Shown: one piece after another, positions 1 to 59,535 of the stretch
How the letters are laid out: each line of letters opens with the position of its first letter
Numbering within the stretch: position 1 is the first letter of the stretch
DNA from: Anaerolineae bacterium
GTDB lineage: Bacteria > Chloroflexota > Anaerolineae > E26-bin7
Length of the DNA stretch: 59,535 nucleotides
Direction of reading: 5' to 3'
Assembly (NCBI GenBank): GCA_041862415.1
Contig: JBGVTF010000292.1
Coordinates: 1 to 59,535 of the forward strand
Program-made: the position numbers and the translations under genes
Notes under the pieces: generated by a model
The model's database searches: none
Told to the model about the DNA's origin: nothing
The model's input: the letters and a program-made list of their open reading frames with translations, nothing else

Positions 1-807
1 GGTTGGGGAGGCGGCGGGCGCGGCGGCCGGAGTAGCGGCCGCGGCCACAGCAGCCGACGGTTCGACCATCAGTTGCAGGTCATCCACCCAGACCGAACCA
101 CTCTGCCCGCCGCTCACATAAAAGTTCAGCGCGACAATGTGCGCCGGATCAAGGATGTCAACGCCGCCTCCGCCTATCCACTCGGGTTTGGCCAGGTCGT
201 CCCAGGCCAGCGTGACCGGCGTCCACTCCTCACCGGGCGTTGGCAGCTCAACGTTGAAGGGCGTTACACCCCCGGCATCCGCACTGGTCTGCGTGGGGTC
301 TTCCATAGCCACGCCTACGCTCACCGCCAGGCCCGACTGGTCGGACCGCCAGGAGAAGCTCAGGCCCCTGGTGTCCTGCCACTGACCGGGGTCAATGCTT
401 ATGCCACAACCAGCGTAGCCATCTGCGCCGACCTCAAAGCTCAACTGCATGGCCTGGGCGCTGTCGTGACCGGGTTGGCCCGACGCGCAGGTGAAGGATG
501 TGGTTCCCTCGCCGATATCGGACCACCAGCGGGCCTCGAAATCGCCGCCTTCAAAGTCGTCAATGACCGGGCCTGCAGCCAGCGCGGGCAGACTGCTCGG
601 TGCGGGGGCATCTGGCTGGCTGGGTGCCTCCGGTGGCTGTGCAGGTGCCTCCGGTGGCTGTGTGGGTGCTGCAGACACGGGCGTGGGCGTAACTACGATG
701 ACCTCCGGCGTAGGCTGAGCCCGGCCAAGCTGGCAGGCCAACAGGCTGGCCAGCAGAAGCAGGACAACGGCTATGACGATGCCGCTTTGTAATCTTGACT
801 TTTTCAT
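1..807 (-). CDS. Lipoprotein with Pro-rich linker and CBM11/CIA30-like carbohydrate-binding domain (runs off the window's left edge)
   Basis: Not in the ORF track; translated by hand from ATG at 807 (RBS AGGAG upstream): MKKSRLQSGIVIAVVLLLLASLLAC (lipobox), QPPEAP repeats, then VIDDFEGG...W...GLSFSWRS...EWTPVTLAWDDL...GSVWVDDLQL, typical of the galactose-binding/CBM11 fold. Confidence 0.75.
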   Translation of the reverse strand, partial: MKKSRLQSGIVIAVVLLLLASLLACQLGRAQPTPEVIVVTPTPVSAAPTQPPEAPAQPPEAPSQPDAPAPSSLPALAAGPVIDDFEGGDFEARWWSDIGEGTTSFTCASGQPGHDSAQAMQLSFEVGADGYAGCGISIDPGQWQDTRGLSFSWRSDQSGLAVSVGVAMEDPTQTSADAGGVTPFNVELPTPGEEWTPVTLAWDDLAKPEWIGGGGVDILDPAHIVALNFYVSGGQSGSVWVDDLQLMVEPSAAVAAAATPAAAPAASPT

Positions 808-1061
808 TGTAGTATTATCTCCTTTTCCTCTTACGCCGCGCTTTGAGCAAGGGAGCATGCGGGGGCTGTGCGAGCATCGCAGCTTCAAAGCTCCCGCGAG
901 TTGCAGCCTACCGCACCTGGTGATGCGCCAACTGGCCAAGACCACCAGGGCGCGGAGAACAAGCCGTATCATTGCAAGCAGTCTCATGGCCATGAGAGGC
1001 TGAGTGCGGTTCGGGACTCGCTTCCAATTCGCGTCCAGAACGTATTCAAAAAGAAGCTTTT

Positions 1062-3962
1062 CTAGCGATGGAGGCCCATTATCCAGACCCTTAGCTCGAT
1101 ATTGCGGTCCAGGATCGTGCGCTCGCCCCCGCCTCCAGGGACGGGGATCTCATCCGCCGATAGGGTGTAATCGGCCTCAAAAAGCGTGTCGGATGGGTTA
1201 CTGGTATCCGCGTCCCAGATGGACCCCCCGAAAGTCAGATCGTCATCGGGACCCAGCTCAACGTCGATATAGTTATCCGCAGGAGCGTGGTAGCCCGGGC
1301 AATCCCCCATACATCCAATCATCCAATCCCCAATCCGGTCAAAGATGTCCTGGATCGAGTACTCCCGACCGTGGTCCAGCCGATAGCCCCTTATACGCTC
1401 CCCCCACCAATTGGGGTAATCGACACCATTGAACTCGAGCCGTTCCTCCCCCAACTCAATCCGTCCATACCGCATGCCAGAGACCCGAAAGTGACCGAAA
1501 ATGGGCCCCACGTTGTCAGCCCACCACTCGTCGTCACCTAGGTGGCCAGTCTGCAAGCTCAGGAAGTGGACGCGCACGGTGCGCGGGCACTCCTCGCCTT
1601 CCCAAACCCAGGTGTTGCTGGGAGGCGATTCTCGGCCGTAACCATAGGCCGTTACATGGAACTCGCATCTCCCGCTACAGTCAGGCTCAAGAGAATTGAT
1701 GGAAATATAGGGCTCGTCCGGTGGAGTGCGGAATATCGGGCCCGGGGCACCGCCGCACTGCGAATACACCCTGAATTCCTCTATACTCGCCGGGTCCCCC
1801 TCCCATTGCCATACTAGCCCTATACTCCCCCCTATAACAGCATGTGTGATAATCGGTTGCGGAAGCTCCAAGTCCCAGGGTGCCTCCTCCCCGGGTCGTA
1901 GGCATAAGGGGCGACAGATGCGATACGTGACCTCGAACCAGTGTTCCACGAATGGCCCACTGGACCGCCTGTGGATCTCATCGCTATTCCAGTCCTCTTC
2001 AGGGTGCTCCTCGTGCAATTCGCCCAGGCTGAATGGAGGATCCTCTCCGATGTAAGCCCAGCACTCCATATCCACTGTCAGGGGCGGCCAATCGGTATCC
2101 CACACGAGGACCCGGCGGTTCTCCCCGTCCTCGAACTCAAAGTGCCACTCCCTTTCGCCGGCAGGATCGAAATAGTCGGGCTCAGGAGGAACCCTTGTTT
2201 GGGGCTCAGGGCCCAGAGACACATAGCAGTAGACCCCGTCATAGTCCCTGTTCACAGCGAAGCTCAAGGCCTCGACCTCGATGGTTGTGAGGATGGTTGG
2301 TATGGGCTCAGGCTGCGGCAAAAACGGCCAAAGAGGTGCTAAGCCGAACAGACGCAAAGGGCCTGCCGGCAATTCCTCGTCGTCGGCAATGTCATCGCCA
2401 TCGGCGTCCTCCCCCTCCCCAGGGGCCGGACAGCCTATGTGCTCAGGAGGACCGAACTCATCAGGGCAGAGGTCTACGTCGTCGGCGAGGCCGTCGCGGT
2501 CCCTGTCTCCAACTCCGGTGTCAGGACAGCCGCTGGGCCCGGCGCCGGGGACGTCGGGGCAGGCGTCATCCCTATCGCGAACCCCGTCGCGGTCCCGGTC
2601 GGGACAGCCAGCGTGCTCGGGCAGGCCCGGCTCGTCCAGACAGGCATCATCCACATCGCGAACCCCGTCGCCATCGTCGTCGGGGCAGCCAGCGTGCTCG
2701 GGCAAGCCCCACTCTTCAAGGCACGCGTCCTCAGTAGCGGGGATGCCGTCGCCGTCCAAGTCCCCAGATGTCGGACAGCCATCACGCTCGGGCCAGCCCG
2801 ATTCAGTAGGGCAGGCGTCCTCGGCATCGGCTATTCCATCTCCATCGGCGTCCGGGCAACCAGCGGCCCGCGGTGAGCCGGGTTCATCGGGGCAGGCGTC
2901 GGCGTAGTCAAGTAGACCATCCCCATCCCGGTTCCCTTCTCCAGGCGCCGGACAGCCCCCACCCTCAGGCAAGCCCGCCTCGTCGGGGCAGGCGTCTTCG
3001 GCGTCAGAAATGCCGTCACGGTCCTGATCAGGGCAGCCATCGGCAGCCGCCGACCCCGGCTCATCTGGACAGGCGTCAGCCTCATCGGCCACCCCATCGT
3101 CATCTCGATCTGCTAGTTCGATGGCCTCTACATTGATCGAGGCGTGGCCACGGCCGCCTCGGGCGTTGAAGGCCCTGGCGATCAGGGTGTGAGTTCCGGG
3201 GGAGGGGGGCTGCCAGCGAGCCAGCAGCGGGAAGGGAGAGGTGCCCCCAGGCAGATTGCTGGCCTGGGTCTCTTGCAACTGACCATCTACCCACAGCTCG
3301 ACACGGACCACCTTGCCTTCGTCACGGGCAATGGAGTGAACAGTCACTTCCTGTCCCACCTCCACCTGTTCCCCGTGGCGGGGCGAGCGGATCAACACCA
3401 ACGGTCTTGCCTCCGGCCTTGGCCACAGGAAGAAGTAGCCCAAGGCGGCCGCCACAGCCAGGACGAAGCACAGCCCCAGCAGAGCGGTCAATGGGATCAG
3501 AAACCTCCCTCGCCTTCTCGCCGGAGGCCTAGGGGCGTATGCCGGCGGAGGCAGGGCAGGGGGAGGCGGTGCAGCAGGGCGCGGCCCTTCGACAGGCTCA
3601 GGGCGTGGCGGGGCGTAGGCGGGGGCCACCGGCAGGGCCTGGAAGCCGAGGAGCACCGTCGGGCCCAGACCGATGGCGTCGCCTGGTTGCAGCACCTGGG
3701 GGGCGGTGAGGCGCACCCCGTTGACGAAAGTGCCGTTGGCGCTGCCCAGGTCCTGGATGATGAACTGGCGCCCGTCCCAGGTCAGGCTGGCGTGGCGGCG
3801 GGAGATCTGGGGGTCGCTGACCACCACGTCGTTGCCCACCTCGCGACCGATGATGATGGTGGGCCTGGTCAGAGAGAAGCGTTGGCCAGGCTGGGGGCCC
3901 TGGCGCACGATCAACTCAACCGACGGTGGTTGAGAGCCTGTTGAAGGATATGTTCTGGCCAT
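1062..3962 (-). CDS. FHA - Pro-rich - TM - Ig-like - thrombospondin type-3 (Ca-binding) repeats - FN3-like surface protein (copy B)
   Basis: FHA motifs IGR..SRRHA..DLGSANGTFVNG; TM LTALLGLCFVLAVAAALGYFFLW; Ig-like VRVELWVDG..GTHTLIARAFN; 8 full plus 1 partial DxDxDGxxDxxDxCP repeats; ESPPSN FN3 end. Start moved to 3962 (GGAGG RBS, matches the paralog start MAR). Confidence 0.85.
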   Translation of the reverse strand: MARTYPSTGSQPPSVELIVRQGPQPGQRFSLTRPTIIIGREVGNDVVVSDPQISRRHASLTWDGRQFIIQDLGSANGTFVNGVRLTAPQVLQPGDAIGLGPTVLLGFQALPVAPAYAPPRPEPVEGPRPAAPPPPALPPPAYAPRPPARRRGRFLIPLTALLGLCFVLAVAAALGYFFLWPRPEARPLVLIRSPRHGEQVEVGQEVTVHSIARDEGKVVRVELWVDGQLQETQASNLPGGTSPFPLLARWQPPSPGTHTLIARAFNARGGRGHASINVEAIELADRDDDGVADEADACPDEPGSAAADGCPDQDRDGISDAEDACPDEAGLPEGGGCPAPGEGNRDGDGLLDYADACPDEPGSPRAAGCPDADGDGIADAEDACPTESGWPERDGCPTSGDLDGDGIPATEDACLEEWGLPEHAGCPDDDGDGVRDVDDACLDEPGLPEHAGCPDRDRDGVRDRDDACPDVPGAGPSGCPDTGVGDRDRDGLADDVDLCPDEFGPPEHIGCPAPGEGEDADGDDIADDEELPAGPLRLFGLAPLWPFLPQPEPIPTILTTIEVEALSFAVNRDYDGVYCYVSLGPEPQTRVPPEPDYFDPAGEREWHFEFEDGENRRVLVWDTDWPPLTVDMECWAYIGEDPPFSLGELHEEHPEEDWNSDEIHRRSSGPFVEHWFEVTYRICRPLCLRPGEEAPWDLELPQPIITHAVIGGSIGLVWQWEGDPASIEEFRVYSQCGGAPGPIFRTPPDEPYISINSLEPDCSGRCEFHVTAYGYGRESPPSNTWVWEGEECPRTVRVHFLSLQTGHLGDDEWWADNVGPIFGHFRVSGMRYGRIELGEERLEFNGVDYPNWWGERIRGYRLDHGREYSIQDIFDRIGDWMIGCMGDCPGYHAPADNYIDVELGPDDDLTFGGSIWDADTSNPSDTLFEADYTLSADEIPVPGGGGERTILDRNIELRVWIMGLHR

Positions 3963-3987
3963 TATTCGAACCTCCCAACTTTTCCCC

Positions 3988-5148
3988 CTAAGGGAGCCGT
4001 ATCGAGAAGTGGGACCACGAAGACCAATTGCTGTAGTTGCCGGCGCCATCCTGAGCGCGCACTATCCAGCGGTAGTAGAGGCCACACTGCACGCTGGCAT
4101 CAACCTGCTTGCCGCTCACCGGCCCCCACCCGCCAACCGACTGCCAGTTGCCCGGAGTCACCTGCCGCTCCAGCTTGACGTAGTAGCCGGAGATACCGCT
4201 GTCGTCACTGACCGGCATCCAGGCCAGGGTCTGTGAAGATTTGCAGTCAATCTCCAACCCATTGGCCGGTACGGCCGGCGATGGGGCTGGCGGTGGCGTG
4301 GTATCCTGGGGCGGTGGCGGCTCTGCACACTGCCCGGAGACGCGGATGGTCACGGACAGATTTTGCTCCGAGCCATCCCTTCTTATCAGGCGCAAGGTAT
4401 GGGTCTCATCCTGGCAGGGGCAGCTCTGGAAACTGCCGTCGTCGCCCGCTCCGGGCTGCCCATTCACCCAATAGGCTTGGACATTTGACACGTGCCAGTG
4501 GACGGTGGTGCATGATCCCGCTTGGACGCTCTCGTCGTCGACCCAAAGCCGCCAGTCTGCTGGCGGTGGCGGCGGTGGAGTAGTGGGAGTAGGGGTGAAG
4601 GTGGGCGTAGGTGGCTCGGATGTGAAGGTCGGCGTGGGGGTGAAAGTAGGCGTGGGTGGCTCGGGCGTGCCGGTTGGCGTGGGGGTGAACGTTGGCGTGA
4701 TGGGGGACGGAGTCTCAGGGGTGGAAGTCGGCGTGGGCGTGTCGGTCGGTCCCCGCGCAACCTCACCCACCACTCTGATGCTGACCATGGCCGGGTTGCT
4801 GGTCTCCCCGGCGGCGTCGTAGGTCACGACCTGCAAGGTGTAGATGCCCTCCTCCTGTGGGAGCCATTCTTGTGTGACCTCGCTGAAGGAAGCCCCCGGC
4901 TGCGCCGGAGGATCGCGTCGGTATGCCTCGCCATTCACCGAGAGCAACACCTCGGCTACGCCCTCCCGAGCGTAGGCATGGGAGATCACGGCCACGGGGG
5001 TTCTCACAGGCACAGTGAACCCTTCCCGGGGGAAATCAATCCAGGCCCGGGGTCGGGGCTCTACCTCCCCGCAGGAGAGCGTCCCTCCCATCAAAGCGAA
5101 GAGGGTTAGGGTAAGGACTAACTTCCATAACAGTAGCCGTGTGTTCAT
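3988..5148 (-). CDS. Lipoprotein with Ig-like domain, PT linker and C-terminal FN3-like domain (copy B)
   Basis: Signal peptide with lipobox TLSC; Ig-like VAEVLLSVNG..GIYTLQV; TPT repeats; YYRWIVRAQDGAGNYSNWS; AGGAGG RBS. Confidence 0.85.
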   Translation of the reverse strand: MNTRLLLWKLVLTLTLFALMGGTLSCGEVEPRPRAWIDFPREGFTVPVRTPVAVISHAYAREGVAEVLLSVNGEAYRRDPPAQPGASFSEVTQEWLPQEEGIYTLQVVTYDAAGETSNPAMVSIRVVGEVARGPTDTPTPTSTPETPSPITPTFTPTPTGTPEPPTPTFTPTPTFTSEPPTPTFTPTPTTPPPPPPADWRLWVDDESVQAGSCTTVHWHVSNVQAYWVNGQPGAGDDGSFQSCPCQDETHTLRLIRRDGSEQNLSVTIRVSGQCAEPPPPQDTTPPPAPSPAVPANGLEIDCKSSQTLAWMPVSDDSGISGYYVKLERQVTPGNWQSVGGWGPVSGKQVDASVQCGLYYRWIVRAQDGAGNYSNWSSWSHFSIRLP

Positions 5149-5184
5149 TCTTAACCTCCTGGATAGAAGGATGTACCTTCTTCA

Positions 5185-5241
5185 CCAATGACAAAAGCCG
5201 CCCCCGAATTAATCAGGAGGCGGCTTTGTAGGCATCATTGG
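5185..5241 (-). terminator. Intrinsic terminator/attenuator hairpin in the lipoprotein leader (copy B)
   Basis: Minus strand AAAGCCGCCTCC-TGATTAATTC-GGGGGCGGCTTTT, extendable by CCAATGA/TCATTGG; lies between the promoter and the start codon. Confidence 0.7.
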
Positions 5242-5311
5242 CACGGACCCCGCTCCGGAGAGCTCAGGAATCAGGGATACCAGGCATTCAGACTGGGCAA
5301 CTCTGCGCCAA
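5238..5311 (-). ncRNA. Candidate cis-regulatory RNA (riboswitch-like leader), copy B
   Basis: P1 TTGGCGC/GTGCCAA closes a CAGAGT..AGTCTG hairpin and a GGtATCCC..GCTC-TCCG-GAGC..GGGGTCC arm; near-identical copy at 11306-11379. Confidence 0.5.
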
Positions 5312-5338
5312 TCTCTTTTTTATTGCGTGGATATGGTT

Positions 5339-5367
5339 ATTATATCATACTCTAGCGTCTTTGGCAA
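5339..5367 (-). promoter_or_regulatory. sigma70-type promoter
   Basis: TTGCCA-17 bp-TATAAT with an extended -10 TG. Confidence 0.75.
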
Positions 5368-5396
5368 GCGGGCTGCCCTCTGCCCCAACACTCAAA

Positions 5397-6253
5397 CTAG
5401 GTCAGGGCACGGGCAATGCGGGCGGCGACGCGGGCGTTGTTGACCAGCAGGGCCACGTTGGCTCGCTGGCTGCGGCCAGCGGTCAGCTCGACGACCCGGG
5501 CCAGGACGAAGGGGGTGAGAGCCTTGCCAGCGATGCCGGCTGCCTCCGCCTGTCGGATGGCCTCCTCCACCCACAGCTCGACGCGGACCACCTTTCCCTC
5601 GTCGCGGGCCATGGAATGAACAGTCACCTCGTGCCCCACCTCCACCTGATCCCCATGGTGGGGCGAGCGGATCAACACCATCGGCCTCGCCTCTGGCCTT
5701 GGCCACAGAAAATAGGTGCCCAATGCGGCCGCCACAGCCAAGAGGCCGCACAGCCCCAGCAGAGCCATCAGTGGGACCACGACCCTTCCCTTCGACAAGC
5801 TCAGGACTCCGCTTCGCCTTTTCGCCGGAGGGCTGGGAGCGGGGGCCGGCGGTTCGACTTTTCGACGGGGCTCAGGGCGGGCGGGGCTGACCACAGGCGG
5901 TTCGACGGGGCTCACCACAGGCGGCGCGGCCTGGAAGCCGAGGAGCACCGTCGAGCCCAGACCGATAACGTCGCCATCTTGCAGCACCTGGGGGCAGTGA
6001 GGCGCTCCCCGTTGACAAAGGTGCCGTTGGCGCTGCCCAGATCCTGGATGATGAACTGGCGCCCGTCCCAGGCCAGGCTGGCGTGGCGGCGGGAGACCTG
6101 GGGGTCGCTGATTACAACGTCGTTGCCCGCTTCGCGACCGATGATGATAGTGGGCTTGTTCGAAGAGAAGCGCTGGCCGGGCTGGGGGCCCTGGCGCACG
6201 GTCAATTCAACTGATGGCGGTTGAGAGCCTGTTGAATGATATGTTCTTGCCAT
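5397..6253 (-). pseudogene. Frameshifted third FHA-TM-Ig gene, truncated and fused in frame to a duplicated psuG 3' end
   Basis: ORFs 5912-6253 (FHA) and 5397-5987 (TM, partial Ig) are separated by G5 instead of G6 at 5990-5994. After VRVELWV the sequence switches at ~5567 to EEAIRQA..ARIARAL, nearly identical to the psuG C-terminus. Confidence 0.85.
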
Positions 6254-6282
6254 GGTGAGAACCTCCTATTTTCGCCTTGGTC

Positions 6283-6476
6283 GCAACTACTTAGCCAAGC
6301 CTCCCGCAGGTTGGCAAAGAGGACAATTCTGTGCCCGGAAGCTTAGACAAGCCAGCTATTCCAGTCATAAGCCGGCTAAACCTGCGGGAGGCTGTTTATC
6401 AAGAAACGAGGAGGAGTGACAATGGAAGTAATTCCAGTCATAAGCCGGCTAAACCTGCGGGAGGCTGAGCAGTTAC
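6283..6476. repeat. MITE/REP-like element containing a 37-bp direct repeat
   Basis: Imperfect terminal inverted repeats GCAACTACTTAGC / GCTGAGCAGTTAC; perfect 37-mer at 6358-6394 and 6431-6467; inverted 15-mer at 6298-6312. Confidence 0.6.
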
Positions 6477-6538
6477 TCTTGCTCGCAGACATGGCAGCCT
6501 TCGTGGCACAGGGTCACTCAGACCTCCCGGTAGTTTTC

Positions 6539-9421
6539 TCAGGGCAATTCCTCCACAAAAACCATCACCTCCATGTTACCGCCCTGGAGAAAACGCATCA
6601 TTACATCGTCGGGTGAAATCTCGTCAGATTGTATGGTTATCTGGGTGTTCAGAAGTGTCTCGTTGTTGTAGCGATCCACATCTGTGATTTCCCCGCCGAT
6701 AGTCAAAACGTCATCCTGTTCCAGTTCAACTGTCACAAAGTTGACGTCAGGTGCACTGGTGGCATTACAGGAGGAACCGCCACATAAGCCAGGCGCGTTC
6801 GCCACCCTGAATATGTCTGCGACGAAGACCGTGCTGTGGTCCGGCAGGAAATAGCCGGTTGTATGCCCCCCGGCTGCATCAAACTCGAGTGTTGACACGT
6901 AGGTTCCAGAAGCCCAGAAGCTCCCCGTGATAGGTCCCACACCTCCGTGCGCTCTCTTCCACCAATCGCTACCCAAATCGCCGGTGTCAATCTGCCCGAA
7001 GGTGACTCTGACCATGCGTGGACACGGTTGTCCAACCCACGTTACGGTGTTGCTGGGAGGCGATTCCCGCCCGCCGCTGCCATAGCTGGTTACATGGAAC
7101 TCGTCTGATGTACCACAGGCAGGGCGCCACGAACTCGGAAAAGCATAGGTATATCTGGTAGCGCCAGCAGGAGTCCATCCACTACCTCCCGTAGCCGGTT
7201 CGTCCGATAGTCGCCTTGCGACAATTGCGCCGTTGCGATATATTCCAAACCCGCGGATGCTGGTGGGATCCCCGTAGTAGAACCAAGCCAGATATGCGCT
7301 ACCAGCATACTCGTACAATCCGATCTCTGGTGGATGGAAAGGTACGTCAGAGCACGAAACCAGACAGATACGATAACTGACCCAGAATGAGTGTCCGTCT
7401 GATCCACCCGAAGCCCTCTGCCCGATTACATGTCCATCCCAGTCCGAACTTCTATCCTCGTTCTCAAAAAGATGGATTTCCGTAATGGAGCCCAAATCGC
7501 GGTATGCAGGGTCGTCGGCATCGCACTCAATATGTATCTGCACTAGCTCCTCTGTCTCTGCCATTGTAGGCAGGCGATTTTCGCTGCCGAAATGTGTACC
7601 GAGGTCCCAGCTCCTCTCGCCCGCCGGGTCGAGGTTTTCAGCGTGAATCACTATGTCCGGATAAGGTGGATGCTCGATCACAACGTAGCAATTGACTCTT
7701 TCGTACTCGCGGAACACGCGGAACTCTAACGCCTCGATCTCTATGGGGGTTAGAATCTTTGGTACCCCGCCCCCGGGAGGGGGCGTACCGCCCGAAGGCG
7801 ATGGTACTGGGGGTATCCCAACAAGCCCGCCGGGAATCAATTGGAAGACTCTGACCACAGGATCATCCGTTGCCTCTTCATCATCGGAGATGCCGTTGCC
7901 ATTGCGGTCTTCTGCCATCCCAGGCGGCGGACAGCCCGCATGGGATGGCTGCCCTGCCTCGTCGGGACAGTGATCCACATCGTCGGCGAGACCGTCGCGA
8001 TCTCGGTCGCCCGCGCCAGTTACCGGGCAGCCGCCATTCGTCGCGGATCCTGCCTGATCAGGACACTGGTCGTCGCGGTCGCGCACACCATCGTTGTCTC
8101 GATCGGGACAGCCCGCAAGCCCAGCCAGACCATGCTCACTCGGACACGCGTCGCGCTCGCCGGCAACTTCATCGCCATCGTCGTCAGGGCAGCCCTCGTG
8201 CTGTGGCTCTCCCGGTTCGTCGGGGCAAGCATCTTGCGCATCGGCGATATCGTCGCCGTCGCGATCCCCGGGGGTTGGACAGCCGTCGCGTTCGCGCCAG
8301 CCCTCCTCACGCGGGCATGCATCCGTCGCATCGCCCACGCCATCGCCATCCGCATCCGGACAGCCACCAGCGCCCAACCAACCGGGTTGATCGGGGCAGC
8401 CGTCGGCACTATCGAGAACGCCGTCGCCATCACGGTCGTTCGCGATCGGCGCGGGGCAGCCTTGGTTGTCTGCCAAACCCGACGTGTCTGGACACGTATC
8501 GTTCGCATCCGCAACGCCATCGTTGTCTCGATCTGGACACCCTTTCGTATACGGCGTCCCGGATTGATCCGGACATCTGTCCATCTTGTCCGCCACATTA
8601 TCCTTGTCTCGATCGGCCGGTTGGCTCGCATTCACTTGGAGTGAGGCATGACTGCGTGCACCTGCTGCATTGAAGGCTCTCACGGTCACCGTGTGACTGC
8701 CGGCGTCGCGCGGCTGCCAGCGTGTGACCAGAGGCATTGGCGAGGCGCCGCCCGCGATGTTGCTGGTCTGCGCCTCTTGCAACTGCCCGTCCACCCACAG
8801 TTCGACACGGGTCACCTTTCCTTCGTCGCGGGCGATGGACTGGATGGTGATTTCCTGTCCCACTGGCACCTGCTGCCCGTGGCGGGGCGAATTGATCAAC
8901 ACCACCGGCCTTGCCTCGGGCCTTGGCCACAGGAAGTAGTAGCCTAATGCAGCCGCCACAGCCAGGAGGCCGCACAGTCCCACCAACACAACCAGTAGAG
9001 GCAGGGCAACCCTGCCCCTGGCGCGCGGTCGTGGTGGGGGCGGAGCGTAGGCTGGCGGCGCAGCGGGGCGCGGCGGTACATGGGCTGGCAACATAGCTTG
9101 GAAGCCAAGGAGTAGCGTCGGGCCCAGGCCGATGACATCGCCCGGTTGTAGCACCTGGGGGGCGGTGAGGCGCACCCCGTTGACGAAAGTGCCGTTGGCA
9201 CTGCCCAGGTCCTGGATGATGAATTGTCGGCCATCCCAGGTCAAGCTGGCGTGGCGGCGGGAGATCTGGGGGTCGTTGATCGCCACGTCGTTGCCCACCT
9301 CGCGGCCGATGATGATGGTGGGCTTGGTCAGAGAGAAGCGTTGGCCAGGCTGGGGGCCCTGGCGCACGATCAGCTCAACCGAGGGCGGTTGAGAGCCTGT
9401 TGGGGGATATGCTCTTGCCAT
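6539..9421 (-). CDS. FHA - Pro-rich - TM - Ig-like - thrombospondin type-3 repeats - FN3-like surface protein (copy A)
   Basis: Same architecture as 1062-3962: near-identical FHA, 8+1 TSP3 repeats, ESPPSN; divergent C-terminal half. Confidence 0.85.
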   Translation of the reverse strand: MARAYPPTGSQPPSVELIVRQGPQPGQRFSLTKPTIIIGREVGNDVAINDPQISRRHASLTWDGRQFIIQDLGSANGTFVNGVRLTAPQVLQPGDVIGLGPTLLLGFQAMLPAHVPPRPAAPPAYAPPPPRPRARGRVALPLLVVLVGLCGLLAVAAALGYYFLWPRPEARPVVLINSPRHGQQVPVGQEITIQSIARDEGKVTRVELWVDGQLQEAQTSNIAGGASPMPLVTRWQPRDAGSHTVTVRAFNAAGARSHASLQVNASQPADRDKDNVADKMDRCPDQSGTPYTKGCPDRDNDGVADANDTCPDTSGLADNQGCPAPIANDRDGDGVLDSADGCPDQPGWLGAGGCPDADGDGVGDATDACPREEGWRERDGCPTPGDRDGDDIADAQDACPDEPGEPQHEGCPDDDGDEVAGERDACPSEHGLAGLAGCPDRDNDGVRDRDDQCPDQAGSATNGGCPVTGAGDRDRDGLADDVDHCPDEAGQPSHAGCPPPGMAEDRNGNGISDDEEATDDPVVRVFQLIPGGLVGIPPVPSPSGGTPPPGGGVPKILTPIEIEALEFRVFREYERVNCYVVIEHPPYPDIVIHAENLDPAGERSWDLGTHFGSENRLPTMAETEELVQIHIECDADDPAYRDLGSITEIHLFENEDRSSDWDGHVIGQRASGGSDGHSFWVSYRICLVSCSDVPFHPPEIGLYEYAGSAYLAWFYYGDPTSIRGFGIYRNGAIVARRLSDEPATGGSGWTPAGATRYTYAFPSSWRPACGTSDEFHVTSYGSGGRESPPSNTVTWVGQPCPRMVRVTFGQIDTGDLGSDWWKRAHGGVGPITGSFWASGTYVSTLEFDAAGGHTTGYFLPDHSTVFVADIFRVANAPGLCGGSSCNATSAPDVNFVTVELEQDDVLTIGGEITDVDRYNNETLLNTQITIQSDEISPDDVMMRFLQGGNMEVMVFVEELP

Positions 9422-9448
9422 TGTCAGAACCTCCTATTCTCTAGCGAA

Positions 9449-9532
9449 GCTTCGCCGTTCGGCTCAGCCCTCGGCCTGAGGACCTCGGCTGAGCTCGGTC
9501 GAAGCCCTCGGGCCGAAGGCCCACGACGAAGC
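9449..9532. repeat. Nested palindromic REP-like cluster
   Basis: GCTTCGCCG..CGACGAAGC flanks with internal GGCTCAG / CTGAGCTCGGTCGAAG motifs; absent from the 25-bp gap between the equivalent genes in copy B. Confidence 0.55.
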
Positions 9533-9669
9533 CTTAAACCGACGAGATACCAACCACCCCTCACAGACGGAAGGGAACACAGACAAGAAAACAAATCAAT
9601 GCGTCCGTGTTTCTTTTCTGCCCGTGGGAAAAACTCGCTGATTTGTGCAAATGCTGGTCATTGTAAGAC

Positions 9670-11139
9670 CTATTCCAGCGATATCGAGAAATGGGACCAC
9701 GGAGCCCAATCGCTGTAGTTGCCGGCGCCGTCCTGAGCGCGCACTGTCCAGCGGTATTGGATGCCACAATCCACGCTTGCGTCCACCTGCTTGCCGCTCA
9801 CCGACCCCCACCCGCCCGCCGACTGCCAGTTGCCAGGTGTCACCTGTTTCTGCAGCTTAACGTAGTAGACGACGGGACCGCCGCTGTCATCGCTGACCGG
9901 CATCCAGACCAGGGTCTGGGAAGATTTGCAGGCAATCTCCAATCCGTTGGCTGGCACGGCCGGCGACGGGACTGGCGGCGGCGTGGTATCCTGGGGCGGT
10001 GGCGGTGGCGCTTCACACTGCCCGGAGACACGGATGGTCACGGACAGATTTTGCTCCGAGCCATCGCTCCTTACCGCGCGCAAAGTATGGGTCTCATCCT
10101 GGCAAGGGCAGGTCTGGAAACTGCCGTCGTCGCCCGCTCCGGGCTGCCCATTTACCCAATAGGCTTGGACGTTTGACACATGCCAGTGAACGGTGGTACA
10201 TGATCCCGCTTCGATGTTCTCGTTGTCGGCCCAGAGTCGGATGTCGGATGGCGGCGGTAGTGGAATGGTGGGAGTGGGCGTGAAGGTGGGTGTAGGCGGC
10301 TCCTGTGTGATCGTGGGCGTGGGAGTTGGGGTATCGGTCGGGGTCGGGGTGCCGGTAGGCGTAATCGGCGGTGCACCGCTGCAGAGACGGATCTCGGCAA
10401 AGGCATTATTCGCCTCATTGCTTTCGGCGATCACATCGGTGGAATCGAGGTTGATGCCGATGTAGGGCGAACCGTCAAACTGATAGACGAAGGTAGCTTC
10501 ATCACTCGCCCCGGGCGGGAGCCCACCCGCAACAGTCGTCGCCAATTGCGGCACGCCGTTGAAATGAAACTGGATGGTAAAGTCGCTCGGCACCGCCGCC
10601 GTGCCAGCGTTGCGATAAGTGACGCGCGTGTTGCAGAAGGGGACCTCGCCCTTATAACCTGCGACGACCGCCTCGACACTGACGATGGCGAGGTCAGGCG
10701 CGTCGGGAAGGGGCGTGATCTCGGGGGTATCGGTCGGCCCCCGTGCAACCTCACTCACCACCCTGACGCTGATCGTAGCCGGGTTGCTGGTCGCCCCGGC
10801 TGTGTCGTAGGTCACGACGTGCAGGGTGTAGATGCCCTCCTCCTGTGGGAGCCACTCTTGTGTGACCTCGCTGAAGGAAGCTCCCGGCTGCGCCGGGGGA
10901 TCGCGCCGGTAGGCTTCCCCATCCACCGAAAGCAACACCTCGGCCACGCCCTCCTGAGCGTAGGCGTGGGAGATCACGGACACAGGGGTGCCGACGGGCA
11001 CATTAGACCCATCCCGGGGGTAATCAATCCAGGCCCGGGGTCCGGTTTGCACCTCCTCCCCGCAGGAGAGCGTCCCTCCCATCAAAGCGGAGAGGGCTAG
11101 GGTAAGAATGAATCTCCATAACAAGCGCCGTGTGTTCAT
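9670..11139 (-). CDS. Lipoprotein with Ig-like, CARDB, PT linker and FN3-like domains (copy A)
   Basis: Lipobox TLSC; CARDB signature PDLAIVSV..RNAG..ESNEANN; otherwise a paralog of 3988-5148. Confidence 0.85.
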   Translation of the reverse strand: MNTRRLLWRFILTLALSALMGGTLSCGEEVQTGPRAWIDYPRDGSNVPVGTPVSVISHAYAQEGVAEVLLSVDGEAYRRDPPAQPGASFSEVTQEWLPQEEGIYTLHVVTYDTAGATSNPATISVRVVSEVARGPTDTPEITPLPDAPDLAIVSVEAVVAGYKGEVPFCNTRVTYRNAGTAAVPSDFTIQFHFNGVPQLATTVAGGLPPGASDEATFVYQFDGSPYIGINLDSTDVIAESNEANNAFAEIRLCSGAPPITPTGTPTPTDTPTPTPTITQEPPTPTFTPTPTIPLPPPSDIRLWADNENIEAGSCTTVHWHVSNVQAYWVNGQPGAGDDGSFQTCPCQDETHTLRAVRSDGSEQNLSVTIRVSGQCEAPPPPPQDTTPPPVPSPAVPANGLEIACKSSQTLVWMPVSDDSGGPVVYYVKLQKQVTPGNWQSAGGWGSVSGKQVDASVDCGIQYRWTVRAQDGAGNYSDWAPWSHFSISLE

Positions 11140-11252
11140 TTTTTTACCTCCTCGTTTTTGGGCCTTCCCACAGGGGGAGAGGCTGAAAGGAAACGGGCAC
11201 CGGATAAGTTATTAATCAGTCCAGCTTGGATAGAAGGGCAGAGCTTCCCCCA

Positions 11253-11309
11253 CCAATGACAAAAGCCGCCCCCGAATTAATCAGGAGGCGGCTGTGTAGG
11301 CATCATTGG
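11253..11309 (-). terminator. Leader terminator/attenuator hairpin (copy A)
   Basis: AGCCGCCTCC..GGGGGCGGCTTTT, as in copy B. Confidence 0.7.
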
Positions 11310-11379
11310 CACGGACCCCGCTCCAGAGAGCTCAAGAATTAGGGATACCAGGCATTCAGAGTAGGCAACTCTGCGTCAA
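11306..11379 (-). ncRNA. Candidate cis-regulatory RNA (riboswitch-like leader), copy A
   Basis: Perfect CAGAGT/ACTCTG hairpin, GCTC-TCTG-GAGC hairpin, closing stem TTGACGC/GTGCCAA. Confidence 0.5.
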
Positions 11380-11408
11380 TCTCTTTTTTTTATTGCGTGG
11401 ATGCAGTT

Positions 11409-11437
11409 ATTATATCATACTCTAGCGTCTTTGACAA
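11409..11437 (-). promoter_or_regulatory. sigma70-type promoter
   Basis: TTGTCA-17 bp-TATAAT with TGn extension. Confidence 0.75.
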
Positions 11438-11466
11438 GCGGGCTGCCCTTGCCCCCAACGCTCAAA

Positions 11467-12375
11467 CTAGGCCAGGGCGCGGGCAATGCGGGCGGCGACG
11501 CGGGCGTTGTTGACCAGCAGGGCCACGTTGGCTCGCTGGCTGCGGCCAGCGGTCAGCTCGACGACCCGGGCCAGGACGAAGGGGGTGAGAGCCTTGCCAG
11601 CGATGTCGGCTGCGTCCGCCTGTCGGATGGCCTCTTCAATGGCCGCTTCCGCTTCCTCGTGGGGCAGTGCCGCTTCAGCCGGAACAGGCACCGTCACCAG
11701 CGTGGCATGGGTCAAGTCCAACGCCCGGCGCGCCCGCACGATAGCCGCTACATCTTCCGCCCCCTCCACTCGCACGTCAACGGCCAGCCCGCTCGAAGGG
11801 GAGTAGAAGGCGGGCAATGTGTCGGTGCCATAGCCGACGATGGGCACACCCTGGGTCTCCAGCACCTCCAGGGTGAGCGGCAGGTCCAGAATCGCCTTGG
11901 CACCACTACAGACCACCGTGACCGGCGTGCGACCCAGTTCGACTAGATCAGCCGATACGTCGAAAGGGTGACCACGGTGCACGCCGCCGATGCCGCCCGT
12001 AGCAAAAACCTCGATGCCGGCTTTATGGGCCACGACCATCGTCCCGGCCACTGTGGTCGCAGCGTCCTCACTGCGCCCCACGGCGATGGACAGGTCGCGG
12101 CGGCTGCACTTGCGGACTGCCTGGCGTGGCCGTGTGCCCAGGTACTCCAGCTCGCCATCCGCCAGCCCGACCGTGATCTGTCCCCCCAGAACGGCAATGG
12201 TTGCTGGCACGGCACCCTGCCCACGGACGGCCGCTTCCATGGCCCGCGCCGTCTCCAGGTTGGTCGGGTAAGCGAGGCCGTGGGTGATCAGTGTGGATTC
12301 CAGAGCGACGACGGCCTGCCCCTCGGCCAGCGCTGCTTCGACTTCGGGATGAAAAACCAGTGGGTAGTCGGTCAT
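11467..12375 (-). CDS. psuG: Pseudouridine-5'-phosphate glycosidase
   Basis: VVALESTLITHG, KCSRRD, ATTVAGTM, FATGGIGGVHR, DVSADL, GKALTPFVL, NNA motifs. Confidence 0.95.
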   Translation of the reverse strand: MTDYPLVFHPEVEAALAEGQAVVALESTLITHGLAYPTNLETARAMEAAVRGQGAVPATIAVLGGQITVGLADGELEYLGTRPRQAVRKCSRRDLSIAVGRSEDAATTVAGTMVVAHKAGIEVFATGGIGGVHRGHPFDVSADLVELGRTPVTVVCSGAKAILDLPLTLEVLETQGVPIVGYGTDTLPAFYSPSSGLAVDVRVEGAEDVAAIVRARRALDLTHATLVTVPVPAEAALPHEEAEAAIEEAIRQADAADIAGKALTPFVLARVVELTAGRSQRANVALLVNNARVAARIARALA

Positions 12376-12396
12376 TCGGCTATCACCTCTGCGAGT

Positions 12397-12550
12397 CTCA
12401 GTAGATCACAATTGTCACCCTGAGCTTGTCGAAGGGGTCTCGTTACAAGAGGAAACGAGATTCTTCGTCGCGTCGCTCCTCAGAATGACACAGCGTTGCC
12501 TGTTTTGGGCTGTCAGTTTGCCCAACTCTCCGAAAATCGTGATTACTGAG
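12397..12550. repeat. REP/MITE-like palindromic element
   Basis: TGTCACCCTGAGCTTGTCGAAGG..GAGATTCTTCG..CTCAGAATGACA (12413-12490) inside an outer imperfect inverted repeat CTCAGTAGATCAC/GTGATTACTGAG. Confidence 0.6.
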
Positions 12551-12615
12551 TCTGATTGACACTCCAGAGCAGCGGAACAAGTTCCGCTACTCCGCTGATA
12601 CAGTCTGTACGTACG

Positions 12616-13509
12616 TCACGTCCGCAGGCGGGGGTCCAGGGCATCGCGCAACCCATCACCCAGCAGGTTGACCGAAAGGACGGTGAGCATGATGGTCAAC
12701 CCTGGAGCGATGGTGATCCAGGGCGCTGGGCGCATGTAGCCCCGCCCCTCACTCAGCATGGCTCCCCATTCAGGCGTAGGGGGTTGGGCCCCCAGGCCGA
12801 GGAAACTCAGCGAAGAGGCGTTGAGGATGGCCCAGGCAATGTCCAGCGTGGTCAGGACGACGATGGGGGCCAGGACGTTGGGCAGAATATGCCGGAGCAG
12901 GATGCGCCCGTGCCGGCAACCAATGGTGCGCGCCGCCCGCACGTACAGGTTTTTCTTGACTGCCAGGACGCTGCTCCGCACCAGCCGCGTGTAGCTGGGA
13001 ATGCCAGCGATGCCCACAGCGATCATGACGTTGAGCAGGCCAGGCCCCAGCAAGGCCACGATGCCCAGGGCCAAGAGGATGCCGGGGAAGGACAGCATCA
13101 GGTCCATTAACCTCATGATAAGGCCATCTACCCAGCTCCTGTAATAGCCAGCTATCAGGCCCAGGGCCGTCCCTGGCACAGAGGCAATGAGCACGGCCAC
13201 AACCCCCGCCAACAGTGAAACCCGCCCTCCAAAGAGCAAACGGCTGAAAATGTCCCGTCCAAAGAGGTCGGTTCCGGCCCAATGAGCGGCACTGGGAGGC
13301 TTCAGTTGCACCTCGGGAGCCACCGCAAGAGGGTCATAAGGGGCAATTAAGGGTGCAAGGATGGTCGTACAGACCATGATTGCCAGAATAAACAGGCCCA
13401 GCAGAGCTCCCACGTTCCGCCGCAGTTGGCGCCGGGTGACGAGGGGAGGGATTTCTCTGGACGGTGGCCTCTTGCGGGTTGGGATAGGGAAACGGCGTCT
13501 CTTCGTCAT
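12616..13509 (-). CDS. Dipeptide/oligopeptide/nickel-family ABC permease (DppC-like)
   Basis: GTDLFGRD, YVRAARTIG, HILPN, LSFLGLG..PPTPEWG, GDGLRDALDP. Confidence 0.93.
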   Translation of the reverse strand: MTKRRRFPIPTRKRPPSREIPPLVTRRQLRRNVGALLGLFILAIMVCTTILAPLIAPYDPLAVAPEVQLKPPSAAHWAGTDLFGRDIFSRLLFGGRVSLLAGVVAVLIASVPGTALGLIAGYYRSWVDGLIMRLMDLMLSFPGILLALGIVALLGPGLLNVMIAVGIAGIPSYTRLVRSSVLAVKKNLYVRAARTIGCRHGRILLRHILPNVLAPIVVLTTLDIAWAILNASSLSFLGLGAQPPTPEWGAMLSEGRGYMRPAPWITIAPGLTIMLTVLSVNLLGDGLRDALDPRLRT

Positions 13510-13510
13510 C

Positions 13511-14440
13511 TCACAGCCCGTCGTGGCGGATTTGAGGGTCGGTGAAGGCGTAGGAGATGTCCACCAGCAGATTGACCAGGGTGTAGGTCACGGCTGCCAA
13601 CAGCACACCGCCCTGAACTAGCGGGAAATCTTTCCACAGTATGGCGTCCACGATCAAGCGGCCGATGCCCTGCCGCGAGAAGACCGTCTCAGTGACCACC
13701 GCACCGCCCAGCAGGAAGCCGAATTGCAAACCCACCACTGTGATGACCGGGATGAGGGCGTTTTTGAGAGCGTGATGGGTTAGTATCAGGCGCTCACTGA
13801 GGCCCTTGGCCCTGGCTGTGGTGATGTACTCTTTATACAGCACTTCTAGCAGGCTGGAACGGACCAGGCGGGCGATGGTCCCGGAGGAAGCAAAGCCCAG
13901 CACAACAGCGGGCATGAGGAGATGTCTCAAGCCCCCTTGCCCTGTGGCCGGTAGCCAATGCAACGTCGAAGAGAAGAGCAGGATCAACAACAACCCCGAC
14001 CAGAAGATGGGCACAGACACCCCTGTCACGGCAAGGGTCATGCAGGCGTTGTCCAGCCACGAATTGTGATTCAGAGCAGCCAGAATCCCCAATCCGGTGC
14101 CCAGGGCAATGGCTACCAGCATGGCCGCCAGGGCCAGCTCGATGGTGCTGGGTAATTGCTCCAGGATGGTCTGCAAGACGGGACGATTGGTGAAGATGGA
14201 GCGGCCCAGATCACCGCGTAGAGTGTTCAGCAGGAAACGGCCGTATTGGACGTGGAGGGGATCATCGAGGCCCAATTGGGTTCGCAGGTAGGCAATGGAT
14301 TCGGCTGACCCTCCCGATTCGGCCAACATCAGTTCGGCCGGGTCGCCGGGCAGGAGGTGAATGGCCAAGAAGACCAGAGTGGTCACACCCCACAGCACAG
14401 GGATGGAGGCAAGTAAACGTTTGCCGATAAATTGTAACAT
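13511..14440 (-). CDS. Dipeptide/oligopeptide/nickel-family ABC permease (DppB-like)
   Basis: LPGDP, GLDDP, GDLGRS, YITTARAKGL, HALKNA, ETVF, DFPLVQG. Confidence 0.93.
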   Translation of the reverse strand: MLQFIGKRLLASIPVLWGVTTLVFLAIHLLPGDPAELMLAESGGSAESIAYLRTQLGLDDPLHVQYGRFLLNTLRGDLGRSIFTNRPVLQTILEQLPSTIELALAAMLVAIALGTGLGILAALNHNSWLDNACMTLAVTGVSVPIFWSGLLLILLFSSTLHWLPATGQGGLRHLLMPAVVLGFASSGTIARLVRSSLLEVLYKEYITTARAKGLSERLILTHHALKNALIPVITVVGLQFGFLLGGAVVTETVFSRQGIGRLIVDAILWKDFPLVQGGVLLAAVTYTLVNLLVDISYAFTDPQIRHDGL

Positions 14441-16095
14441 TATTGTTCTAAGTACGCGTCATACAACCACGGAAACCAGCCGCGCAGATCGTAGCGCAAC
14501 CCCTTGACCCTGGCGCTGGTCGCGTTCAAATTGACGTAATCTCGAATGGGAAGGATCAAGGCTTCGGCCATGATGAGTTGCTGGGCTTCGGCGTACAGTT
14601 CTCTGCGCCTGCCCAGGTCCAACGTGCGTGCCCCATTCTCCAGAAGCTCATCCAGCCTCGGGTCCCTGATCTTGGACCAGTTGAAGCCACTATCGGCGTT
14701 ACTCGAGTGGAAGAAGGTACGCAGGATGTCGGGGTCACTGCTGGACAGGCTGAAAGGAACAAGGTGGTGCTTTCCCTCGCGGGCTGCCTCCAGCGCCGCC
14801 GGGTAAGCGACCACCTGGCTCTCCATTTCAATGCCCACAGCTTTAAACTGCGCTTGTAAGAGTTGAGCCACCTCTGGAACGTATCCCCAGCCCATGAGGT
14901 AGGCTTCCAGCTTCAGCGGTTGGCCGTCCTTCTCGCGTATCCCGTCGCCGTCGCTTTCCACCCAGCCTGCTTCCTCCAACAGCGTCTCGGCCTTTGCCGG
15001 GTCATACTCGTACATCCCCACCACGCCCTCGTCGTAACCAATGGTGAAAGCGTTGAGAGGGCCGTGGGCTACAGGCGAGTACTCTCTGAAGATGGCTTTG
15101 ACGATGGCCTCTTTGTCAGTGGCGTAGTTAAGAGCCTGGCGGACTTTTAGGTCATCGGCGGGAGCCTTCTCGGTGTTCAGGAAGAACTGGAGCGACTGGC
15201 CCGGTATGGCCACCGGCAAAAGGGTGAAAGCGGGATTGTCTGCCAGGCGTTCCGCGTCGTGGGGCGGGATTTCGCCCATCACGTCGGCTTCGCCTCCCTC
15301 CAGCGCCAGAGCGCGGGTGGCTGGCTCGACAAAGAAGCGGAACTCGATTTCCTCAAGGTAGGCTGGCCCCTGATGATTAAAGGTGGACGGTGCCCAATTG
15401 TAATCGGGGTTGCGCACCAGGGTCAGATGGTCCTTGGGGATGTATTCTTTCATGATGAAAGGACCTGTGCCCACTTGATGCAATTGATAATCGGCGCCCC
15501 ATTTCTCGACGGCAGTCGGCGAAGCCATACCCAGGTAGACCTGGCTGGCTGAATCCAGGAAAGGGGCGTAAGGTTCCTTGAAGTGCACCTTGACTGTATA
15601 GTCGTCAACTATTTCTGTGGACTCGTAAGGCCCTAGCATGAAGACAGCCTTCTGGGACTTGGTAGCCGGATCAGCAATCCGGTTCAAGTTGAACTTGACC
15701 GCCTGGGCGTTGAAGGGGGTGCCATCGTGGAAGACCACGTCATCCCGCAGGTGGAAGGTGTAAGTCAGCTCGTCGTCGGAGACTTCCCACGATTTGGCCA
15801 GGCCAGGCACGAACTCTCCGCCCAGGTCTTGCCAGACCAGGGTATCGTAGACACTAGTCAAGGGGATGCCCAGCTCAGATGAAGCGTGAACGTGAGGATC
15901 AATGCCTGAAGGAGTCAGGGTCAGGCCATAGATCAGTGTGCCCCCCTCGAGCGCAGGCACTTCTGCCGCTGGAGATTCCTCCACGACAGAGGTTGGGACC
16001 GCTGTCGGGGGCTCCGAAGTAGGCCCACAGGCTATAGCGGCCAGAATTAGAACCAGAGTCGTGGTTGTCAATGTGAGTGATTTGATGGATTTCAT
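14440..16095 (-). CDS. ABC substrate-binding lipoprotein, family 5
   Basis: Lipobox IAC; PGLAKSWEVS, FHDGTPFNAQAVKF, GTGPF, VRQALNYA. Confidence 0.93.
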   Translation of the reverse strand: MKSIKSLTLTTTTLVLILAAIACGPTSEPPTAVPTSVVEESPAAEVPALEGGTLIYGLTLTPSGIDPHVHASSELGIPLTSVYDTLVWQDLGGEFVPGLAKSWEVSDDELTYTFHLRDDVVFHDGTPFNAQAVKFNLNRIADPATKSQKAVFMLGPYESTEIVDDYTVKVHFKEPYAPFLDSASQVYLGMASPTAVEKWGADYQLHQVGTGPFIMKEYIPKDHLTLVRNPDYNWAPSTFNHQGPAYLEEIEFRFFVEPATRALALEGGEADVMGEIPPHDAERLADNPAFTLLPVAIPGQSLQFFLNTEKAPADDLKVRQALNYATDKEAIVKAIFREYSPVAHGPLNAFTIGYDEGVVGMYEYDPAKAETLLEEAGWVESDGDGIREKDGQPLKLEAYLMGWGYVPEVAQLLQAQFKAVGIEMESQVVAYPAALEAAREGKHHLVPFSLSSSDPDILRTFFHSSNADSGFNWSKIRDPRLDELLENGARTLDLGRRRELYAEAQQLIMAEALILPIRDYVNLNATSARVKGLRYDLRGWFPWLYDAYLEQ

Positions 16096-16122
16096 CTGGC
16101 TCTCCTTGGACGTTTATGAGTT

Positions 16123-16151
16123 ATTATACCACCCTCTGACTATCCTGGCAA
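16123..16151 (-). promoter_or_regulatory. sigma70 promoter of the ABC operon
   Basis: TTGCCA-17-TATAAT with TG. Confidence 0.65.
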
Positions 16152-16286
16152 TTTCAACGCGACTGTTACACACTGGGGAAACGATCCCGTCAGGGAATTC
16201 GGGCCAATGTGATGATGATTATGGGATGGAGTCCATCGGCATTAAGCTGGAACACTGAATGGCCCTACAACTCTCGAGGCTGTGAT

Positions 16287-16315
16287 TTGATAAGTGATAC
16301 TTATTGTGGTATAAT
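16287..16315 (+). promoter_or_regulatory. sigma70 promoter of the PerR/DPSL cluster
   Basis: TTGATA-17-TATAAT with TG. Confidence 0.65.
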
Positions 16316-16411
16316 TTTCATTAGAGAATCATTGGCTGTTAAGAATAAAGGCTGGAAACTCCTATCGGAAAGTGATTTCTGTGGCGAATGTGTGTTGCAA
16401 GGAGACAATCC

Positions 16412-16642
16412 ATGGCCAATCTTGAGGCCCGATTGGAAGAATTGATTGCCAGGTTGAGAGAACGGGGTCATCGCCTCACCCCGCAGCGGATGGCCGTGCT
16501 CAAGATCCTAGCTGCAAGTGAGAGGCATCCCAGTGTGGGACAGATCTACGAGCGCGTGAAGGTGGATTTTCCCATGGCTAGCCTGGCTACCATCTATAAG
16601 ACAGTGACGCTAAGCTCTACGAAAAATAGGGGGCTTTTTTGA
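16412..16642 (+). pseudogene. Fur/PerR-family regulator, truncated after the DNA-binding domain
   Basis: RLTPQRMAVL..HPS..IY..SLATIYKT; homology stops at ~16610, and the metal-binding/dimerisation half is missing. Confidence 0.8.
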
Positions 16643-16761
16643 GTCAATTACGTACGTTTACGGATAGACAGACCCGGCAAAAGCGTGTATGATGAAAATG
16701 GCTTCCAACCTGATCTATTGTTCTGACAGACCTGGCTATACCCGGCCTGAGCGGCCTTTTT

Positions 16762-17193
16762 ATCCCGGACCTGAACCGCGCTTACGCCGACGAGTGGTTG
16801 GCTGTCTACTCGTACACGCACATGGCGCAAGTAGTCACGGGGCGGCCTGCGGCCAAGCACCTTGCGGGACTGCTCCAGGAAACCGCTGCGGAGGAATTGG
16901 AGCACCAAGAGGAATTGGCTGAGCGCATCACACAACTTGGTGGTGAGCCGCTGGCAGATCCGTCAAAGCTGGTGGAGGCGAGCAGTGAAGGCTATCCCAC
17001 ACCGCCAGCGGATGCGACGGACTTTGAAAGCATCGTCAAGACGGTGATCGAAGCCGAGCGGGGTGCCATTGAAGTATACAACAAGCTAGCCAAAAAGACG
17101 GCGGGCAAAGACCCAATCACCTATGAGCTCATCGTCCACATCCTCGGGGAGGAGATCGAACACGAGGACGAGTTCGAGAACCTGATAAGCTGA
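16762..17193 (+). pseudogene. Ferritin-like (DPSL/bacterioferritin-type) protein, apparently 5'-truncated
   Basis: In frame upstream of the TTG is DLNRAYADEWLA; EELEH, RITQLGG, AERGAI, EEIEHE di-iron motifs; no in-frame ATG/GTG back to the stop at 16711. Confidence 0.65.
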
Positions 17194-17328
17194 GTTGCGC
17201 GTGCGACCTGTTGATGAGGTGCTTTGGTGTCATAAAAGGAGGCGATGTGTATTTGAAATCAGAAGGAACGCGCTGCATGTTAACTTTAAAGAGAGATGGC
17301 CATTCCAAGACAAGAAAGGAGAAAAATC

Positions 17329-17880
17329 ATGGCTAAGGTAGCACGAGAGATGGTGGAGAGGGCGGGAGTGAACGTTGACCAACTGTTGGAACTGTTGGTC
17401 AAAAATGCAGCCGCCGAACTCACCACCTACTATTACTACACGATTCTGCGAGTCAATCTGATTGGACTGGAGGGGGAGGGGATCAAAGAGATTGCAGAGG
17501 CGGCCCGCATCGAAGATCGCAATCACTTTGAGGCCCTAGTGCCCCGCATCTACGAACTCGGCGGCAAACTGCCGGAGGACATGAAGGTCTTCCATGACAT
17601 GTCGGCCTGTCCGCCCGCCAGCCTGCCAAAGGATCCGACGGACATCAAGGCCATGTTGACGGTGCTGGTGGAAGCGGAGAGATGTGCCGTACGGGGATAT
17701 ACCCAGATCTGCAACATGACCGCTGGCAAGGATCATCGAACCTACGATTTGTCTCTGGCAATCCTCAATGAGGAAATCCAGCACGAATCGTGGTTCTCCG
17801 AGTTCCTGGGTGAGGGACCGTCCGGCCATTTCCTGCGTCGGGGGGAGACTTCTCCCTTCGTGCGCAAGTTCCTGGAGTAG
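17329..17880 (+). CDS. DNA protection protein, DPS-like (DPSL/thioferritin)
   Basis: AELTTYYYY, EDRNH, PRIYELGG, Cys pair SAC/AERC, EEIQHE; AGGAG RBS. Confidence 0.9.
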   Translation: MAKVAREMVERAGVNVDQLLELLVKNAAAELTTYYYYTILRVNLIGLEGEGIKEIAEAARIEDRNHFEALVPRIYELGGKLPEDMKVFHDMSACPPASLPKDPTDIKAMLTVLVEAERCAVRGYTQICNMTAGKDHRTYDLSLAILNEEIQHESWFSEFLGEGPSGHFLRRGETSPFVRKFLE

Positions 17881-17896
17881 GATCGAATTCAGCAAA

Positions 17897-17933
17897 GGGG
17901 AGGCCCTATGTCCTTCAGGGCCTCCCCGGTTTT
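17897..17933 (+). terminator. Intrinsic terminator after DPSL
   Basis: GGGGAGGCCCT..AGGGCCTCCCC followed by GGTTTT. Confidence 0.65.
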
Positions 17934-17948
17934 CCACGGGTTTTGGAT

Positions 17949-18185
17949 ATGCGAAGGTTTACGGAAAAGGAACTCGTCCAATACAATGGCAAGGATGGGG
18001 CATCTGCCTTCATAGCCTACGAGGGTAAAGTATATGACGTATCCAGCAGTTTCCTGTGGCAGGATGGGCAGCATCAAGTATTGCACACTGCTGGTGTAGA
18101 TTTGACCGCCGGTCTTGATGAGGCCCCCCACGGCGCAGATCTATTGGAGAGATTTCCCGTGATTGGAATGCTCGACGAAGATTGA
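17949..18185 (+). CDS. Cytochrome b5-like heme/steroid-binding protein
   Basis: FTEKELVQYNGKDG..GKVYDVS..W..G.H..H.AG.DLT..APHG..FPVIG. Confidence 0.85.
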   Translation: MRRFTEKELVQYNGKDGASAFIAYEGKVYDVSSSFLWQDGQHQVLHTAGVDLTAGLDEAPHGADLLERFPVIGMLDED

Positions 18186-18422
18186 GGCTGTACCCCGTGC
18201 TGGCGGCAGTCACCCACCACTGCTGCACCATTGTTCCGATACAGGCGGTACAGGCAGCCGCTATGGTGCGATCTCTGTCGGAGAGCACCTCTGGACAAAT
18301 GCCACGAACCTTCGCAAGGCTAACAGACTCAAGAACTGAATGACACTGCTCCAAGCCTTGAGTCCGCTTGCGGCGAAACTTTGCAGCGAGGGCTTCAGGG
18401 CCTGCTAAGGTCGCCTAAGCTT

Positions 18423-18451
18423 TTGACAGTGAAAGAAAAGTGTGATATGAT
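18423..18451 (+). promoter_or_regulatory. sigma70 promoter upstream of cooS
   Basis: TTGACA-17-TATGAT with TG. Confidence 0.7.
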
Positions 18452-18587
18452 ATGCATGTGCTCACACTGGCAGGGAATGCGCTGAAACCTTGCCAAGGGG
18501 TGCTGCTGTGCACCCTATTTTCATGTGAGCTTGCATGAAACAATTGAGTTGCCCATAATTTTAGCAGAAAGGATATACGCATCGAAG

Positions 18588-20546
18588 ATGACCGAGAAAA
18601 AAAGAAGCGTTGACCCAGCGGCGATCGAAGTCCTGGAACGGCCTGAGTGCCAGGAAGTCTCGACCGCCTTCAGCCGGGCGGAGGCGATGAAGCCTTGTCC
18701 CATCGGAGCGGATGGACGCTGCTGCAAGAACTGCGCTATGGGACCCTGTCGTCTAACCAAGGAAGGACAGGTGGGCATTTGTGGCGCGACTCTGGAGGTG
18801 GTTGCGGCCCGCAACCTGGCCCGGGCTATCGCTGCCGGCTCCGCCTCCCACTCTGACCACGGCCGCGGTGTGGCCATGACCTTGCTGGCTGCGGCCGAGG
18901 GCCACGCGCCCGACTACAAGATCCGCGACATCGGCAAGTTGACACGGGTGGCCGGATACCTGGACATCTCCACTCAGGGGAAGGAAGTGAACCAACTGGC
19001 CAAAGAGGTGGCCGAGAAAGCGCTGGCCGCGTTCGGCCAGCAGACCGGCGAGATCGCCTACGTCAAAAGGGCTCCTGAGAAGCGTCAGGAAATCTGGCGC
19101 AACCTGGATGTCGCCCCTCGCGGCGTTGACCGTGAGGTGGTGGAGATGTTACACCGCACCCACATAGGCAATGACCAGGACCCGGAGCACATCCTGGATC
19201 ATGCCGTGCGCACCGCCCTGGCCGACGGCTGGGGTGGCTCAATGTTATCCACAGACCTGACGGACATCCTCTTTGGCACGCCCAGCCCCGGCCAGGCCCA
19301 GGCTAACCTGGGAGTGCTCAAAGGGGACGAGGTCAACATCATCGTACACGGCCATGAGCCGACCCTCTCGGAGATGATCCTGGGCGCTGTTCAGGATCCG
19401 GAGCTTATCGAGTACGCCAAGTCGAAGGGTGCCAAAGGGATCAATGTGGCTGGTATCTGCTGCACAGCCAATGAGCTTTTGATGCGACAGGGTGTCCCCC
19501 TGGCTGGCAATTTCCTCAACCAGGAGTTGGCTATCCTCACCGGTGCTACGGACGCCATGGTCGTTGACATCCAGTGCATCATGGAGGCCCTGGTCCCCCT
19601 GTCCCAGCAGTTCCAGACCAAGGTCATCACCACTTCGGACAAGGTCAAGATCCAGGGCGCTATTCACATGCCCTTCGTGGAGGAACGGGCTTTAGAGGTT
19701 GCCAAGGAAATCGTACGCCTGGGTATTGACGCCTTCGCCGAGCGTGGCGAGGTCAACATCCCCAAAGCTGTGGACGGGTTGGTCGCCGGTTTCTCCCATG
19801 AATACATTCGCTACATGCAAGGTGGCATCTATCGCGGCTCCTTCCGTCCCCTCAACGATGCCGTTATAGCCGGACGGGTGCGTGGCGCGGCCGGCGTGGT
19901 CGGTTGCAACAACGCCCGCGTCTGCCAGGATGAAGCCCACAGCTACATTGTGCGTAAACTCATTGAGAATGATGTGCTGGTAGTCATGACTGGCTGTGGC
20001 GCTATCGCTAACGCCAAGTACGGCCTGCTGTCGCCGGACGCCATCAGGTACGCTGGCCATGGCCTGCGGGAGACCTGCGAAGCGGTCGGTATTCCGCCGG
20101 TATTGCACATGGGGAGCTGCGTGGACAACACGCGAATCCTCACTCTCCTGACAGAGGTGGTAGCAGAGGGCGGCCTGGGTGATGACATCTCCGACCTGCC
20201 CGTTGCCGGTCTGGCCCCGGAGTGGATGAGCGAGAAGGCCCTCGCCATCGGCACCTACTTCGTAGCTTCTGGTGTCTACACCATCTTTGGGGTAAAGTCG
20301 CCTGTGGCTGGTTCCGAAGAGGTCACTCGCCTTATCACCGAGGGATGGGATGAAAAGTTCGGCGCTCAGTTGGTGTTCGAGCCCGATTTGGACAAGATGG
20401 TCGAACTGACGCTGGCCCGCATTGACGAAAAGCGCCAGGCTCTAGGATTGACAGAATATGACCCACAGCGCTTCGCCAAGCCAGGCGTGACCTGGGACGA
20501 GGTGATGGGCTACGCAGAAAAGGTGGGTGCGCCAGTGTCTGGCTAG
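18588..20546 (+). CDS. cooS: Anaerobic Ni-dependent carbon monoxide dehydrogenase catalytic subunit
   Basis: D/B cluster CPIG..CCKNCAMGPC..CGA; C-cluster ligands HGHEP, GICCTANE, DIQC, GCNN, TGCG, GSCVDN; SEKA. Confidence 0.95.
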   Translation: MTEKKRSVDPAAIEVLERPECQEVSTAFSRAEAMKPCPIGADGRCCKNCAMGPCRLTKEGQVGICGATLEVVAARNLARAIAAGSASHSDHGRGVAMTLLAAAEGHAPDYKIRDIGKLTRVAGYLDISTQGKEVNQLAKEVAEKALAAFGQQTGEIAYVKRAPEKRQEIWRNLDVAPRGVDREVVEMLHRTHIGNDQDPEHILDHAVRTALADGWGGSMLSTDLTDILFGTPSPGQAQANLGVLKGDEVNIIVHGHEPTLSEMILGAVQDPELIEYAKSKGAKGINVAGICCTANELLMRQGVPLAGNFLNQELAILTGATDAMVVDIQCIMEALVPLSQQFQTKVITTSDKVKIQGAIHMPFVEERALEVAKEIVRLGIDAFAERGEVNIPKAVDGLVAGFSHEYIRYMQGGIYRGSFRPLNDAVIAGRVRGAAGVVGCNNARVCQDEAHSYIVRKLIENDVLVVMTGCGAIANAKYGLLSPDAIRYAGHGLRETCEAVGIPPVLHMGSCVDNTRILTLLTEVVAEGGLGDDISDLPVAGLAPEWMSEKALAIGTYFVASGVYTIFGVKSPVAGSEEVTRLITEGWDEKFGAQLVFEPDLDKMVELTLARIDEKRQALGLTEYDPQRFAKPGVTWDEVMGYAEKVGAPVSG

Positions 20547-20599
20547 CTGTTCTGGAAATCAACTGGTTTTGATGCCAGTGTAGTTGCTGGTATACCTGA

Positions 20600-20648
20600 C
20601 GAAAGCCCAGGGAAGGAAGCCAATGATCACTCCATCCCTGGGCTTTCG
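20600..20648. repeat. Strong hairpin downstream of cooS
   Basis: Perfect 14-bp inverted repeat CGAAAGCCCAGGGA/TCCCTGGGCTTTCG; no U-tract. Confidence 0.55.
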
Positions 20649-20724
20649 GCCAAGTTGGGGGTTATGTAAACTATCTTCAAAGATTTCGTTCCAAAAACGA
20701 TAGAATTTTTGTGAAGGTGAAGGG

Positions 20725-21768
20725 GTGGCTGGTGGGAGTCGCATCCTGGCTATTGACGTTGGCGCTGGTACTCAAGATGTACTGCTGTACGAGAGTGACA
20801 AGCCTATAGAGAACTGCGTAAAGATGATCCTGCCCTCACAGACGAGCCTGGTGGCCGGAAGGATCAAACGGGCCACGACTGAAGGACACGACGTCTTCCT
20901 GACAGGTAACTTGATGGGCGGTGGTCCTTGCGTCAGCGCCGTGAAAAGGCATATTAAGGCAGGTTTTTCCATCTACGCCACGCCTTTGGCAGCCAAGACC
21001 ATCCGTGACAACCCCTCCGAAGTAGAGGAGATGGGAGTCCGCATCGTGGAGGAAGCCCCGACCGGAACTGTGGTTGTCGAGACCAGAGACGTCGACCTGG
21101 ATTCCTTGCGGCAGGCTCTGGCCCTCTTCGATATAGAACTCCCGGAATGTTATGCCATTGCCGTGCAGGATCACGGCGAAACGCTGGAGGGCAGTCAACG
21201 TCGCTTTCGCTTTCAGCATTGGGAACGTTTTGTAGAAGCCGGAGGACACATGGCATCCCTGGCCTATCAAGAGATACCAGCCTACTTCACACGGATGAAA
21301 GCCGTGCAGGCTGACGTACCTGGGGCGCTGCTCATGGACACTGGCTCTGCTGCCATCTGGGGAGCCCTGTGTGACCCAGCCGTGGCTGCTCATCAGGAAG
21401 AGGGTCTGGTCATTGTCAACGTCGGTAATCAGCACACGGTAGGGGTCCTTCTGAAGGGTGAGAGAGTGTGGGGCCTTTTTGAGCACCACACCGTTCTCCT
21501 GACGAGTGAAAAGCTGTCTGCTTATGTGGGAACTCTGCGGCGAGGGACGTTGAGCAACGATGCAGTCTATGACGAGCATGGTCATGGCGCGATGATCCAT
21601 GCTGACTATCCACCTGACAGCTTCTTCGAGTTCGTGGCGGTCACTGGACCCAACCGTCGTATGGCCGAGGGCCTGGGCTATTACATGGCCGTCCCCCATG
21701 GAGATATGATGCTTTCGGGGGCCTTCGGTCTGGTGGCTGCTGCCCAGCGATTGGGGTTGGTTGAATAA
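20725..21768 (+). CDS. DUF1786 family protein (ASKHA-like fold)
   Basis: ILAIDVGAGTQD, ENCVKMILPS, MGGGP, AVQDHG, MDTG, NVGNQHT, FEHHT, PHGDMMLSG. Confidence 0.85.
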   Translation: MAGGSRILAIDVGAGTQDVLLYESDKPIENCVKMILPSQTSLVAGRIKRATTEGHDVFLTGNLMGGGPCVSAVKRHIKAGFSIYATPLAAKTIRDNPSEVEEMGVRIVEEAPTGTVVVETRDVDLDSLRQALALFDIELPECYAIAVQDHGETLEGSQRRFRFQHWERFVEAGGHMASLAYQEIPAYFTRMKAVQADVPGALLMDTGSAAIWGALCDPAVAAHQEEGLVIVNVGNQHTVGVLLKGERVWGLFEHHTVLLTSEKLSAYVGTLRRGTLSNDAVYDEHGHGAMIHADYPPDSFFEFVAVTGPNRRMAEGLGYYMAVPHGDMMLSGAFGLVAAAQRLGLVE

Positions 21769-21860
21769 CGCCCCTTTGGAGAGTCAGCGGGTAGCATTCA
21801 CTGCCCTCCTCCAAATTGGAGAGAGATGGCGGTACCTTCGGGACGCGAAAGGGCAAGAGG

Positions 21861-22778
21861 ATGGACAAGAAATTCATCGTCAGGTTCAGAGGAGTGCGAG
21901 GCAGCTATCCGGTGCCTGGTGAGGCGACCTCTCGCGTCGGCGGCAATACCGCTTGCGTTGAGGTATGGGCTGGTGGGCACCTCATCATCATTGATGCCGG
22001 GACAGGCATCATCGGTCTGGGCAAAGAACGCATAAACAAATATCGAGCCAGCGGGGGAAAAGAGCCCATCGTGGCTACGATGCTCTTCAGCCATACCCAT
22101 CACGATCACACCCAGGGATTCCCTTACTTTGACCCCGCTCACGAGGGCACCAGTGTGCTCTACTTGTTTGGCCCCAAGACCTTCTACGAGGACATTGAGG
22201 AAGCACTGTCGAGGGCTATGCTGGCGCCTGTCCACTCGGTGGCTCTGGAGGAACTCAAGTCACTGAAGGTCATAAGCAATATCGAGGAGTCTGAGGTAGT
22301 GATCCTCGACCAGGGCAGTATCCCACAGATACTCAATGTCTACCGTGATGAGAGGGAGGACTCGCCTGACGCTGTTGAGATAAGTGTGATGAGGAGTTAT
22401 GCTCACCCCAAGGGAGGGGTAAGCATTTACAAGATAAGTTGGGATGGTAAAAGCATGGTCTATGCCAGTGACACAGAAAGCTATGTTGGAGGAGATACAC
22501 GTCTGATCGAGTTCGCCAGCGGAACCGATCTATTGATTCATGATGCTCAATACACTGAAGAAGAATACATCACAGGACCCGTCTCCAAGCAGGGGTGGGG
22601 ACATAGCACACCAGAGATGGCCATAGCCATTGCCCAGGCGGCCGGAGTGAAAAAGCTCGTTCTCTATCATCACGATCCTATGCACGATGATGACACTCTG
22701 GCCGACATAGAACGGAAAGCCCAGAAAGCCTTCCCCCACACTATCCTTGCCTATGAGGGGCTGACTATCGAACTGTAA
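21861..22778 (+). CDS. MBL-fold metallo-hydrolase (phosphodiesterase/RNase Z-like)
   Basis: GVRGSYP..GGNTACV, DAGTG, SHTHHDH, SDTE, HDAQY, GWGHS, HHDP. Confidence 0.9.
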   Translation: MDKKFIVRFRGVRGSYPVPGEATSRVGGNTACVEVWAGGHLIIIDAGTGIIGLGKERINKYRASGGKEPIVATMLFSHTHHDHTQGFPYFDPAHEGTSVLYLFGPKTFYEDIEEALSRAMLAPVHSVALEELKSLKVISNIEESEVVILDQGSIPQILNVYRDEREDSPDAVEISVMRSYAHPKGGVSIYKISWDGKSMVYASDTESYVGGDTRLIEFASGTDLLIHDAQYTEEEYITGPVSKQGWGHSTPEMAIAIAQAAGVKKLVLYHHDPMHDDDTLADIERKAQKAFPHTILAYEGLTIEL

Positions 22779-22879
22779 GCCCATCACCATGGCAGAATAT
22801 ACCGGTTGCCACGCTGACGAACAGAGAAGAGGAAAGAAGGGAATTGTTCCCTTGTTTCCCTCTTTTCTTTCCTAGGAGT

Positions 22880-22909
22880 AGAGCCTGGAACTCAAAGAGG
22901 CTCTATTTT
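22880..22909 (+). terminator. Probable intrinsic terminator
   Basis: TAGAGCCT..AGGCTCTA followed by TTTT. Confidence 0.5.
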
Positions 22910-22929
22910 GATTTTTGAGGTTGGCTCAC

Positions 22930-23160
22930 TCAGGGTGAGAAGGTGGATTCAGGGCTGGCGGTGGGAGTTGGCGTGGGCGATGCTGTAGGCGTCGGGCTGG
23001 TTGTTGGCGTGGGTGAGAGAACGATTGGTGTGGGGGTAGGAGGAGGTGGCGCCGGCATGGGGATGATGAAGATGACCATACTCAGGACGACCATCAGACT
23101 GAGAATCCAGAAAGCGATCTGGCGGGTTCTGACTCGTGACTTACGCGAGCTGCGTTTCAC
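22930..23160 (-). CDS. Small single-TM protein with Pro/Thr-rich tail
   Basis: Basic N-terminus, one TM, PTPT repeats; GAGGAGG RBS before GTG. Confidence 0.65.
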   Translation of the reverse strand: MKRSSRKSRVRTRQIAFWILSLMVVLSMVIFIIPMPAPPPPTPTPIVLSPTPTTSPTPTASPTPTPTASPESTFSP

Positions 23161-23332
23161 TGCCTACCTCCTCGTGTAACTGACAACCTGTACATAACCT
23201 GTTTCCCTTCCTGGACCCAATTATACCACAGCTCCGACCTTGATGCCAAAACAGGGACAGACTTGCGCAGTTGTCTCACAATCGGGGTAGCAGGCTAATA
23301 CTATTGACCGTCATGTCCCCCGTTTATCTGTC

Positions 23333-23499
23333 AACGCCCAACGCGGTTGGGCTTGCTACCCAAACTGCGTAAGTACCTAAGGGGAACAAGTAGTGACGAC
23401 TGTAGCCGTTCCAGGAGCGCAAAAGCGACTGAAGTCGCCACCACATCTGCGCATAATCCCCCGAGAGCGGTTTGCGCATGAACCCCAACCGGTAGCGTC
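23333..23499 (-). ncRNA. Rod-shaped RNA candidate (6S-like); strand uncertain
   Basis: Nested long-range pairing GGTTGGG/CCCAACC, CAAAC/GTTTG, GGGGA/TCCCC and GTGGTGGCGACT/AGTCGTCACTAC; G-U pairs favour the minus strand. Confidence 0.4.
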
Positions 23500-23552
23500 C
23501 CCTCTTTTTATAAATTGGGTGATTTGTGGTATAATGTATGGAGGAAGACGTC

Positions 23553-26693
<3,141 letters not shown>

Positions 26694-26735
26694 AGCAGAG
26701 AGAAACCTTCCTGACTCTGAAAGGAGGCGAGGACC

Positions 26736-27113
26736 GTGGCCATACAAAGCGATGATTTTACAGCTAAGCTTATGGATGATATGGATTCTCGGCTTCTCGA
26801 TTTCATAAAGAATAAGGTCAATTCGTTCATCAAATGGGACCTGGTCAGGTTCTTCTACGAGAACCCACACACAACTGACTCTGTGGAAAACATTGCCAAG
26901 TATGCTGGTCGTAGCACCGCCGCAGTCCAATCGGAGTTGGAAGAGTTGGTCGAAAGCGGGGTGATGGAGACGCAACTCTTTGAAGGCCTCCCGGTCTATT
27001 CTCTGGTCTCAGATGAAGAGATGCGCCGACTAATTGAGCAATTCATTTTAGCCTGTGAAGATCGTCACTTCCGCGTGAAGGCAGTCTATCACATCATTCG
27101 CGGTATGCGCTGA
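26736..27113 (+). CDS. Small winged-helix-like protein
   Basis: IAKYAGRSTAAVQSELEELVESGV HTH-like pattern; GGAGG RBS. Confidence 0.65.
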   Translation: MAIQSDDFTAKLMDDMDSRLLDFIKNKVNSFIKWDLVRFFYENPHTTDSVENIAKYAGRSTAAVQSELEELVESGVMETQLFEGLPVYSLVSDEEMRRLIEQFILACEDRHFRVKAVYHIIRGMR

Positions 27114-27201
27114 GAAAATGCTTTAGCGCCCTGGCAGTGTGGACTCGGATAGTTATGATGGTGTGATGAGACGCCACACCCTGTCCAAAGGAGGGGCCAA
27201 C

Positions 27202-27966
27202 ATGCAGCAAAGGGTAAAGACGGGTATCGAAGGGCTGGACGACATGCTTCATGGTGGATTTCTACCCCAGACGGCCAACTTGATCGAAGGAGCCACCGGT
27301 ACAGGTAAGACCACATTGGGCATGCAATTCATTTATAATGGCATCACCAAGTACAACGAACCGGGCTTGATCATTACCTTTGAGGAGTTCCCACAGCAAT
27401 ACTATCGGGATGCAGCTACTTTCGGCTGGGACTTTAAAAAGCTCGAGCAAGAGGGTAAGCTCAAGATCGTCATGACCAGCCCTGAAGTGACCAAACTGGA
27501 TTTGGAGAGGGTGGGAGGTATGATCGAGACCCTGGTGACTGAGATGGGAGCACGGCGTATCCTGATTGATAGCCTATCTCACTTTGAGAGATTGAGCTCC
27601 GACCCTATTGAGCTACGTATTATCGAGTACAGCCTCATCAATGCCCTTAAGCGAGAGGGACTGACCAGTGTCTTGACCAGGGAAAACTCCACCCTGCTAG
27701 GAGAAGCTGAGAGTGAGGATGAAAACGTTACCTTCATCGTGGATTCCTACATACTTATGAGATATGTGGAAATCGAAAGCGCCATACACAAGGCCCTCCT
27801 CGTCCTCAAGCTCCGAGGCAGTGACCATGCTAAGGATATCAGAAAGTATGAGATCACGTCCCAGGGCATCAAAGTCCAGGCCAAGTTCGAAGGCCAGGAA
27901 GGTATCATGAGTGGCAGCCCCCGTCGCATGGCCGAGTCCTTTATCGAGGCTTTCGTCAGAAGGTGA
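27202..27966 (+). CDS. Single-domain KaiC-like (RecA superfamily) ATPase
   Basis: TGIEGLDDML.GG, Walker A GATGTGKT, TFEE, ILIDS, KLRGSDH. Confidence 0.9.
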   Translation: MQQRVKTGIEGLDDMLHGGFLPQTANLIEGATGTGKTTLGMQFIYNGITKYNEPGLIITFEEFPQQYYRDAATFGWDFKKLEQEGKLKIVMTSPEVTKLDLERVGGMIETLVTEMGARRILIDSLSHFERLSSDPIELRIIEYSLINALKREGLTSVLTRENSTLLGEAESEDENVTFIVDSYILMRYVEIESAIHKALLVLKLRGSDHAKDIRKYEITSQGIKVQAKFEGQEGIMSGSPRRMAESFIEAFVRR

Positions 27967-28020
27967 GGGGGTGAGGCGACAACTGGACCGCCAGGGAATA
28001 GGAGAAAAGACCCATCTATC

Positions 28021-28317
28021 ATGACAGCCCTCAACCTGGTTCTAATGACCTATTCTTGGGTAATTATCGCCATACTCCTTTTTTTCCTCTTCCTGATAGC
28101 CAGATTCTATGAGAGGAAAGCCCATCAGAGCTCCCGCTATCGACTTTTCCTCCTCCCCCTGGCCCTGTTCTTGCTCGGTACGCTCAGATACGATCTTCTA
28201 TCTGCCGGCAACTTTGTGGGAGACCCACTTGGAGATACCTTATTCCTTGCCGGAGGGGTGGCTACGACCATTCTTGGTTATCACCTCTTGAACTTGATGA
28301 CAGGGGGGCGGACTTGA
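28021..28317 (+). CDS. Small membrane protein (~3 TM)
   Basis: Three hydrophobic segments; stop overlaps the next start (TTGA). Confidence 0.75.
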   Translation: MTALNLVLMTYSWVIIAILLFFLFLIARFYERKAHQSSRYRLFLLPLALFLLGTLRYDLLSAGNFVGDPLGDTLFLAGGVATTILGYHLLNLMTGGRT

Positions 28318-28643
28318 ACATCGTAACTGCTGTGCTGGGCTCCGCGGGTTTGATGTCCGCCATCTACATCGTCCTGATTATGGCCAGGCTCAGTCAAAAG
28401 CTGGGAGCGGTAACCAAGATGCGAGGTTACTACCGAGGATTTTACGTCAGTGCCATATTCCTGCTAGTGTCACTGATAGCCTATTTTCTGAAGACCAGCG
28501 TGCTGCTGGCCTCCGAGCAGGCGCCAGCTTTGCTGAATAGCGATTTGCTCTATTTGTTCACTTACTACCTGCCATTTGCCATAGGTACAAGCATCAGTCT
28601 GGCTATCACCCTTCGCTATTGGGATTGGCTGCTTAAGGGATAG
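28314..28643 (+). CDS. Small membrane protein (~3 TM)
   Basis: Three hydrophobic segments; translationally coupled; ends YWDWL. Confidence 0.75.
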   Translation: MNIVTAVLGSAGLMSAIYIVLIMARLSQKLGAVTKMRGYYRGFYVSAIFLLVSLIAYFLKTSVLLASEQAPALLNSDLLYLFTYYLPFAIGTSISLAITLRYWDWLLKG

Positions 28644-28650
28644 AGCGGAG

Positions 28651-31600
28651 ATGAACCAAATGGCACCAGTGTCCAGTAATTTAAGCGACATCGTCGAACG
28701 GAAACATTCGCGCGATGAGGAACTCTTTGCCCTTGATGCCATCGCCGCCTTAGTGAATCGCTCCACTGACCTGGAGGAGATCCTGAATAACACCCTGGTC
28801 ACAGCGTTAGAAGTGACAGAAACGGATGCGGGGGGTATTTTCGTACGGGATGAAGAGACGAACGAGTTGCGTCTCGTTGCCCATAGTGGGCTTTGGCCAG
28901 AGCTTACCCAACGGATCAGGGAATCGCAAGGCGACCAGGGCAGCCTATTCGGACGAGTGGCTCAGAAAGGGAGCCCAATTGTAGTCGAGGACATTGCCAG
29001 GGAACCTGGACTCAGTGATTTAGCGGGTGAGGGACACCAGGCTCTTGTCGGGGTACCCCTCAGCCTGAGAGAGACATTGCTTGGGATGATGATCGTGACC
29101 AGCCACTCTCCTCGCCAGTTCGCCCCCGAGGATATGACGTTCCTCACCTGTGTCAGCAATCAACTAGGGACAGCCTTTGAGAAAATTCGGTTATACCAAG
29201 AAGTTGAGCGCCGTGCTGAAGAAACGGCTGTCCTCCACGATATTGGTGTAGCCACGGCCTCCACTTTGGAGTTATATGAAGCGCTGGAGCTGATCTATGA
29301 GCAGGTGGGGAGAACAATGAAAATCTCCACTTTTTTTGTCGCTCTTTACGATGAGCAGAACGAAGAGCTGAACTTTGAACTGTTTGTTGATAGAGAAAAG
29401 CGTTTGGAGAGATTTAGTGTGCCTCTTGCTGGCCTGACTGGCTGGATCGTTCGCTCGCGGCAACCCCTCCTGATCCACAACCTTGAAGAGGAGAAGGATA
29501 ATCTCCCGGCCGAAGCCATGATGATAGGTGAAGAACACAGCAAGTCCTGGCTGGGAGTGCCCCTTATGGTCAAGGACTATGTGATCGGTGCCATCTCCGT
29601 GCAAAGCTATCAGCCCCACGCCTTCGACGAGGGGCATGAGCGCCTCCTGGCTGCCATTGCCTCTCAAGCTGCCCTGGTCATTGAGAACGCCCGTCTCTAT
29701 GCCCAGAGCCAGCAGAGAGTAAAAGAGCTTTCGAGCCTCTTTCAAGCTGGCGTCGCCACATCATACAGCCTGGAAGTCGAGGAGGTGTTGCGCAACCTGG
29801 CCAGACGGGTGGGCCGGGTCGTTGATGCCACCAGTGTCTGTATTTGGGATGGGAACCCAGAAACCCAGACAGCCACCCTCCTGGCGCACCATACTGGACC
29901 TGAGGCTACAGAACGGGAACGCATCTCTCGTCTCGGCGCGACCTATTCCATATCGGATTGCCCCATTACCCTGGGAGTGCTACGCACCCGCCAACCGCTG
30001 AGCATCAGCGTCAGTGACCCTCATACAGGTGAAGGTGACAAGGCACGCCTGCTGGAATTGGGTGGAAAAACGTCTCTGATAGTACCCTTGATGACAAGGG
30101 ATAGAATCATCGGTTTCATTGATCTATTGGAAAGTCGCCGGGAGCGACAGTTCGACCACAGGGAGACTCGCCTATGCCAGACTATAGCCAACCAGGCAGC
30201 TATTGCCGTTGAGAACGCTTGGCTGTACGAGGGCGAACGGAAAAGGGTAGCTCAGCTCAAAACCATTGGCGAGGTAGGACGGCAGATTGCTTCGATGCTG
30301 GACCTGGATGAGCTGTTGCATCAGGTGGTTAACTCCCTGGTTGACGTTTTCGCTTATTACAGTGCCAGTATTTTCTTGGTAGACGCTGATGTGGGAGAGA
30401 TTGTCCTCCAAGCCAGTGCTTGCCATCACAGGCAGATAGACGAGGGGCTCCGGCTCAAGATCAGTGAGGAAGGGATCACGAGCTGGGTGGCTCAAGCAGG
30501 TGAGCCCCTTCTGGTCAACGATGTAGCTAAGGACCCTCGCTATCGTTTCGTGGAAGAACTGAGTGACACGAGATCAGAGTTGGCTGTCCCCATCAGGGCC
30601 AAGGGAGATATCATAGGTGTACTGGATGTGCAAAGCACCCAACTCAACGCTTTTGACGCAGAGGACCTCTTCACCCTCTTGACCTTGGCCGATCAAGTCT
30701 CTGTGGCCATCGAGAACGCCCAACTGTACAGGCAAACACAGCACCGCCTGTCCGAGGTCTCTACCCTTTACGCCCTGGCCAAGCAGATGATCAGCAGCCT
30801 TGAGTTGGATGCTGTGCTGGATTCCATCGTCAGTGCGCTAAAGTTGTCCATCAACTGCCGCGCCTGCTCGCTATTTCTCCTCGATAAGAAGAGCCAGATG
30901 CTGGAGATCAAGACTGCGGCCGGAATCAAGCGCAAGTGGCGAAAAGAAGCCAGGCTGAAAGTGGGAGAAGGCATTGCTGGCAAGGTGGCGGCGGAAGCGA
31001 AGCCCCTCTATATTCCTGATACCCGTCAGGATCCGAGCTTCATCCCTTTTGACCCGGCTGTGCGCTCCCTGCTGGTAGTGCCCATGATCAGCAGGGACAA
31101 AGCCATCGGCGCCCTTTGCATCGATGACAACAAGCCAGACGCCTTCAGCCCCGATGACGGGCGGCTTTTGACCATTGCTGCCGCACAAGCGGCCGTAGCC
31201 ATAGAGAATGCTCAGCTCTACGAGAGTTCGAAAAAGAGGGCAGAAGAATTGGCCAAAGCCTACGATGAACTCAAGGCTCTCGGCCAACTTCAACAAGAGT
31301 TCGTGCAGAATGTGTCCCATGAACTGCGCACCCCTTTGACTTTTATTAAAAGCTATGTGGAGTTGATCCTAGAGGAGGCAATGGGCGAGCTCAATGAGTC
31401 GCAACGGAATAGTCTGCAGATTGTGGCCCAGCGCGCAGATGCCATGACGCGTCTCATCAACAACATCCTCTCCTTGCAACAAGTTGAAATGGAGTCTCTG
31501 CGGCCGACTCGTGTGTCTCTGGCCGAAGTGGCAACGACGGTTTTGGAAAGCGCGGAGGCAGCAGCTACCAAAGCTGGCATCGTCTTAAAGGCGGAGATGC

Positions 31601-32001
31601 CAGAGACTTTGCCTCCCGTGTTGGTTGATCGCAATTGCCTTGAACAAGTCTTCGATAATCTCTTGGGCAATGCCATCAAATTCAGCCCCGATGGGGGTAA
31701 AATCACCGTGTGCATCAGGGAGGAAGGCGAATATTTGCGCGTAGCAGTCTCTGACACGGGTATCGGCATCGCCAATGACCAGTTGGAGAGGATTTTTGAA
31801 CGTTTCTACCAGGTCAATGGCCGCCCTATTCGACATTTCGGTGGCTCCGGTCTTGGACTGGCTTTGGTTAAGAAGGCCATTGAAGTTCACGGAGGGAAAG
31901 TATGGGCTGAGAGCCGGTTGGAACAGGGCAGCACTTTCTTTTTCACCCTGCCCATCCTGAAAGATGAGGAAGGAGCAGAAGGAGGCAAGGAAGCGCCGTG
32001 A
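28651..32001 (+). CDS. Cytoplasmic sensor histidine kinase with five GAF domains
   Basis: Five repeats ending in (I/V/F)E(N/K)xxLY; HisKA SHELRTPL; HATPase NAIKFS, DTGIG, GGSGLGL. Confidence 0.93.
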   Translation: MNQMAPVSSNLSDIVERKHSRDEELFALDAIAALVNRSTDLEEILNNTLVTALEVTETDAGGIFVRDEETNELRLVAHSGLWPELTQRIRESQGDQGSLFGRVAQKGSPIVVEDIAREPGLSDLAGEGHQALVGVPLSLRETLLGMMIVTSHSPRQFAPEDMTFLTCVSNQLGTAFEKIRLYQEVERRAEETAVLHDIGVATASTLELYEALELIYEQVGRTMKISTFFVALYDEQNEELNFELFVDREKRLERFSVPLAGLTGWIVRSRQPLLIHNLEEEKDNLPAEAMMIGEEHSKSWLGVPLMVKDYVIGAISVQSYQPHAFDEGHERLLAAIASQAALVIENARLYAQSQQRVKELSSLFQAGVATSYSLEVEEVLRNLARRVGRVVDATSVCIWDGNPETQTATLLAHHTGPEATERERISRLGATYSISDCPITLGVLRTRQPLSISVSDPHTGEGDKARLLELGGKTSLIVPLMTRDRIIGFIDLLESRRERQFDHRETRLCQTIANQAAIAVENAWLYEGERKRVAQLKTIGEVGRQIASMLDLDELLHQVVNSLVDVFAYYSASIFLVDADVGEIVLQASACHHRQIDEGLRLKISEEGITSWVAQAGEPLLVNDVAKDPRYRFVEELSDTRSELAVPIRAKGDIIGVLDVQSTQLNAFDAEDLFTLLTLADQVSVAIENAQLYRQTQHRLSEVSTLYALAKQMISSLELDAVLDSIVSALKLSINCRACSLFLLDKKSQMLEIKTAAGIKRKWRKEARLKVGEGIAGKVAAEAKPLYIPDTRQDPSFIPFDPAVRSLLVVPMISRDKAIGALCIDDNKPDAFSPDDGRLLTIAAAQAAVAIENAQLYESSKKRAEELAKAYDELKALGQLQQEFVQNVSHELRTPLTFIKSYVELILEEAMGELNESQRNSLQIVAQRADAMTRLINNILSLQQVEMESLRPTRVSLAEVATTVLESAEAAATKAGIVLKAEMPETLPPVLVDRNCLEQVFDNLLGNAIKFSPDGGKITVCIREEGEYLRVAVSDTGIGIANDQLERIFERFYQVNGRPIRHFGGSGLGLALVKKAIEVHGGKVWAESRLEQGSTFFFTLPILKDEEGAEGGKEAP

Positions 32002-32068
32002 CCATCGTAGCTTTCACTGACCCAATGAGGAGATGCTTCTTGAGTAATTTCTACAATCGCAACCGCAA

Positions 32069-33205
32069 ATGTCGGATTTGAACGAGTATAGAACCTCACT
32101 CAAGATCAAACGAAGAAAAAGCTTACGCGAGACCTTACAGAATTTGCCCAAGGTGGATTTGCATCGGCATTTGGAAGGCTCTCTCCGTCTGTCTACTTTG
32201 GCCGAAATCGCTTGTGAACACGGTGTAGACCTGCCCAGTTACGAGATTGAAGAGTTACGACCTTACGTTCAGGTAACCACCGATGAGCCGCCAGGTTTTC
32301 ATACTTTCCTGGAAAAGTTCAGCTTCCTGGCTCGTTTCTACTCCAAGTTGGAGTGCATTGACCGCATCTCTTACGAGGCTGTGGCCGACGCTGCCCAGGA
32401 TAATGTCAAGTACCTGGAGCTCCGTTTCAATCCGGTCACCTTGGCTTTGAGCCAGGGCTTCTATCTAGAGGAAGTGGTGGAACAGGTTATCAGCGCTGTG
32501 AAAAAGGCCGAACAAGATTTCGACGTCACGGTAAAGCTGCTGACTACCATCCGCCGGGACTACGACCAAGACACCTCCAGCCGTATGGTTGACATAGCCA
32601 TCCACTACGCTGATCAGAGCATCGTCGGGCTCGATCTCGCTGGCGACGAGGTCCACTACTCAGCCCAGCCTTTCGCCGAACTCTTCAACAAAGCCAAAGA
32701 GGCGGGATTGGGCATCACCGTCCACGCTGGCGAGGCCGCAGGGGCCGAGAGCGTGCGCACAGCGATAGAACTTTTGAGAGCAGATCGTATCGGCCACGGC
32801 GTAAGAGCCAATGAGGACCTGGCAGTTATGGACCTGGTGCGGGAAAGAGGGATCACTTTGGAGATGTGTCCCACTAGCAACATCCAGACAGCAGCAGTCA
32901 AGGCCATCACCAGGCACCCACTGCGCGCTTTCCATCAGATAGGTCTGCCGGTCACCATCAATACCGATGATCCCAGCGTCAGCAATACCACTCTGACTGA
33001 TGAATATGTAGTTGCCGTGCGCGACGTCGGCGTCACCGTGCCGGAGATTAAGCAGATGATTCTGACCGGCGTCCGTGCGGCCTTTTTACGTCAGTCGGAA
33101 AAAGAACAACTGGAAGCAGTGTTCACAGAGCTCCAGGTAACTCCAAATAGGGCCTTCCGGGAGCATAGGAACCTCCGTTGCCGAGGTTTTGGGATAAGCA
33201 CTTGA
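32069..33205 (+). CDS. add: Adenosine deaminase
   Basis: LPKVDLHRHLEGS, GLDLAGDE, HAGE, RIGHG, EMCPTSN, NTDDP. Confidence 0.92.
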   Translation: MSDLNEYRTSLKIKRRKSLRETLQNLPKVDLHRHLEGSLRLSTLAEIACEHGVDLPSYEIEELRPYVQVTTDEPPGFHTFLEKFSFLARFYSKLECIDRISYEAVADAAQDNVKYLELRFNPVTLALSQGFYLEEVVEQVISAVKKAEQDFDVTVKLLTTIRRDYDQDTSSRMVDIAIHYADQSIVGLDLAGDEVHYSAQPFAELFNKAKEAGLGITVHAGEAAGAESVRTAIELLRADRIGHGVRANEDLAVMDLVRERGITLEMCPTSNIQTAAVKAITRHPLRAFHQIGLPVTINTDDPSVSNTTLTDEYVVAVRDVGVTVPEIKQMILTGVRAAFLRQSEKEQLEAVFTELQVTPNRAFREHRNLRCRGFGIST

Positions 33206-33226
33206 CTCAATGAAGAGGAGAAACAA

Positions 33227-33775
33227 ATGATAGAAATCCGCATTCACGGTCGGGGTGGTCAAGGAGCAGTCGTGGCCTCAGAGATGCTGGCCAAGGCCGT
33301 TTTCTACGAAGGCAAGTACGTTCAGTCCTTCCCAGCCTTTGGGGTAGAACGACGGGGGGCGCCCGTGATGGCCTTCACCCGCATTGACGAGAGGCCCATC
33401 CGCAGCCGCACCCAAATCTACGAACCCAACCACATCATGGTCCTCGACCCTACCCTGCTGGAGGTGGTTGACGTCACGGCCGGCCTGAAAGAGGATGGCT
33501 GGATCCTCATCAACAGCGTGGACCCGCCAGAGGCCTTCGATTTCCCGGGCAAGTATAGGGTAGCCGCTGTTGATGCCAACACCATCGCCATCAAGTACCG
33601 TCTGGGACCCCGTAACGCGCCCATCGTTAACACGGCCATTCTGGGAGCTTTCTCCCGCATCACGGGCATTGCGCAGTTGGAATCGGTGATAGAGGCCGTG
33701 CGGGCATCGGTGCCCGTTAACCCCGACGGCAATGTAGCCGCCGTCAAAGAGGCTTACGAACTGGTAACAGACTGA
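33227..33775 (+). CDS. 2-oxoacid:acceptor oxidoreductase gamma subunit
   Basis: EIRIHGRGGQG, FGVERRGAPV, NTAILGA. Confidence 0.93.
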   Translation: MIEIRIHGRGGQGAVVASEMLAKAVFYEGKYVQSFPAFGVERRGAPVMAFTRIDERPIRSRTQIYEPNHIMVLDPTLLEVVDVTAGLKEDGWILINSVDPPEAFDFPGKYRVAAVDANTIAIKYRLGPRNAPIVNTAILGAFSRITGIAQLESVIEAVRASVPVNPDGNVAAVKEAYELVTD

Positions 33776-33824
33776 GCTCATATCTCAGCGAGCTTACAAT
33801 CCCAATGGAGGGACCCAACAAGTT

Positions 33825-35558
33825 ATGGAAGAAGAAGCAAGAATCATCATTTTCAAGAGCGAAGCCGAGATGCCAACCATGGCTGCTTCGCTGGCCAGTA
33901 CCCTTTACAACAAGACGGGTTCCTGGCGCTATATGCGCCCCCTGTATGTGGACAAGACGCCACCCTGCAATGACGCCTGCCCAGCCGGGGAGGACATCGT
34001 CGGCTACCTGGATTTGATCCGCCAGGGACGCTACCGAGAAGGCTGGGAGCTCATCATGCAGGAGAACCCCTTCCCTGGAGTCTGCGGGCGGGTATGTCCC
34101 CACCCCTGCGAAAGCCAGTGCAACCGCACCGAGTTGGGGGGAGCCATCGCCATCCACATCCAGGAGCGCTTCTTGGCGGATTGGGCTTATGAGAAGGAAC
34201 TGAAGGGCATCCCTTCAGTTTCTCCAGACCCCTCAGCCCCCTCTGTAGCGGTCATTGGCTCTGGCCCAGCGGGGCTCTCCTGTGCCTACCAGTTTGCTCG
34301 CAAGGGCTACCCCGTCACCGTCTTCGAGGCCAGGGACAAACCGGGCGGCATGATGCGCCTCATTCCCGAATACCGTCTGCCCGGTCAGATCCTCGACCGC
34401 GAGATCGCAGCCATCGAGTCCCTGGGCGTGGAGATCAGGACAGGCGTTCAGTTGGGCAGGGACCTTTCGCTGGACGACCTCAAGGATTACCAGGCCATCT
34501 TCCTGGCTGTGGGCCAGAGCGTGAGCCGGAAATTAGGTGTGCACGCCGAGGATGCCGCAGGCGTCCTCCACGGCATCGAATTCCTGCGCCGGCTGGCTCA
34601 AGGTGAGAAACCATCGCTGGGTTCCAGAGTGGCCGTCATCGGAGGCGGCAACACAGCCCTAGACGCCGCCCGCTCGGCCTGTCGCCTGGGAGCCAAGACC
34701 TCCATCCTTTATCGCCGTTCGCGCCACGAGATGCCGGCCCTAGATGAGGAAATTGAGGAGGCTCTGGAGGAAGGCGTTCAGATTGAATACCTGGTAGCGC
34801 CAGTGGAGGTGCTGATAGAGAAGGGCAAAGTCAGTGGCCTGAAGTGTACCAGAATGGAATTAGGCAAGCCCGACGAAAGCGGACGGCGGCGGCCGATACC
34901 CGTTCCGGGCTCTGAGCACACCATCGAGGTGGACACCGTCATCCCCGCCTTGGGCCAGGTAGCTGACCTCGCCTTCCTGGGGAAGGACATCAAGGCTGAG
35001 AGGGAGCGCATCGTCATTGATGACAGCGGGGCCACCACCTGCCCGCCCATCTTCGCCGGGGGCGATGTGGCTACAGGCTACGGCACAGTGACCCACGCCG
35101 TGGGCTCCGGCAAGCGGGCTGCCCTGGCCATTGACCGCCTGCTCCGAGGCGAGACGCTGCAGGGCTTCCCACCTCTGGACCGCAACGTGCACGCCGTGCC
35201 CAGGGACGTGGATCATGCCGTGGTGGGCTTTGAAGACCTGAACCTGGCCTACTTCGAGGAGGAACCCCGCCCCAGGCAGGCACAGGCTCCTGCTAAAAGG
35301 CGGGCAAAGGACTTTACCGAAGTCAACCGGGGCTTTGACGAGGAGATGGCCGTGGCCGAGGCTGCCCGCTGCTTCAGTTGCGGCACCTGCAACCAGTGTG
35401 ACAACTGCCTCATCTTTTGCCCCGACATGGCCGTGCTGCGCGATGGCGAGAGGCCCTACGTCTTTGACTATGACTACTGCAAGGGATGTGGCATCTGCTT
35501 CACCGAATGTCCGCGGCGAGCTATTTGCTTCGAGGAGGAAGTAAAATGGAAAAAGTAG
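33825..35558 (+). CDS. Delta-type ferredoxin subunit containing a GltD/NfnB-like FAD/NADP oxidoreductase
   Basis: N-terminal TGSWRYMRP; CNDACP..CGRVCPHPCE; GSGPAG; GGGNTA; YRRSR; C-terminal RCFSC, CNQCDNC..CP, CKGCGIC..CP. Confidence 0.88.
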   Translation: MEEEARIIIFKSEAEMPTMAASLASTLYNKTGSWRYMRPLYVDKTPPCNDACPAGEDIVGYLDLIRQGRYREGWELIMQENPFPGVCGRVCPHPCESQCNRTELGGAIAIHIQERFLADWAYEKELKGIPSVSPDPSAPSVAVIGSGPAGLSCAYQFARKGYPVTVFEARDKPGGMMRLIPEYRLPGQILDREIAAIESLGVEIRTGVQLGRDLSLDDLKDYQAIFLAVGQSVSRKLGVHAEDAAGVLHGIEFLRRLAQGEKPSLGSRVAVIGGGNTALDAARSACRLGAKTSILYRRSRHEMPALDEEIEEALEEGVQIEYLVAPVEVLIEKGKVSGLKCTRMELGKPDESGRRRPIPVPGSEHTIEVDTVIPALGQVADLAFLGKDIKAERERIVIDDSGATTCPPIFAGGDVATGYGTVTHAVGSGKRAALAIDRLLRGETLQGFPPLDRNVHAVPRDVDHAVVGFEDLNLAYFEEEPRPRQAQAPAKRRAKDFTEVNRGFDEEMAVAEAARCFSCGTCNQCDNCLIFCPDMAVLRDGERPYVFDYDYCKGCGICFTECPRRAICFEEEVKWKK

Positions 35559-36706
35559 TGACAGGCAATTACGCTGTCTCCTGGGGAGCCAGGCTGTCGC
35601 GAGTACAAGTCATCGCTGCTTATCCCATCACTCCCCAGACTTCTATCATCGAGTTGCTGGCTAACTTTTGCGCCGATGGTGAGTTGGATGCCCGTTTCAT
35701 CAAAGTGGAATCGGAGCACTCGGCCATGGCCGCCTGCATCGGGGCCTCGGCCACGGGGGCACGGGCCTTCACCGCCACTTCAGGCCAGGGGCTCTTGCTG
35801 ATGCACGAACTGATCCACTGGGCGGCCGGGGCACGACTGCCCATCGTCATGGGCACCGTGAACCGCGCCGTGGGCCCTGGTTGGAGCGTCTGGACCGAGC
35901 AGAACGATACCCTCTCCCAGCGGGACACCGGCTGGCTGCAATACTATTGCGAGGCCAACCAGGAAACGCTGGATACCGTCATCCAGGCCTACAAGGTAGC
36001 CGAGCGCGTCCTCCTACCGGTCATGGTCATCCTCGACGCCTTTGTGCTTTCCCATACCTCCGAGGCGGTGGACATTCCTGACCAGGACCAGGTAGATAGT
36101 TTCCTGCCGCCCTACCGCCCTGAGTTGAAGCTGGACATCAATGACCCTCACGCCTTTGGACCAATCGTAACCCCTGAGCATTACATGGAGATGCGCTACA
36201 AGATGCAGAAAGCCATGGAAGAGGCAGTGTCCGTAGCACAGGAGGTGGATAAGGAGTTCGGAGAGGTCTTTGGGCGACGCTACGGCCTGGTGGAGCCCTA
36301 CCGTCTGGAGGGCGCTGAGGTGGCCCTGGTCACCTCGGGCACGATCACCAGCACCTCGCGCGAGGTCATAGATGAGCTACGGGAGCAAGGGGTGAAGGTG
36401 GGACTGCTCAAAGTGCGCCTCTTCCGCCCCTTCCCGGCCGTGGCTGTGCGCCAGGCCCTGGCTGGTATTCCCAAAGTAGCCGTCATAGACCGCAACATCT
36501 CCTTCGGCCACGGCGGCATCTTTGCGCAGGAGGTAAAGTCGGCCCTCTACAACGTAGACGGAACGCACCGGCCACCGATCTTTGGCTTCATCGCTGGCCT
36601 GGGCGGCCGCGACGTCACCCCTGAGCCCATCAAAGAGATCATCAACACCACCTTGGCCAACGATGCCCCGCCGCAGGAGATTTTATGGATAGGAGTGAAG
36701 AAATGA
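35546..36706 (+). CDS. porA: 2-oxoacid:acceptor oxidoreductase alpha subunit
   Basis: YPITPQT, VESEHSA, TATSGQG, RLFRPFP, GLGGRD. Confidence 0.9.
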   Translation: MEKVVTGNYAVSWGARLSRVQVIAAYPITPQTSIIELLANFCADGELDARFIKVESEHSAMAACIGASATGARAFTATSGQGLLLMHELIHWAAGARLPIVMGTVNRAVGPGWSVWTEQNDTLSQRDTGWLQYYCEANQETLDTVIQAYKVAERVLLPVMVILDAFVLSHTSEAVDIPDQDQVDSFLPPYRPELKLDINDPHAFGPIVTPEHYMEMRYKMQKAMEEAVSVAQEVDKEFGEVFGRRYGLVEPYRLEGAEVALVTSGTITSTSREVIDELREQGVKVGLLKVRLFRPFPAVAVRQALAGIPKVAVIDRNISFGHGGIFAQEVKSALYNVDGTHRPPIFGFIAGLGGRDVTPEPIKEIINTTLANDAPPQEILWIGVKK

Positions 36707-37614
36707 ACCAGGTAGCGACGATTCCGAGCACGAAAAACTTTGTGATCCCCGAGGAGGAAGTGACGTATTCCGGCAGTGTATCCTGCCCGGGCTGTGGGGC
36801 GGCTCTGGCCATGCGCTACGCCCTGAAGGCTGTGGGCGACAGGACCATCGTAGTCATCCCCGCCTGTTGCTGGTCCATCATCGCCGGACCTTTCCCTTAC
36901 TCGTCGTTGAAAGTGCCCATCTACCACACCGCCTTCGAGACGGCCGCTTCCCTCTCTTCGGGGATACGGGCCGCTCTGGACGTGCAGGGCGATACCGAGA
37001 TCACGGTGCTGGCCTGGGCGGGCGATGGAGGGACCTTTGACATCGGCTTCCAGGCCCTTTCTGGCGCAGTGGAGCGCAACGACGATTTCATCTACACTTG
37101 CTACGACAACGAGGCCTACATGAACACAGGCATCCAACGCAGTTCGGCCACGCCCTGGATGGCCTGGACGACCACCACCCCTGTGGAACATCCCAAGGAC
37201 GAACCCAAAAAGGATATGGTGGCCATCATGGCCGCCCACAGGATCCCCTACACGGCCACGGCCACCCTGGCCTACCCCGAGGACTTTATTGCCAAGTTCA
37301 AGAAGGCCAAGAGCATCCGCGGGGCCAAGTTCATCCACGTGCTATCACCCTGTCCGCCGGGCTGGAAGGCCGAGGCCAGCAATTCCATCAGGCTCACCCG
37401 CCTGGCCGTGCAGTCCAAAATCTTTCCCCTCTACGAGGTTGAGAATGGGGAGAGATATACCATCACCGTCTGGCCCAAGAAGTCTGTGCCAGTAGGTGAG
37501 TATCTGAAGCTCCAGGGCCGCTTCCGCCATCTATCGGCCGAAAACATTCAGGCCATTCAGGAGCGCGTGGATCGGGAGTGGGAGAAGTTGGTGAGGAACG
37601 CGGAGAGAGGGTAG
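36703..37614 (+). CDS. porB: 2-oxoacid:acceptor oxidoreductase beta subunit (TPP-binding)
   Basis: CPGCG, AGDGGTFDIG, YDNEAYMNTG, SPCPPGW. Confidence 0.9.
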   Translation: MNQVATIPSTKNFVIPEEEVTYSGSVSCPGCGAALAMRYALKAVGDRTIVVIPACCWSIIAGPFPYSSLKVPIYHTAFETAASLSSGIRAALDVQGDTEITVLAWAGDGGTFDIGFQALSGAVERNDDFIYTCYDNEAYMNTGIQRSSATPWMAWTTTTPVEHPKDEPKKDMVAIMAAHRIPYTATATLAYPEDFIAKFKKAKSIRGAKFIHVLSPCPPGWKAEASNSIRLTRLAVQSKIFPLYEVENGERYTITVWPKKSVPVGEYLKLQGRFRHLSAENIQAIQERVDREWEKLVRNAERG

Positions 37615-37821
37615 GTGTGAGATGGCTGGGACCCGTGTAGAGGGTCTGAAGGGAAGTCAGAGTGCATTTTCGGTGGCGTGAACCTGTATATCGTCAGTGA
37701 GGGCATCACCTGATCCGACGGTGGCGGCCCCTTCGAGCTGGTGCCCATTTGACAACGAGTCGCAGGTGCCAATAGGCTATCAGCGGAAGGGGAATGGGAA
37801 GTTCAAGGTGGAGCCGACATA

Positions 37822-37858
37822 AAAAGTGAAGGGGGCGCTGAAGGCCCCCTTCACTTTT
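37822..37858. terminator. Bidirectional terminator between convergent operons
   Basis: AAAAGTGAAGGGGGC..GCCCCCTTCACTTTT. Confidence 0.8.
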
Positions 37859-37872
37859 GGATGCAATTCGCT

Positions 37873-38739
37873 CTAGCTTCCCTCCCATTCTTTGACCGCA
37901 GCCTTGATGAGATCGCGTACGGCAGGGTCGGACACCTCGTCTGATCTGGAAAAGTACTGCCCACCAACTTGGATCTGCAAGCCTCCGTCAGGACCGGTTC
38001 TGACGTGCACCTCCTTGCCCAGAGGTATCGGAGCGGTGCTGATCATCCGCTGCAAAATCTCCTCAATTTCGTCAATGAAAGTGCCCCCGGTTCCTGTTCC
38101 CTCTGCAGCCACCGGTGGTTTCCGTCTTCGAAAGAAACCCATTGGGCCCGGCCGTGCTTCCCTTGCTGGGGTTTTGCCAAACTGAAGGTCTCCTTCTCGC
38201 AAACGGCGTAGGAAGGCCTCTTCATCGCTGCCAGGGGGTTCCACAGCCTGGGGAGGGCTTGCAGGCTCTACAACCCGTGGCTGAGAGGGCCTTTCCCCAG
38301 TGGAAGCCGAAGTGAGAACAGACTTGGTGGCCCATTGCCCCCTGACAATGCCGCCTGTGAACTTGATCAGGTCGGCTATGGTTTCCAGAACCTGGTTGCC
38401 TATCCTGCCATCCCGTATCTCCGTCAACCGCCTGTATCGGTTTCCTTCTACCTCAACGATGATAGTCCCTGTATCCTCGTCGCGCAGGACGCGCATGATC
38501 TCTCTCCCCCCCATAGGCAAAGACCTCCTTTCCGTGACGTCTCCAGCGGTTGGCCAGGGCTCCGAGAGTTCCTCTGAGGGTTCCACCGCAAACTGGACGC
38601 TGGGCCGCTTCCCTTTGCTCTCTTTCTTGACGCTGGGGCCCGCTATGTAATTTACCAGCCACACCAAGATCACAAAGATGCCGATGATGAGCAGAACCAG
38701 TATCGTCAACAGCACCTCTGGACTAGCAGTAACAACCAT
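37873..38739 (-). CDS. Hypothetical N-terminally anchored membrane protein
   Basis: One TM followed by two similar small domains (GxIxVxVxG..Y); coding-like composition. Confidence 0.75.
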   Translation of the reverse strand: MVVTASPEVLLTILVLLIIGIFVILVWLVNYIAGPSVKKESKGKRPSVQFAVEPSEELSEPWPTAGDVTERRSLPMGGREIMRVLRDEDTGTIIVEVEGNRYRRLTEIRDGRIGNQVLETIADLIKFTGGIVRGQWATKSVLTSASTGERPSQPRVVEPASPPQAVEPPGSDEEAFLRRLREGDLQFGKTPAREARPGPMGFFRRRKPPVAAEGTGTGGTFIDEIEEILQRMISTAPIPLGKEVHVRTGPDGGLQIQVGGQYFSRSDEVSDPAVRDLIKAAVKEWEGS

Positions 38740-38752
38740 TTGTCTTTCCCTC

Positions 38753-39280
38753 TCAATATTCAATCCCTCTCCGCGCCCCGACACCCTCGTTAAAGGGATG
38801 TTTGATGTCCAACATCTCAGTTACCAAGTCTGCTATCTTGACGATTTCAGGATGGGCGTCTCGGCCGGTGAGGATCAACTCAACCTTCTCTGGCTTGTTC
38901 TCCATGAGAGCAAGGACTTCACCCAATCCAATCAGATTGTAGTCCAAGGCGACGTTGACCTCATCCAGGATAACCACATCGTAATCGCCGCTGGCCAGAG
39001 TCCGGCGGGCGTGGTCCAGGGCCTGGTGAGCTTGTTCCACGTCCTCAAGGTCGGGATTATCCTTATCCACGAAATCCGGGCGCCCGAATTGGCGCAGGGT
39101 GATATTGGGCAGCTTCTCTAGGCTGGTCAGTTCGCCATAGTGGAGCCAGCCTTTCATGAACTGGATAATGTAGACCTTCATGTCCTGGCCGGCCGCTCGC
39201 AGGGCTAAACCCAAGGCAGCCGTGGTCTTGCCCTTGCCCGGACCGGTGTAAACCTGGATCAGACCTTTCTCGAGAGGCAT
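38753..39280 (-). CDS. cobO: Cob(I)alamin adenosyltransferase (CobO/BtuR)
   Basis: YTGPGKGKTTAA, QFMKG, LDE, LTGR, KHPF..GIEY. Confidence 0.95.
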   Translation of the reverse strand: MPLEKGLIQVYTGPGKGKTTAALGLALRAAGQDMKVYIIQFMKGWLHYGELTSLEKLPNITLRQFGRPDFVDKDNPDLEDVEQAHQALDHARRTLASGDYDVVILDEVNVALDYNLIGLGEVLALMENKPEKVELILTGRDAHPEIVKIADLVTEMLDIKHPFNEGVGARRGIEY

Positions 39281-39369
39281 CTATCCATGCTCCTTTTTCA
39301 ACGTCGGGGAACCCCCCAACTATACCCAGTGTAGCATACAAATCACGCCCCGTCAATAGGTATTATTGG

Positions 39370-39792
39370 CTATTCGTGTGCTGTCGTTGATTTAGGATAC
39401 TCGTACAATTCTATCAACACGCCGTGGGTGCTCTTGGGATGAATGAAGGCGAACCTCTCCCCTTCAGGGCCCGTGCGCGGCATCTCATCAATCAGTTGCA
39501 GGCCCTTTTCCCGCAGCTTGGCTAACGCTTCTTCAATGTCGTCAACTTCCAGGCAAAGGTGATGGATGCCCTCTCCTCGCTTCTGCAAGAACTTGGCCAC
39601 GCCGCTATCACTGGTGACGGGCTGCACCAGTTCGATCTCGCTCTCCCCGGTGGGCAGAAAGGCGATCGTCACTGCCTGATCGGGCCTCTCCTGGATTCTA
39701 GCCAGGCTGAGCCCCAGGGCTTGCTGGTAGACTTTCAGTGCTTCCTCAATGTCGTTGACGACGACGCCAATGTGGTCAATTCTTGTGATCAT
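39370..39792 (-). CDS. mce: Methylmalonyl-CoA epimerase
   Basis: IDHIG, IELVQP, RGEGIHH, FIHPKSTHGVLIEL. Confidence 0.92.
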   Translation of the reverse strand: MITRIDHIGVVVNDIEEALKVYQQALGLSLARIQERPDQAVTIAFLPTGESEIELVQPVTSDSGVAKFLQKRGEGIHHLCLEVDDIEEALAKLREKGLQLIDEMPRTGPEGERFAFIHPKSTHGVLIELYEYPKSTTAHE

Positions 39793-39909
39793 GCCTATCT
39801 CCTTGATATGGACTTGATACTCAGTGGATCATAGCTCCTGCTGGATTACAAATCCAGCAGCCGCGCCGCATGCAAATCCACCGCGAGCAGGGATGGCATC
39901 CACTGATAC

Positions 39910-41640
39910 TCAAAGGGCCACGGCAGGTTTGTATTCGCCAAAGACACGGCGCAGCACTCCACAGATCTCTCCCAGTGTAGCATAGGATTCCACACATTCC
40001 AGAATGACGGGCAACAGGTTTTCATCCCTTCGACCTGGCTCAGGGCAAGCCCCGGCGGCGGTCTCCTTAGCCCTTCGGCTCCGCTCAGGACAGGCCTGTC
40101 GAAGGGCCGTCTGCTCCAATTTTAGGAGAAGATTTTTCACCCTCCCGTTATCACGTCGCTGCTTGAGGGCAGCCAGCCGGGCCATCTGCCTCTCCCGCAC
40201 AGCCGGGTCAACTTTCAAGAGCCGCAGGGAGGTGGTCTCCGAGACGGTGAACTCGTTGACCCCTACCACGATCTGCTCTTTCTGGTCCACAGCCCGCTGG
40301 TAGCGATAGGCGCTCTCCTGGATCTCCCTCTGGATGTAACCGCTTTCTATGGCAGCCAGGGCCCCGCCCATGGCGTCAGTCTTCTCGATGTATTCCTGGG
40401 CCCGCTTTTCGATTTCGCCCGTCAGGTACTCGACGAAATAGCTCCCGGCCAGCGGGTCAATGGTATCGGCCACACCGCTCTCGTGGGCGATGATCTGCTG
40501 GGTGCGCAGGGCGATGCGCACCGAGTCCTCAGTGGGCAACGAGAGGGCTTCGTCACGAGAGTTGGTGTGCAGCGACTGGGTGCCGCCCAGCACGGCAGCG
40601 AGCGCCTGTAACGTCACCCGCACCACGTTGTTGTCCGGCTGCTGAGCAGTCAGGGTGCAACCCGCCGTCTGGGTGTGGAAGCGCATCATCCATGAGCGAG
40701 GGTTTTGCGCCCTAAAGCGATCCTTCATGATGCGCGCCCACAGCCGCCGCGCTGCCCTGAACTTGGCCGCCTCTTCAAAGAGATCATTGTGGGCACCGAA
40801 GAAGAAGGAGAGACGAGGGGCGAAATCGTCCACATCCAATCCCACATCAACGGCGGCCTGCACGTAGGCGATGGCGTTGGCCAGAGTGAAGGCCACTTCC
40901 TGGACAGCGGTGGAGCCGGCCTCGCGGATGTGATAACCGGAGATGCTGATGGTGTTCCAGAGGGGCAGGTTGTCCTTGCAGTAGCGGAAAGTATCGGTGA
41001 TCAAACGCATGGAGGGTTCGGGGGGGAAGATGTAGGTCCCGCGGGCTACATATTCCTTGAGGATGTCGTTCTGGATAGTGCCTCTGAGCCTGGACACCTC
41101 CACGCCTTGCTTCTTAGCCACGGCAATGTACATAGCCAGTAGGACCGCTGCCGGGGCGTTGATGGTCATGGAGGTGGAGACCTTATCCAGGGGAATGCCA
41201 TTGAAAAGGGTCTCCATGTCTTCCAAAGAGGATATGGCAACCCCAACCTTGCCCACCTCGCCCTCGGCCAAATCGTGGTCAGAGTCATAGCCGATTTGGG
41301 TGGGCAGATCGAAGGCCACCGAAAGACCCGTCTGGCCCTGCTCCAGCAGATATTTGTAGCGCTGATTGGACTCCTCGGCCGTGGCGTAACCCGCGTATTG
41401 GCGCATGGTCCACAGCCGGCCCCGGTACATGGTGGGCTGCACACCCCGGGTGAAGGGATACTGGCCGGGGAAAGCCAGGTCGCAGATGTAATCCGCTCTC
41501 ACATCATCGGGTGTGTAGACCCGCTCAATCGGGATGCCGGAGGTGGTCTCAAAGCTCTGGCGGCGTTCAGGGAAGCGGTCCAGGGTCTTATGTAAGGTAC
41601 TTTGTTCCCATTCATTTTTGAGTTCAGCGATGTCTGTCAT
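39910..41640 (-). CDS. Methylmalonyl-CoA mutase, substrate-binding subunit (split type)
   Basis: [13 protein letters not shown] (Tyr specificity residue), [24 protein letters not shown]; no B12 domain. Confidence 0.95.
40026..40107. repeat. Two REP-like palindromes in frame within the mutase gene
   Basis: CCCTTCGACCTGGCTCAGGGCAAGC and GCCCTTCGGCTCCGCTCAGGACAGGCCTGTCGAAGGGC, same family as 12418-12436. Confidence 0.75.
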
Positions 41641-41709
41641 TTTCCCATCCTTTGACTTTGAACCAGCGGGCTCATCAGAAGATCGTGACCCAAGCCGTCC
41701 GAATCACCC

Positions 41710-42410
41710 TCACGCCAGCGATAAGGGTGCCGACAGCGATGAACATGTAGCGGCTGAGCTTGCCCCTGAGGGTGGCAGAGGCCTTAGAGGCATCTGATGC
41801 ACGAGGCCAGCCTGCAAAGCCGCTTCGGAAGGGTCATCGGGTTCGGCACGCACCAGTTCGGTGATAAGGGCCACCTTTTGTCCGTTGACAGTGCCCACAC
41901 GAGCCACGATACCGAGTACCACAGCCGGAAGTGCCTTGCCCGCAGGCGGGTAATAGTGCTTGGTCTTCAGCCCACGCAACGTTGGACGCCAGTAGGGTGT
42001 GAGGTCAACTGCCTTTGCACGATAACCGGCGTAGCGATGCTCCTGCCACTGTCCTTGTCCCACCACATAGCCTTCCCAAGCAGAGAGCAGGTCCATGATG
42101 TCCCAGGCACCATACCGGAAGGCGGCCCACGCGCGACGTATCGTCGCAGGCAGTAGATCGATCGCTTGCAGCGCAGGGAAAAGCGCTCCCCGACTGGGCA
42201 ATAGGGCTCCACTGATCTGCATCCATAGGAAATGTAAAAGTGCCAGATTCGTTCCGATGGGTAACCCCTGCGCGACCGCGCACAGGGCTTCCATCGTTTG
42301 CGATATCGCTATGGCTAGTAGTGACATTCGGCTCAACTCCAGGCGAGGTAGATATATCCCTACTTTGCCACAGTTTCACCGAGTGGCAAGCTGATTTACC
42401 GGAAACTAAA
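41710..42410 (-). mobile_element. Truncated IS (DDE transposase N-terminal fragment)
   Basis: LP.GTNLALL..LW..SG.LL.SRGA.FPAL..AF.YG.W..VDLT pattern resembles Chloroflexota DDE transposases; similarity ends at ~41795; abuts a truncated gene. Confidence 0.6.
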
Positions 42411-42989
42411 GTAGCTAAAGACCGCAGAAACAGCTCCCATCAGAGAGCTTACTAAGCAAAGTTGAAACAGGTGGAAAGGTGAGGAGACAGGTTTTACCTC
42501 TACACTGTTCAAGACTATTCCCAGGGCTCTACCATCACCCGGTGGGACAAAAGTGTCGGATTTTATCTTTAAGAGGAGATCTCTTGGTGTAGGAAAGAGA
42601 GGTGGATGGTAGAGAAACTGATGGGCCCAGATCCCATTCTGCATGATGAAATCTGCCAGTACCGTTCCGTTGGCTATCAGGGAAACCCTGGGCAAGGGTT
42701 GCCCTTCCGGTCGGGCCGCATCGGCCCCCAGGATAATTTCCAGGGGCAAAGAGCCCAGACTTGGTATCTTTATGTAGGCCGAGTCCTTAGTCCATCGAAA
42801 AGGGTAGAATTCACCCCGCTCTCTAGAATTGAAATTGCGGAGATAGCGCTCATCGCCCTCCGTCCTCAGGTTGATAAAGATGGGTGAAGGTAAAGTGATT
42901 CGGTAGATACAGAATAGTACTACCAGCGACAGAAACAGTAACACCCATAAACGTCTATCTCTCCACTCCCTCAGAGTGTGCTGAAGCAT
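42396..42989 (-). pseudogene. Membrane protein with an FRWT..DxRxLG-type extracellular domain, truncated at the IS
   Basis: TM, FRWT, GDGRALGI, then a TM cut off at the IS boundary. Confidence 0.55.
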
Positions 42990-43165
42990 ATAACAAGCCT
43001 TTCTGCCTGATGTAGATTTTATCTCCTTTCCATCAGGTACAGTATCCTTTTGGAGTTCCGAATCTGTTCAAAACGCTTTATTACACGTTTACTTGGCGGT
43101 AAATCGAGCCATCCCGGACAAAGAGGAACCCATTGGGGTCCCGAAACGAACCGGGAATGTTGCCT

Positions 43166-43498
43166 TCAGTCATCATCCCTTTCCGATTGTGCATCTTGAA
43201 CAGTGGGGCCCACATTCCCGTTTGTCGGGACCGGCGTGCTCATATCCTGGCCGGGTTCTTGTGCAGTTGCTTTCGATTCCGAAGAACCCTTGCCAAAGAA
43301 TCCTACGATCCTTCCCCAGAACACCTTGAGCACAAACAATGCCCCGAACAGACTGGCGATGAGTATCTGAAGGATGTAGCTGCCGGCTCCCGGATCCAAA
43401 TACGCATGCGCCTCCCGTGCCAGAAGCAGCGAGACCAACACAGCCAACAGGGCATACGAACTTGTCTTTGATACAAATCGTTTCAGCTTTATCATCAT
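43166..43498 (-). CDS. Small secreted/membrane protein with AxA-YLDPGxGS motif
   Basis: Signal peptide ending AHA, YLDPGAGS, TM, W..I..FF, disordered tail. Confidence 0.7.
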   Translation of the reverse strand: MMIKLKRFVSKTSSYALLAVLVSLLLAREAHAYLDPGAGSYILQILIASLFGALFVLKVFWGRIVGFFGKGSSESKATAQEPGQDMSTPVPTNGNVGPTVQDAQSERDDD

Positions 43499-43535
43499 TA
43501 CCCTCGTGATATTAAGTGGAGAAACCTTACTTCTC

Positions 43536-46500
43536 CTATTTTACCTCTACCCATCCCAGGTCTATGGCGTGAGCGTTGGGATCATCCTCCCACCACAACC
43601 GGCTCCCGTCCTCCGGCCGCCACAGCCCCAATGTGAAATGATACCGCCCCGGCTTCAATCCCCTCACCTCATCATCCTGATACACTTCCCCCACCCACCA
43701 TCCGGAAGTTGATAACAAATGGTCAAACACCGCATACCCGGCCTCCTTCCTCTGCCCCTCCAACAGCGACTCGTCCTCCACTTCCCCGTGCATCCACAAA
43801 GTATAGTCCTCATCCATCTCCTCAAGACACCGGAAAAAGAGACTCATTTGAGCACAGCCGTTTTCCTGCCTGGTGAGACTGTACCCCAGAAACTCTACCT
43901 TGCCCCCCAAGCTCACACTGATCTTGTGCATTATCTGCTCTGCTATCCGCTCCTCTATCTCCCCAACCTTCTCCTCTTCACCCAACCCTTTGTAAGCCCC
44001 CTTGAATAACCCAAACTCATCTACCCGCCCCGGCTCGACTCCCTCCTCCACTGCCTCCTCGTAGAGTCTCGCTACTTCACTCCGCATCTCTCTATCAGCA
44101 TAAACCTTCGCCAGATCATAGTAGTCATTCCAATTCCCGTCCCACGGACTGCTCACCTGGGCAAAGTCCATCTGGATAGGACCGTCATAATCGGTGCGCG
44201 GGTCTTGCAGCAGGTCCGGAAACACCAGGTCCACCACCCCGCGCCAGCCTACGTTATGCACCGTCTCCCTCAGTTCAGGCACCCTCAGCTCGATCACGTT
44301 CTGACCAGGGGCAGTCAGCGACCTGGCGATTCTGCGTTTTGTGGTCGTGTAGCGGCCTGATCCTATCACCCAGGTTCCCAGGTACTTCTTACGCCAGTAA
44401 GAGTTCGAGAGGTAGACCTCCACCCTGGTCTCCTCTCCCCTGGCCTTCCCCGTCCAACCAGCTACCAACTCCAAACTCTCCCTCTCCCTCAGATTGAACC
44501 GCAGAGTGAGCGGTTCAGTCGGGCTGATGATCTCGCTGCCTCCATAGCTGGCTTTACCAAAACGCCTGATAATGTGCCTCCGCCGACAAGGAATGCCCAA
44601 AGATGCCAGGCTAACTTGTGTCCTCGTCCCGTCATCCCCCTCCAACCTCAGATTGAGTGAGTACATCCCCCCAAGAAGGTAAGGATTGATGGCTATCACG
44701 GCGCTGCCCCGGTAATACTCCCCCTCCTCCCACAACCTGGTCGGCCCTATCTGCAACGTCTCTTGCACCTTGTAGCCACCGTTCCTCAGTTCCACCTGCA
44801 TAGCATAGTCCTTCTCTGCCTCCCGCAGTTTCCGCCAGTAGGTAGTGACCTGGAGCTGATCGCCTGGCTTCGGGTTCCTATCATTCAAGTCGTAGCCCAC
44901 GAACACCAACCCATCGTTGATGTCCACCGCAACTCTGTTCTGCGGCCGGGGCTCAGCCGCCAAAGGGCTCGGCCTCTCGGCGGGCACAACCTCTATCTCT
45001 CCCAGCCTGACCCTGTTCTCTTCATCCACCTCAACATCGCTCACCACCTCCAGCTCCTCTTCCTCATCTCGCACCCCCACCCATAAAGCGTGTCTGACCG
45101 GTGGATAGTCCACCGGCACCTCGACTTGGTATTCCTCCCTGATTACCTCCCCCATCCGCCACATCGAGGTCGGATAGGCCCCGTTCACCCCCTGATGGCT
45201 CTGGTCTATGCGATAGGTCTCGCCATGATACCCGTCAAACTGGGTGACCAGGGTGTAGTCCTCTTCCATCTCCTCCAGGCATTGCCAGAAGTAGGTGATG
45301 CGAAAGGTCGTTCGATGCGCCGGCATCAACTCGGCGTGGGCGTTGAGATACTTCTCCAGCCACGAAGGCCCCTGCTTCTTCTGGACCACCTCCTCCACAT
45401 TGCAACCCAGAAACATCAACTTATCGTCAAAGTTAACCTTAGCTGGGTGTTCGATCCGGGGATTTTGGAGGATGGTGTTGGAACCCGCCTCGCGCAGATC
45501 GAAGAAGGAATAGCCGTAGACGGTCTCCGTAGGGTGGTTCCTGACCAGGTATTCTCTCAATTTCTCGTCGACCGATCCCGCATCACGAAGAATGTAGTGA
45601 CTGTAGGATGGATCTGTTTGTATCCGGCTTGTCAGACCCTGAAGGCTCCTCACCACCGGCCAGGATCTGTCAGCATAGAAAATCATATAGTAATCCTCAA
45701 AATCTCCCATCACAATTGCGTTTCTATCCGTAACCTCATTGATCTTGCTACCTATCAGGAAACGATCGGCGTCTACATACACACTATGAAGACGTCTCAA
45801 GGCAACAGTTGCTTGCGTAGCAAGAAGATAACAGACGATTAAAAAGAATGGTACGGTCAACACCTGTTTGTTGAAAAGGACTTTTTCAGCAACAAATCTT
45901 GCTCCCAGGGCAGCAAGGATGGCAAAAAGTGGGCTAAAATCAAATACCATATCGAAATCATGGATGTAAACCATGTTGCTCAATGCCAGGTTCTGGCTGA
46001 GACCGAAGAGAAAAAGAGCTGCAATGGACATATCTTGGCTCGTCAGTTTCTTGTGAAGAGGCATGGAGATGAAATCTATGAGCCACACAACCGATAAAGT
46101 GCAGATAGTAGGGGTGAGGAAAAACTTGAAGCGGGCATATGCAATGGCATAGAAATCCCATCTAGTAAATACGTATATGCCTTCCGTAACGCCGCCGGAG
46201 ATTGTCCTCTGCAGAAACTTGTCAAATAATTGTCCAACGCCTCCTTTCCCCACTAATAAGTAACTCCAGCCCAAGTGAGCAGCCAGGAGCATTACTGGCA
46301 AGAGGCCAAAAGATAGCACGAATTTTAGGTTTTTGGTCCCCCTGTACTCGCAGACCAGATAGTGCAAAAGAAGCGGCGGAACCACAAAGTAGGAAGGCCA
46401 GTCTGATAATGCAGCCAGGATAAAACTAGGGTATATGGCAGCATACCATTTCGTGCTCCTCGTTTCCACCCACCGTAGATAAGAAGCAATGGTCAGCCAT

Positions 46501-47036
46501 GAGAAGAACGAACCCAAGATATGTGGAACAGGAAGCGCACTGTAATAGGCTTGCACCGGGAGCAGAGCAAAAAAGAGAGAGGCGATCAAAGCTATTCCCT
46601 TGCCACCTAACTTGCGGCCTAGCCAAAAAACAAGCGGTAGAAGCCCCAATGAGGTAAGTAGGGGGACCAGCCTGATGCTCCATTCATGGATGCCGAAGAG
46701 ACGGTAGCTCAGCGATATTAACAGCGGTAGCAGAGGAGGATGGTCAACGCGGTAATGGAATGGCTTGGCCCATCCATGATGTTGGACCAGCCCGAGTTTG
46801 GTTTCAAGATAGCCGAACTTCAGGTAGTTTCGGGCCACGCCACCCCATTCGCACAGAGTGAAACCATGCCAGCCATCTAGCGGGACGCCGCGCAACGAAA
46901 TGCCGTAATGAGTGCTATCCCATCCAGGTTCAGCTATTCTGTAGCAGCGAAGCACTGCAGCGAGTATCAGAATTGGAACGAGAACCAGATACTCTGCCTT
47001 CCCCTTCTGGCAAAGACGCTTCCAGAATGCCAGCAC
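43536..47036 (-). CDS. GT-C (ArnT/PMT, GT83/GT39-like) glycosyltransferase with large extracellular C-terminus, paralog 3
   Basis: DHPPL, LFGIHEWSIRL, many TMs; three F.GY..W beta domains; GTG start after AGGAGG. Confidence 0.85.
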   Translation of the reverse strand: MLAFWKRLCQKGKAEYLVLVPILILAAVLRCYRIAEPGWDSTHYGISLRGVPLDGWHGFTLCEWGGVARNYLKFGYLETKLGLVQHHGWAKPFHYRVDHPPLLPLLISLSYRLFGIHEWSIRLVPLLTSLGLLPLVFWLGRKLGGKGIALIASLFFALLPVQAYYSALPVPHILGSFFSWLTIASYLRWVETRSTKWYAAIYPSFILAALSDWPSYFVVPPLLLHYLVCEYRGTKNLKFVLSFGLLPVMLLAAHLGWSYLLVGKGGVGQLFDKFLQRTISGGVTEGIYVFTRWDFYAIAYARFKFFLTPTICTLSVVWLIDFISMPLHKKLTSQDMSIAALFLFGLSQNLALSNMVYIHDFDMVFDFSPLFAILAALGARFVAEKVLFNKQVLTVPFFLIVCYLLATQATVALRRLHSVYVDADRFLIGSKINEVTDRNAIVMGDFEDYYMIFYADRSWPVVRSLQGLTSRIQTDPSYSHYILRDAGSVDEKLREYLVRNHPTETVYGYSFFDLREAGSNTILQNPRIEHPAKVNFDDKLMFLGCNVEEVVQKKQGPSWLEKYLNAHAELMPAHRTTFRITYFWQCLEEMEEDYTLVTQFDGYHGETYRIDQSHQGVNGAYPTSMWRMGEVIREEYQVEVPVDYPPVRHALWVGVRDEEEELEVVSDVEVDEENRVRLGEIEVVPAERPSPLAAEPRPQNRVAVDINDGLVFVGYDLNDRNPKPGDQLQVTTYWRKLREAEKDYAMQVELRNGGYKVQETLQIGPTRLWEEGEYYRGSAVIAINPYLLGGMYSLNLRLEGDDGTRTQVSLASLGIPCRRRHIIRRFGKASYGGSEIISPTEPLTLRFNLRERESLELVAGWTGKARGEETRVEVYLSNSYWRKKYLGTWVIGSGRYTTTKRRIARSLTAPGQNVIELRVPELRETVHNVGWRGVVDLVFPDLLQDPRTDYDGPIQMDFAQVSSPWDGNWNDYYDLAKVYADREMRSEVARLYEEAVEEGVEPGRVDEFGLFKGAYKGLGEEEKVGEIEERIAEQIMHKISVSLGGKVEFLGYSLTRQENGCAQMSLFFRCLEEMDEDYTLWMHGEVEDESLLEGQRKEAGYAVFDHLLSTSGWWVGEVYQDDEVRGLKPGRYHFTLGLWRPEDGSRLWWEDDPNAHAIDLGWVEVK

Positions 47037-47074
47037 TCCTGTCCTCCTATCCGATGATGAGTGGAGATTCCGCC

Positions 47075-50000
47075 CTACTTCACCTCCACCCAACCCAAGT
47101 CTATGATGTGTCCCTCGGGATCATCCTCCCTCCACAGCCGGCTCCCATCCTCCGGTCGCCATAACCCCAGGGTGAAATGATACTGTCCTGGCCTCAACCC
47201 CCTCGCCTCATCATCCTGATACACTTCCCCCACCAGCCATCTGGAAGTTGGCAACAAATGGTCAAACACTGCATACCCGGCCTCTCTTCTCTGTCCCTCC
47301 AACAGCGACTCGTCCTCCACCTCCCCATGCACCCAGAGAGTGTAGTCTTCCTCCATCTCCTCCACACAGCGGAAGAAGAGGCCCATTTGAGTGCAACCAT
47401 CGTCCAGCCTGGTGAGACCATAGCCCAGGAACTCCACCTTCCCTCCCAGGTTCACACTCATCTTGTGCGGTATCCGGCCGGCTATCCGCTCCTCTATCTC
47501 CCTAATCCTCTCCTCTTCCCCCGACGCCTCATAGGCTCCTTTGAACAACGAAAAGTCGTCAACTCGCTCCGGTTCAAGCCCCTCCTCCACCGCTTCCTCG
47601 TACAGTCTTACCACTTCGCCTTGCATCCCTCTCTCGGCGTAAACCTTCGCCAGGTCATAGTAGTCATCCCAATTCCTCTCCCAACGGGTGCTCACTTGGG
47701 CAAAGTCCATCTGGATAGGACCGTCATAGTCGGTGCGCGAGTCCTGTAGAAGGTCCGGCAAGACCAGGTCCACCCATCCTCGCCATCCTACGTTGTGCAC
47801 CCTCTCCCTCAGTTCAGGCACCCTCAGCTCGATCACGTTCTCTCCAGGGGCCGTGAATACCTTGCCAATCTTCCGCTTCGTCACCCGATAATCCCCTGAT
47901 TCCACCACCCAAGTTCCCAGGTATCTGTCACGCCAATAGGCATTCGAAATGTAGGCCTCCACTCTTGTTTCCTCCCCTCCTGCCCTGCCCGTCCAGCCAG
48001 CCAGGAGTTCTATAGCCTCTCTCTCTTTGAGATTGAAACACAGAGACAATGGCTTTTCTGGACTGAGGATCTCACCGCCACCGTAGTTTGCTTTCCCCAC
48101 GCGCTTAATGATGTGCCGCCGCTGCCTAGGGTAGACACCCAGAGTGGCCAATCCAATCTCAGTTGTTGACTGACCACTGTCCAAGTCCAACTTCAGGGAG
48201 TATGTACCTTCGAGAGCGTATGGATTCACAGGAATGATGGTATCGGCCCGATAGTATTCACCCTCTTGCCATAGCCTGGTAGGGGCCAAGTCCACAAGCT
48301 GATCCACCTTATACCCACCATCTCCTATCTCAGCCATAATGGTGTAGTCCCTGCCCATTTGCCTTAAACTTTGCCAGTAGGTGGTTATCTTGAGTTCCTC
48401 GCCCGCTGTAGGGTCGCTCTTGTTCAGGTCATAGCCCAGAAACAGTAGTTCATCATTGATGTCCACCTCGACTTTGTTCTGCGGCCGTGGTTCACCCACC
48501 AAAGGCGACGGCCTCTCCACAGGTAGAACCTCTATTTCCCCTAGCCTGACCCTGTCCTCCTCATCTGCCTCAACATCGCTCACCACGTCCAGCCCCTCTT
48601 CTCCATCCCGCACCCCCACCCATAAAGCATATCTTATCGGTGGATAGTCCGCCGGTACCTCCACCTCGTATTCTTCCCTGATTATCTCTCCCACCCGCCA
48701 GAACGAAGTGGGATAGGCACCGTTGACACCTTGGTGGCTCTGCTCTATGCGATAGATTCTACCATACCGCCCTTCAAGCTGCGCTATGAGGGTGTAATCC
48801 TTTTCCAGTTCCTCCAGGCACTGCCAGAAGTAAGTGATTCGAAAAGTGGTGCGATGTTCCGGCAAAAGCTCGGCGTGGGCGTTGAGATACTTCTCCAGCC
48901 AGGAAGGCTCCCTTTTCTTCTGAACCACTTCCTCCACGTTGTAGCCCAGAAACATCAACTTGTCACCAAAGTTGATGCTGGCCGGATGTTCGATCTGAGG
49001 CCTCCGTACGACCACGTTAGACCCCGTCTCCCACAGATCAAACAGACAGTATTTGCCAAAGGTCTGCATGGGATGGTTCCTGATCAGATGCTCTCTCAAG
49101 TCTTTGTCCACTGGCCAAGTGGTGTCCATCACGTAGTGACTGTATGATGAATCCGTTTGCAACCGTCTACTGAGATCGTTGAGGCTGGTTGTAACTGACC
49201 ATGGTCTATCGGCATAGCGAGCCAGACGTAGCTCTGGCTGGAATGAAGCTACCACTTTCGCCTTTTGATCCGTGATTTGGTCTATCTTGGTCCCCAAGAA
49301 ATAGAGGTCGGGCACTATGACCCTGTTATGAAGGTGTTTCAGAGTTGAGATGGACTGCAAGCTACAAAAGTAGCAGATAGCCAGGCCGAACAGGACAGTC
49401 CAGAACCACTTGCCATGTAAAATTCTCTCAGTAATGTATTGCACTCCAAGAGCTGCAGCAATGACAAAGAAAGGAGTTATGTGAAAGAGCATAGTGTAGT
49501 CATGAACGTAGACCCAATTACTGAAGCTCAGATTGTGAGCAAATCCAAAGAAGCCCAAAGCGAGGAGGATGAAACCACTCTGCTTTGAGGAATTCTTTTG
49601 AAGAAGTGAGACAACGAGACGAGCAATTCCTAAGACCGAAAGAAAATAGATCACTGGAGTCAACATCAGCCTGGAACGCACGAGCCCCTGAATGAAGAAA
49701 TCTGACACAGTGAATCTAGGAAAGTCCACCAGTGGGCCGGCGGATACTGTTCTGAAGAGGAACTGGTCAAACAGTCCTTTGAGGATTCCTGTGCCGCCTA
49801 CCCAATAGGCCCAACCAAAGCAAGTAGCAAAGACGGCTATCGGCACCAAGCTAAACAGGATCACAAACCGCAAGTTCCTGAGCCTTCTATATTCGAACAA
49901 TAGGTAGTGCAAAAGAATGACAGGAACTACAAAGTAAGCAACCCAATCCGAGAAGCTACCTAATACGAAGCTCAGGTACATCCCTAGGTAGTATCCCCTT

Positions 50001-50593
50001 GTTCCATACTCTACCCACCATAGGTAGAAGGCAAAGGTGAGCAATGAGAAAAATGTAGCCAGGATGAAACAATCAGGTATCCTGGAGTAGTAGGCATACA
50101 TGGGGGTCATAATAAGAAAGAGGGACGCAAGCAAAGCTATCCTCTGAGTCGCCAGTTTTTTCCCCAGCAAGAACACCAGTACAAGGATGCCGGCGGAGCA
50201 AGTCACAGGAATCAATCTGGCACTCCAGGCATGGACACCGAAAAGCTGAAAGCTGAGTGAAAGAAGGAGGGGAAGTAGAGGGGGATGGTTCACATAGTAG
50301 GTGAAGCCGCCTTTTGGTTTGTCCCATCCATAATTGCTGACTGGGAAGATCTTGGTCGTGAGATACCCAAACTTTAAGTAGTTTTGAGCGAGAAGGCTAT
50401 TTCCGGTCAGGATGAAGCTGTGAGGGGGCTCTTCCCAGCCAGGCTCATCTGATCTATAGGAGCCGATCACTATGCTGGCCACGAGGATGAGTCCAAAGAT
50501 GAAGTATGCTATGTAAGAGGCAATCTTTGTGAAAGGGGAATGGAATTCATTTGAGACTCTTGCGAAACTACGTTTGGGTTTCGGAATCAGCAT
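47075..50593 (-). CDS. GT-C glycosyltransferase, paralog 2
   Basis: NHPPL, FGVHAWSARL, same C-terminal domains. Confidence 0.85.
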   Translation of the reverse strand: MLIPKPKRSFARVSNEFHSPFTKIASYIAYFIFGLILVASIVIGSYRSDEPGWEEPPHSFILTGNSLLAQNYLKFGYLTTKIFPVSNYGWDKPKGGFTYYVNHPPLLPLLLSLSFQLFGVHAWSARLIPVTCSAGILVLVFLLGKKLATQRIALLASLFLIMTPMYAYYSRIPDCFILATFFSLLTFAFYLWWVEYGTRGYYLGMYLSFVLGSFSDWVAYFVVPVILLHYLLFEYRRLRNLRFVILFSLVPIAVFATCFGWAYWVGGTGILKGLFDQFLFRTVSAGPLVDFPRFTVSDFFIQGLVRSRLMLTPVIYFLSVLGIARLVVSLLQKNSSKQSGFILLALGFFGFAHNLSFSNWVYVHDYTMLFHITPFFVIAAALGVQYITERILHGKWFWTVLFGLAICYFCSLQSISTLKHLHNRVIVPDLYFLGTKIDQITDQKAKVVASFQPELRLARYADRPWSVTTSLNDLSRRLQTDSSYSHYVMDTTWPVDKDLREHLIRNHPMQTFGKYCLFDLWETGSNVVVRRPQIEHPASINFGDKLMFLGYNVEEVVQKKREPSWLEKYLNAHAELLPEHRTTFRITYFWQCLEELEKDYTLIAQLEGRYGRIYRIEQSHQGVNGAYPTSFWRVGEIIREEYEVEVPADYPPIRYALWVGVRDGEEGLDVVSDVEADEEDRVRLGEIEVLPVERPSPLVGEPRPQNKVEVDINDELLFLGYDLNKSDPTAGEELKITTYWQSLRQMGRDYTIMAEIGDGGYKVDQLVDLAPTRLWQEGEYYRADTIIPVNPYALEGTYSLKLDLDSGQSTTEIGLATLGVYPRQRRHIIKRVGKANYGGGEILSPEKPLSLCFNLKEREAIELLAGWTGRAGGEETRVEAYISNAYWRDRYLGTWVVESGDYRVTKRKIGKVFTAPGENVIELRVPELRERVHNVGWRGWVDLVLPDLLQDSRTDYDGPIQMDFAQVSTRWERNWDDYYDLAKVYAERGMQGEVVRLYEEAVEEGLEPERVDDFSLFKGAYEASGEEERIREIEERIAGRIPHKMSVNLGGKVEFLGYGLTRLDDGCTQMGLFFRCVEEMEEDYTLWVHGEVEDESLLEGQRREAGYAVFDHLLPTSRWLVGEVYQDDEARGLRPGQYHFTLGLWRPEDGSRLWREDDPEGHIIDLGWVEVK

Positions 50594-50596
50594 AGC

Positions 50597-53500
50597 CTAC
50601 TTGACCTCTACCCAGCCTAGCTCCACGGCGTGTTGGTCAGGGTAATTTGCGAGCCACAACCGGCTGCCATCCTCCGGTCGCCACAGCCCCAGTGTGAAAT
50701 GATACCGCCCCGGCCTCAACCCCTTCACCTCGTCATCCTGATACACTTCCCCCACCTGCCACCTGGAAGTTGGTAACAAATGGTCAAACACCGCATACCC
50801 AGCTTCCCTTCTCTGCCCTTCCAACAGCGACTCATCCTCAATTTCCCCGTGCACCCACAATGTGTAGTCCTCTCCCATCTCCTCCAGACACCGGAAGAAG
50901 AGACTGATCCCACGGTCATCTTTTTCCCCTCTCGGGCTATGACCCAGGAACGCTACCTTGCCTCCCAGATTCACGCTCATCTTGTCTGCTATGTGTTCTG
51001 CTACCCGCTCCTCTATCTCCCCAACTTTTCCCTTCTCCCCCAACGCGACGTAGGCTCCCTTGAAAAGTACCAGATCGTCAACCCGCTCCAGCTCCGCTCC
51101 CTTGTCCACTGCCTCCTCGTACAGCCTCGCTATCTCGCCATCCATCTCTCTCCCATCGTATACCCTCGCCAAATCATAGTAGTCGTCCCAGTTCCCCTCC
51201 CAACGGGTACTCACTTGGGCAAAATCCATCTGGATCGGCCCCGCATAATCGGTGCGCGGGTCTTGTAGGAGGTCTGGGAACACCAAGTCCACCCATCCTC
51301 GCCAGCCTACGTTATGCACCGTCTCCCTCACTTCAGGCACCCTCAGCTCGATCACGTTCTGACCAGGGGCAGTCAGTGACCTGGCGATTCTGCGTTTTGT
51401 GGTCGTGTAGCAGCCTGATCCTATCACCCAGGTTCCCAGGTACTTTTTACGCCAGTAAGCATTCGAAATGTAGACTTCCACCCTGGTCTCCTCCCCCCTG
51501 GCCTTGCCTGTCCAACCGGCCACAAGCTCCAGTGCTTCTCTCTCCCCCAAATCGAACCGCAGAGAAAGCGGTTCGTCCGAGCTGATGATCTCGCTACCGC
51601 TGTAATCGGTCTTCCCCACACGCCAGATGATGTGACGTCGCTGCCGGGAGTGGATGTCCAGAGTGGTCAGTTCGATCCTGGTATCCGACTGGTCGCTATC
51701 CAGGCATAGATTCAGGGAGTAAGTCCCACCAAGGAGATGAGAGTTGAGAGGGATTACGGTTTCGGCCCGGTAGTACCTGCCTCCCTCCCACACCCTGGTT
51801 GGGGCGATGTCCAAGACCTGGCTTACTTTGTATTTGCCATTTCGCACTTCCAACGAGATAGCATAGTCCCTACCTGTCTGCTTCAAGCTCTGCCAAGATG
51901 TGACGATCCGAAGTTTATCGCCTGGCGTCAGGTCGGCTTTGTTCAGGGCATAACCGAGGAAGAGGATCTCGTCTTCGACTGGAACTTCGAGTTTGGTTGC
52001 CACCGCTGGTGCTTTAACCAGACCCACCGCTCTCTCGGCAGGAGCAACTTCTATCTCTCCCACCTTGACCCGGTTGGACTCGTCGGTTTCGACCTCGCTG
52101 GACACACTCAGTTCTTCCTCGCCATTTCGGACTCTGACCCAGAGAGCGTATCGGATGGGGGGATACTCGGCCGGCACTTCCACCTGGTACTCTTCTCGGA
52201 TGACTTCACCCTTTGACCAGAGAGAAGTTGGATAGATACCATTGACGCCCTGGTGGCTCTGGTCTATGCGATAGGTCTGGCCATGATGCCCTTCAAACTG
52301 GGTGAGCAGAGTGTAGTCCTTTTCCATCTCCTCCAAGCATCGCCAGAAGTAGGTGATGTGAAAGGTCGTTCGATGCTCTGGCATCAGTTCAGCGTGGGCG
52401 TTGAGATACTTCTCCAGCCACGATGGCTCCTTCTTCTTCTGGACTGTCTCCTCCACATTGTAACCCAGAAACATCAACTTATCGTCAAAGCTGACCTCGG
52501 CTGGATGTTCGATCATGGGGGTTTGGAGGATGGTATTGGAACCTGCCTCGCGCAGGTTGAAGAAGGAATAGCCATAGAAAGTCTCCACGGGGTAGTTTCT
52601 GACTAGGTGCTCTTTCAGATTTCCATCTATCCGCTCCGTGGATTCAGAGTCGGAGACGTACAAGCTGTAGCGCGAATCTGCGTGCGAGAGCCTTACCAGG
52701 GTGTCCAGGTCTGTCGTCACAGTCCAGGGCCTGTCGGCATAGAAACCCATACGATAGTCTAATGCAAAAGGAGCCATTACTTTGGCTGTTTCATCTGTCA
52801 GCGCACTTATCCGGGTCCCAATGAGATAGAGATCAGGCAACACACTTACCTGGTGGAGTAGTCTTAGGGTAGAAAACGACTGAAGAGCCAAACAGCAGCA
52901 CACAACCAGCACAAAGGGAACAGCCCAAGTTATTCTATTCAGCAAAACCTTCTCAATAATGAACTCCACTCCGAGAGCAGCAGCGATGACAAAGAAAGGA
53001 AGCAAGTGAAAGAGCATGGTGAAGTCGTGAATGAAGACACTGCTGCGAAATAACAGATTGTGGCTGAGCCCGAAAAGGAGGAGGGCAAGGACGAAAGCAT
53101 CCTGTCTGGAGGACTCTTTTTTAAATAGTCCAGCCACAAGGACTATACTTCCCACGATTGAAAGGAGCCAAACCGTTGGACTCAGGAACAGTTTGGAGCG
53201 TGTGTATCCGATAGCATAAAAGTCCCACCAAGTGAACACGAACTGGCCTTGGCGTGCGCCAGCAGAAATGGATCTGAACAAGAACAGGTCAAGCAGATCC
53301 TGAAGAACCTCTTTCCCTCCCAACAGATAGGCCCACCCAAGGTGGGCTCCAAAAAGTATGAATGGTAGGATAGCAAACGAGAATACGAATTTGAGGTTTC
53401 TGGTCTTTCTGTACTCATAGGTGATGTAGTGCAAGAGGATTGGCGGAACCACAAAATACGCTACCCAATTGGACAGTGCGCCAAGCACAAAGCTGATGTA

Positions 53501-54097
53501 CATTCCAAAGTAGTGGCCGCCCTTTCCTGTTTCCGTCCAACAATAGTAGAAGAGAAAAGTCAGTAGAGAGAAGGATGTGGCTAGAATTTGCGTAGCCGGC
53601 AATTTGCTGTAATAAACGTACAAGGGAGTCAGACCGAGGAGGAAGGATGCGAGCAGGGCTGTCCTGCCTCGGGCCAATCTGCGCGCCAAAAGGAATACAA
53701 GTAGCAGCATAGCCGCTGACGAGAGCACAGGAACCAGGCGAGCACTCCATTCGTGGATACCGAAAAGCCTGAAGCTTGTGGAGATCAACAAGGAATTTAG
53801 AGGAGGATGGTCAAATTGATACTCAAAAGACTCTGGAGACTCGACCCACCCATGACTTATCATTCGCCCAAGCTTGGTTCTGAGATAGCCAAACTTGAGA
53901 TAGTTTTGAGCTATGGTGCCACCTAGGACCACTTCAGTGCCGTGAAAGCCATCCAGCGGAGCCCTACCATGAGTATCATCCCACGCTGGCTCCGCGATTC
54001 TGTAACAACTGAGCACCATGGCCACTACCAAAATCAGGGCCAAGACCAAGTATTCCAAGATGTGCTTCTTAGAATCAGCGATCTTTGAGAGTGACAT
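50597..54097 (-). CDS. GT-C glycosyltransferase, paralog 1 (alternative start 54181)
   Basis: DHPPL, FGIHEWSARL, same C-terminal domains. Confidence 0.85.
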   Translation of the reverse strand: MSLSKIADSKKHILEYLVLALILVVAMVLSCYRIAEPAWDDTHGRAPLDGFHGTEVVLGGTIAQNYLKFGYLRTKLGRMISHGWVESPESFEYQFDHPPLNSLLISTSFRLFGIHEWSARLVPVLSSAAMLLLVFLLARRLARGRTALLASFLLGLTPLYVYYSKLPATQILATSFSLLTFLFYYCWTETGKGGHYFGMYISFVLGALSNWVAYFVVPPILLHYITYEYRKTRNLKFVFSFAILPFILFGAHLGWAYLLGGKEVLQDLLDLFLFRSISAGARQGQFVFTWWDFYAIGYTRSKLFLSPTVWLLSIVGSIVLVAGLFKKESSRQDAFVLALLLFGLSHNLLFRSSVFIHDFTMLFHLLPFFVIAAALGVEFIIEKVLLNRITWAVPFVLVVCCCLALQSFSTLRLLHQVSVLPDLYLIGTRISALTDETAKVMAPFALDYRMGFYADRPWTVTTDLDTLVRLSHADSRYSLYVSDSESTERIDGNLKEHLVRNYPVETFYGYSFFNLREAGSNTILQTPMIEHPAEVSFDDKLMFLGYNVEETVQKKKEPSWLEKYLNAHAELMPEHRTTFHITYFWRCLEEMEKDYTLLTQFEGHHGQTYRIDQSHQGVNGIYPTSLWSKGEVIREEYQVEVPAEYPPIRYALWVRVRNGEEELSVSSEVETDESNRVKVGEIEVAPAERAVGLVKAPAVATKLEVPVEDEILFLGYALNKADLTPGDKLRIVTSWQSLKQTGRDYAISLEVRNGKYKVSQVLDIAPTRVWEGGRYYRAETVIPLNSHLLGGTYSLNLCLDSDQSDTRIELTTLDIHSRQRRHIIWRVGKTDYSGSEIISSDEPLSLRFDLGEREALELVAGWTGKARGEETRVEVYISNAYWRKKYLGTWVIGSGCYTTTKRRIARSLTAPGQNVIELRVPEVRETVHNVGWRGWVDLVFPDLLQDPRTDYAGPIQMDFAQVSTRWEGNWDDYYDLARVYDGREMDGEIARLYEEAVDKGAELERVDDLVLFKGAYVALGEKGKVGEIEERVAEHIADKMSVNLGGKVAFLGHSPRGEKDDRGISLFFRCLEEMGEDYTLWVHGEIEDESLLEGQRREAGYAVFDHLLPTSRWQVGEVYQDDEVKGLRPGRYHFTLGLWRPEDGSRLWLANYPDQHAVELGWVEVK

Positions 54098-54182
54098 CTT
54101 CCTACTGCCAGAATCTATAAGGTTGAGTATCTGGCCGACGCCAAAACCTATCCCTTCAACCACAGCTTGGCTGCCAGCCATT

Positions 54183-55133
54183 TTAAGAGCGCGTAGAATT
54201 TGTGTCTGGTTTGGGAACAACTTCTTTTATCCATTCCCAGGTTTTGACCAGGCCTTCAGTCAAAGAGTATTGTGGTTTCCATCGCAGGTACTTCTCTGTG
54301 AGGCGAGTATCGAGTTTTATGTGAGGCGCGTCAAAAGGCCGTGGTTCAGTATAGTGCACTTTGGCGCTCCTGCCCACAACCGATTCGACTTCTTGCAACA
54401 GACGATTTAGAGAAATTGCCTCTTTACCACCGACATTGAACACTCGCTGGGCACCAAGGGGATATGTGGCGGCAGCTATCATGGCACGAACCAGATCCTC
54501 AACGTAGAAGTAGTCGCGTGTAATTTCACCGTCACCCCAAATAGTGATTGGCAAACCATAAGCCACCCGATATAGAAACACCGTAGGAGCACCCTGGTAA
54601 CCTAGGGGGTTCTGACGTGGGCCAAAGGGAACAGAGGGGCGTAGAACTGCATAGTCGAGACCATGGAGGTGAGAATACATCCCGAGGTACCCCTCAACAG
54701 CCAGTTTGGTGATGCCATATGACGTGACAGGGTTTTTCGGATGATCAACAGCAATGGGCAGTTTTTCACTTATCCCGTAGACGGTTCCACCGGAGGACAA
54801 AAACACCATTCGTTTGATCCCTTCAATCCGGCAAGATTCTAGTAGGCGCACCGAAGGAATTAGACCGCTCTCGATATCAGCTATTGGATTCCGAATCGAG
54901 GTTTCAGGAGTGCCAGGCCAGGCAAGATGAAAGACAATATCTGCTCCAATGGCATATTCCCGTGCCAGGAAGTACTGAGATATATCCCCTCGTATGAAAC
55001 GAACACCGCTAGGGATCGGATCGAATTGTCTCCGGTTGACATCAAGGACTGTCACACTCCATCCAGATGTCAAAAGCGCGTCCACCAGGTGTGATCCGAT
55101 GAAACCATTTCCCCCAATGACAAAGGCCTTCAT
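54183..55133 (-). CDS. NAD-dependent nucleotide-sugar epimerase/dehydratase
   Basis: GGNGFIG, SSGGTVYG, YGITK, GPRQ, RDYFYVED. Confidence 0.92.
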   Translation of the reverse strand: MKAFVIGGNGFIGSHLVDALLTSGWSVTVLDVNRRQFDPIPSGVRFIRGDISQYFLAREYAIGADIVFHLAWPGTPETSIRNPIADIESGLIPSVRLLESCRIEGIKRMVFLSSGGTVYGISEKLPIAVDHPKNPVTSYGITKLAVEGYLGMYSHLHGLDYAVLRPSVPFGPRQNPLGYQGAPTVFLYRVAYGLPITIWGDGEITRDYFYVEDLVRAMIAAATYPLGAQRVFNVGGKEAISLNRLLQEVESVVGRSAKVHYTEPRPFDAPHIKLDTRLTEKYLRWKPQYSLTEGLVKTWEWIKEVVPKPDTNSTRS

Positions 55134-55285
55134 AATTACTACCTATTCTACTCTTTAATGCCCAAGGCTTGGCTTTGGATGAAAGAGACAGGGATATCGG
55201 TTGCTCTATCCCATACCTGGTGGGCAACCGGCCTTGCTGCGTCTGGACATAGCATAGACAGTAAAGGATACATGCCTTGATTGGC

Positions 55286-56038
55286 TCATAACCGCTGCCA
55301 CTCGATAAGATCCAGTCCAAGGCACTCGGCCAGGCGCGCATTGCATTCAGCAAAGTAATCCACAAGATAGCGCTCTAGATCAGGCGAGAGGGTGGTATCG
55401 GGCTTATCACCCTTGTTGATTACCTGATGGAGTGTAGAGGGTATGAAATCAGAGGCAGCACCCAAAAAAGCATAAAGATCACGTACAAGGTCCACCGATC
55501 CAACAAATTGCTCGAACAACATGATTTTGATGCTTTCGGCCGGGAAATAGCGCTCATACATAGAGATATACTCTATATAACGCCCCCGCCTCAAATAGGC
55601 ATAGGGTGAGACAGAGACCCGCTCATGGTCATAATCAAGCCACCGCTCTTCCTCATGAAGAAATGCCTCTGACATGGGCATAGTTTCCAGGCCATTGCTG
55701 ACACTAAACCAATAATTGGAAATGGCCCTTTCAATTGGATCACGCAATATGAAAAGAAGCTTTGCCTTAGGGAAATGACGCGCGATGCGCTTAGCAGCCT
55801 TCTCTGACTCTATGTAACTAGCGCTTTTTTCACCCCGAAGCCAAGCACCCGCTTTGCCCTCGAAGAAATGATTCTGGTAATATTCCAACCCACGCGCAAA
55901 CAGGGCATCAGTATGAAAAAACTTTGGCTCAGGCCTGACTGGTCTTGCCATCTCGATCTCAGGATGCTCTGCTAAGAGACAATAAAGATAACTTGTCCCT
56001 GATCGCTGGGCTCCCACAATAAAAAAGTGCTCAAACAT
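55286..56038 (-). CDS. PAPS-dependent sulfotransferase
   Basis: 5'-PSB GAQRSGTS, HPEI, EPKFF, GEKS, 3'-PB LRDPIERAIS. Confidence 0.9.
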   Translation of the reverse strand: MFEHFFIVGAQRSGTSYLYCLLAEHPEIEMARPVRPEPKFFHTDALFARGLEYYQNHFFEGKAGAWLRGEKSASYIESEKAAKRIARHFPKAKLLFILRDPIERAISNYWFSVSNGLETMPMSEAFLHEEERWLDYDHERVSVSPYAYLRRGRYIEYISMYERYFPAESIKIMLFEQFVGSVDLVRDLYAFLGAASDFIPSTLHQVINKGDKPDTTLSPDLERYLVDYFAECNARLAECLGLDLIEWQRL

Positions 56039-56978
56039 GGGGACCGATGATCTCCTTCACATGATAGCTCTCGGTGGAACTGGTTTGATTCAGAAGCCGA
56101 ACAGTGTATTCGCCAAGCATACTCAGAATAAGGATAACAATACCGTTGAAAAACGAAATGAGAACGACAACGGTTGTCCATCCTGGTACACGTACTCCGA
56201 TGAATATTGCCTTCCACAGATAGTATAGGCCCAGCAAGAGACTCAGTGTTGAAATCACGATCCCCACCATGCTAACTAAACGCAAAGGATAGGATGAATA
56301 GTTGAAAAGGATCCGCATGACCAGTTCGGCAATCTTGAGCAGGTTGTAGTTGCTCTTCCCCACTCGTCGGCTTTGGTGCTCTACCCAGACATTGCTGGGA
56401 TTGATAGAGAACATCAGAGCCAGACCTTGAATATAGGGATAATGGGTCCGATATGAACACATTCTATCAACGACATCCCGCCTTATAATTCGAAAGTTGG
56501 TGAGCACCAGACCTTTTGGCTGATGGAAAATTTGCCTGTTGGTTGCACGAATCAACAAGCTACCCAGCCGGCGATACCAGGGGTGCTTCTTCTTACGGAA
56601 ACGACCGAAAACAACATCGTGACCTTCGCCTGCCTTATTGATAAGGTGGACGATCTCTTCGGGCGGGTTCTGCAGATCGTCATCCATCGTAATAACATAA
56701 TCCCCCGTGCTTTCTTGAAATCCACAAAGGAGTGCAGTGTGTTGGCCATAGTTTCTGAGGAGATTGATGGCTACAATGTGCGGATTTGCGAGGGCCTTTT
56801 CACGTAGCACATCCCAACTCTGATCACGACTGCCATCATTGACTAGAATCAGTTCATGATTCCAACTGTGTCCCTCAAAAAAGGCCACGGTGCGATCTAT
56901 GGTCTCCCCAACGGTAGAGGCGCTGTTGTAAACGGGGATCACCACGCTGTACTTGATCAACTTCTCTTGCTGATTCAT
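56031..56978 (-). CDS. GT2 polyprenol-phosphate glycosyltransferase (ArnC/GtrB-like)
   Basis: SVVIPVYN, NDGSRD, RNYGQ, MDDDLQNPP, two C-terminal TMs, GEY. Confidence 0.92.
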   Translation of the reverse strand: MNQQEKLIKYSVVIPVYNSASTVGETIDRTVAFFEGHSWNHELILVNDGSRDQSWDVLREKALANPHIVAINLLRNYGQHTALLCGFQESTGDYVITMDDDLQNPPEEIVHLINKAGEGHDVVFGRFRKKKHPWYRRLGSLLIRATNRQIFHQPKGLVLTNFRIIRRDVVDRMCSYRTHYPYIQGLALMFSINPSNVWVEHQSRRVGKSNYNLLKIAELVMRILFNYSSYPLRLVSMVGIVISTLSLLLGLYYLWKAIFIGVRVPGWTTVVVLISFFNGIVILILSMLGEYTVRLLNQTSSTESYHVKEIIGPHV

Positions 56979-56986
56979 TCCACTAT

Positions 56987-57306
56987 CTACTCTGATCTTA
57001 GCAGCGGTCTTGCTTTCCCAACAGATTGCGCAACAGGCGAACTGCGGGTACGTAGTATGTAGATCAGCCCGCCCGGCAATCGCACGATCAACGCGATCGT
57101 GGCACCCGTTTCTACGCCGAACTGGGCCAAAAGGACCGAAGCTGCTGTTTCAGCTACTCTAACGCCAACGAGGGAGATCGGCAAACTATTAGTAAACCCA
57201 GTATCAGATTGCGGGTTGGATGAACCCAGAGGGTCAGAAGCAGTACACTCGCAATCAGAACTTTTAATATCTTATACTTGTTTAGAGTCGTCTTTAACTG
57301 TAGCAT
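56987..57306 (-). pseudogene. Internally deleted flippase-like (LPG synthase TM/UPF0104) gene
   Basis: N-terminal KILKVLIASVLL joined out of frame to the C-terminal LPISLVGVRVAE..FGV..LPGGL motif. Confidence 0.5.
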
Positions 57307-57328
57307 GGAGCACCCGCTCAGGCACCCT

Positions 57329-58381
57329 CTAAAAGAAACGCTTCCCCTTCTCGATGAGCTTCCTGGCCGCCGAATAAGGCTCCAGTTCCCGCCGGCCAAT
57401 GCGCTCGATGAGCTCGTCCAGCTCCCCTACCCTTACCCGGCTCAGGAGCCTTCTCATCAGCTCTTGCTGGAGGATGTCGTTGAGCTCGCTCTCGATGCGC
57501 GCCCGCTCGCGCCGACAGAACGTCTGGCTCTCTTTCAAATAGACAAGATGAGCCTCGATAGCTTCAACCACGGCCTCAATGCCCTGGCCGTGCAGGGCTA
57601 CGGTTTTCAAGATGGGAGGACGCCAGCCCTGCGCCTCGCTGGGCACCAGACCTGAATTTGAATCATTACAGGATGCCTCCCCTCCCATCATGACGCCGTG
57701 ATGGAGGGCGGGCCGTGAGGCGTGGTCGAGGTCCAGCAACATCTGGAGAGCGATGACGGCGTTCTCAGCTCCCTCTCGGTCAGCCTTGTTGACGGTGAAA
57801 ATGTCGGCAATCTCTAGGATGCCAGCCTTGATGGCCTGGATGTCATCGCCCAGGCCTGGAGCCTGCACCACGATGGTCGTATGAGCCATCTTGGCAATGT
57901 CCACCTCTGCCTGACCGGCCCCCACCGTTTCTACGAAGATCACCTCATAGCCCGCCGCATCCAGCACTTTGATGGCATCGGCGGTAGCGCGGGCCAGGCC
58001 CCCCAGACTGCCTCGGGTGGCCATGCTTCGGATAAAGATGCCAGGATCGCCTGAGAGCTCTCTCATGCGGATGCGGTCGCCCAGGATGGCCCCCCCCGAG
58101 AAAGGGCTGGTGGGGTCCACGGCAATGATGCCCACTGTTTTGGAAGAGTGAGCAGGCTGCCCACCACCTCCACGATAAACCTTGGCCAGCTCGTTGACGA
58201 GGGTGCTCTTGCCTGTGCCCGGTGCGCCGGTCACTCCTACGACGTGAGCCTGACCGGTATGAGGGTAAAGATCGGCCAGGGCCCTCCGCGCCTCATCTCC
58301 ATCGTTCTCGATCATGGTAATGAGACGCGCCACAGCTCGCCGATCTCCAGCCAGCACCCGTTTTGCAAGGTCTGAACTCAC
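57329..58381 (-). CDS. meaB: Methylmalonyl-CoA mutase-associated GTPase
   Basis: [48 protein letters not shown]. Confidence 0.95.
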
Positions 58382-58779
58382 TTCCTTCTCACATTCTCCT
58401 TGATGAAGCTGATAGTCTCTTCAGTGGACGTGCCTGGTCCAAAGATGCCAGCGATGCCAATGTCTTTCAGGGCTGGCACGTCGTCGTCCGGGATGATGCC
58501 GCCTGCTACCACCAGAACATCGTCCAGGTCGTTCTCCACCAGAAGCTTCATCACGCGTGGAAAGAGAGCCATGTGCGCCCCCGAAAGGATGCTCATACCG
58601 ATGACGTCCACGTCCTCCTGAATGGCCGCCTCGACGATCATCTCAGGGGTCTGGCGCAGGCCGGTATAGATGACCTCCATGCCCGCGTCGCGCAGGGCGC
58701 GGGCGATGACCTTAGCCCCCCGGTCGTGACCATCGAGGCCTGGTTTGGCAACGAGTACCCGAATCATCTTTTCTGTCAC
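58378..58779 (-). CDS. Methylmalonyl-CoA mutase cobalamin-binding subunit
   Basis: [10 protein letters not shown] (DxHxxG), SILSGAH, GGIIP, FGPGT. Confidence 0.95.
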
Positions 58780-59104
58780 CTTTGACCTCCTGGCTCGTTG
58801 ATTGCCTGTCCATTATGGGCTTGGCAAAAGCTCGAAGAGTACGAGGGGTATCCCCTCGCCCACATCTTTCCCCGTCAGGGCTCGATCCAGTGGCCTGGTC
58901 TCCCACCCGACTGAGCGAAAAGAGAATATGGAGGGACACCCCCCACGCCCCCCGACCTGCTACGCAGGTCCATTATACAACAAATTGGCGATATTGGGAA
59001 AAAAGAACGAGCCTATCCTTTGAAGGGCAGGCTCATCCATGATAGTCAGAATCATACGAACGGCGATCTTTTTACTCTGGCATCTAGGGCCACGGAACAG
59101 GATA

Positions 59105-59160
59105 GCTTGTCATGAGCGTGGTCGAATGGCTTGTCATGAGCGTAGTCGAATGGCTTGTCA
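59105..59160. repeat. Tandem 24-bp REP-family repeat (~2.3 copies)
   Basis: GCTTGTCATGAGCGT(G/A)GTCGAATG twice, plus GCTTGTCA. Confidence 0.75.
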
Positions 59161-59332
59161 GCAACAACCAAAAAGGGCTTACATGGGCAGCCAATGCAGG
59201 GATTCAAGGCGTAATCCACCCCTTCGCTCCCAGATTCGGTCTGGGTTGATTTACACGCTATCGGCCACTATTGCACCACGGTTGCGGTGCGGGCGGCACA
59301 GGTCAGCGACGGGCACCTTGCTGCTCTTGGAC

Positions 59333-59524
59333 TCAAGCCTCTTTATTACCCTCTGCTGGCTCCTGATCCTCTTCGTCTTGTCCAGACACAGCTTCGCGGA
59401 ACTCGCTGATAGCTCCCCCCAAAGCCCCGCCGATATCACGCAGCCGGCTGGCGCCAAAGATGATGAGGACGATGACCAGGACAATCAACAATTCGGGTAG
59501 ACCTATTCCTTGCAATCCAAACAT
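59333..59524 (-). CDS. tatA: Twin-arginine translocase subunit TatA/E
   Basis: [26 protein letters not shown]; GGAGGTG RBS. Confidence 0.9.
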
Positions 59525-59535
59525 ATTCACCTCCA

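Follow-up and report, generated by a model that had tools for sequence, protein, structure and literature searches.

The known systems nearest to the lipoprotein and FHA protein pair described below include the outer-membrane-exchange recognition pair TraA/TraB of Myxococcus. In this multicellular bacterium a two-gene operon encodes a complex at the cell surface; one partner is lipid-sorted and the other contains TSP3 repeats, according to the sources (PMC6372800; PMC3325183). In OmpA-family proteins with TSP3 repeats, such as 5wtl_A, the repeats connect the membrane anchor with the binding domain at the far end. In the inner ring of the T3SS, SctD is paired with the lipoprotein SctJ; SctD starts with an FHA fold in the cytoplasm, which one helix joins to the outer domains. 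Arg and Ser are the phosphothreonine-binding residues of FHA domains, and both are absent from the FHA domains of SctD in the account given by the accessible part of the source (10.1101/2020.09.22.308627). A cytoplasmic FHA followed by one helix and an extracytoplasmic part is also found in GltG of Myxococcus gliding and in mycobacterial FhaB/FipA. FhaB/FipA is not known to contain a large ectodomain. GltG is described as connecting an adhesion machine that spans the envelope with a platform in the cytoplasm (PMC11761067).

The locus described here lies in a window of 59,535 nucleotides (the whole stretch of DNA that was analysed) of an Anaerolineae bacterium and was found to contain pairs of a lipoprotein gene and a gene for a large FHA protein. 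The best NCBIfam cross-hit of its TSP3 region was TraB, but at 106.6 bits against a model cut-off of 700 it is not a TraB member. The outer-membrane barrel and OmpA domain of TraB and the PA14-like variable domain and MYXO-CTERM of TraA are absent, and the protein with the TSP3 repeats is held by the cytoplasmic membrane, in some members with an FHA domain. The TSP3 region was found to match the solved bacterial chain 5wtl_A (E 6.7e-53) with closely similar Ca2+-type repeats, whereas no OmpA peptidoglycan-binding domain and no barrel were found, and the protein is anchored by an N-terminal helix and ends in three beta-sandwiches. The FHA was matched by Pfam Yop-YscD_cpl at E ~1e-18, whereas TIGR02500 reached 19.7 bits where 86 are required, both residues that bind phosphothreonine (Arg and Ser) were conserved, and neither ring-building motifs nor secretion genes were found in the window and the compared loci. 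The best FHA-level NCBIfam match was FhaB/FipA (76.5 bits, under the 125-bit cut-off), and the GltG model reached 29.7 bits against a cut-off of 650; GltG differs further in its TonB-like C-terminal domain and in working with a motor. A limited literature and database search found no earlier description of this architecture, in agreement with an earlier note on this DNA. The best explanation of the whole, with a probability of about 0.5, is a duplicated cassette for a surface tether or adhesin to which FHA control has been added.

Gene order and domain organisation

The locus was found to contain, on the minus strand, lipoprotein B, FHA protein B, a broken third FHA gene, lipoprotein A and FHA protein A, as the earlier note had recorded at the same positions. 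The upstream neighbour psuG (11467..12375, minus strand; Indigoidine_A family, E 5e-119), outside the cassette, is followed by the leader/promoter region of cassette B (11140..11466, minus strand) with a promoter-like site at 11437-11409 (11/12 matches, with TG) and a hairpin at 11287-11269. The frames of both full pairs were open (960-995 aa for the large proteins, 386-489 aa for the lipoproteins).

FHA protein B (P0003, 960 aa; 6539..9421, minus strand) was found by Pfam, model and sequence features to contain an FHA domain (9122-9316), followed by one N-in membrane helix (8942-9010), a Big_7 Ig domain (8681-8908), TSP3 repeats (7862-8614) and three beta-sandwich domains, namely D1 (7364-7699), FN3 (7025-7348) and a C2-like sandwich (6542-7024). 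The same order was found in FHA protein A (P0001 from M30, 966 aa; 1062..3962, minus strand), with the FHA at 3663-3857, the membrane helix at 3435-3503, Big_7 at 3183-3404, the TSP3 repeats at 2370-3110 and the three distal sandwiches at 1065-2297. Protein A almost certainly begins at M30 (position 3962): the protein opens with MARTYP there, a ribosome-binding site GGGAGG is present, and this start lines up with those of protein B and of the broken fragment; a start at 4049 was not credible by comparison. Pfam matches were FHA (E 1e-21), Big_7 (E 5.9e-08) and TSP_3 (21.6 bits, under the 25-bit cut-off) in protein A, and FHA (E 2.3e-22), Big_7 (E 1.1e-12) and TSP_3 (40 bits, over the cut-off) in protein B.

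Each large protein contained a sole hydrophobic segment (183-201 in A, 138-156 in B), preceded by Arg-rich ARRRGR or RPRARGR. With no signal peptide and with the positive cluster N-terminal to its one membrane helix, the large protein is a type-II single-pass protein with the FHA on the cytoplasmic side, and the extracellular FHA that would have spoken against the earlier reading was not predicted. The TSP3 region contained 16 cysteines, two in each of eight repeats, followed by a ninth, degenerate repeat without cysteine, which is the 8+1 count already noted, and the cysteine counts of the ectodomains were even; the repeats would bind Ca2+. The distal 386 aa were modelled with AF2 (pLDDT 91.3), and the model contained an FN3 domain (match 7y6e_A, Z 10.2, rmsd 2.5, 88 residues aligned) and a C2-like sandwich (match 1cjy_B, Z 9.1, rmsd 3.4, 123 residues aligned), and where an FN3-like and a terminal domain had been proposed after the repeats, it predicts three sandwiches. 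These folds tell nothing about function.

Both lipoproteins were found to open with a signal peptide ending ...GGTLSC, and Cys26 was invariant among 76 aligned homologues; genes for LspA and for three Lgt are present in the genome. Lipoprotein B (P0004, 489 aa; 9670..11139, minus strand) contained the signal peptide with lipobox Cys26, an Ig domain, CARDB (residues 148-248, window 10396-10698, minus strand; Pfam E 2.7e-09), a PT-rich linker, a small beta-sandwich and FN3. Lipoprotein A (P0002, 386 aa; 3988..5148, minus strand) contained lipobox Cys26 followed by the Ig domain (residues 31-129; 4762-5058), a disordered PT linker (130-196), a beta-sandwich (197-272) and FN3 (282-386; 3991-4305), without CARDB. 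The two Ig domains were 79% identical. In the lipoprotein model (pLDDT 86.8) FN3 was matched with Z 11.0 and the Ig fold matched the CbhA module 3pdd_A (Z 14.7, rmsd 1.2, 91 residues aligned). The Ig domain of P0004 matched Big_7 at E 3.6e-4, under the cut-off, and residues 153-265 of P0003 matched lipoprotein B in tblastn (31% identity, E 6.6e-7), which bears out the proposed kinship of this domain with Big_7 of the large protein.

Predicted contact between the two proteins

The lipoprotein and the large protein probably bind each other, as judged from complex prediction. The lipoprotein Ig domain and D1 (the first distal sandwich) scored 0.66 against 0.16 for the best control, which lends support to the interaction that the earlier note had put up for checking; three runs gave 0.66, 0.67 and 0.00, agreed in at least 0% of contacts and had a partner pLDDT of at least 68. 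A mark of 0.66 was reached by 116/157 solved complexes and 2/215 mismatched pairs, counts that are only roughly valid here because the job used three chains and custom alignments. The predicted interface was without enrichment for conserved positions (4/16 residues on the lipoprotein against 29/99 across the whole Ig domain; 1/12 on D1), and this speaks against the contact. Proteins A and B differ most in D1 (25-43% identity), against the 79% identity of the two lipoprotein Ig domains, and this too weighs against the contact. Paralogous cassettes in which the large protein is without D1 still have a lipoprotein partner, and therefore the general contact may be elsewhere, e.g. Ig on Big_7.

Synteny and distribution

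A lipoprotein homologue was found directly upstream, on the same strand, of the large gene or genes in 15/15 loci fetched from other genomes of the class, one lipoprotein gene preceding 1-3 large genes; the lack of synteny that would have spoken against the earlier note was not found. Only these two families were common to 16/16 loci, the next commonest being found in 5, and no other conserved neighbour was found among the 16 loci compared. The pair is a real, self-contained two-gene cassette. Further pairs of a lipoprotein and a TM-Big_7 protein were found in the same genome; their large proteins contain LysM, SH3_3 or unassigned ectodomains, with the FHA present or absent.

The related loci were found in MAGs labelled Anaerolineae or Chloroflexia. 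The distal domain was found in 18/400 other genomes sampled from the class and in 0/400 other genomes of the phylum-wide sample, a distribution that marks it as an accessory character, and the cassette occurs in some lineages of filamentous Chloroflexota, within one class.

The FHA domain

The FHA was found in 11/133 representatives of the ectodomain family and in 2/15 syntenic loci. In 75/76 FHA-less members the membrane helix begins within the first 27 residues, and they therefore contain no cytoplasmic domain. Since the FHA is optional and the other members are almost without a cytoplasmic tail, the core function would be extracellular. On the distal-domain tree the FHA label was scattered, with at least 2 changes needed and 10 on a quick tree, and the FHA is a movable add-on. 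Across 21 FHA domains, R40, S54, H57 and N76 were each conserved to 95% or more; with the canonical phosphothreonine-binding residues kept, the domain seems functional.

These findings bear on a kinase-less outside-in receptor, in which a ligand or Ca2+ at the ectodomain, with the lipoprotein as co-receptor, alters FHA binding and feeds a Ser/Thr-kinase pathway. The conserved residues of the FHA, the 34 Pkinase matches over the cut-off elsewhere in the genome (~34 Hanks kinases), the predicted lipoprotein partner and a single-pass topology that suits a receptor fit such a role. However, 122/133 family representatives are without FHA, and the practically tail-less state of the FHA-less members indicates that the conserved work of the ectodomain does not depend on any signalling output. 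No conserved kinase, phosphatase or regulator adjoins the pair in the 16 loci and none was found in the window, where no Pkinase match exceeded the cut-off, whereas other FHA genes of the genome share a contig with kinase matches and lie within a few kb of them (contigs C465, C405, C158, C242, C353, C137, C361). A single helix followed by a Pro-rich linker also offers no obvious path for a conformational change. Outside-in signalling is considered unlikely, and the large protein is not primarily a kinase-less receptor; of the "receptor or adhesin" suggested in the earlier note, the adhesin fits better than the receptor, and the suggested coupling of surface binding to Ser/Thr-kinase signalling is not supported as the core function.

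Proposed role at the cell surface

At its core the pair would be a tether or adhesin anchored in the membrane, to which the FHA adds a phosphothreonine-dependent control. The first gene would provide a lipoprotein attached to the cytoplasmic membrane from outside, with Ig, flexible PT linker, small sandwich and FN3, and the second an ectodomain of a membrane-proximal Big_7, a "wire" of eight disulphide-stapled, Ca2+-binding TSP3 repeats, and then D1, FN3 and the C2-like sandwich. The two proteins may form a complex, with the lipoprotein Ig domain on D1 as the predicted contact; stiffened by Ca2+, this complex would serve as an extracellular tether or adhesin. The distal sandwiches may bind a ligand outside the cell, e.g. 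material of the sheath or outer envelope, another cell nearby or a surface. In the sub-lineage of this genome an FHA has been gained on the cytoplasmic tail, most likely docking the complex on a protein phosphorylated by one of the Hanks kinases, and such docking would give placement or inside-out control, not outside-in signalling.

A structural envelope spacer, in which the pair joins the cytoplasmic membrane to the wall or to outer layers of protein or polysaccharide and the TSP3 wire is a Ca2+-rigid strut as in the OmpA family, would account for the 5wtl_A match and for the wall-binding LysM and SH3_3 in paralogous cassettes. It also suits filamentous Chloroflexota, whose envelopes are multilayered and of unknown composition according to the part of the source available (PMC13319060). 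However, the TSP3 family members themselves are without a wall-binding domain, and the patchy distribution, the copy number of 1 to 4 per locus and the fast divergence of the distal domains are more in keeping with an accessory function than with a central component of the envelope. The spacer is rather improbable, somewhat more so than the receptor.

Still less probable is a substrate-binding scaffold, by which the pair holds the cell or secreted enzymes on polysaccharide in a cellulosome-type manner. The lipoprotein Ig is closest to the X1 modules of Clostridium thermocellum CbhA, 3pdd_A matched the large-protein family profile (E 6.7e-08), and PT-rich linkers are contained in the lipoprotein, but these fold matches are common sandwiches and no recognised carbohydrate-binding module or catalytic domain was found in either protein by Pfam and NCBIfam. 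A CBM_11-like secreted protein (E 2.7e-07) lies directly downstream and a GDSL/GHL15 protein follows the cassette on C83, but neither neighbour is conserved across the 16 loci.

Duplication and the broken third gene

The cassette is duplicated in this locus. The broken third FHA gene (5397..6253, minus strand) was found to contain its own ribosome-binding site and ATG at 6253, followed by a 1-nt deletion in a C-run near 5990 that shifts the frame and by a cut inside Big_7 ("VELWV", ~5567), where it runs into a copy of the psuG 3' end (95% identity). The duplicated segment (5149..5567, minus strand), of which the upper edge (5567) is the duplication junction into which the psuG 3' end was copied, contained the psuG 3' tail and the lipoprotein gene leader, 91-95% identical to 11140-11637, with a promoter-like site at 5367-5339 and a hairpin at 5219-5201. 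Within the locus the FHA heads were near-identical and the distal domains anciently diverged. The locus is a segmental duplication with recombination, of which one copy is now a truncated remnant.

An assembly artefact or decaying locus, with strain variants misjoined in the MAG or non-functional genes, could be suspected from the 511-contig assembly (88.5% complete, 5.85% contamination) and the broken copy, but is highly improbable given that contig record 4 of run X1 (the likely source sample) bridges junction 5567 with no differences, that X2 record 10 and X3 record 17, from two other studies, cross it starting 30 letters before, one fewer than the 31 letters required, that both full pairs have open frames and that homologues are syntenic elsewhere. 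In run X2, 52 differences per 1359 nt were found in the distal domain against 14 per 261 nt at the 5' end of the lipoprotein A gene; the distal domain is thus not unusually variable between populations, which argues against a hyper-polymorphic recognition role.

Conservation of the gene pair

The minus strand at 1062-11139 was found to contain two complete pairs of a lipoprotein gene and an FHA-protein gene and a third, broken FHA gene, as the earlier note had described. In the direction of transcription, lipoprotein B (9670-11139) was followed by FHA protein B (6539-9421), the broken third FHA gene (5397-6253), lipoprotein A (3988-5148) and FHA protein A, with an open reading frame at 1062-4049. 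FHA protein A almost certainly begins at the ATG at 3962 and not at the frame edge at 4049, judging by a GGGAGG ribosome-binding site and by alignment with the starts of protein B and of the fragment. The genes upstream of this stretch were psuG (11467-12375, upstream of cassette B) and a peptide ABC transporter, and FHA gene A was directly adjoined downstream by the minus-strand gene of a CBM_11-like, secreted or anchored protein (1-993; CBM_11 E 2.7e-07), which runs off the window.

Of 400 other genomes sampled in the class, 18 contained the distal domain of the large proteins; in a phylum-wide sample, 0 of 400 other genomes did. The 15 loci retrieved were those with the lipoprotein and the large gene on one contig. 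At all 15, the large genes, one to three in number, had a lipoprotein homologue immediately upstream on their own strand, so that the synteny set as a check in the earlier note was found in other genomes. Genomes G006, G018 and G341 did not enter this adjacency count, the distal-domain hit lying on a short contig and the lipoprotein match on a different one. The synteny was established by genome searches, the TSP3/Big_7 patterns from a 20-row alignment having confirmed 2 loci only. The large gene was divided into two overlapping reading frames at 2 of the 15 loci. When the neighbours were clustered across 16 loci including the window, only the lipoprotein and large-protein families were common to 16/16, the next most widespread family was present at 5/16, and the CBM_11-like neighbour was not kept beside the cassette at the other loci. 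The lipoprotein and large-protein genes thus form a unit.

Further pairs of a lipoprotein and a TM-Big_7 protein were found in the same genome on contigs C3, C128, C83, C419 and C483, and the paralogous large proteins contained LysM, SH3_3 or unknown ectodomains, with the FHA domain present or absent. The paralogous cassettes (loci L046-L051, on these five contigs and C287) varied in layout. The C3 cassette contained FHA and LysM; C128 showed the reversed order, with a 1399-aa FHA protein first and the lipoprotein second; C83 contained a TM-Big_7-LysM-CARDB protein, with the FHA domain at the C-terminus of a separate protein of 235 aa, and a GDSL/GHL15 protein; and SH3_3 was present in the C483 and C287 cassettes. 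Locus L064 of another genome (G134:C6:71000-90900) contained an array of four large TSP3 genes and two lipoprotein genes in about 15 kb on one strand, with no FHA.

Domain composition of the large proteins

The FHA domain (PF00498) was found at the N-terminal side of both large proteins with Pfam E 1e-21 (A) and 2.3e-22 (B), scoring 77.5 and 79.6 bits (cut-off 20.7) and spanning profile positions 1-67 of 67. Next came the one hydrophobic segment of each protein, with ARRRGR or RPRARGR on its N-side; neither protein showed an N-terminal signal peptide. One helix with an Arg-rich N-side and no signal peptide place the FHA domain in the cytoplasm and the remainder outside.

The helix was followed by a Big_7 domain (Pfam E 5.9e-08 in A and 1.1e-12 in B) and by a TSP3 region of eight two-cysteine repeats and a ninth, cysteine-free repeat, so that the anatomy proposed earlier (FHA before a single helix, then an Ig-like domain and 8+1 TSP3 repeats) was recovered. 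The TSP_3 profile (PF02412, cut-off 25 bits) scored 40 bits in FHA protein B (P0003), above the cut-off, and 21.6 bits in FHA protein A (P0001), below it. A regular-expression search found 7 full DxDxDGxxDxxD motifs in P0003 and 6 in P0001, and each protein contained 16 regularly spaced cysteines in this region. The TSP3 region of the family profile matched the solved OmpA-family chain 5wtl_A with E 6.7e-53. The profile match and the repeated motif with paired cysteines place the region in the TSP3-repeat class.

The last 386 residues matched no Pfam family. They were modelled from an 86-row alignment with a pLDDT of 91.3 as three beta-sandwich domains, namely D1, an FN3 domain and a C2-like sandwich; the FN3-like domain expected after the TSP3 repeats is thus present, and the earlier count of two domains there falls short by one. 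The FN3 domain aligned with 7y6e_A (Z 10.2, rmsd 2.5, 88 residues) and the C2-like sandwich with 1cjy_B (Z 9.1, rmsd 3.4, 123 aligned) and 7df2_A (Z 8.8). In a Foldseek search of the three-domain model the whole-model TM by query was low (0.14-0.23), and an ESM Atlas search with the distal part gave only leads below 0.9 (best 0.82), with TM under 0.35. D1 (model residues 1-112) was barely covered by the structure searches. In four related proteins (P0017, P0018, P0019 and P0029), the three sandwiches were followed by a domain resembling CARDB and by a further domain, rich in cysteine, whose sequence ends in RITRVH.

Presence and absence of the FHA domain

Among 133 representatives of the distal-domain family, 69 contained Big_7, 45 TSP_3, 18 CARDB and 11 FHA, and the FHA domain was present at only 2 of the 15 syntenic loci. 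The helix started within 27 residues in 75 of 76 FHA-less members, the count being of sequences that matched Big_7 and began with M, V or L. On a quick maximum-likelihood IQ-TREE of the distal domains (67 rows, 19 with FHA, rows of fewer than 270 query positions or without Big_7 being omitted), the FHA label changed 10 times, and at least 2 of the changes were forced by well-supported branches. The FHA domain is optional in the distal-domain family.

Where the domain occurs, G39-R40, S54-R55-x-H57 and N76-G77-T78 reached conservation of at least 95% across 21 FHA domains of the family. Phosphothreonine is bound in FHA domains by an Arg of the beta3-beta4 loop and a Ser of the beta4-beta5 loop, and the FHA folds of the type III secretion protein SctD are described as being without both residues (10.1101/2020.09.22.308627). 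Going by its residues, the FHA domain of this family, where present, looks functional and of the canonical phosphothreonine-binding type. A conserved PTGSQPPS lies only about 12 residues before the FHA domain, and to see in it an N-terminal, autoinhibitory phospho-site like that of GarA/OdhI would be speculation. No kinase or phosphatase gene was found in the 59.5-kb window. The genome contained 34 Pkinase matches over the cut-off; other FHA genes had kinase matches on their contigs, and the cassettes had none.

Lipoproteins and the predicted complex

The signal peptide of both lipoproteins was found to end in GGTLSC, which we take to be a lipobox, with Cys26 invariant in 76 aligned homologues; the paralogous lipoproteins contained LVAC, LCAC or SSAC at this position. 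One LspA and three Lgt matches over the cut-off were found in the genome, and the proteins are predicted to be acylated by the Lgt/LspA pathway.

The model of lipoprotein A (pLDDT 86.8) was divided into four parts: residues 31-129 formed an Ig domain (3pdd_A: Z 14.7, rmsd 1.2, 91 aligned), 130-196 a PT-rich, disordered linker, 197-272 a small sandwich and 282-386 an FN3 domain (7y8h_B: Z 11.0). The Ig domain of the lipoproteins and the Big_7 domain of the large protein were related, with 31% identity and E 6.6e-7, as had been read from the sequence before. Lipoprotein B contained an additional CARDB domain by Pfam.

One complex was predicted, with mature lipoprotein A set as the partner of two chains of protein A, its Big_7 domain and its distal 411 residues. 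The prediction scored 0.66, a mark attained by 116 of 157 solved complexes and by 2 of 215 mismatched pairs, and the highest control reached 0.16; this three-chain job differs from that calibration. Three runs gave 0.66, 0.67 and 0.00, with contact agreement of at least 0% and partner pLDDT of at least 68. The confident contacts joined lipoprotein residues 31-120, in the Ig domain, to residues 609-672 of D1, and the control in which Big_7 was kept and the distal chain replaced scored 0.16, which speaks neither for nor against a pairing of the Ig domain with Big_7. Against the predicted contact, conserved positions were not enriched on the lipoprotein side (4/16 in the interface against 29/99), 1 of 12 interface residues was conserved on the D1 side, and cassettes without D1 still retain the lipoprotein. 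The interaction of lipoprotein and ectodomain proposed earlier was predicted in two of three runs and missed in one; the modelling supports, and does not show, that lipoprotein A binds the distal part of protein A.

Interpretation of the pair

The conserved function must be extracellular and workable without a cytoplasmic domain. The pair is read here, at roughly even odds, as a membrane-anchored tether or adhesin, to which the FHA domain of this lineage would add phosphothreonine-dependent docking for placement or inside-out control. A tether or adhesin would fit the location of both proteins on the same membrane face, the Ca2+-type repeat wire, the fast-diverging terminal beta-sandwiches, the patchy distribution and the variable copy number.

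The earlier note favoured a kinase-less receptor signalling from the outside in and named an adhesin and an inside-out option beside it. The adhesin and the inside-out option were retained, and the receptor was judged unlikely, with FHA in 11 of 133 representatives. A structural envelope spacer appears somewhat less likely than the receptor; in its favour are the TSP3 repeats of OmpA type, the paralogues with LysM or SH3_3 and the multilayered envelopes that PMC13319060 describes. A polymer-binding scaffold is more doubtful again.

The adhesin reading can be extended to an integrin-like heterodimeric adhesion receptor working from the inside out, a proposal considered improbable as a whole. 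A cytoplasmic partner phosphorylated by a Hanks kinase would recruit the FHA head, by which the Ca2+-dependent lipoprotein/TSP3 complex would be clustered or positioned for cell-cell or cell-sheath cohesion in multicellular Anaerolineae filaments, and recombination would move the FHA-TM-Ig head among anciently diverged distal binding domains and so create new specificities.

Little is understood of the envelope and surface biology of filamentous Chloroflexota, and the identity of their outer layers is described as unclear (PMC13319060). The cassette offers a defined surface-protein pair open to testing, conserved as a unit, with high-confidence models, a predicted contact and distal domains without a Pfam family, and it exists in nature both with and without a phosphothreonine-reading tail. 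Should Ser/Thr kinases prove to control the FHA form, it would provide a simple model of how a kinase governs a bacterial surface adhesin; otherwise there would still be a new family of surface proteins, restricted in lineage and paired with a dedicated lipoprotein.

Comparison with known systems

Modular surface proteins and FHA-headed single-pass proteins are the known kinds to which the pair belongs. It somewhat resembles TraAB, as outlined in PMC6372800, in being a surface pair with a TSP3 partner, and SctD/SctJ or GltG (10.1101/2020.09.22.308627; PMC11761067) in the FHA head on a single-pass envelope protein. Beyond the component domains, all matches to curated families were below their cut-offs. 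TraB (NF033763) scored 106.6 bits against 700 in the TSP3 region only, and it carries an outer-membrane barrel and an OmpA domain, whereas no OmpA match was found in the large proteins. The FHA domain alone aligned with FhaB/FipA (Rv0019c, NF049868; 76.5 bits against 125) and GltG (NF033760; 29.7 against 650). The T3SS family SctD/YscD (TIGR02500) scored 19.7 against 86, and no secretion genes were found in the window or kept beside the pair. The large proteins are members of none of these four families. A limited literature search returned no paper combining FHA, TSP3 and Chloroflexi or Anaerolineae and nothing on 5wtl, in keeping with the earlier statement that no system of this architecture was known. 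PADLOC-DB defence models gave 0 families for P0001-P0005, which include the two pairs, at E up to 0.001.

History of the locus

The segments 5183-5567 and 11251-11637 were found to be 95% identical, and both contained the psuG 3' tail followed by the lipoprotein leader. The broken third gene retained its own ribosome-binding site and start, carried a 1-nt deletion in a C-run and ended inside Big_7 exactly at the start of the psuG-tail copy. The identity of A and B dropped along their length from 92% in FHA to 77% in the helix and Big_7, 47-75% in TSP3 and 25-45% in the distal domains, and the deepest split of the distal-domain tree separated A from B. Near-identical heads on anciently diverged distal domains point to recombination or gene conversion as well as duplication.

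An assembly artefact is hardly credible as the origin of the arrangement: the junction with the psuG-tail copy (about 5567) was bridged without differences by record 4 of run X1, from the likely source sample, and was crossed by contigs of two other studies that start 30 letters before it, one under the rule for bridging. An extra G behind 5989 was present in the contigs of runs X2 and X5 and absent in those of X1 and X3, so the frameshift is absent in the former and polymorphic between populations. In the absence of the frameshift, the remnant would code for FHA and the helix, followed by a short stub joined to the psuG tail. Between FHA gene B and the broken gene, one X5 contig skipped 73 nt of the spacer (6357-6431); as 37 letters could be placed on either flank of the joint, a short direct repeat is suggested, and Tandem Repeats Finder found no array in 5100-6600. 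Between populations, 52 differences were found in 1359 nt of the distal domains against 14 in 261 nt of lipoprotein A, which lends no support to a TraA-like hyper-polymorphic recognition role.

Other features of the window

Rfam gave nothing at gathering score in 1-12500. Both lipoprotein genes were preceded by the same leader (11269-11437 and 5201-5367, minus strand), which contained a strong promoter-like site (11/12 matches, with TG) followed by a terminator-like hairpin before the start codon, and which may be regulatory. The minus strand at 43536-56978 contained three tandem PMT_2 (protein mannosyltransferase-like) paralogues of 1172-1207 aa, followed by an epimerase, a sulfotransferase and a GT2; a role of this glycosylation cluster in modifying the Thr/Pro-rich lipoprotein linkers is speculation. 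On the plus strand at 27139-32001, a gap of 0.7 kb separated a KaiC-like ATPase from a following histidine kinase that contained five GAF domains.

Follow-up and report, generated by a model that had tools for sequence, protein, structure and literature searches.

A family of covarying leader RNAs with a predicted terminator switch upstream of lipoprotein, defence and other accessory operons in Anaerolineae

Introduction

Regulation by RNA is poorly studied in Chloroflexota, and most Anaerolineae are uncultured. In the PyrR-dependent pyr attenuators of Bacillus, a protein-stabilised anti-antiterminator, an antiterminator and a terminator are built into one leader. The aptamer is the conserved part of known riboswitches, and those that respond to second messengers occur in many copies per genome upstream of mixed sets of genes. 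Other leaders are served by processive antiterminators, namely the specialised NusG paralogues RfaH and LoaP and, at the lambda PR'-6S-tR' leader, the Q protein.

Here we describe a leader RNA that is present twice in a contig of 59,535 nucleotides from an Anaerolineae bacterium (JBGVTF010000292.1, analysed over its whole length and called here the window). The leader resembles the PyrR-dependent attenuators in its three mutually exclusive predicted hairpins, its promoter-proximal position and its several copies per genome, and also in that the first of these hairpins, here P2, would shield the terminator by sequestering the antiterminator strand; it differs from them in having no known binding protein, in matching no PyrR entry of Rfam and in preceding mixed accessory genes rather than pyrimidine genes. 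With the c-di-GMP-I (GEMM-I) riboswitches it shares multiple copies, heterogeneous genes including those of surface proteins and a terminator-based expression platform, but there is no match in sequence or structure, and the core of the new leader is its terminator while its P1 hairpin is free to vary. The leaders served by RfaH, LoaP and lambda Q likewise have a strong promoter and a short terminated transcript, as is predicted here, followed by long operons that are accessory or were acquired horizontally; those, however, need no antiterminator helix within the RNA, whereas the new family keeps one, and the NusG paralogue does not co-occur with it. BOX and Correia-type repeats are also multi-copy, modular and RNA-foldable, with promoter or terminator activity beside unrelated genes, but the new leader is co-oriented with its genes, is retained at an orthologous gene and carries a conserved switch helix. 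Finally, the WYL-type repressors BrxR and CapW provide a precedent for one control element placed before many unrelated defence systems, BREX included, although these are DNA-binding proteins with a gene of their own and the RNA leader has no dedicated protein gene next to it.

Results

Two copies of a promoter, leader and terminator unit

Both copies lie on the minus strand (copy 1, 5367-5185; copy 2, 11437-11253) and are 93% identical over 183 nt. They derive from one tandem segmental duplication, as the preliminary description of this DNA had recognized, and each shows the same order of promoter, A-tract, folded leader, GC-rich hairpin with U-run and ribosome site. The duplication junction (5397..6253, minus strand) consists of an FHA gene fragment (6253-5912) and a fusion ORF (5987-5397, minus strand) in which a Big_7 piece is joined to the last ~60 residues of psuG; the intact psuG (Indigoidine_A family; 11467..12375, minus strand) is located 5' of copy 2, and about 30 nt separate the end of psuG from the -35 box.

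The target of copy 1 (3988..5160, minus strand) comprises a ribosome site, AGGAGG at 5160-5155, and an Ig-like lipoprotein gene (5148-3988, 386 aa), which is followed by the gene of an FHA/Big_7/TSP_3 protein (4049-1062, minus strand, 995 aa). That of copy 2 (9670..11153, minus strand) comprises the ribosome site GAGGAGG (11153-11147) and a CARDB/Ig-like lipoprotein gene (11139-9670, 489 aa), followed by a second FHA/Big_7/TSP_3 protein gene (9421-6539, minus strand, 960 aa). Between terminator and ribosome site, only copy 2 has a conserved 5'-UTR stretch (11154..11236, minus strand), which is common to genome G009 and loci L140, L155 and L095 and contains a pyrimidine run predicted to pair with the SD/AUG region. 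This stretch is deleted from copy 1, where just ~30 nt lie between the U-run and the ribosome site. Two RNA-run contigs (one run, 7% of sampled words) were placed upstream of the leader, on the psuG remnant and the FHA gene fragment, with 90-95% identity, and neither of them reaches the leader itself.

The copy 1 promoter, TTGCCA-17-TATAAT (5339..5367, minus strand), has its -35 box at 5367-5362, its -10 box at 5344-5339 and a TG at 5347-5346; that of copy 2 is TTGTCA-17-TATAAT with a TG extension (11409..11437, minus strand). Each matches the consensus at 11 of 12 positions with a TG-extended -10, in agreement with the near-consensus promoter first proposed, and the two are the best of 6 promoter-like sites in 3900-12500 (1.8 +/- 1.4 sites in shuffles). 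Transcription of copy 1 is predicted to start near 5332. Boxes of the TGATATAAT type at -10 are also present upstream of the leaders of other subtypes, and the promoter scan of the window returned no second promoter-like site between terminator and start codon. The A-tract, correctly described at the outset as A6 in copy 1 (5316..5321, minus strand) and A8 in copy 2 (11384..11391, minus strand), has its counterpart in an A-rich stretch 5' of P1 in every subtype.

Predicted fold of the window copies

The fold of the copy 1 leader (186 nt) is more stable than those of 200/200 shuffled sequences (z = -4.49). Its P1 domain (5283..5315, minus strand), inferred by homology, contains an inner helix formed by CAGA (5305-5302) and TCTG (5292-5289) and a degenerate outer helix, GAGATT (5315-5310) with AATGCC (5288-5283), in which 4/6 pairs form. 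The P2 domain, the candidate anti-antiterminator (5248..5276, minus strand), is supported by predicted folds and by covariation of P2 in the family; it pairs CCCTG (5276-5272) with CGGGG (5252-5248) and TTCC (5270-5267) with GGAG (5256-5253), and is lengthened in the minimum-free-energy fold through pairing of TGGTAT (5282-5277) to GTGCCA (5244-5239). The P2-P3 linker (5228..5247, minus strand) holds a family-conserved stretch of the AT(T/G)(A/G)T(A/G) type, here AATGATGCC. The P3 hairpin (5191..5227, minus strand) has its 5' arm at 5227-5216, its loop at 5215-5206 and its 3' arm at 5205-5194, with an inner stem spanning 5219-5201, a full stem spanning 5227-5194 and the U-run TTTTGT at 5196-5191.

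Copy 2 can be drawn in the same way. Its P1 domain (11351..11383, minus strand), placed by homology, has the inner helix CAGAG (11373-11369) with CTCTG (11361-11357) and an outer helix as degenerate as that of copy 1; P2 (11316..11344, minus strand) pairs CCC (11344-11342) with GGG within 11319-11316 and TTCT (11338-11335) with GGAG (11324-11321); and P3 with its U-run at 11264-11259 (11259..11295, minus strand) has an inner stem spanning 11287-11269 and a full stem spanning 11295-11262. In both copies P3 is a GC-rich hairpin followed by TTTTGT ahead of the ribosome site, where the preliminary description places a GC-rich terminator, and is by these features an intrinsic (Rho-independent) terminator at which termination is predicted. 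The proposed outer extension of the terminator helix is also found in both, as CCAATGA (5241-5235) with TCATTGG (5191-5185) in copy 1 (5185..5241, minus strand) and as CCAATGA (11309-11303) with TCATTGG (11259-11253) in copy 2; 81.6% of its cells are paired across the window's subtype (7 sequences), without covariation.

The three-stem element originally drawn around these hairpins did not survive comparison. In copy 2 its closing stem, TTGGCGC/GTGCCAA, contains an A-C mismatch. Over the 7 subtype sequences this stem is paired in only 60.5% of cells with 0 compensatory changes, and the hairpins of the family stand in a row. Within these same 7 sequences the fold derived from copy 1 pairs 79.4% of cells, against 80.5% in shuffles.

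A covarying RNA family absent from Rfam

Pattern scans and a covariance model recovered ~90 different relatives from genomes and metagenomes of Anaerolineae. The model, R1, was built from 41 sequences that leave out the window's subtype, and it nevertheless matches copy 1 at 41.6 bits (E 9.7e-10) and copy 2 at 30.0 bits (E 1.2e-6); both matches are full-length, but P1-P2 is poorly aligned. It finds six further leader copies in the window's own genome. It is positive in 18/151 sampled genomes of the class, with at most 12 copies per genome, and gave 1 weak match among 150 genomes of the phylum. A scan with the P3 motif placed member loci at 12/30 matches in genome contigs and 60/78 in metagenome contigs, membership being decided by reading the flanks; the other 36 are chance matches in coding sequence. 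Since BLASTN with copy 1 returned nothing better than E 0.0197 against 40 relatives, and only the two window copies in its own genome, the family is missed by sequence search alone. With copy 2 and its longer 5'-UTR, BLASTN matched G009 and G363 among 401 genomes. In G009, which belongs to another family of the class, the leader precedes an orthologous lipoprotein gene (65% identity), and the gene on its 5' side is a different one.

The family alignment comprises 97 model matches, of which about 90 were judged true members. The fold common to them is a row of hairpins P1, P2 and P3, the last being the terminator, with no three-way junction. Over the 97 matches, 93.7% of the P1/P2/P3 cells are paired compared with 83.8% in shuffles (0/500 shuffles reach this value), double-sided changes are seen in 31/32 pairs and compensatory cells number 227 where 42.6 are expected, while slid controls pair in 40-61% of cells; these pair counts are inflated, as the alignment was fitted to the structure of the model. 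At least 5 T within 9 nt follow the GC stem in 83/97 matches. An all-against-all column covariation scan for a pseudoknot returned only subtype-driven correlations and no run of adjacent pairs.

Subtypes are lineage-specific, with several near-identical copies per genome. The terminator hairpin and the linker are the most conserved parts, whereas the sequence of P1 is wholly and that of P2 partly different between subtypes; conserved unpaired stretches are found in the A-rich tail, the linker and the P3 loop, and the promoter spacer and a hairpin upstream are conserved as well. The collection includes partial 3' copies (L086, L148 and L160), two copies in tandem at a distance of 579 nt (L055) and two divergent copies that overlap (L097). 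A repeat of the P1 5' strand within the linker was considered as a rival partner of the P1 3' strand; on inspection it is present in some members and not across subtypes.

The claim of novelty is supported. At gathering thresholds Rfam 15 has 0 matches across the window; in E-value mode the matches to the window leaders reach at most 18.2 bits against cut-offs of 35-60, and ten loci of other subtypes gave two chance-level matches, both elsewhere in the loci (E 0.14 and 0.24). None of the papers listed by full-text searches on Anaerolineae riboswitches and on Chloroflexi structured noncoding RNA concerns this motif. The leader is thus a covarying RNA family absent from Rfam 15, and the covarying homologs anticipated for the element exist, in that its ~90 relatives show covariation in P1, P2 and P3.

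A conserved alternative helix

P2 carries in its 3' half a sequence complementary to the terminator's 5' arm. When the 3' arm of the terminator is withheld, this alternative helix is the minimum-energy partner in 69/90 members, and RNAalifold returns the alternative helix under default scoring and P1/P2/P3 under RIBOSUM scoring. Across the family 82.7-87.7% of its cells are paired, compared with 26-61% for slid controls. Its covariation is weak (14-21 compensatory cells, with a number of double-change pairs that 72-80/500 shuffles reach), and the case for the helix rests mostly on conserved complementarity, which is kept across subtypes that differ in both their P2 and P3 sequences. Cognate duplexes are modestly better than non-cognate ones (mean z -1.9), in a set in which 78/88 sequences fall in one cluster. 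The antiterminator first proposed for the window, through GGAGCGG, is in its GGAG/CTCC core the same contact with the terminator 5' arm as this family-wide helix.

In the window the alternative helix is weaker than in the family, copy 1 forming 0 and copy 2 forming 3 alternative pairs when the 3' arm is withheld, and the window's own cognate duplex is not the best among pairings (copy 1, -13.6 kcal/mol). Copy 1 is predicted to fold into P2 and the terminator, with no alternative helix, and the window copies may therefore terminate by default; the predicted balance of both lies on the terminator, or off, side. As modelled, the conserved alternative helix would give the family a terminator/antiterminator/anti-antiterminator layout of the kind that defines an attenuator.

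Co-oriented and functionally mixed downstream genes

Downstream genes are co-oriented with the leader in 42 loci and opposite in 2, which are the weakest model matches. In the first set a Pfam-recognisable downstream gene lies on the same strand in 18/58 loci and on the opposite strand in 0; among the 33 loci of the second set, 24 have a same-strand and 2 an opposite-strand gene. The distance to the next start codon ranges from about 20 to 300 nt. Functions are varied and include BREX, TIR, STAND NTPases, restriction enzymes, a sigma factor and Ig-like lipoproteins; the leader is directly 5' of brxF-brxC in three genomes, and Druantia-, DISARM- and Thoeris-like genes are among the defence systems behind it. 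The genes around the leaders are of the kinds that characterise mobile and defence islands, and the loci annotated with Pfam and PADLOC have no metabolic theme or pathway in common. Defence assignments rely on high-scoring PADLOC hallmark matches and Pfam domains; no enrichment statistic is claimed for defence, because 5/27 control window ORFs are also PADLOC-positive through generic domains.

Discussion

The arrangement described above suggests how the leader might work. A leader RNA of ~140 nt would be made from its own strong sigma-70-type promoter and would decide whether RNA polymerase gets to the lipoprotein/FHA operon. It would fold in the order A-rich 5' tail, P1, P2, conserved linker and P3, the intrinsic terminator, whose 5' arm and loop are matched by complementary sequence in the 3' half of P2 and its flank. 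With P2 closed the terminator would form and transcription would stop; with P2 open its 3' half would capture the 5' arm of the terminator, giving an antiterminator and read-through, and P2 would for this reason act as an anti-antiterminator. That each window copy is such a regulated, cis-acting leader, with its own promoter and a P3 terminator under control of P2 that gates the lipoprotein/FHA operon, is the reading that we consider probable, though by no means secure. We infer that termination does take place at P3, that the switch is regulated and that its regulator is a trans-acting factor recognizing the conserved P2-linker-P3 part, a protein being more likely than a metabolite. Of the dual proposal of a riboswitch or attenuator, it is the attenuator half, backed by a covarying leader with an alternative helix, that has held, whereas the metabolite sensor finds no support in the heterogeneous genes and the variable P1.

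A metabolite riboswitch is accordingly less likely than a factor-controlled attenuator. In its classical OFF form, P1-P2 and the junctions would be an aptamer, for instance for a global second messenger, and the ligand would lock P2 and cause termination. A structured domain set between a promoter and a terminator, and a helix that competes with the latter, would suit such a switch, as would the many copies per genome with mixed downstream genes, surface proteins among them, that are seen with second-messenger riboswitches, and the conserved unpaired A-rich tail, linker and P3 loop. But conservation lies in the terminator hairpin and linker and not in P1 or the whole of P2, the fold lacks a multi-helix junction and any recognisable pocket, no Rfam riboswitch family is matched, and the family is limited to part of one class; neither a conserved aptamer core nor a coherent gene set was found in it, and we regard this possibility as unlikely. 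Much the same doubt attaches to a dispersed cassette of promoter, leader and terminator that is blind to any signal, BOX- or MITE-like or borne by a mobile cassette, in which a leaky terminator damps a strong promoter and the RNA fold is retained solely for stability or termination. Near-identical multiple copies in lineage-specific subtypes, the partial, tandem and overlapping copies, conservation into the promoter spacer and upstream hairpin, and neighbours from mobile and defence islands all speak for it. It is made improbable by the strict co-orientation (42 same-strand loci against 2 opposite, where a BOX- or MITE-like element would insert in either orientation), by retention of the leader before an orthologous lipoprotein gene across families of the class and by P2/terminator complementarity across subtypes, which a plain terminator does not need; moreover, flanks read by eye showed no terminal inverted repeats or target duplications.

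The same orientation bias is unexpected for independent sRNA genes, and so counts against a stand-alone, trans-acting sRNA of ~140 nt whose 3' end is always at P3, the downstream gene having a promoter of its own. The strong promoter and terminator of the unit, its variable spacing to the start codon and its stable fold would agree with an sRNA, but no second promoter-like site was found between terminator and start codon in the window and copy 1 leaves so little room between U-run and ribosome site that we think this very unlikely. Virtually no weight can be given to the view, raised in the preliminary description, that the hairpin is only the psuG terminator and the promoter just serves the lipoprotein gene. 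While psuG does end shortly before the -35 box and no terminator-like site comes between its end and the hairpin, the latter is downstream of the promoter and not between it and psuG, copy 1 is preceded by a mere 60-residue psuG remnant, and the whole unit recurs behind unrelated upstream genes; this scenario is excluded by G009, where the leader precedes the orthologous lipoprotein gene and follows a different gene. Two other candidates were rejected. Dependence on an RfaH/LoaP-like NusG paralogue, of which the window's genome encodes one of 168 aa, was indicated by the first 10 genomes (5/5 with the RNA against 2/5), but the association is gone in the 151-genome sample, in which the paralogue is present in 7/18 RNA-positive and 60/133 RNA-negative genomes of the class. 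Inspection also dismissed a leader-peptide attenuator: frames through P3 have no conserved start, differ by subtype and are closed by TAG in some, and the window frames MPGIPDS and MMPTKPPPD are not conserved ORFs.

The probable regulated attenuator heads hallmark defence operons, a sigma factor gene and cell-surface operons. For annotation, the covariance model marks predicted transcription starts and premature stops before dozens of functionally uncharacterised genes. A regulated switch would show how Anaerolineae coordinate costly accessory functions, and it would be an RNA counterpart to the protein repressors that head defence islands. More speculatively, and with the odds rather against it, one shared RNA switch might place many unrelated anti-phage systems, the sigma factor and the surface-protein operons under a common signal, which could be an infection- or stress-linked messenger or the state of the transcription machinery; were this true, it would amount to an RNA-level 'defence and accessory regulon' in Anaerolineae.

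Tandem duplication of the element and its lipoprotein operon

The relevant window genes all lie on the minus strand and, read 5′ to 3′ along it, are (families by Pfam): intact psuG (12375-11467), element copy 2 (11437-11253), a 489-residue CARDB/Ig-like lipoprotein gene (11139-9670), the gene of a 960-residue FHA/Big_7/TSP_3 protein (9421-6539), an FHA-gene fragment (6253-5912), an open reading frame (ORF) joining a Big_7 piece to the C-terminal ~60 residues of psuG (5987-5397), element copy 1 (5367-5185), a 386-residue Ig-like lipoprotein gene (5148-3988) and the gene of a 995-residue FHA/Big_7/TSP_3 protein (4049-1062). This arrangement is a tandem segmental duplication whose unit comprises the psuG 3′ end, the element, the lipoprotein and the FHA protein. 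The two elements are 93% identical across 183 nt. Copy 1 is the derived one, because the duplication junction (5397-6253, minus strand) holds the FHA-gene fragment and the psuG-fusion ORF.

Between terminator and ribosome-binding site, copy 1 lacks ~76 nt present in copy 2, a deletion that removes a second conserved stretch of window-type leaders (11154-11236, minus strand; in relatives, L056 735-925, L140 427-592 (-), L155 437-592 (-) and L095 170-285). The pyrimidine run of this stretch (CGTTTCCTT...) has the SD/AUG region as its predicted pairing partner, and the stretch may add a translational layer of control. Elsewhere in the window, three tandem genes for ~1170-1210-residue proteins whose N-terminal part is a PMT_2 glycosyltransferase domain (43536-54220, minus strand), followed by epimerase, sulfotransferase and GT2 genes (54183-56978), suggest a cell-envelope glycan cluster, and a KaiC-like ATPase gene precedes that of a 1116-residue histidine kinase with five GAF domains (27139-32001, plus strand).

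The preliminary description had proposed a riboswitch or attenuator from the two copies alone. Its promoters are present (TTGCCA-17-TATAAT in copy 1, TTGTCA-17-TATAAT in copy 2; each 11/12, with TG before the −10 box) and rank top among six promoter-like sites in 3900-12500, against 1.8 ± 1.4 in shuffles. Both copies also have the A-tracts, the flanking pairing of CCAATGA with TCATTGG and the terminator hairpins with TTTTGT. For the 186-nt copy 1 leader the predicted fold reaches −74.1 kcal/mol (z = −4.49; 0/200 shuffles as good); taken by itself, the 85-nt upstream part stands out less (z = −2.57; 2/200 shuffles). The two copies differ by no compensatory change, bearing out the earlier caution that they are not independent evidence.

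Identification of relatives

BLASTN with copy 1 retrieved only the two copies from its own genome and nothing from 40 relatives. A protein search with the lipoprotein retrieved orthologues in G002 and G009. In G002, of the same genus (83%/67% identity), the element is absent from the lipoprotein upstream region. In G009, which belongs to a different family within the class (65% identity), the extra 5′-UTR stretch of copy 2 is there together with promoter, A-tract, leader and terminator, all preceded by a different gene than in the window; the element therefore accompanies the lipoprotein gene rather than psuG. The longer copy 2 query, run against 401 class genomes, brought in G363 plus two short matches, of which G187 is a member and G188 lies in apparent coding sequence. 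A degenerate terminator-hairpin pattern, written from the sequences found, matched 30 loci in genome_contigs, 12 of them read as members (labelled Anaerolineae, Anaerolineales or, once, Dehalococcoidia) and 18 as chance matches in coding sequence of unrelated phyla; in metagenome_contigs it matched 78 loci, 60 read as members and 18 as chance matches. Membership at this stage is a reading of the flanks, with the covariance model as a check afterwards.

That model was seeded with a MAFFT alignment of 41 sequences of subtypes A and B, the window subtype being excluded. On this alignment RNAalifold returns three successive hairpins, P1, P2 and P3, with RIBOSUM scoring and an alternative long-range helix with default scoring. 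The model recovers copy 1 (41.6 bits, E = 9.7e-10), copy 2 (30.0 bits, E = 1.2e-6) and six further copies on other contigs of the same genome, which form a separate subtype with a wholly different P1 sequence and unchanged shape. It matches 18 of 151 sampled genomes of the class at E ≤ 1e-3, with a maximum of 12 per genome; a sample of 150 genomes of the phylum outside the class yields one weak match only.

A conserved three-hairpin fold

The subtypes, labelled A to E and beyond, have one layout in common: a promoter close to consensus whose −10 box is TG-extended, then an A-rich tail, P1, a short joint, P2 interrupted by an internal loop, a linker that is conserved, the terminator hairpin P3 and a U-rich run. 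Covariation in homologues, to which the preliminary description had looked for a verdict, is found in all three helices: in the alignment of 97 model hits, which is fitted to the model structure, so that pair counts lean towards the model, and which includes three reverse-strand artefacts and a few 3′ fragments, 93.7% of cells pair against 83.8% in column shuffles (a level reached by 0/500), both positions vary in 31 of 32 pairs, and 227 compensatory cells are observed where 42.6 are expected. Pairing falls to 40-61% with slid partners. Compensation is also directly visible in the subtype sequences as lineage-specific P1 sequences, each self-complementary. At least five T occur within nine bases after the P3 stem in 83/97 rows.

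Several variations on this layout were seen. Type A units (for example L067, L070, L093 and L100) begin, just ahead of the promoter and ~60-95 nt before the −35 box, with a conserved terminator-like hairpin (GCCACC...GGTGGC) that has a conserved loop and a T-run, giving a conserved unit of ~245 nt; in type E copies of the window's genome (L162, L163, L169) conservation instead covers ~60 nt ahead of the −35 box. Two copies stand in tandem 579 nt apart at L055, around a gene for a DUF5679 zinc-ribbon protein whose Lys/Gly-rich tail runs into the second copy, and two overlap divergently on opposite strands at L097. A promoter-less variant without the usual P1 5′ half (L073, L077, L127, L152) is embedded in what looks like an operon, with an ABC-transporter ATPase-like gene on one side and a gene starting MNSRERVIAVLGHELPDRVP on the other; four assemblies keep this arrangement.

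A predicted terminator switch within the leader

The 3′ half of P2, together with its 3′ flank, shows complementarity to P3 over the 5′ arm and the start of the loop. This alternative helix, which includes the GGAG/CTCC antiterminator core recognized earlier in the window copies, pairs in 87.7% of cells over 9 core pairs and 82.7% over 14 pairs, against 26-61% in slid controls (97 rows); in a typical type A member it extends to 16 pairs, interrupted by a single bulge. Its covariation is weak (14-21 compensatory cells; double-change pair count not above shuffles), and its support is therefore conserved complementarity, not compensation. Of 90 members folded from P2 to the P3 loop with the terminator 3′ arm withheld, 69 pair the P2 3′ half with the terminator arm, 17 pair it with the P2 5′ half and 4 with neither. 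The predicted pairings give the leader the anatomy of a terminator/antiterminator/anti-antiterminator attenuator. Its closest mechanistic analogue is the pyr operon type, a protein-controlled three-hairpin attenuator.

The window subtype comprises seven sequences (both window copies, L056 of G009, L082, L095, L155 and L140), and in all except L082, which precedes another secreted protein, the downstream gene is a lipoprotein orthologue. In the window copies P3 is canonical, P2 is recognizable (CCCTG...CGGGG around TTCC...GGAG) and P1 has a degenerate outer helix (4/6 pairs). Because the model aligns their P1-P2 part poorly and the copy 1-derived fold pairs no better across the subtype than shuffles (79.4% versus 80.5%), the window helices are assigned by homology. 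The P1 first proposed, TTGGCGC/GTGCCAA, did not hold: it pairs in 60.5% of cells with zero compensation in the seven sequences. The terminator extension is conserved in the subtype (81.6%), with no covariation. Copy 1 is predicted to fold as P2 plus terminator, its alternative helix being weaker than that of a type A member (−13.6 versus −25.5 kcal/mol), and both window copies may be mostly in the 'off' state.

Orientation and downstream genes

Stop-to-stop frames of at least 70-80 residues downstream of the elements were scanned on both strands against Pfam, at loci not all of which are independent. Among 58 pattern-scan loci, 18 had a same-strand family at E ≤ 1e-4 (95 frames), and no Pfam family was found among the 77 opposite-strand frames. 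Among 33 genome loci from the model search, 24 had same-strand families and two (L184, L186), the weakest model hits, which resemble plain terminators, had an opposite-strand thioesterase.

By Pfam and PADLOC matches, the downstream functions are mixed. In three genomes the genes immediately behind the leader encode BrxF and BrxC (BrxC, 549-578 bits); other targets are SNF2 helicases of DrmD/HmaA type, DruE-like helicases, a ThsB-like TIR protein (219.8 bits), SMEK/Argonaute-associated nuclease-type proteins, a type I restriction subunit, a type IIG enzyme, AbiEi, AlbA_2-NACHT and AlbA_2-NB-ARC NTPases, Gp49- and DUF4160/DUF2442-type small proteins, an excisionase-type HTH protein, a LacI regulator, a full-length sigma-70 paralogue with regions 1.1, 1.2, 2 and 3 (window's genome, contig C464, L165 1676-2572), DinB_2, two UbiE methyltransferases, two short-chain dehydrogenases, a Bmp binding protein, a Vut_1 transporter and Ig-like lipoproteins. 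Since 5 of 27 other window ORFs, taken as a control, also match PADLOC through generic domains, no defence enrichment is claimed from hit rates; the hallmark defence matches are taken on the strength of their individual scores. None of the window's four target proteins matches PADLOC.

Probable regulation by the leader

The same-strand bias is expected of a 5′ leader, not of a free-standing small RNA, which is accordingly a very improbable reading, nor of a randomly inserted repeat, so that an unregulated dispersed cassette is also unlikely. A classical riboswitch is doubtful on other grounds: the heterogeneous downstream genes, the freely varying P1 and the near-invariant P2-linker-P3 argue against a metabolite aptamer. 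They would point instead to a shared factor that recognizes the constant part, or else to switching that is purely kinetic. We consider the leader probably to be a regulated attenuator acted on by a factor, and within that reading a protein is more likely than a metabolite.

Two 168-residue specialized NusG paralogues of RfaH/LoaP-like size, 91% identical and with similar upstream regions, are encoded in the window's genome (contig C116:1560-2063 (+), L199; contig C441:109-612 (-), L200). A small test found such a paralogue in 5/5 RNA-positive and 2/5 RNA-negative genomes; across the sample of 151 genomes the counts are 7/18 and 60/133, there is no co-occurrence, and the candidate was rejected. 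No conserved leader peptide was apparent on inspection of the sequences.

Rfam 15 holds no matching family: the window has no match in gathering mode and chance-level matches only in permissive mode, which also returned nothing at the elements of ten member loci. Nor was the motif found in those portions of the full-text literature that the search covered. Of the original proposal, 'riboswitch' is the doubtful part, and the new leader RNA with a terminator switch stands, by covariation and the lack of an Rfam match. The finding is broader than the two window copies could show: this new, covarying, multi-copy leader RNA family with its built-in terminator switch is real.
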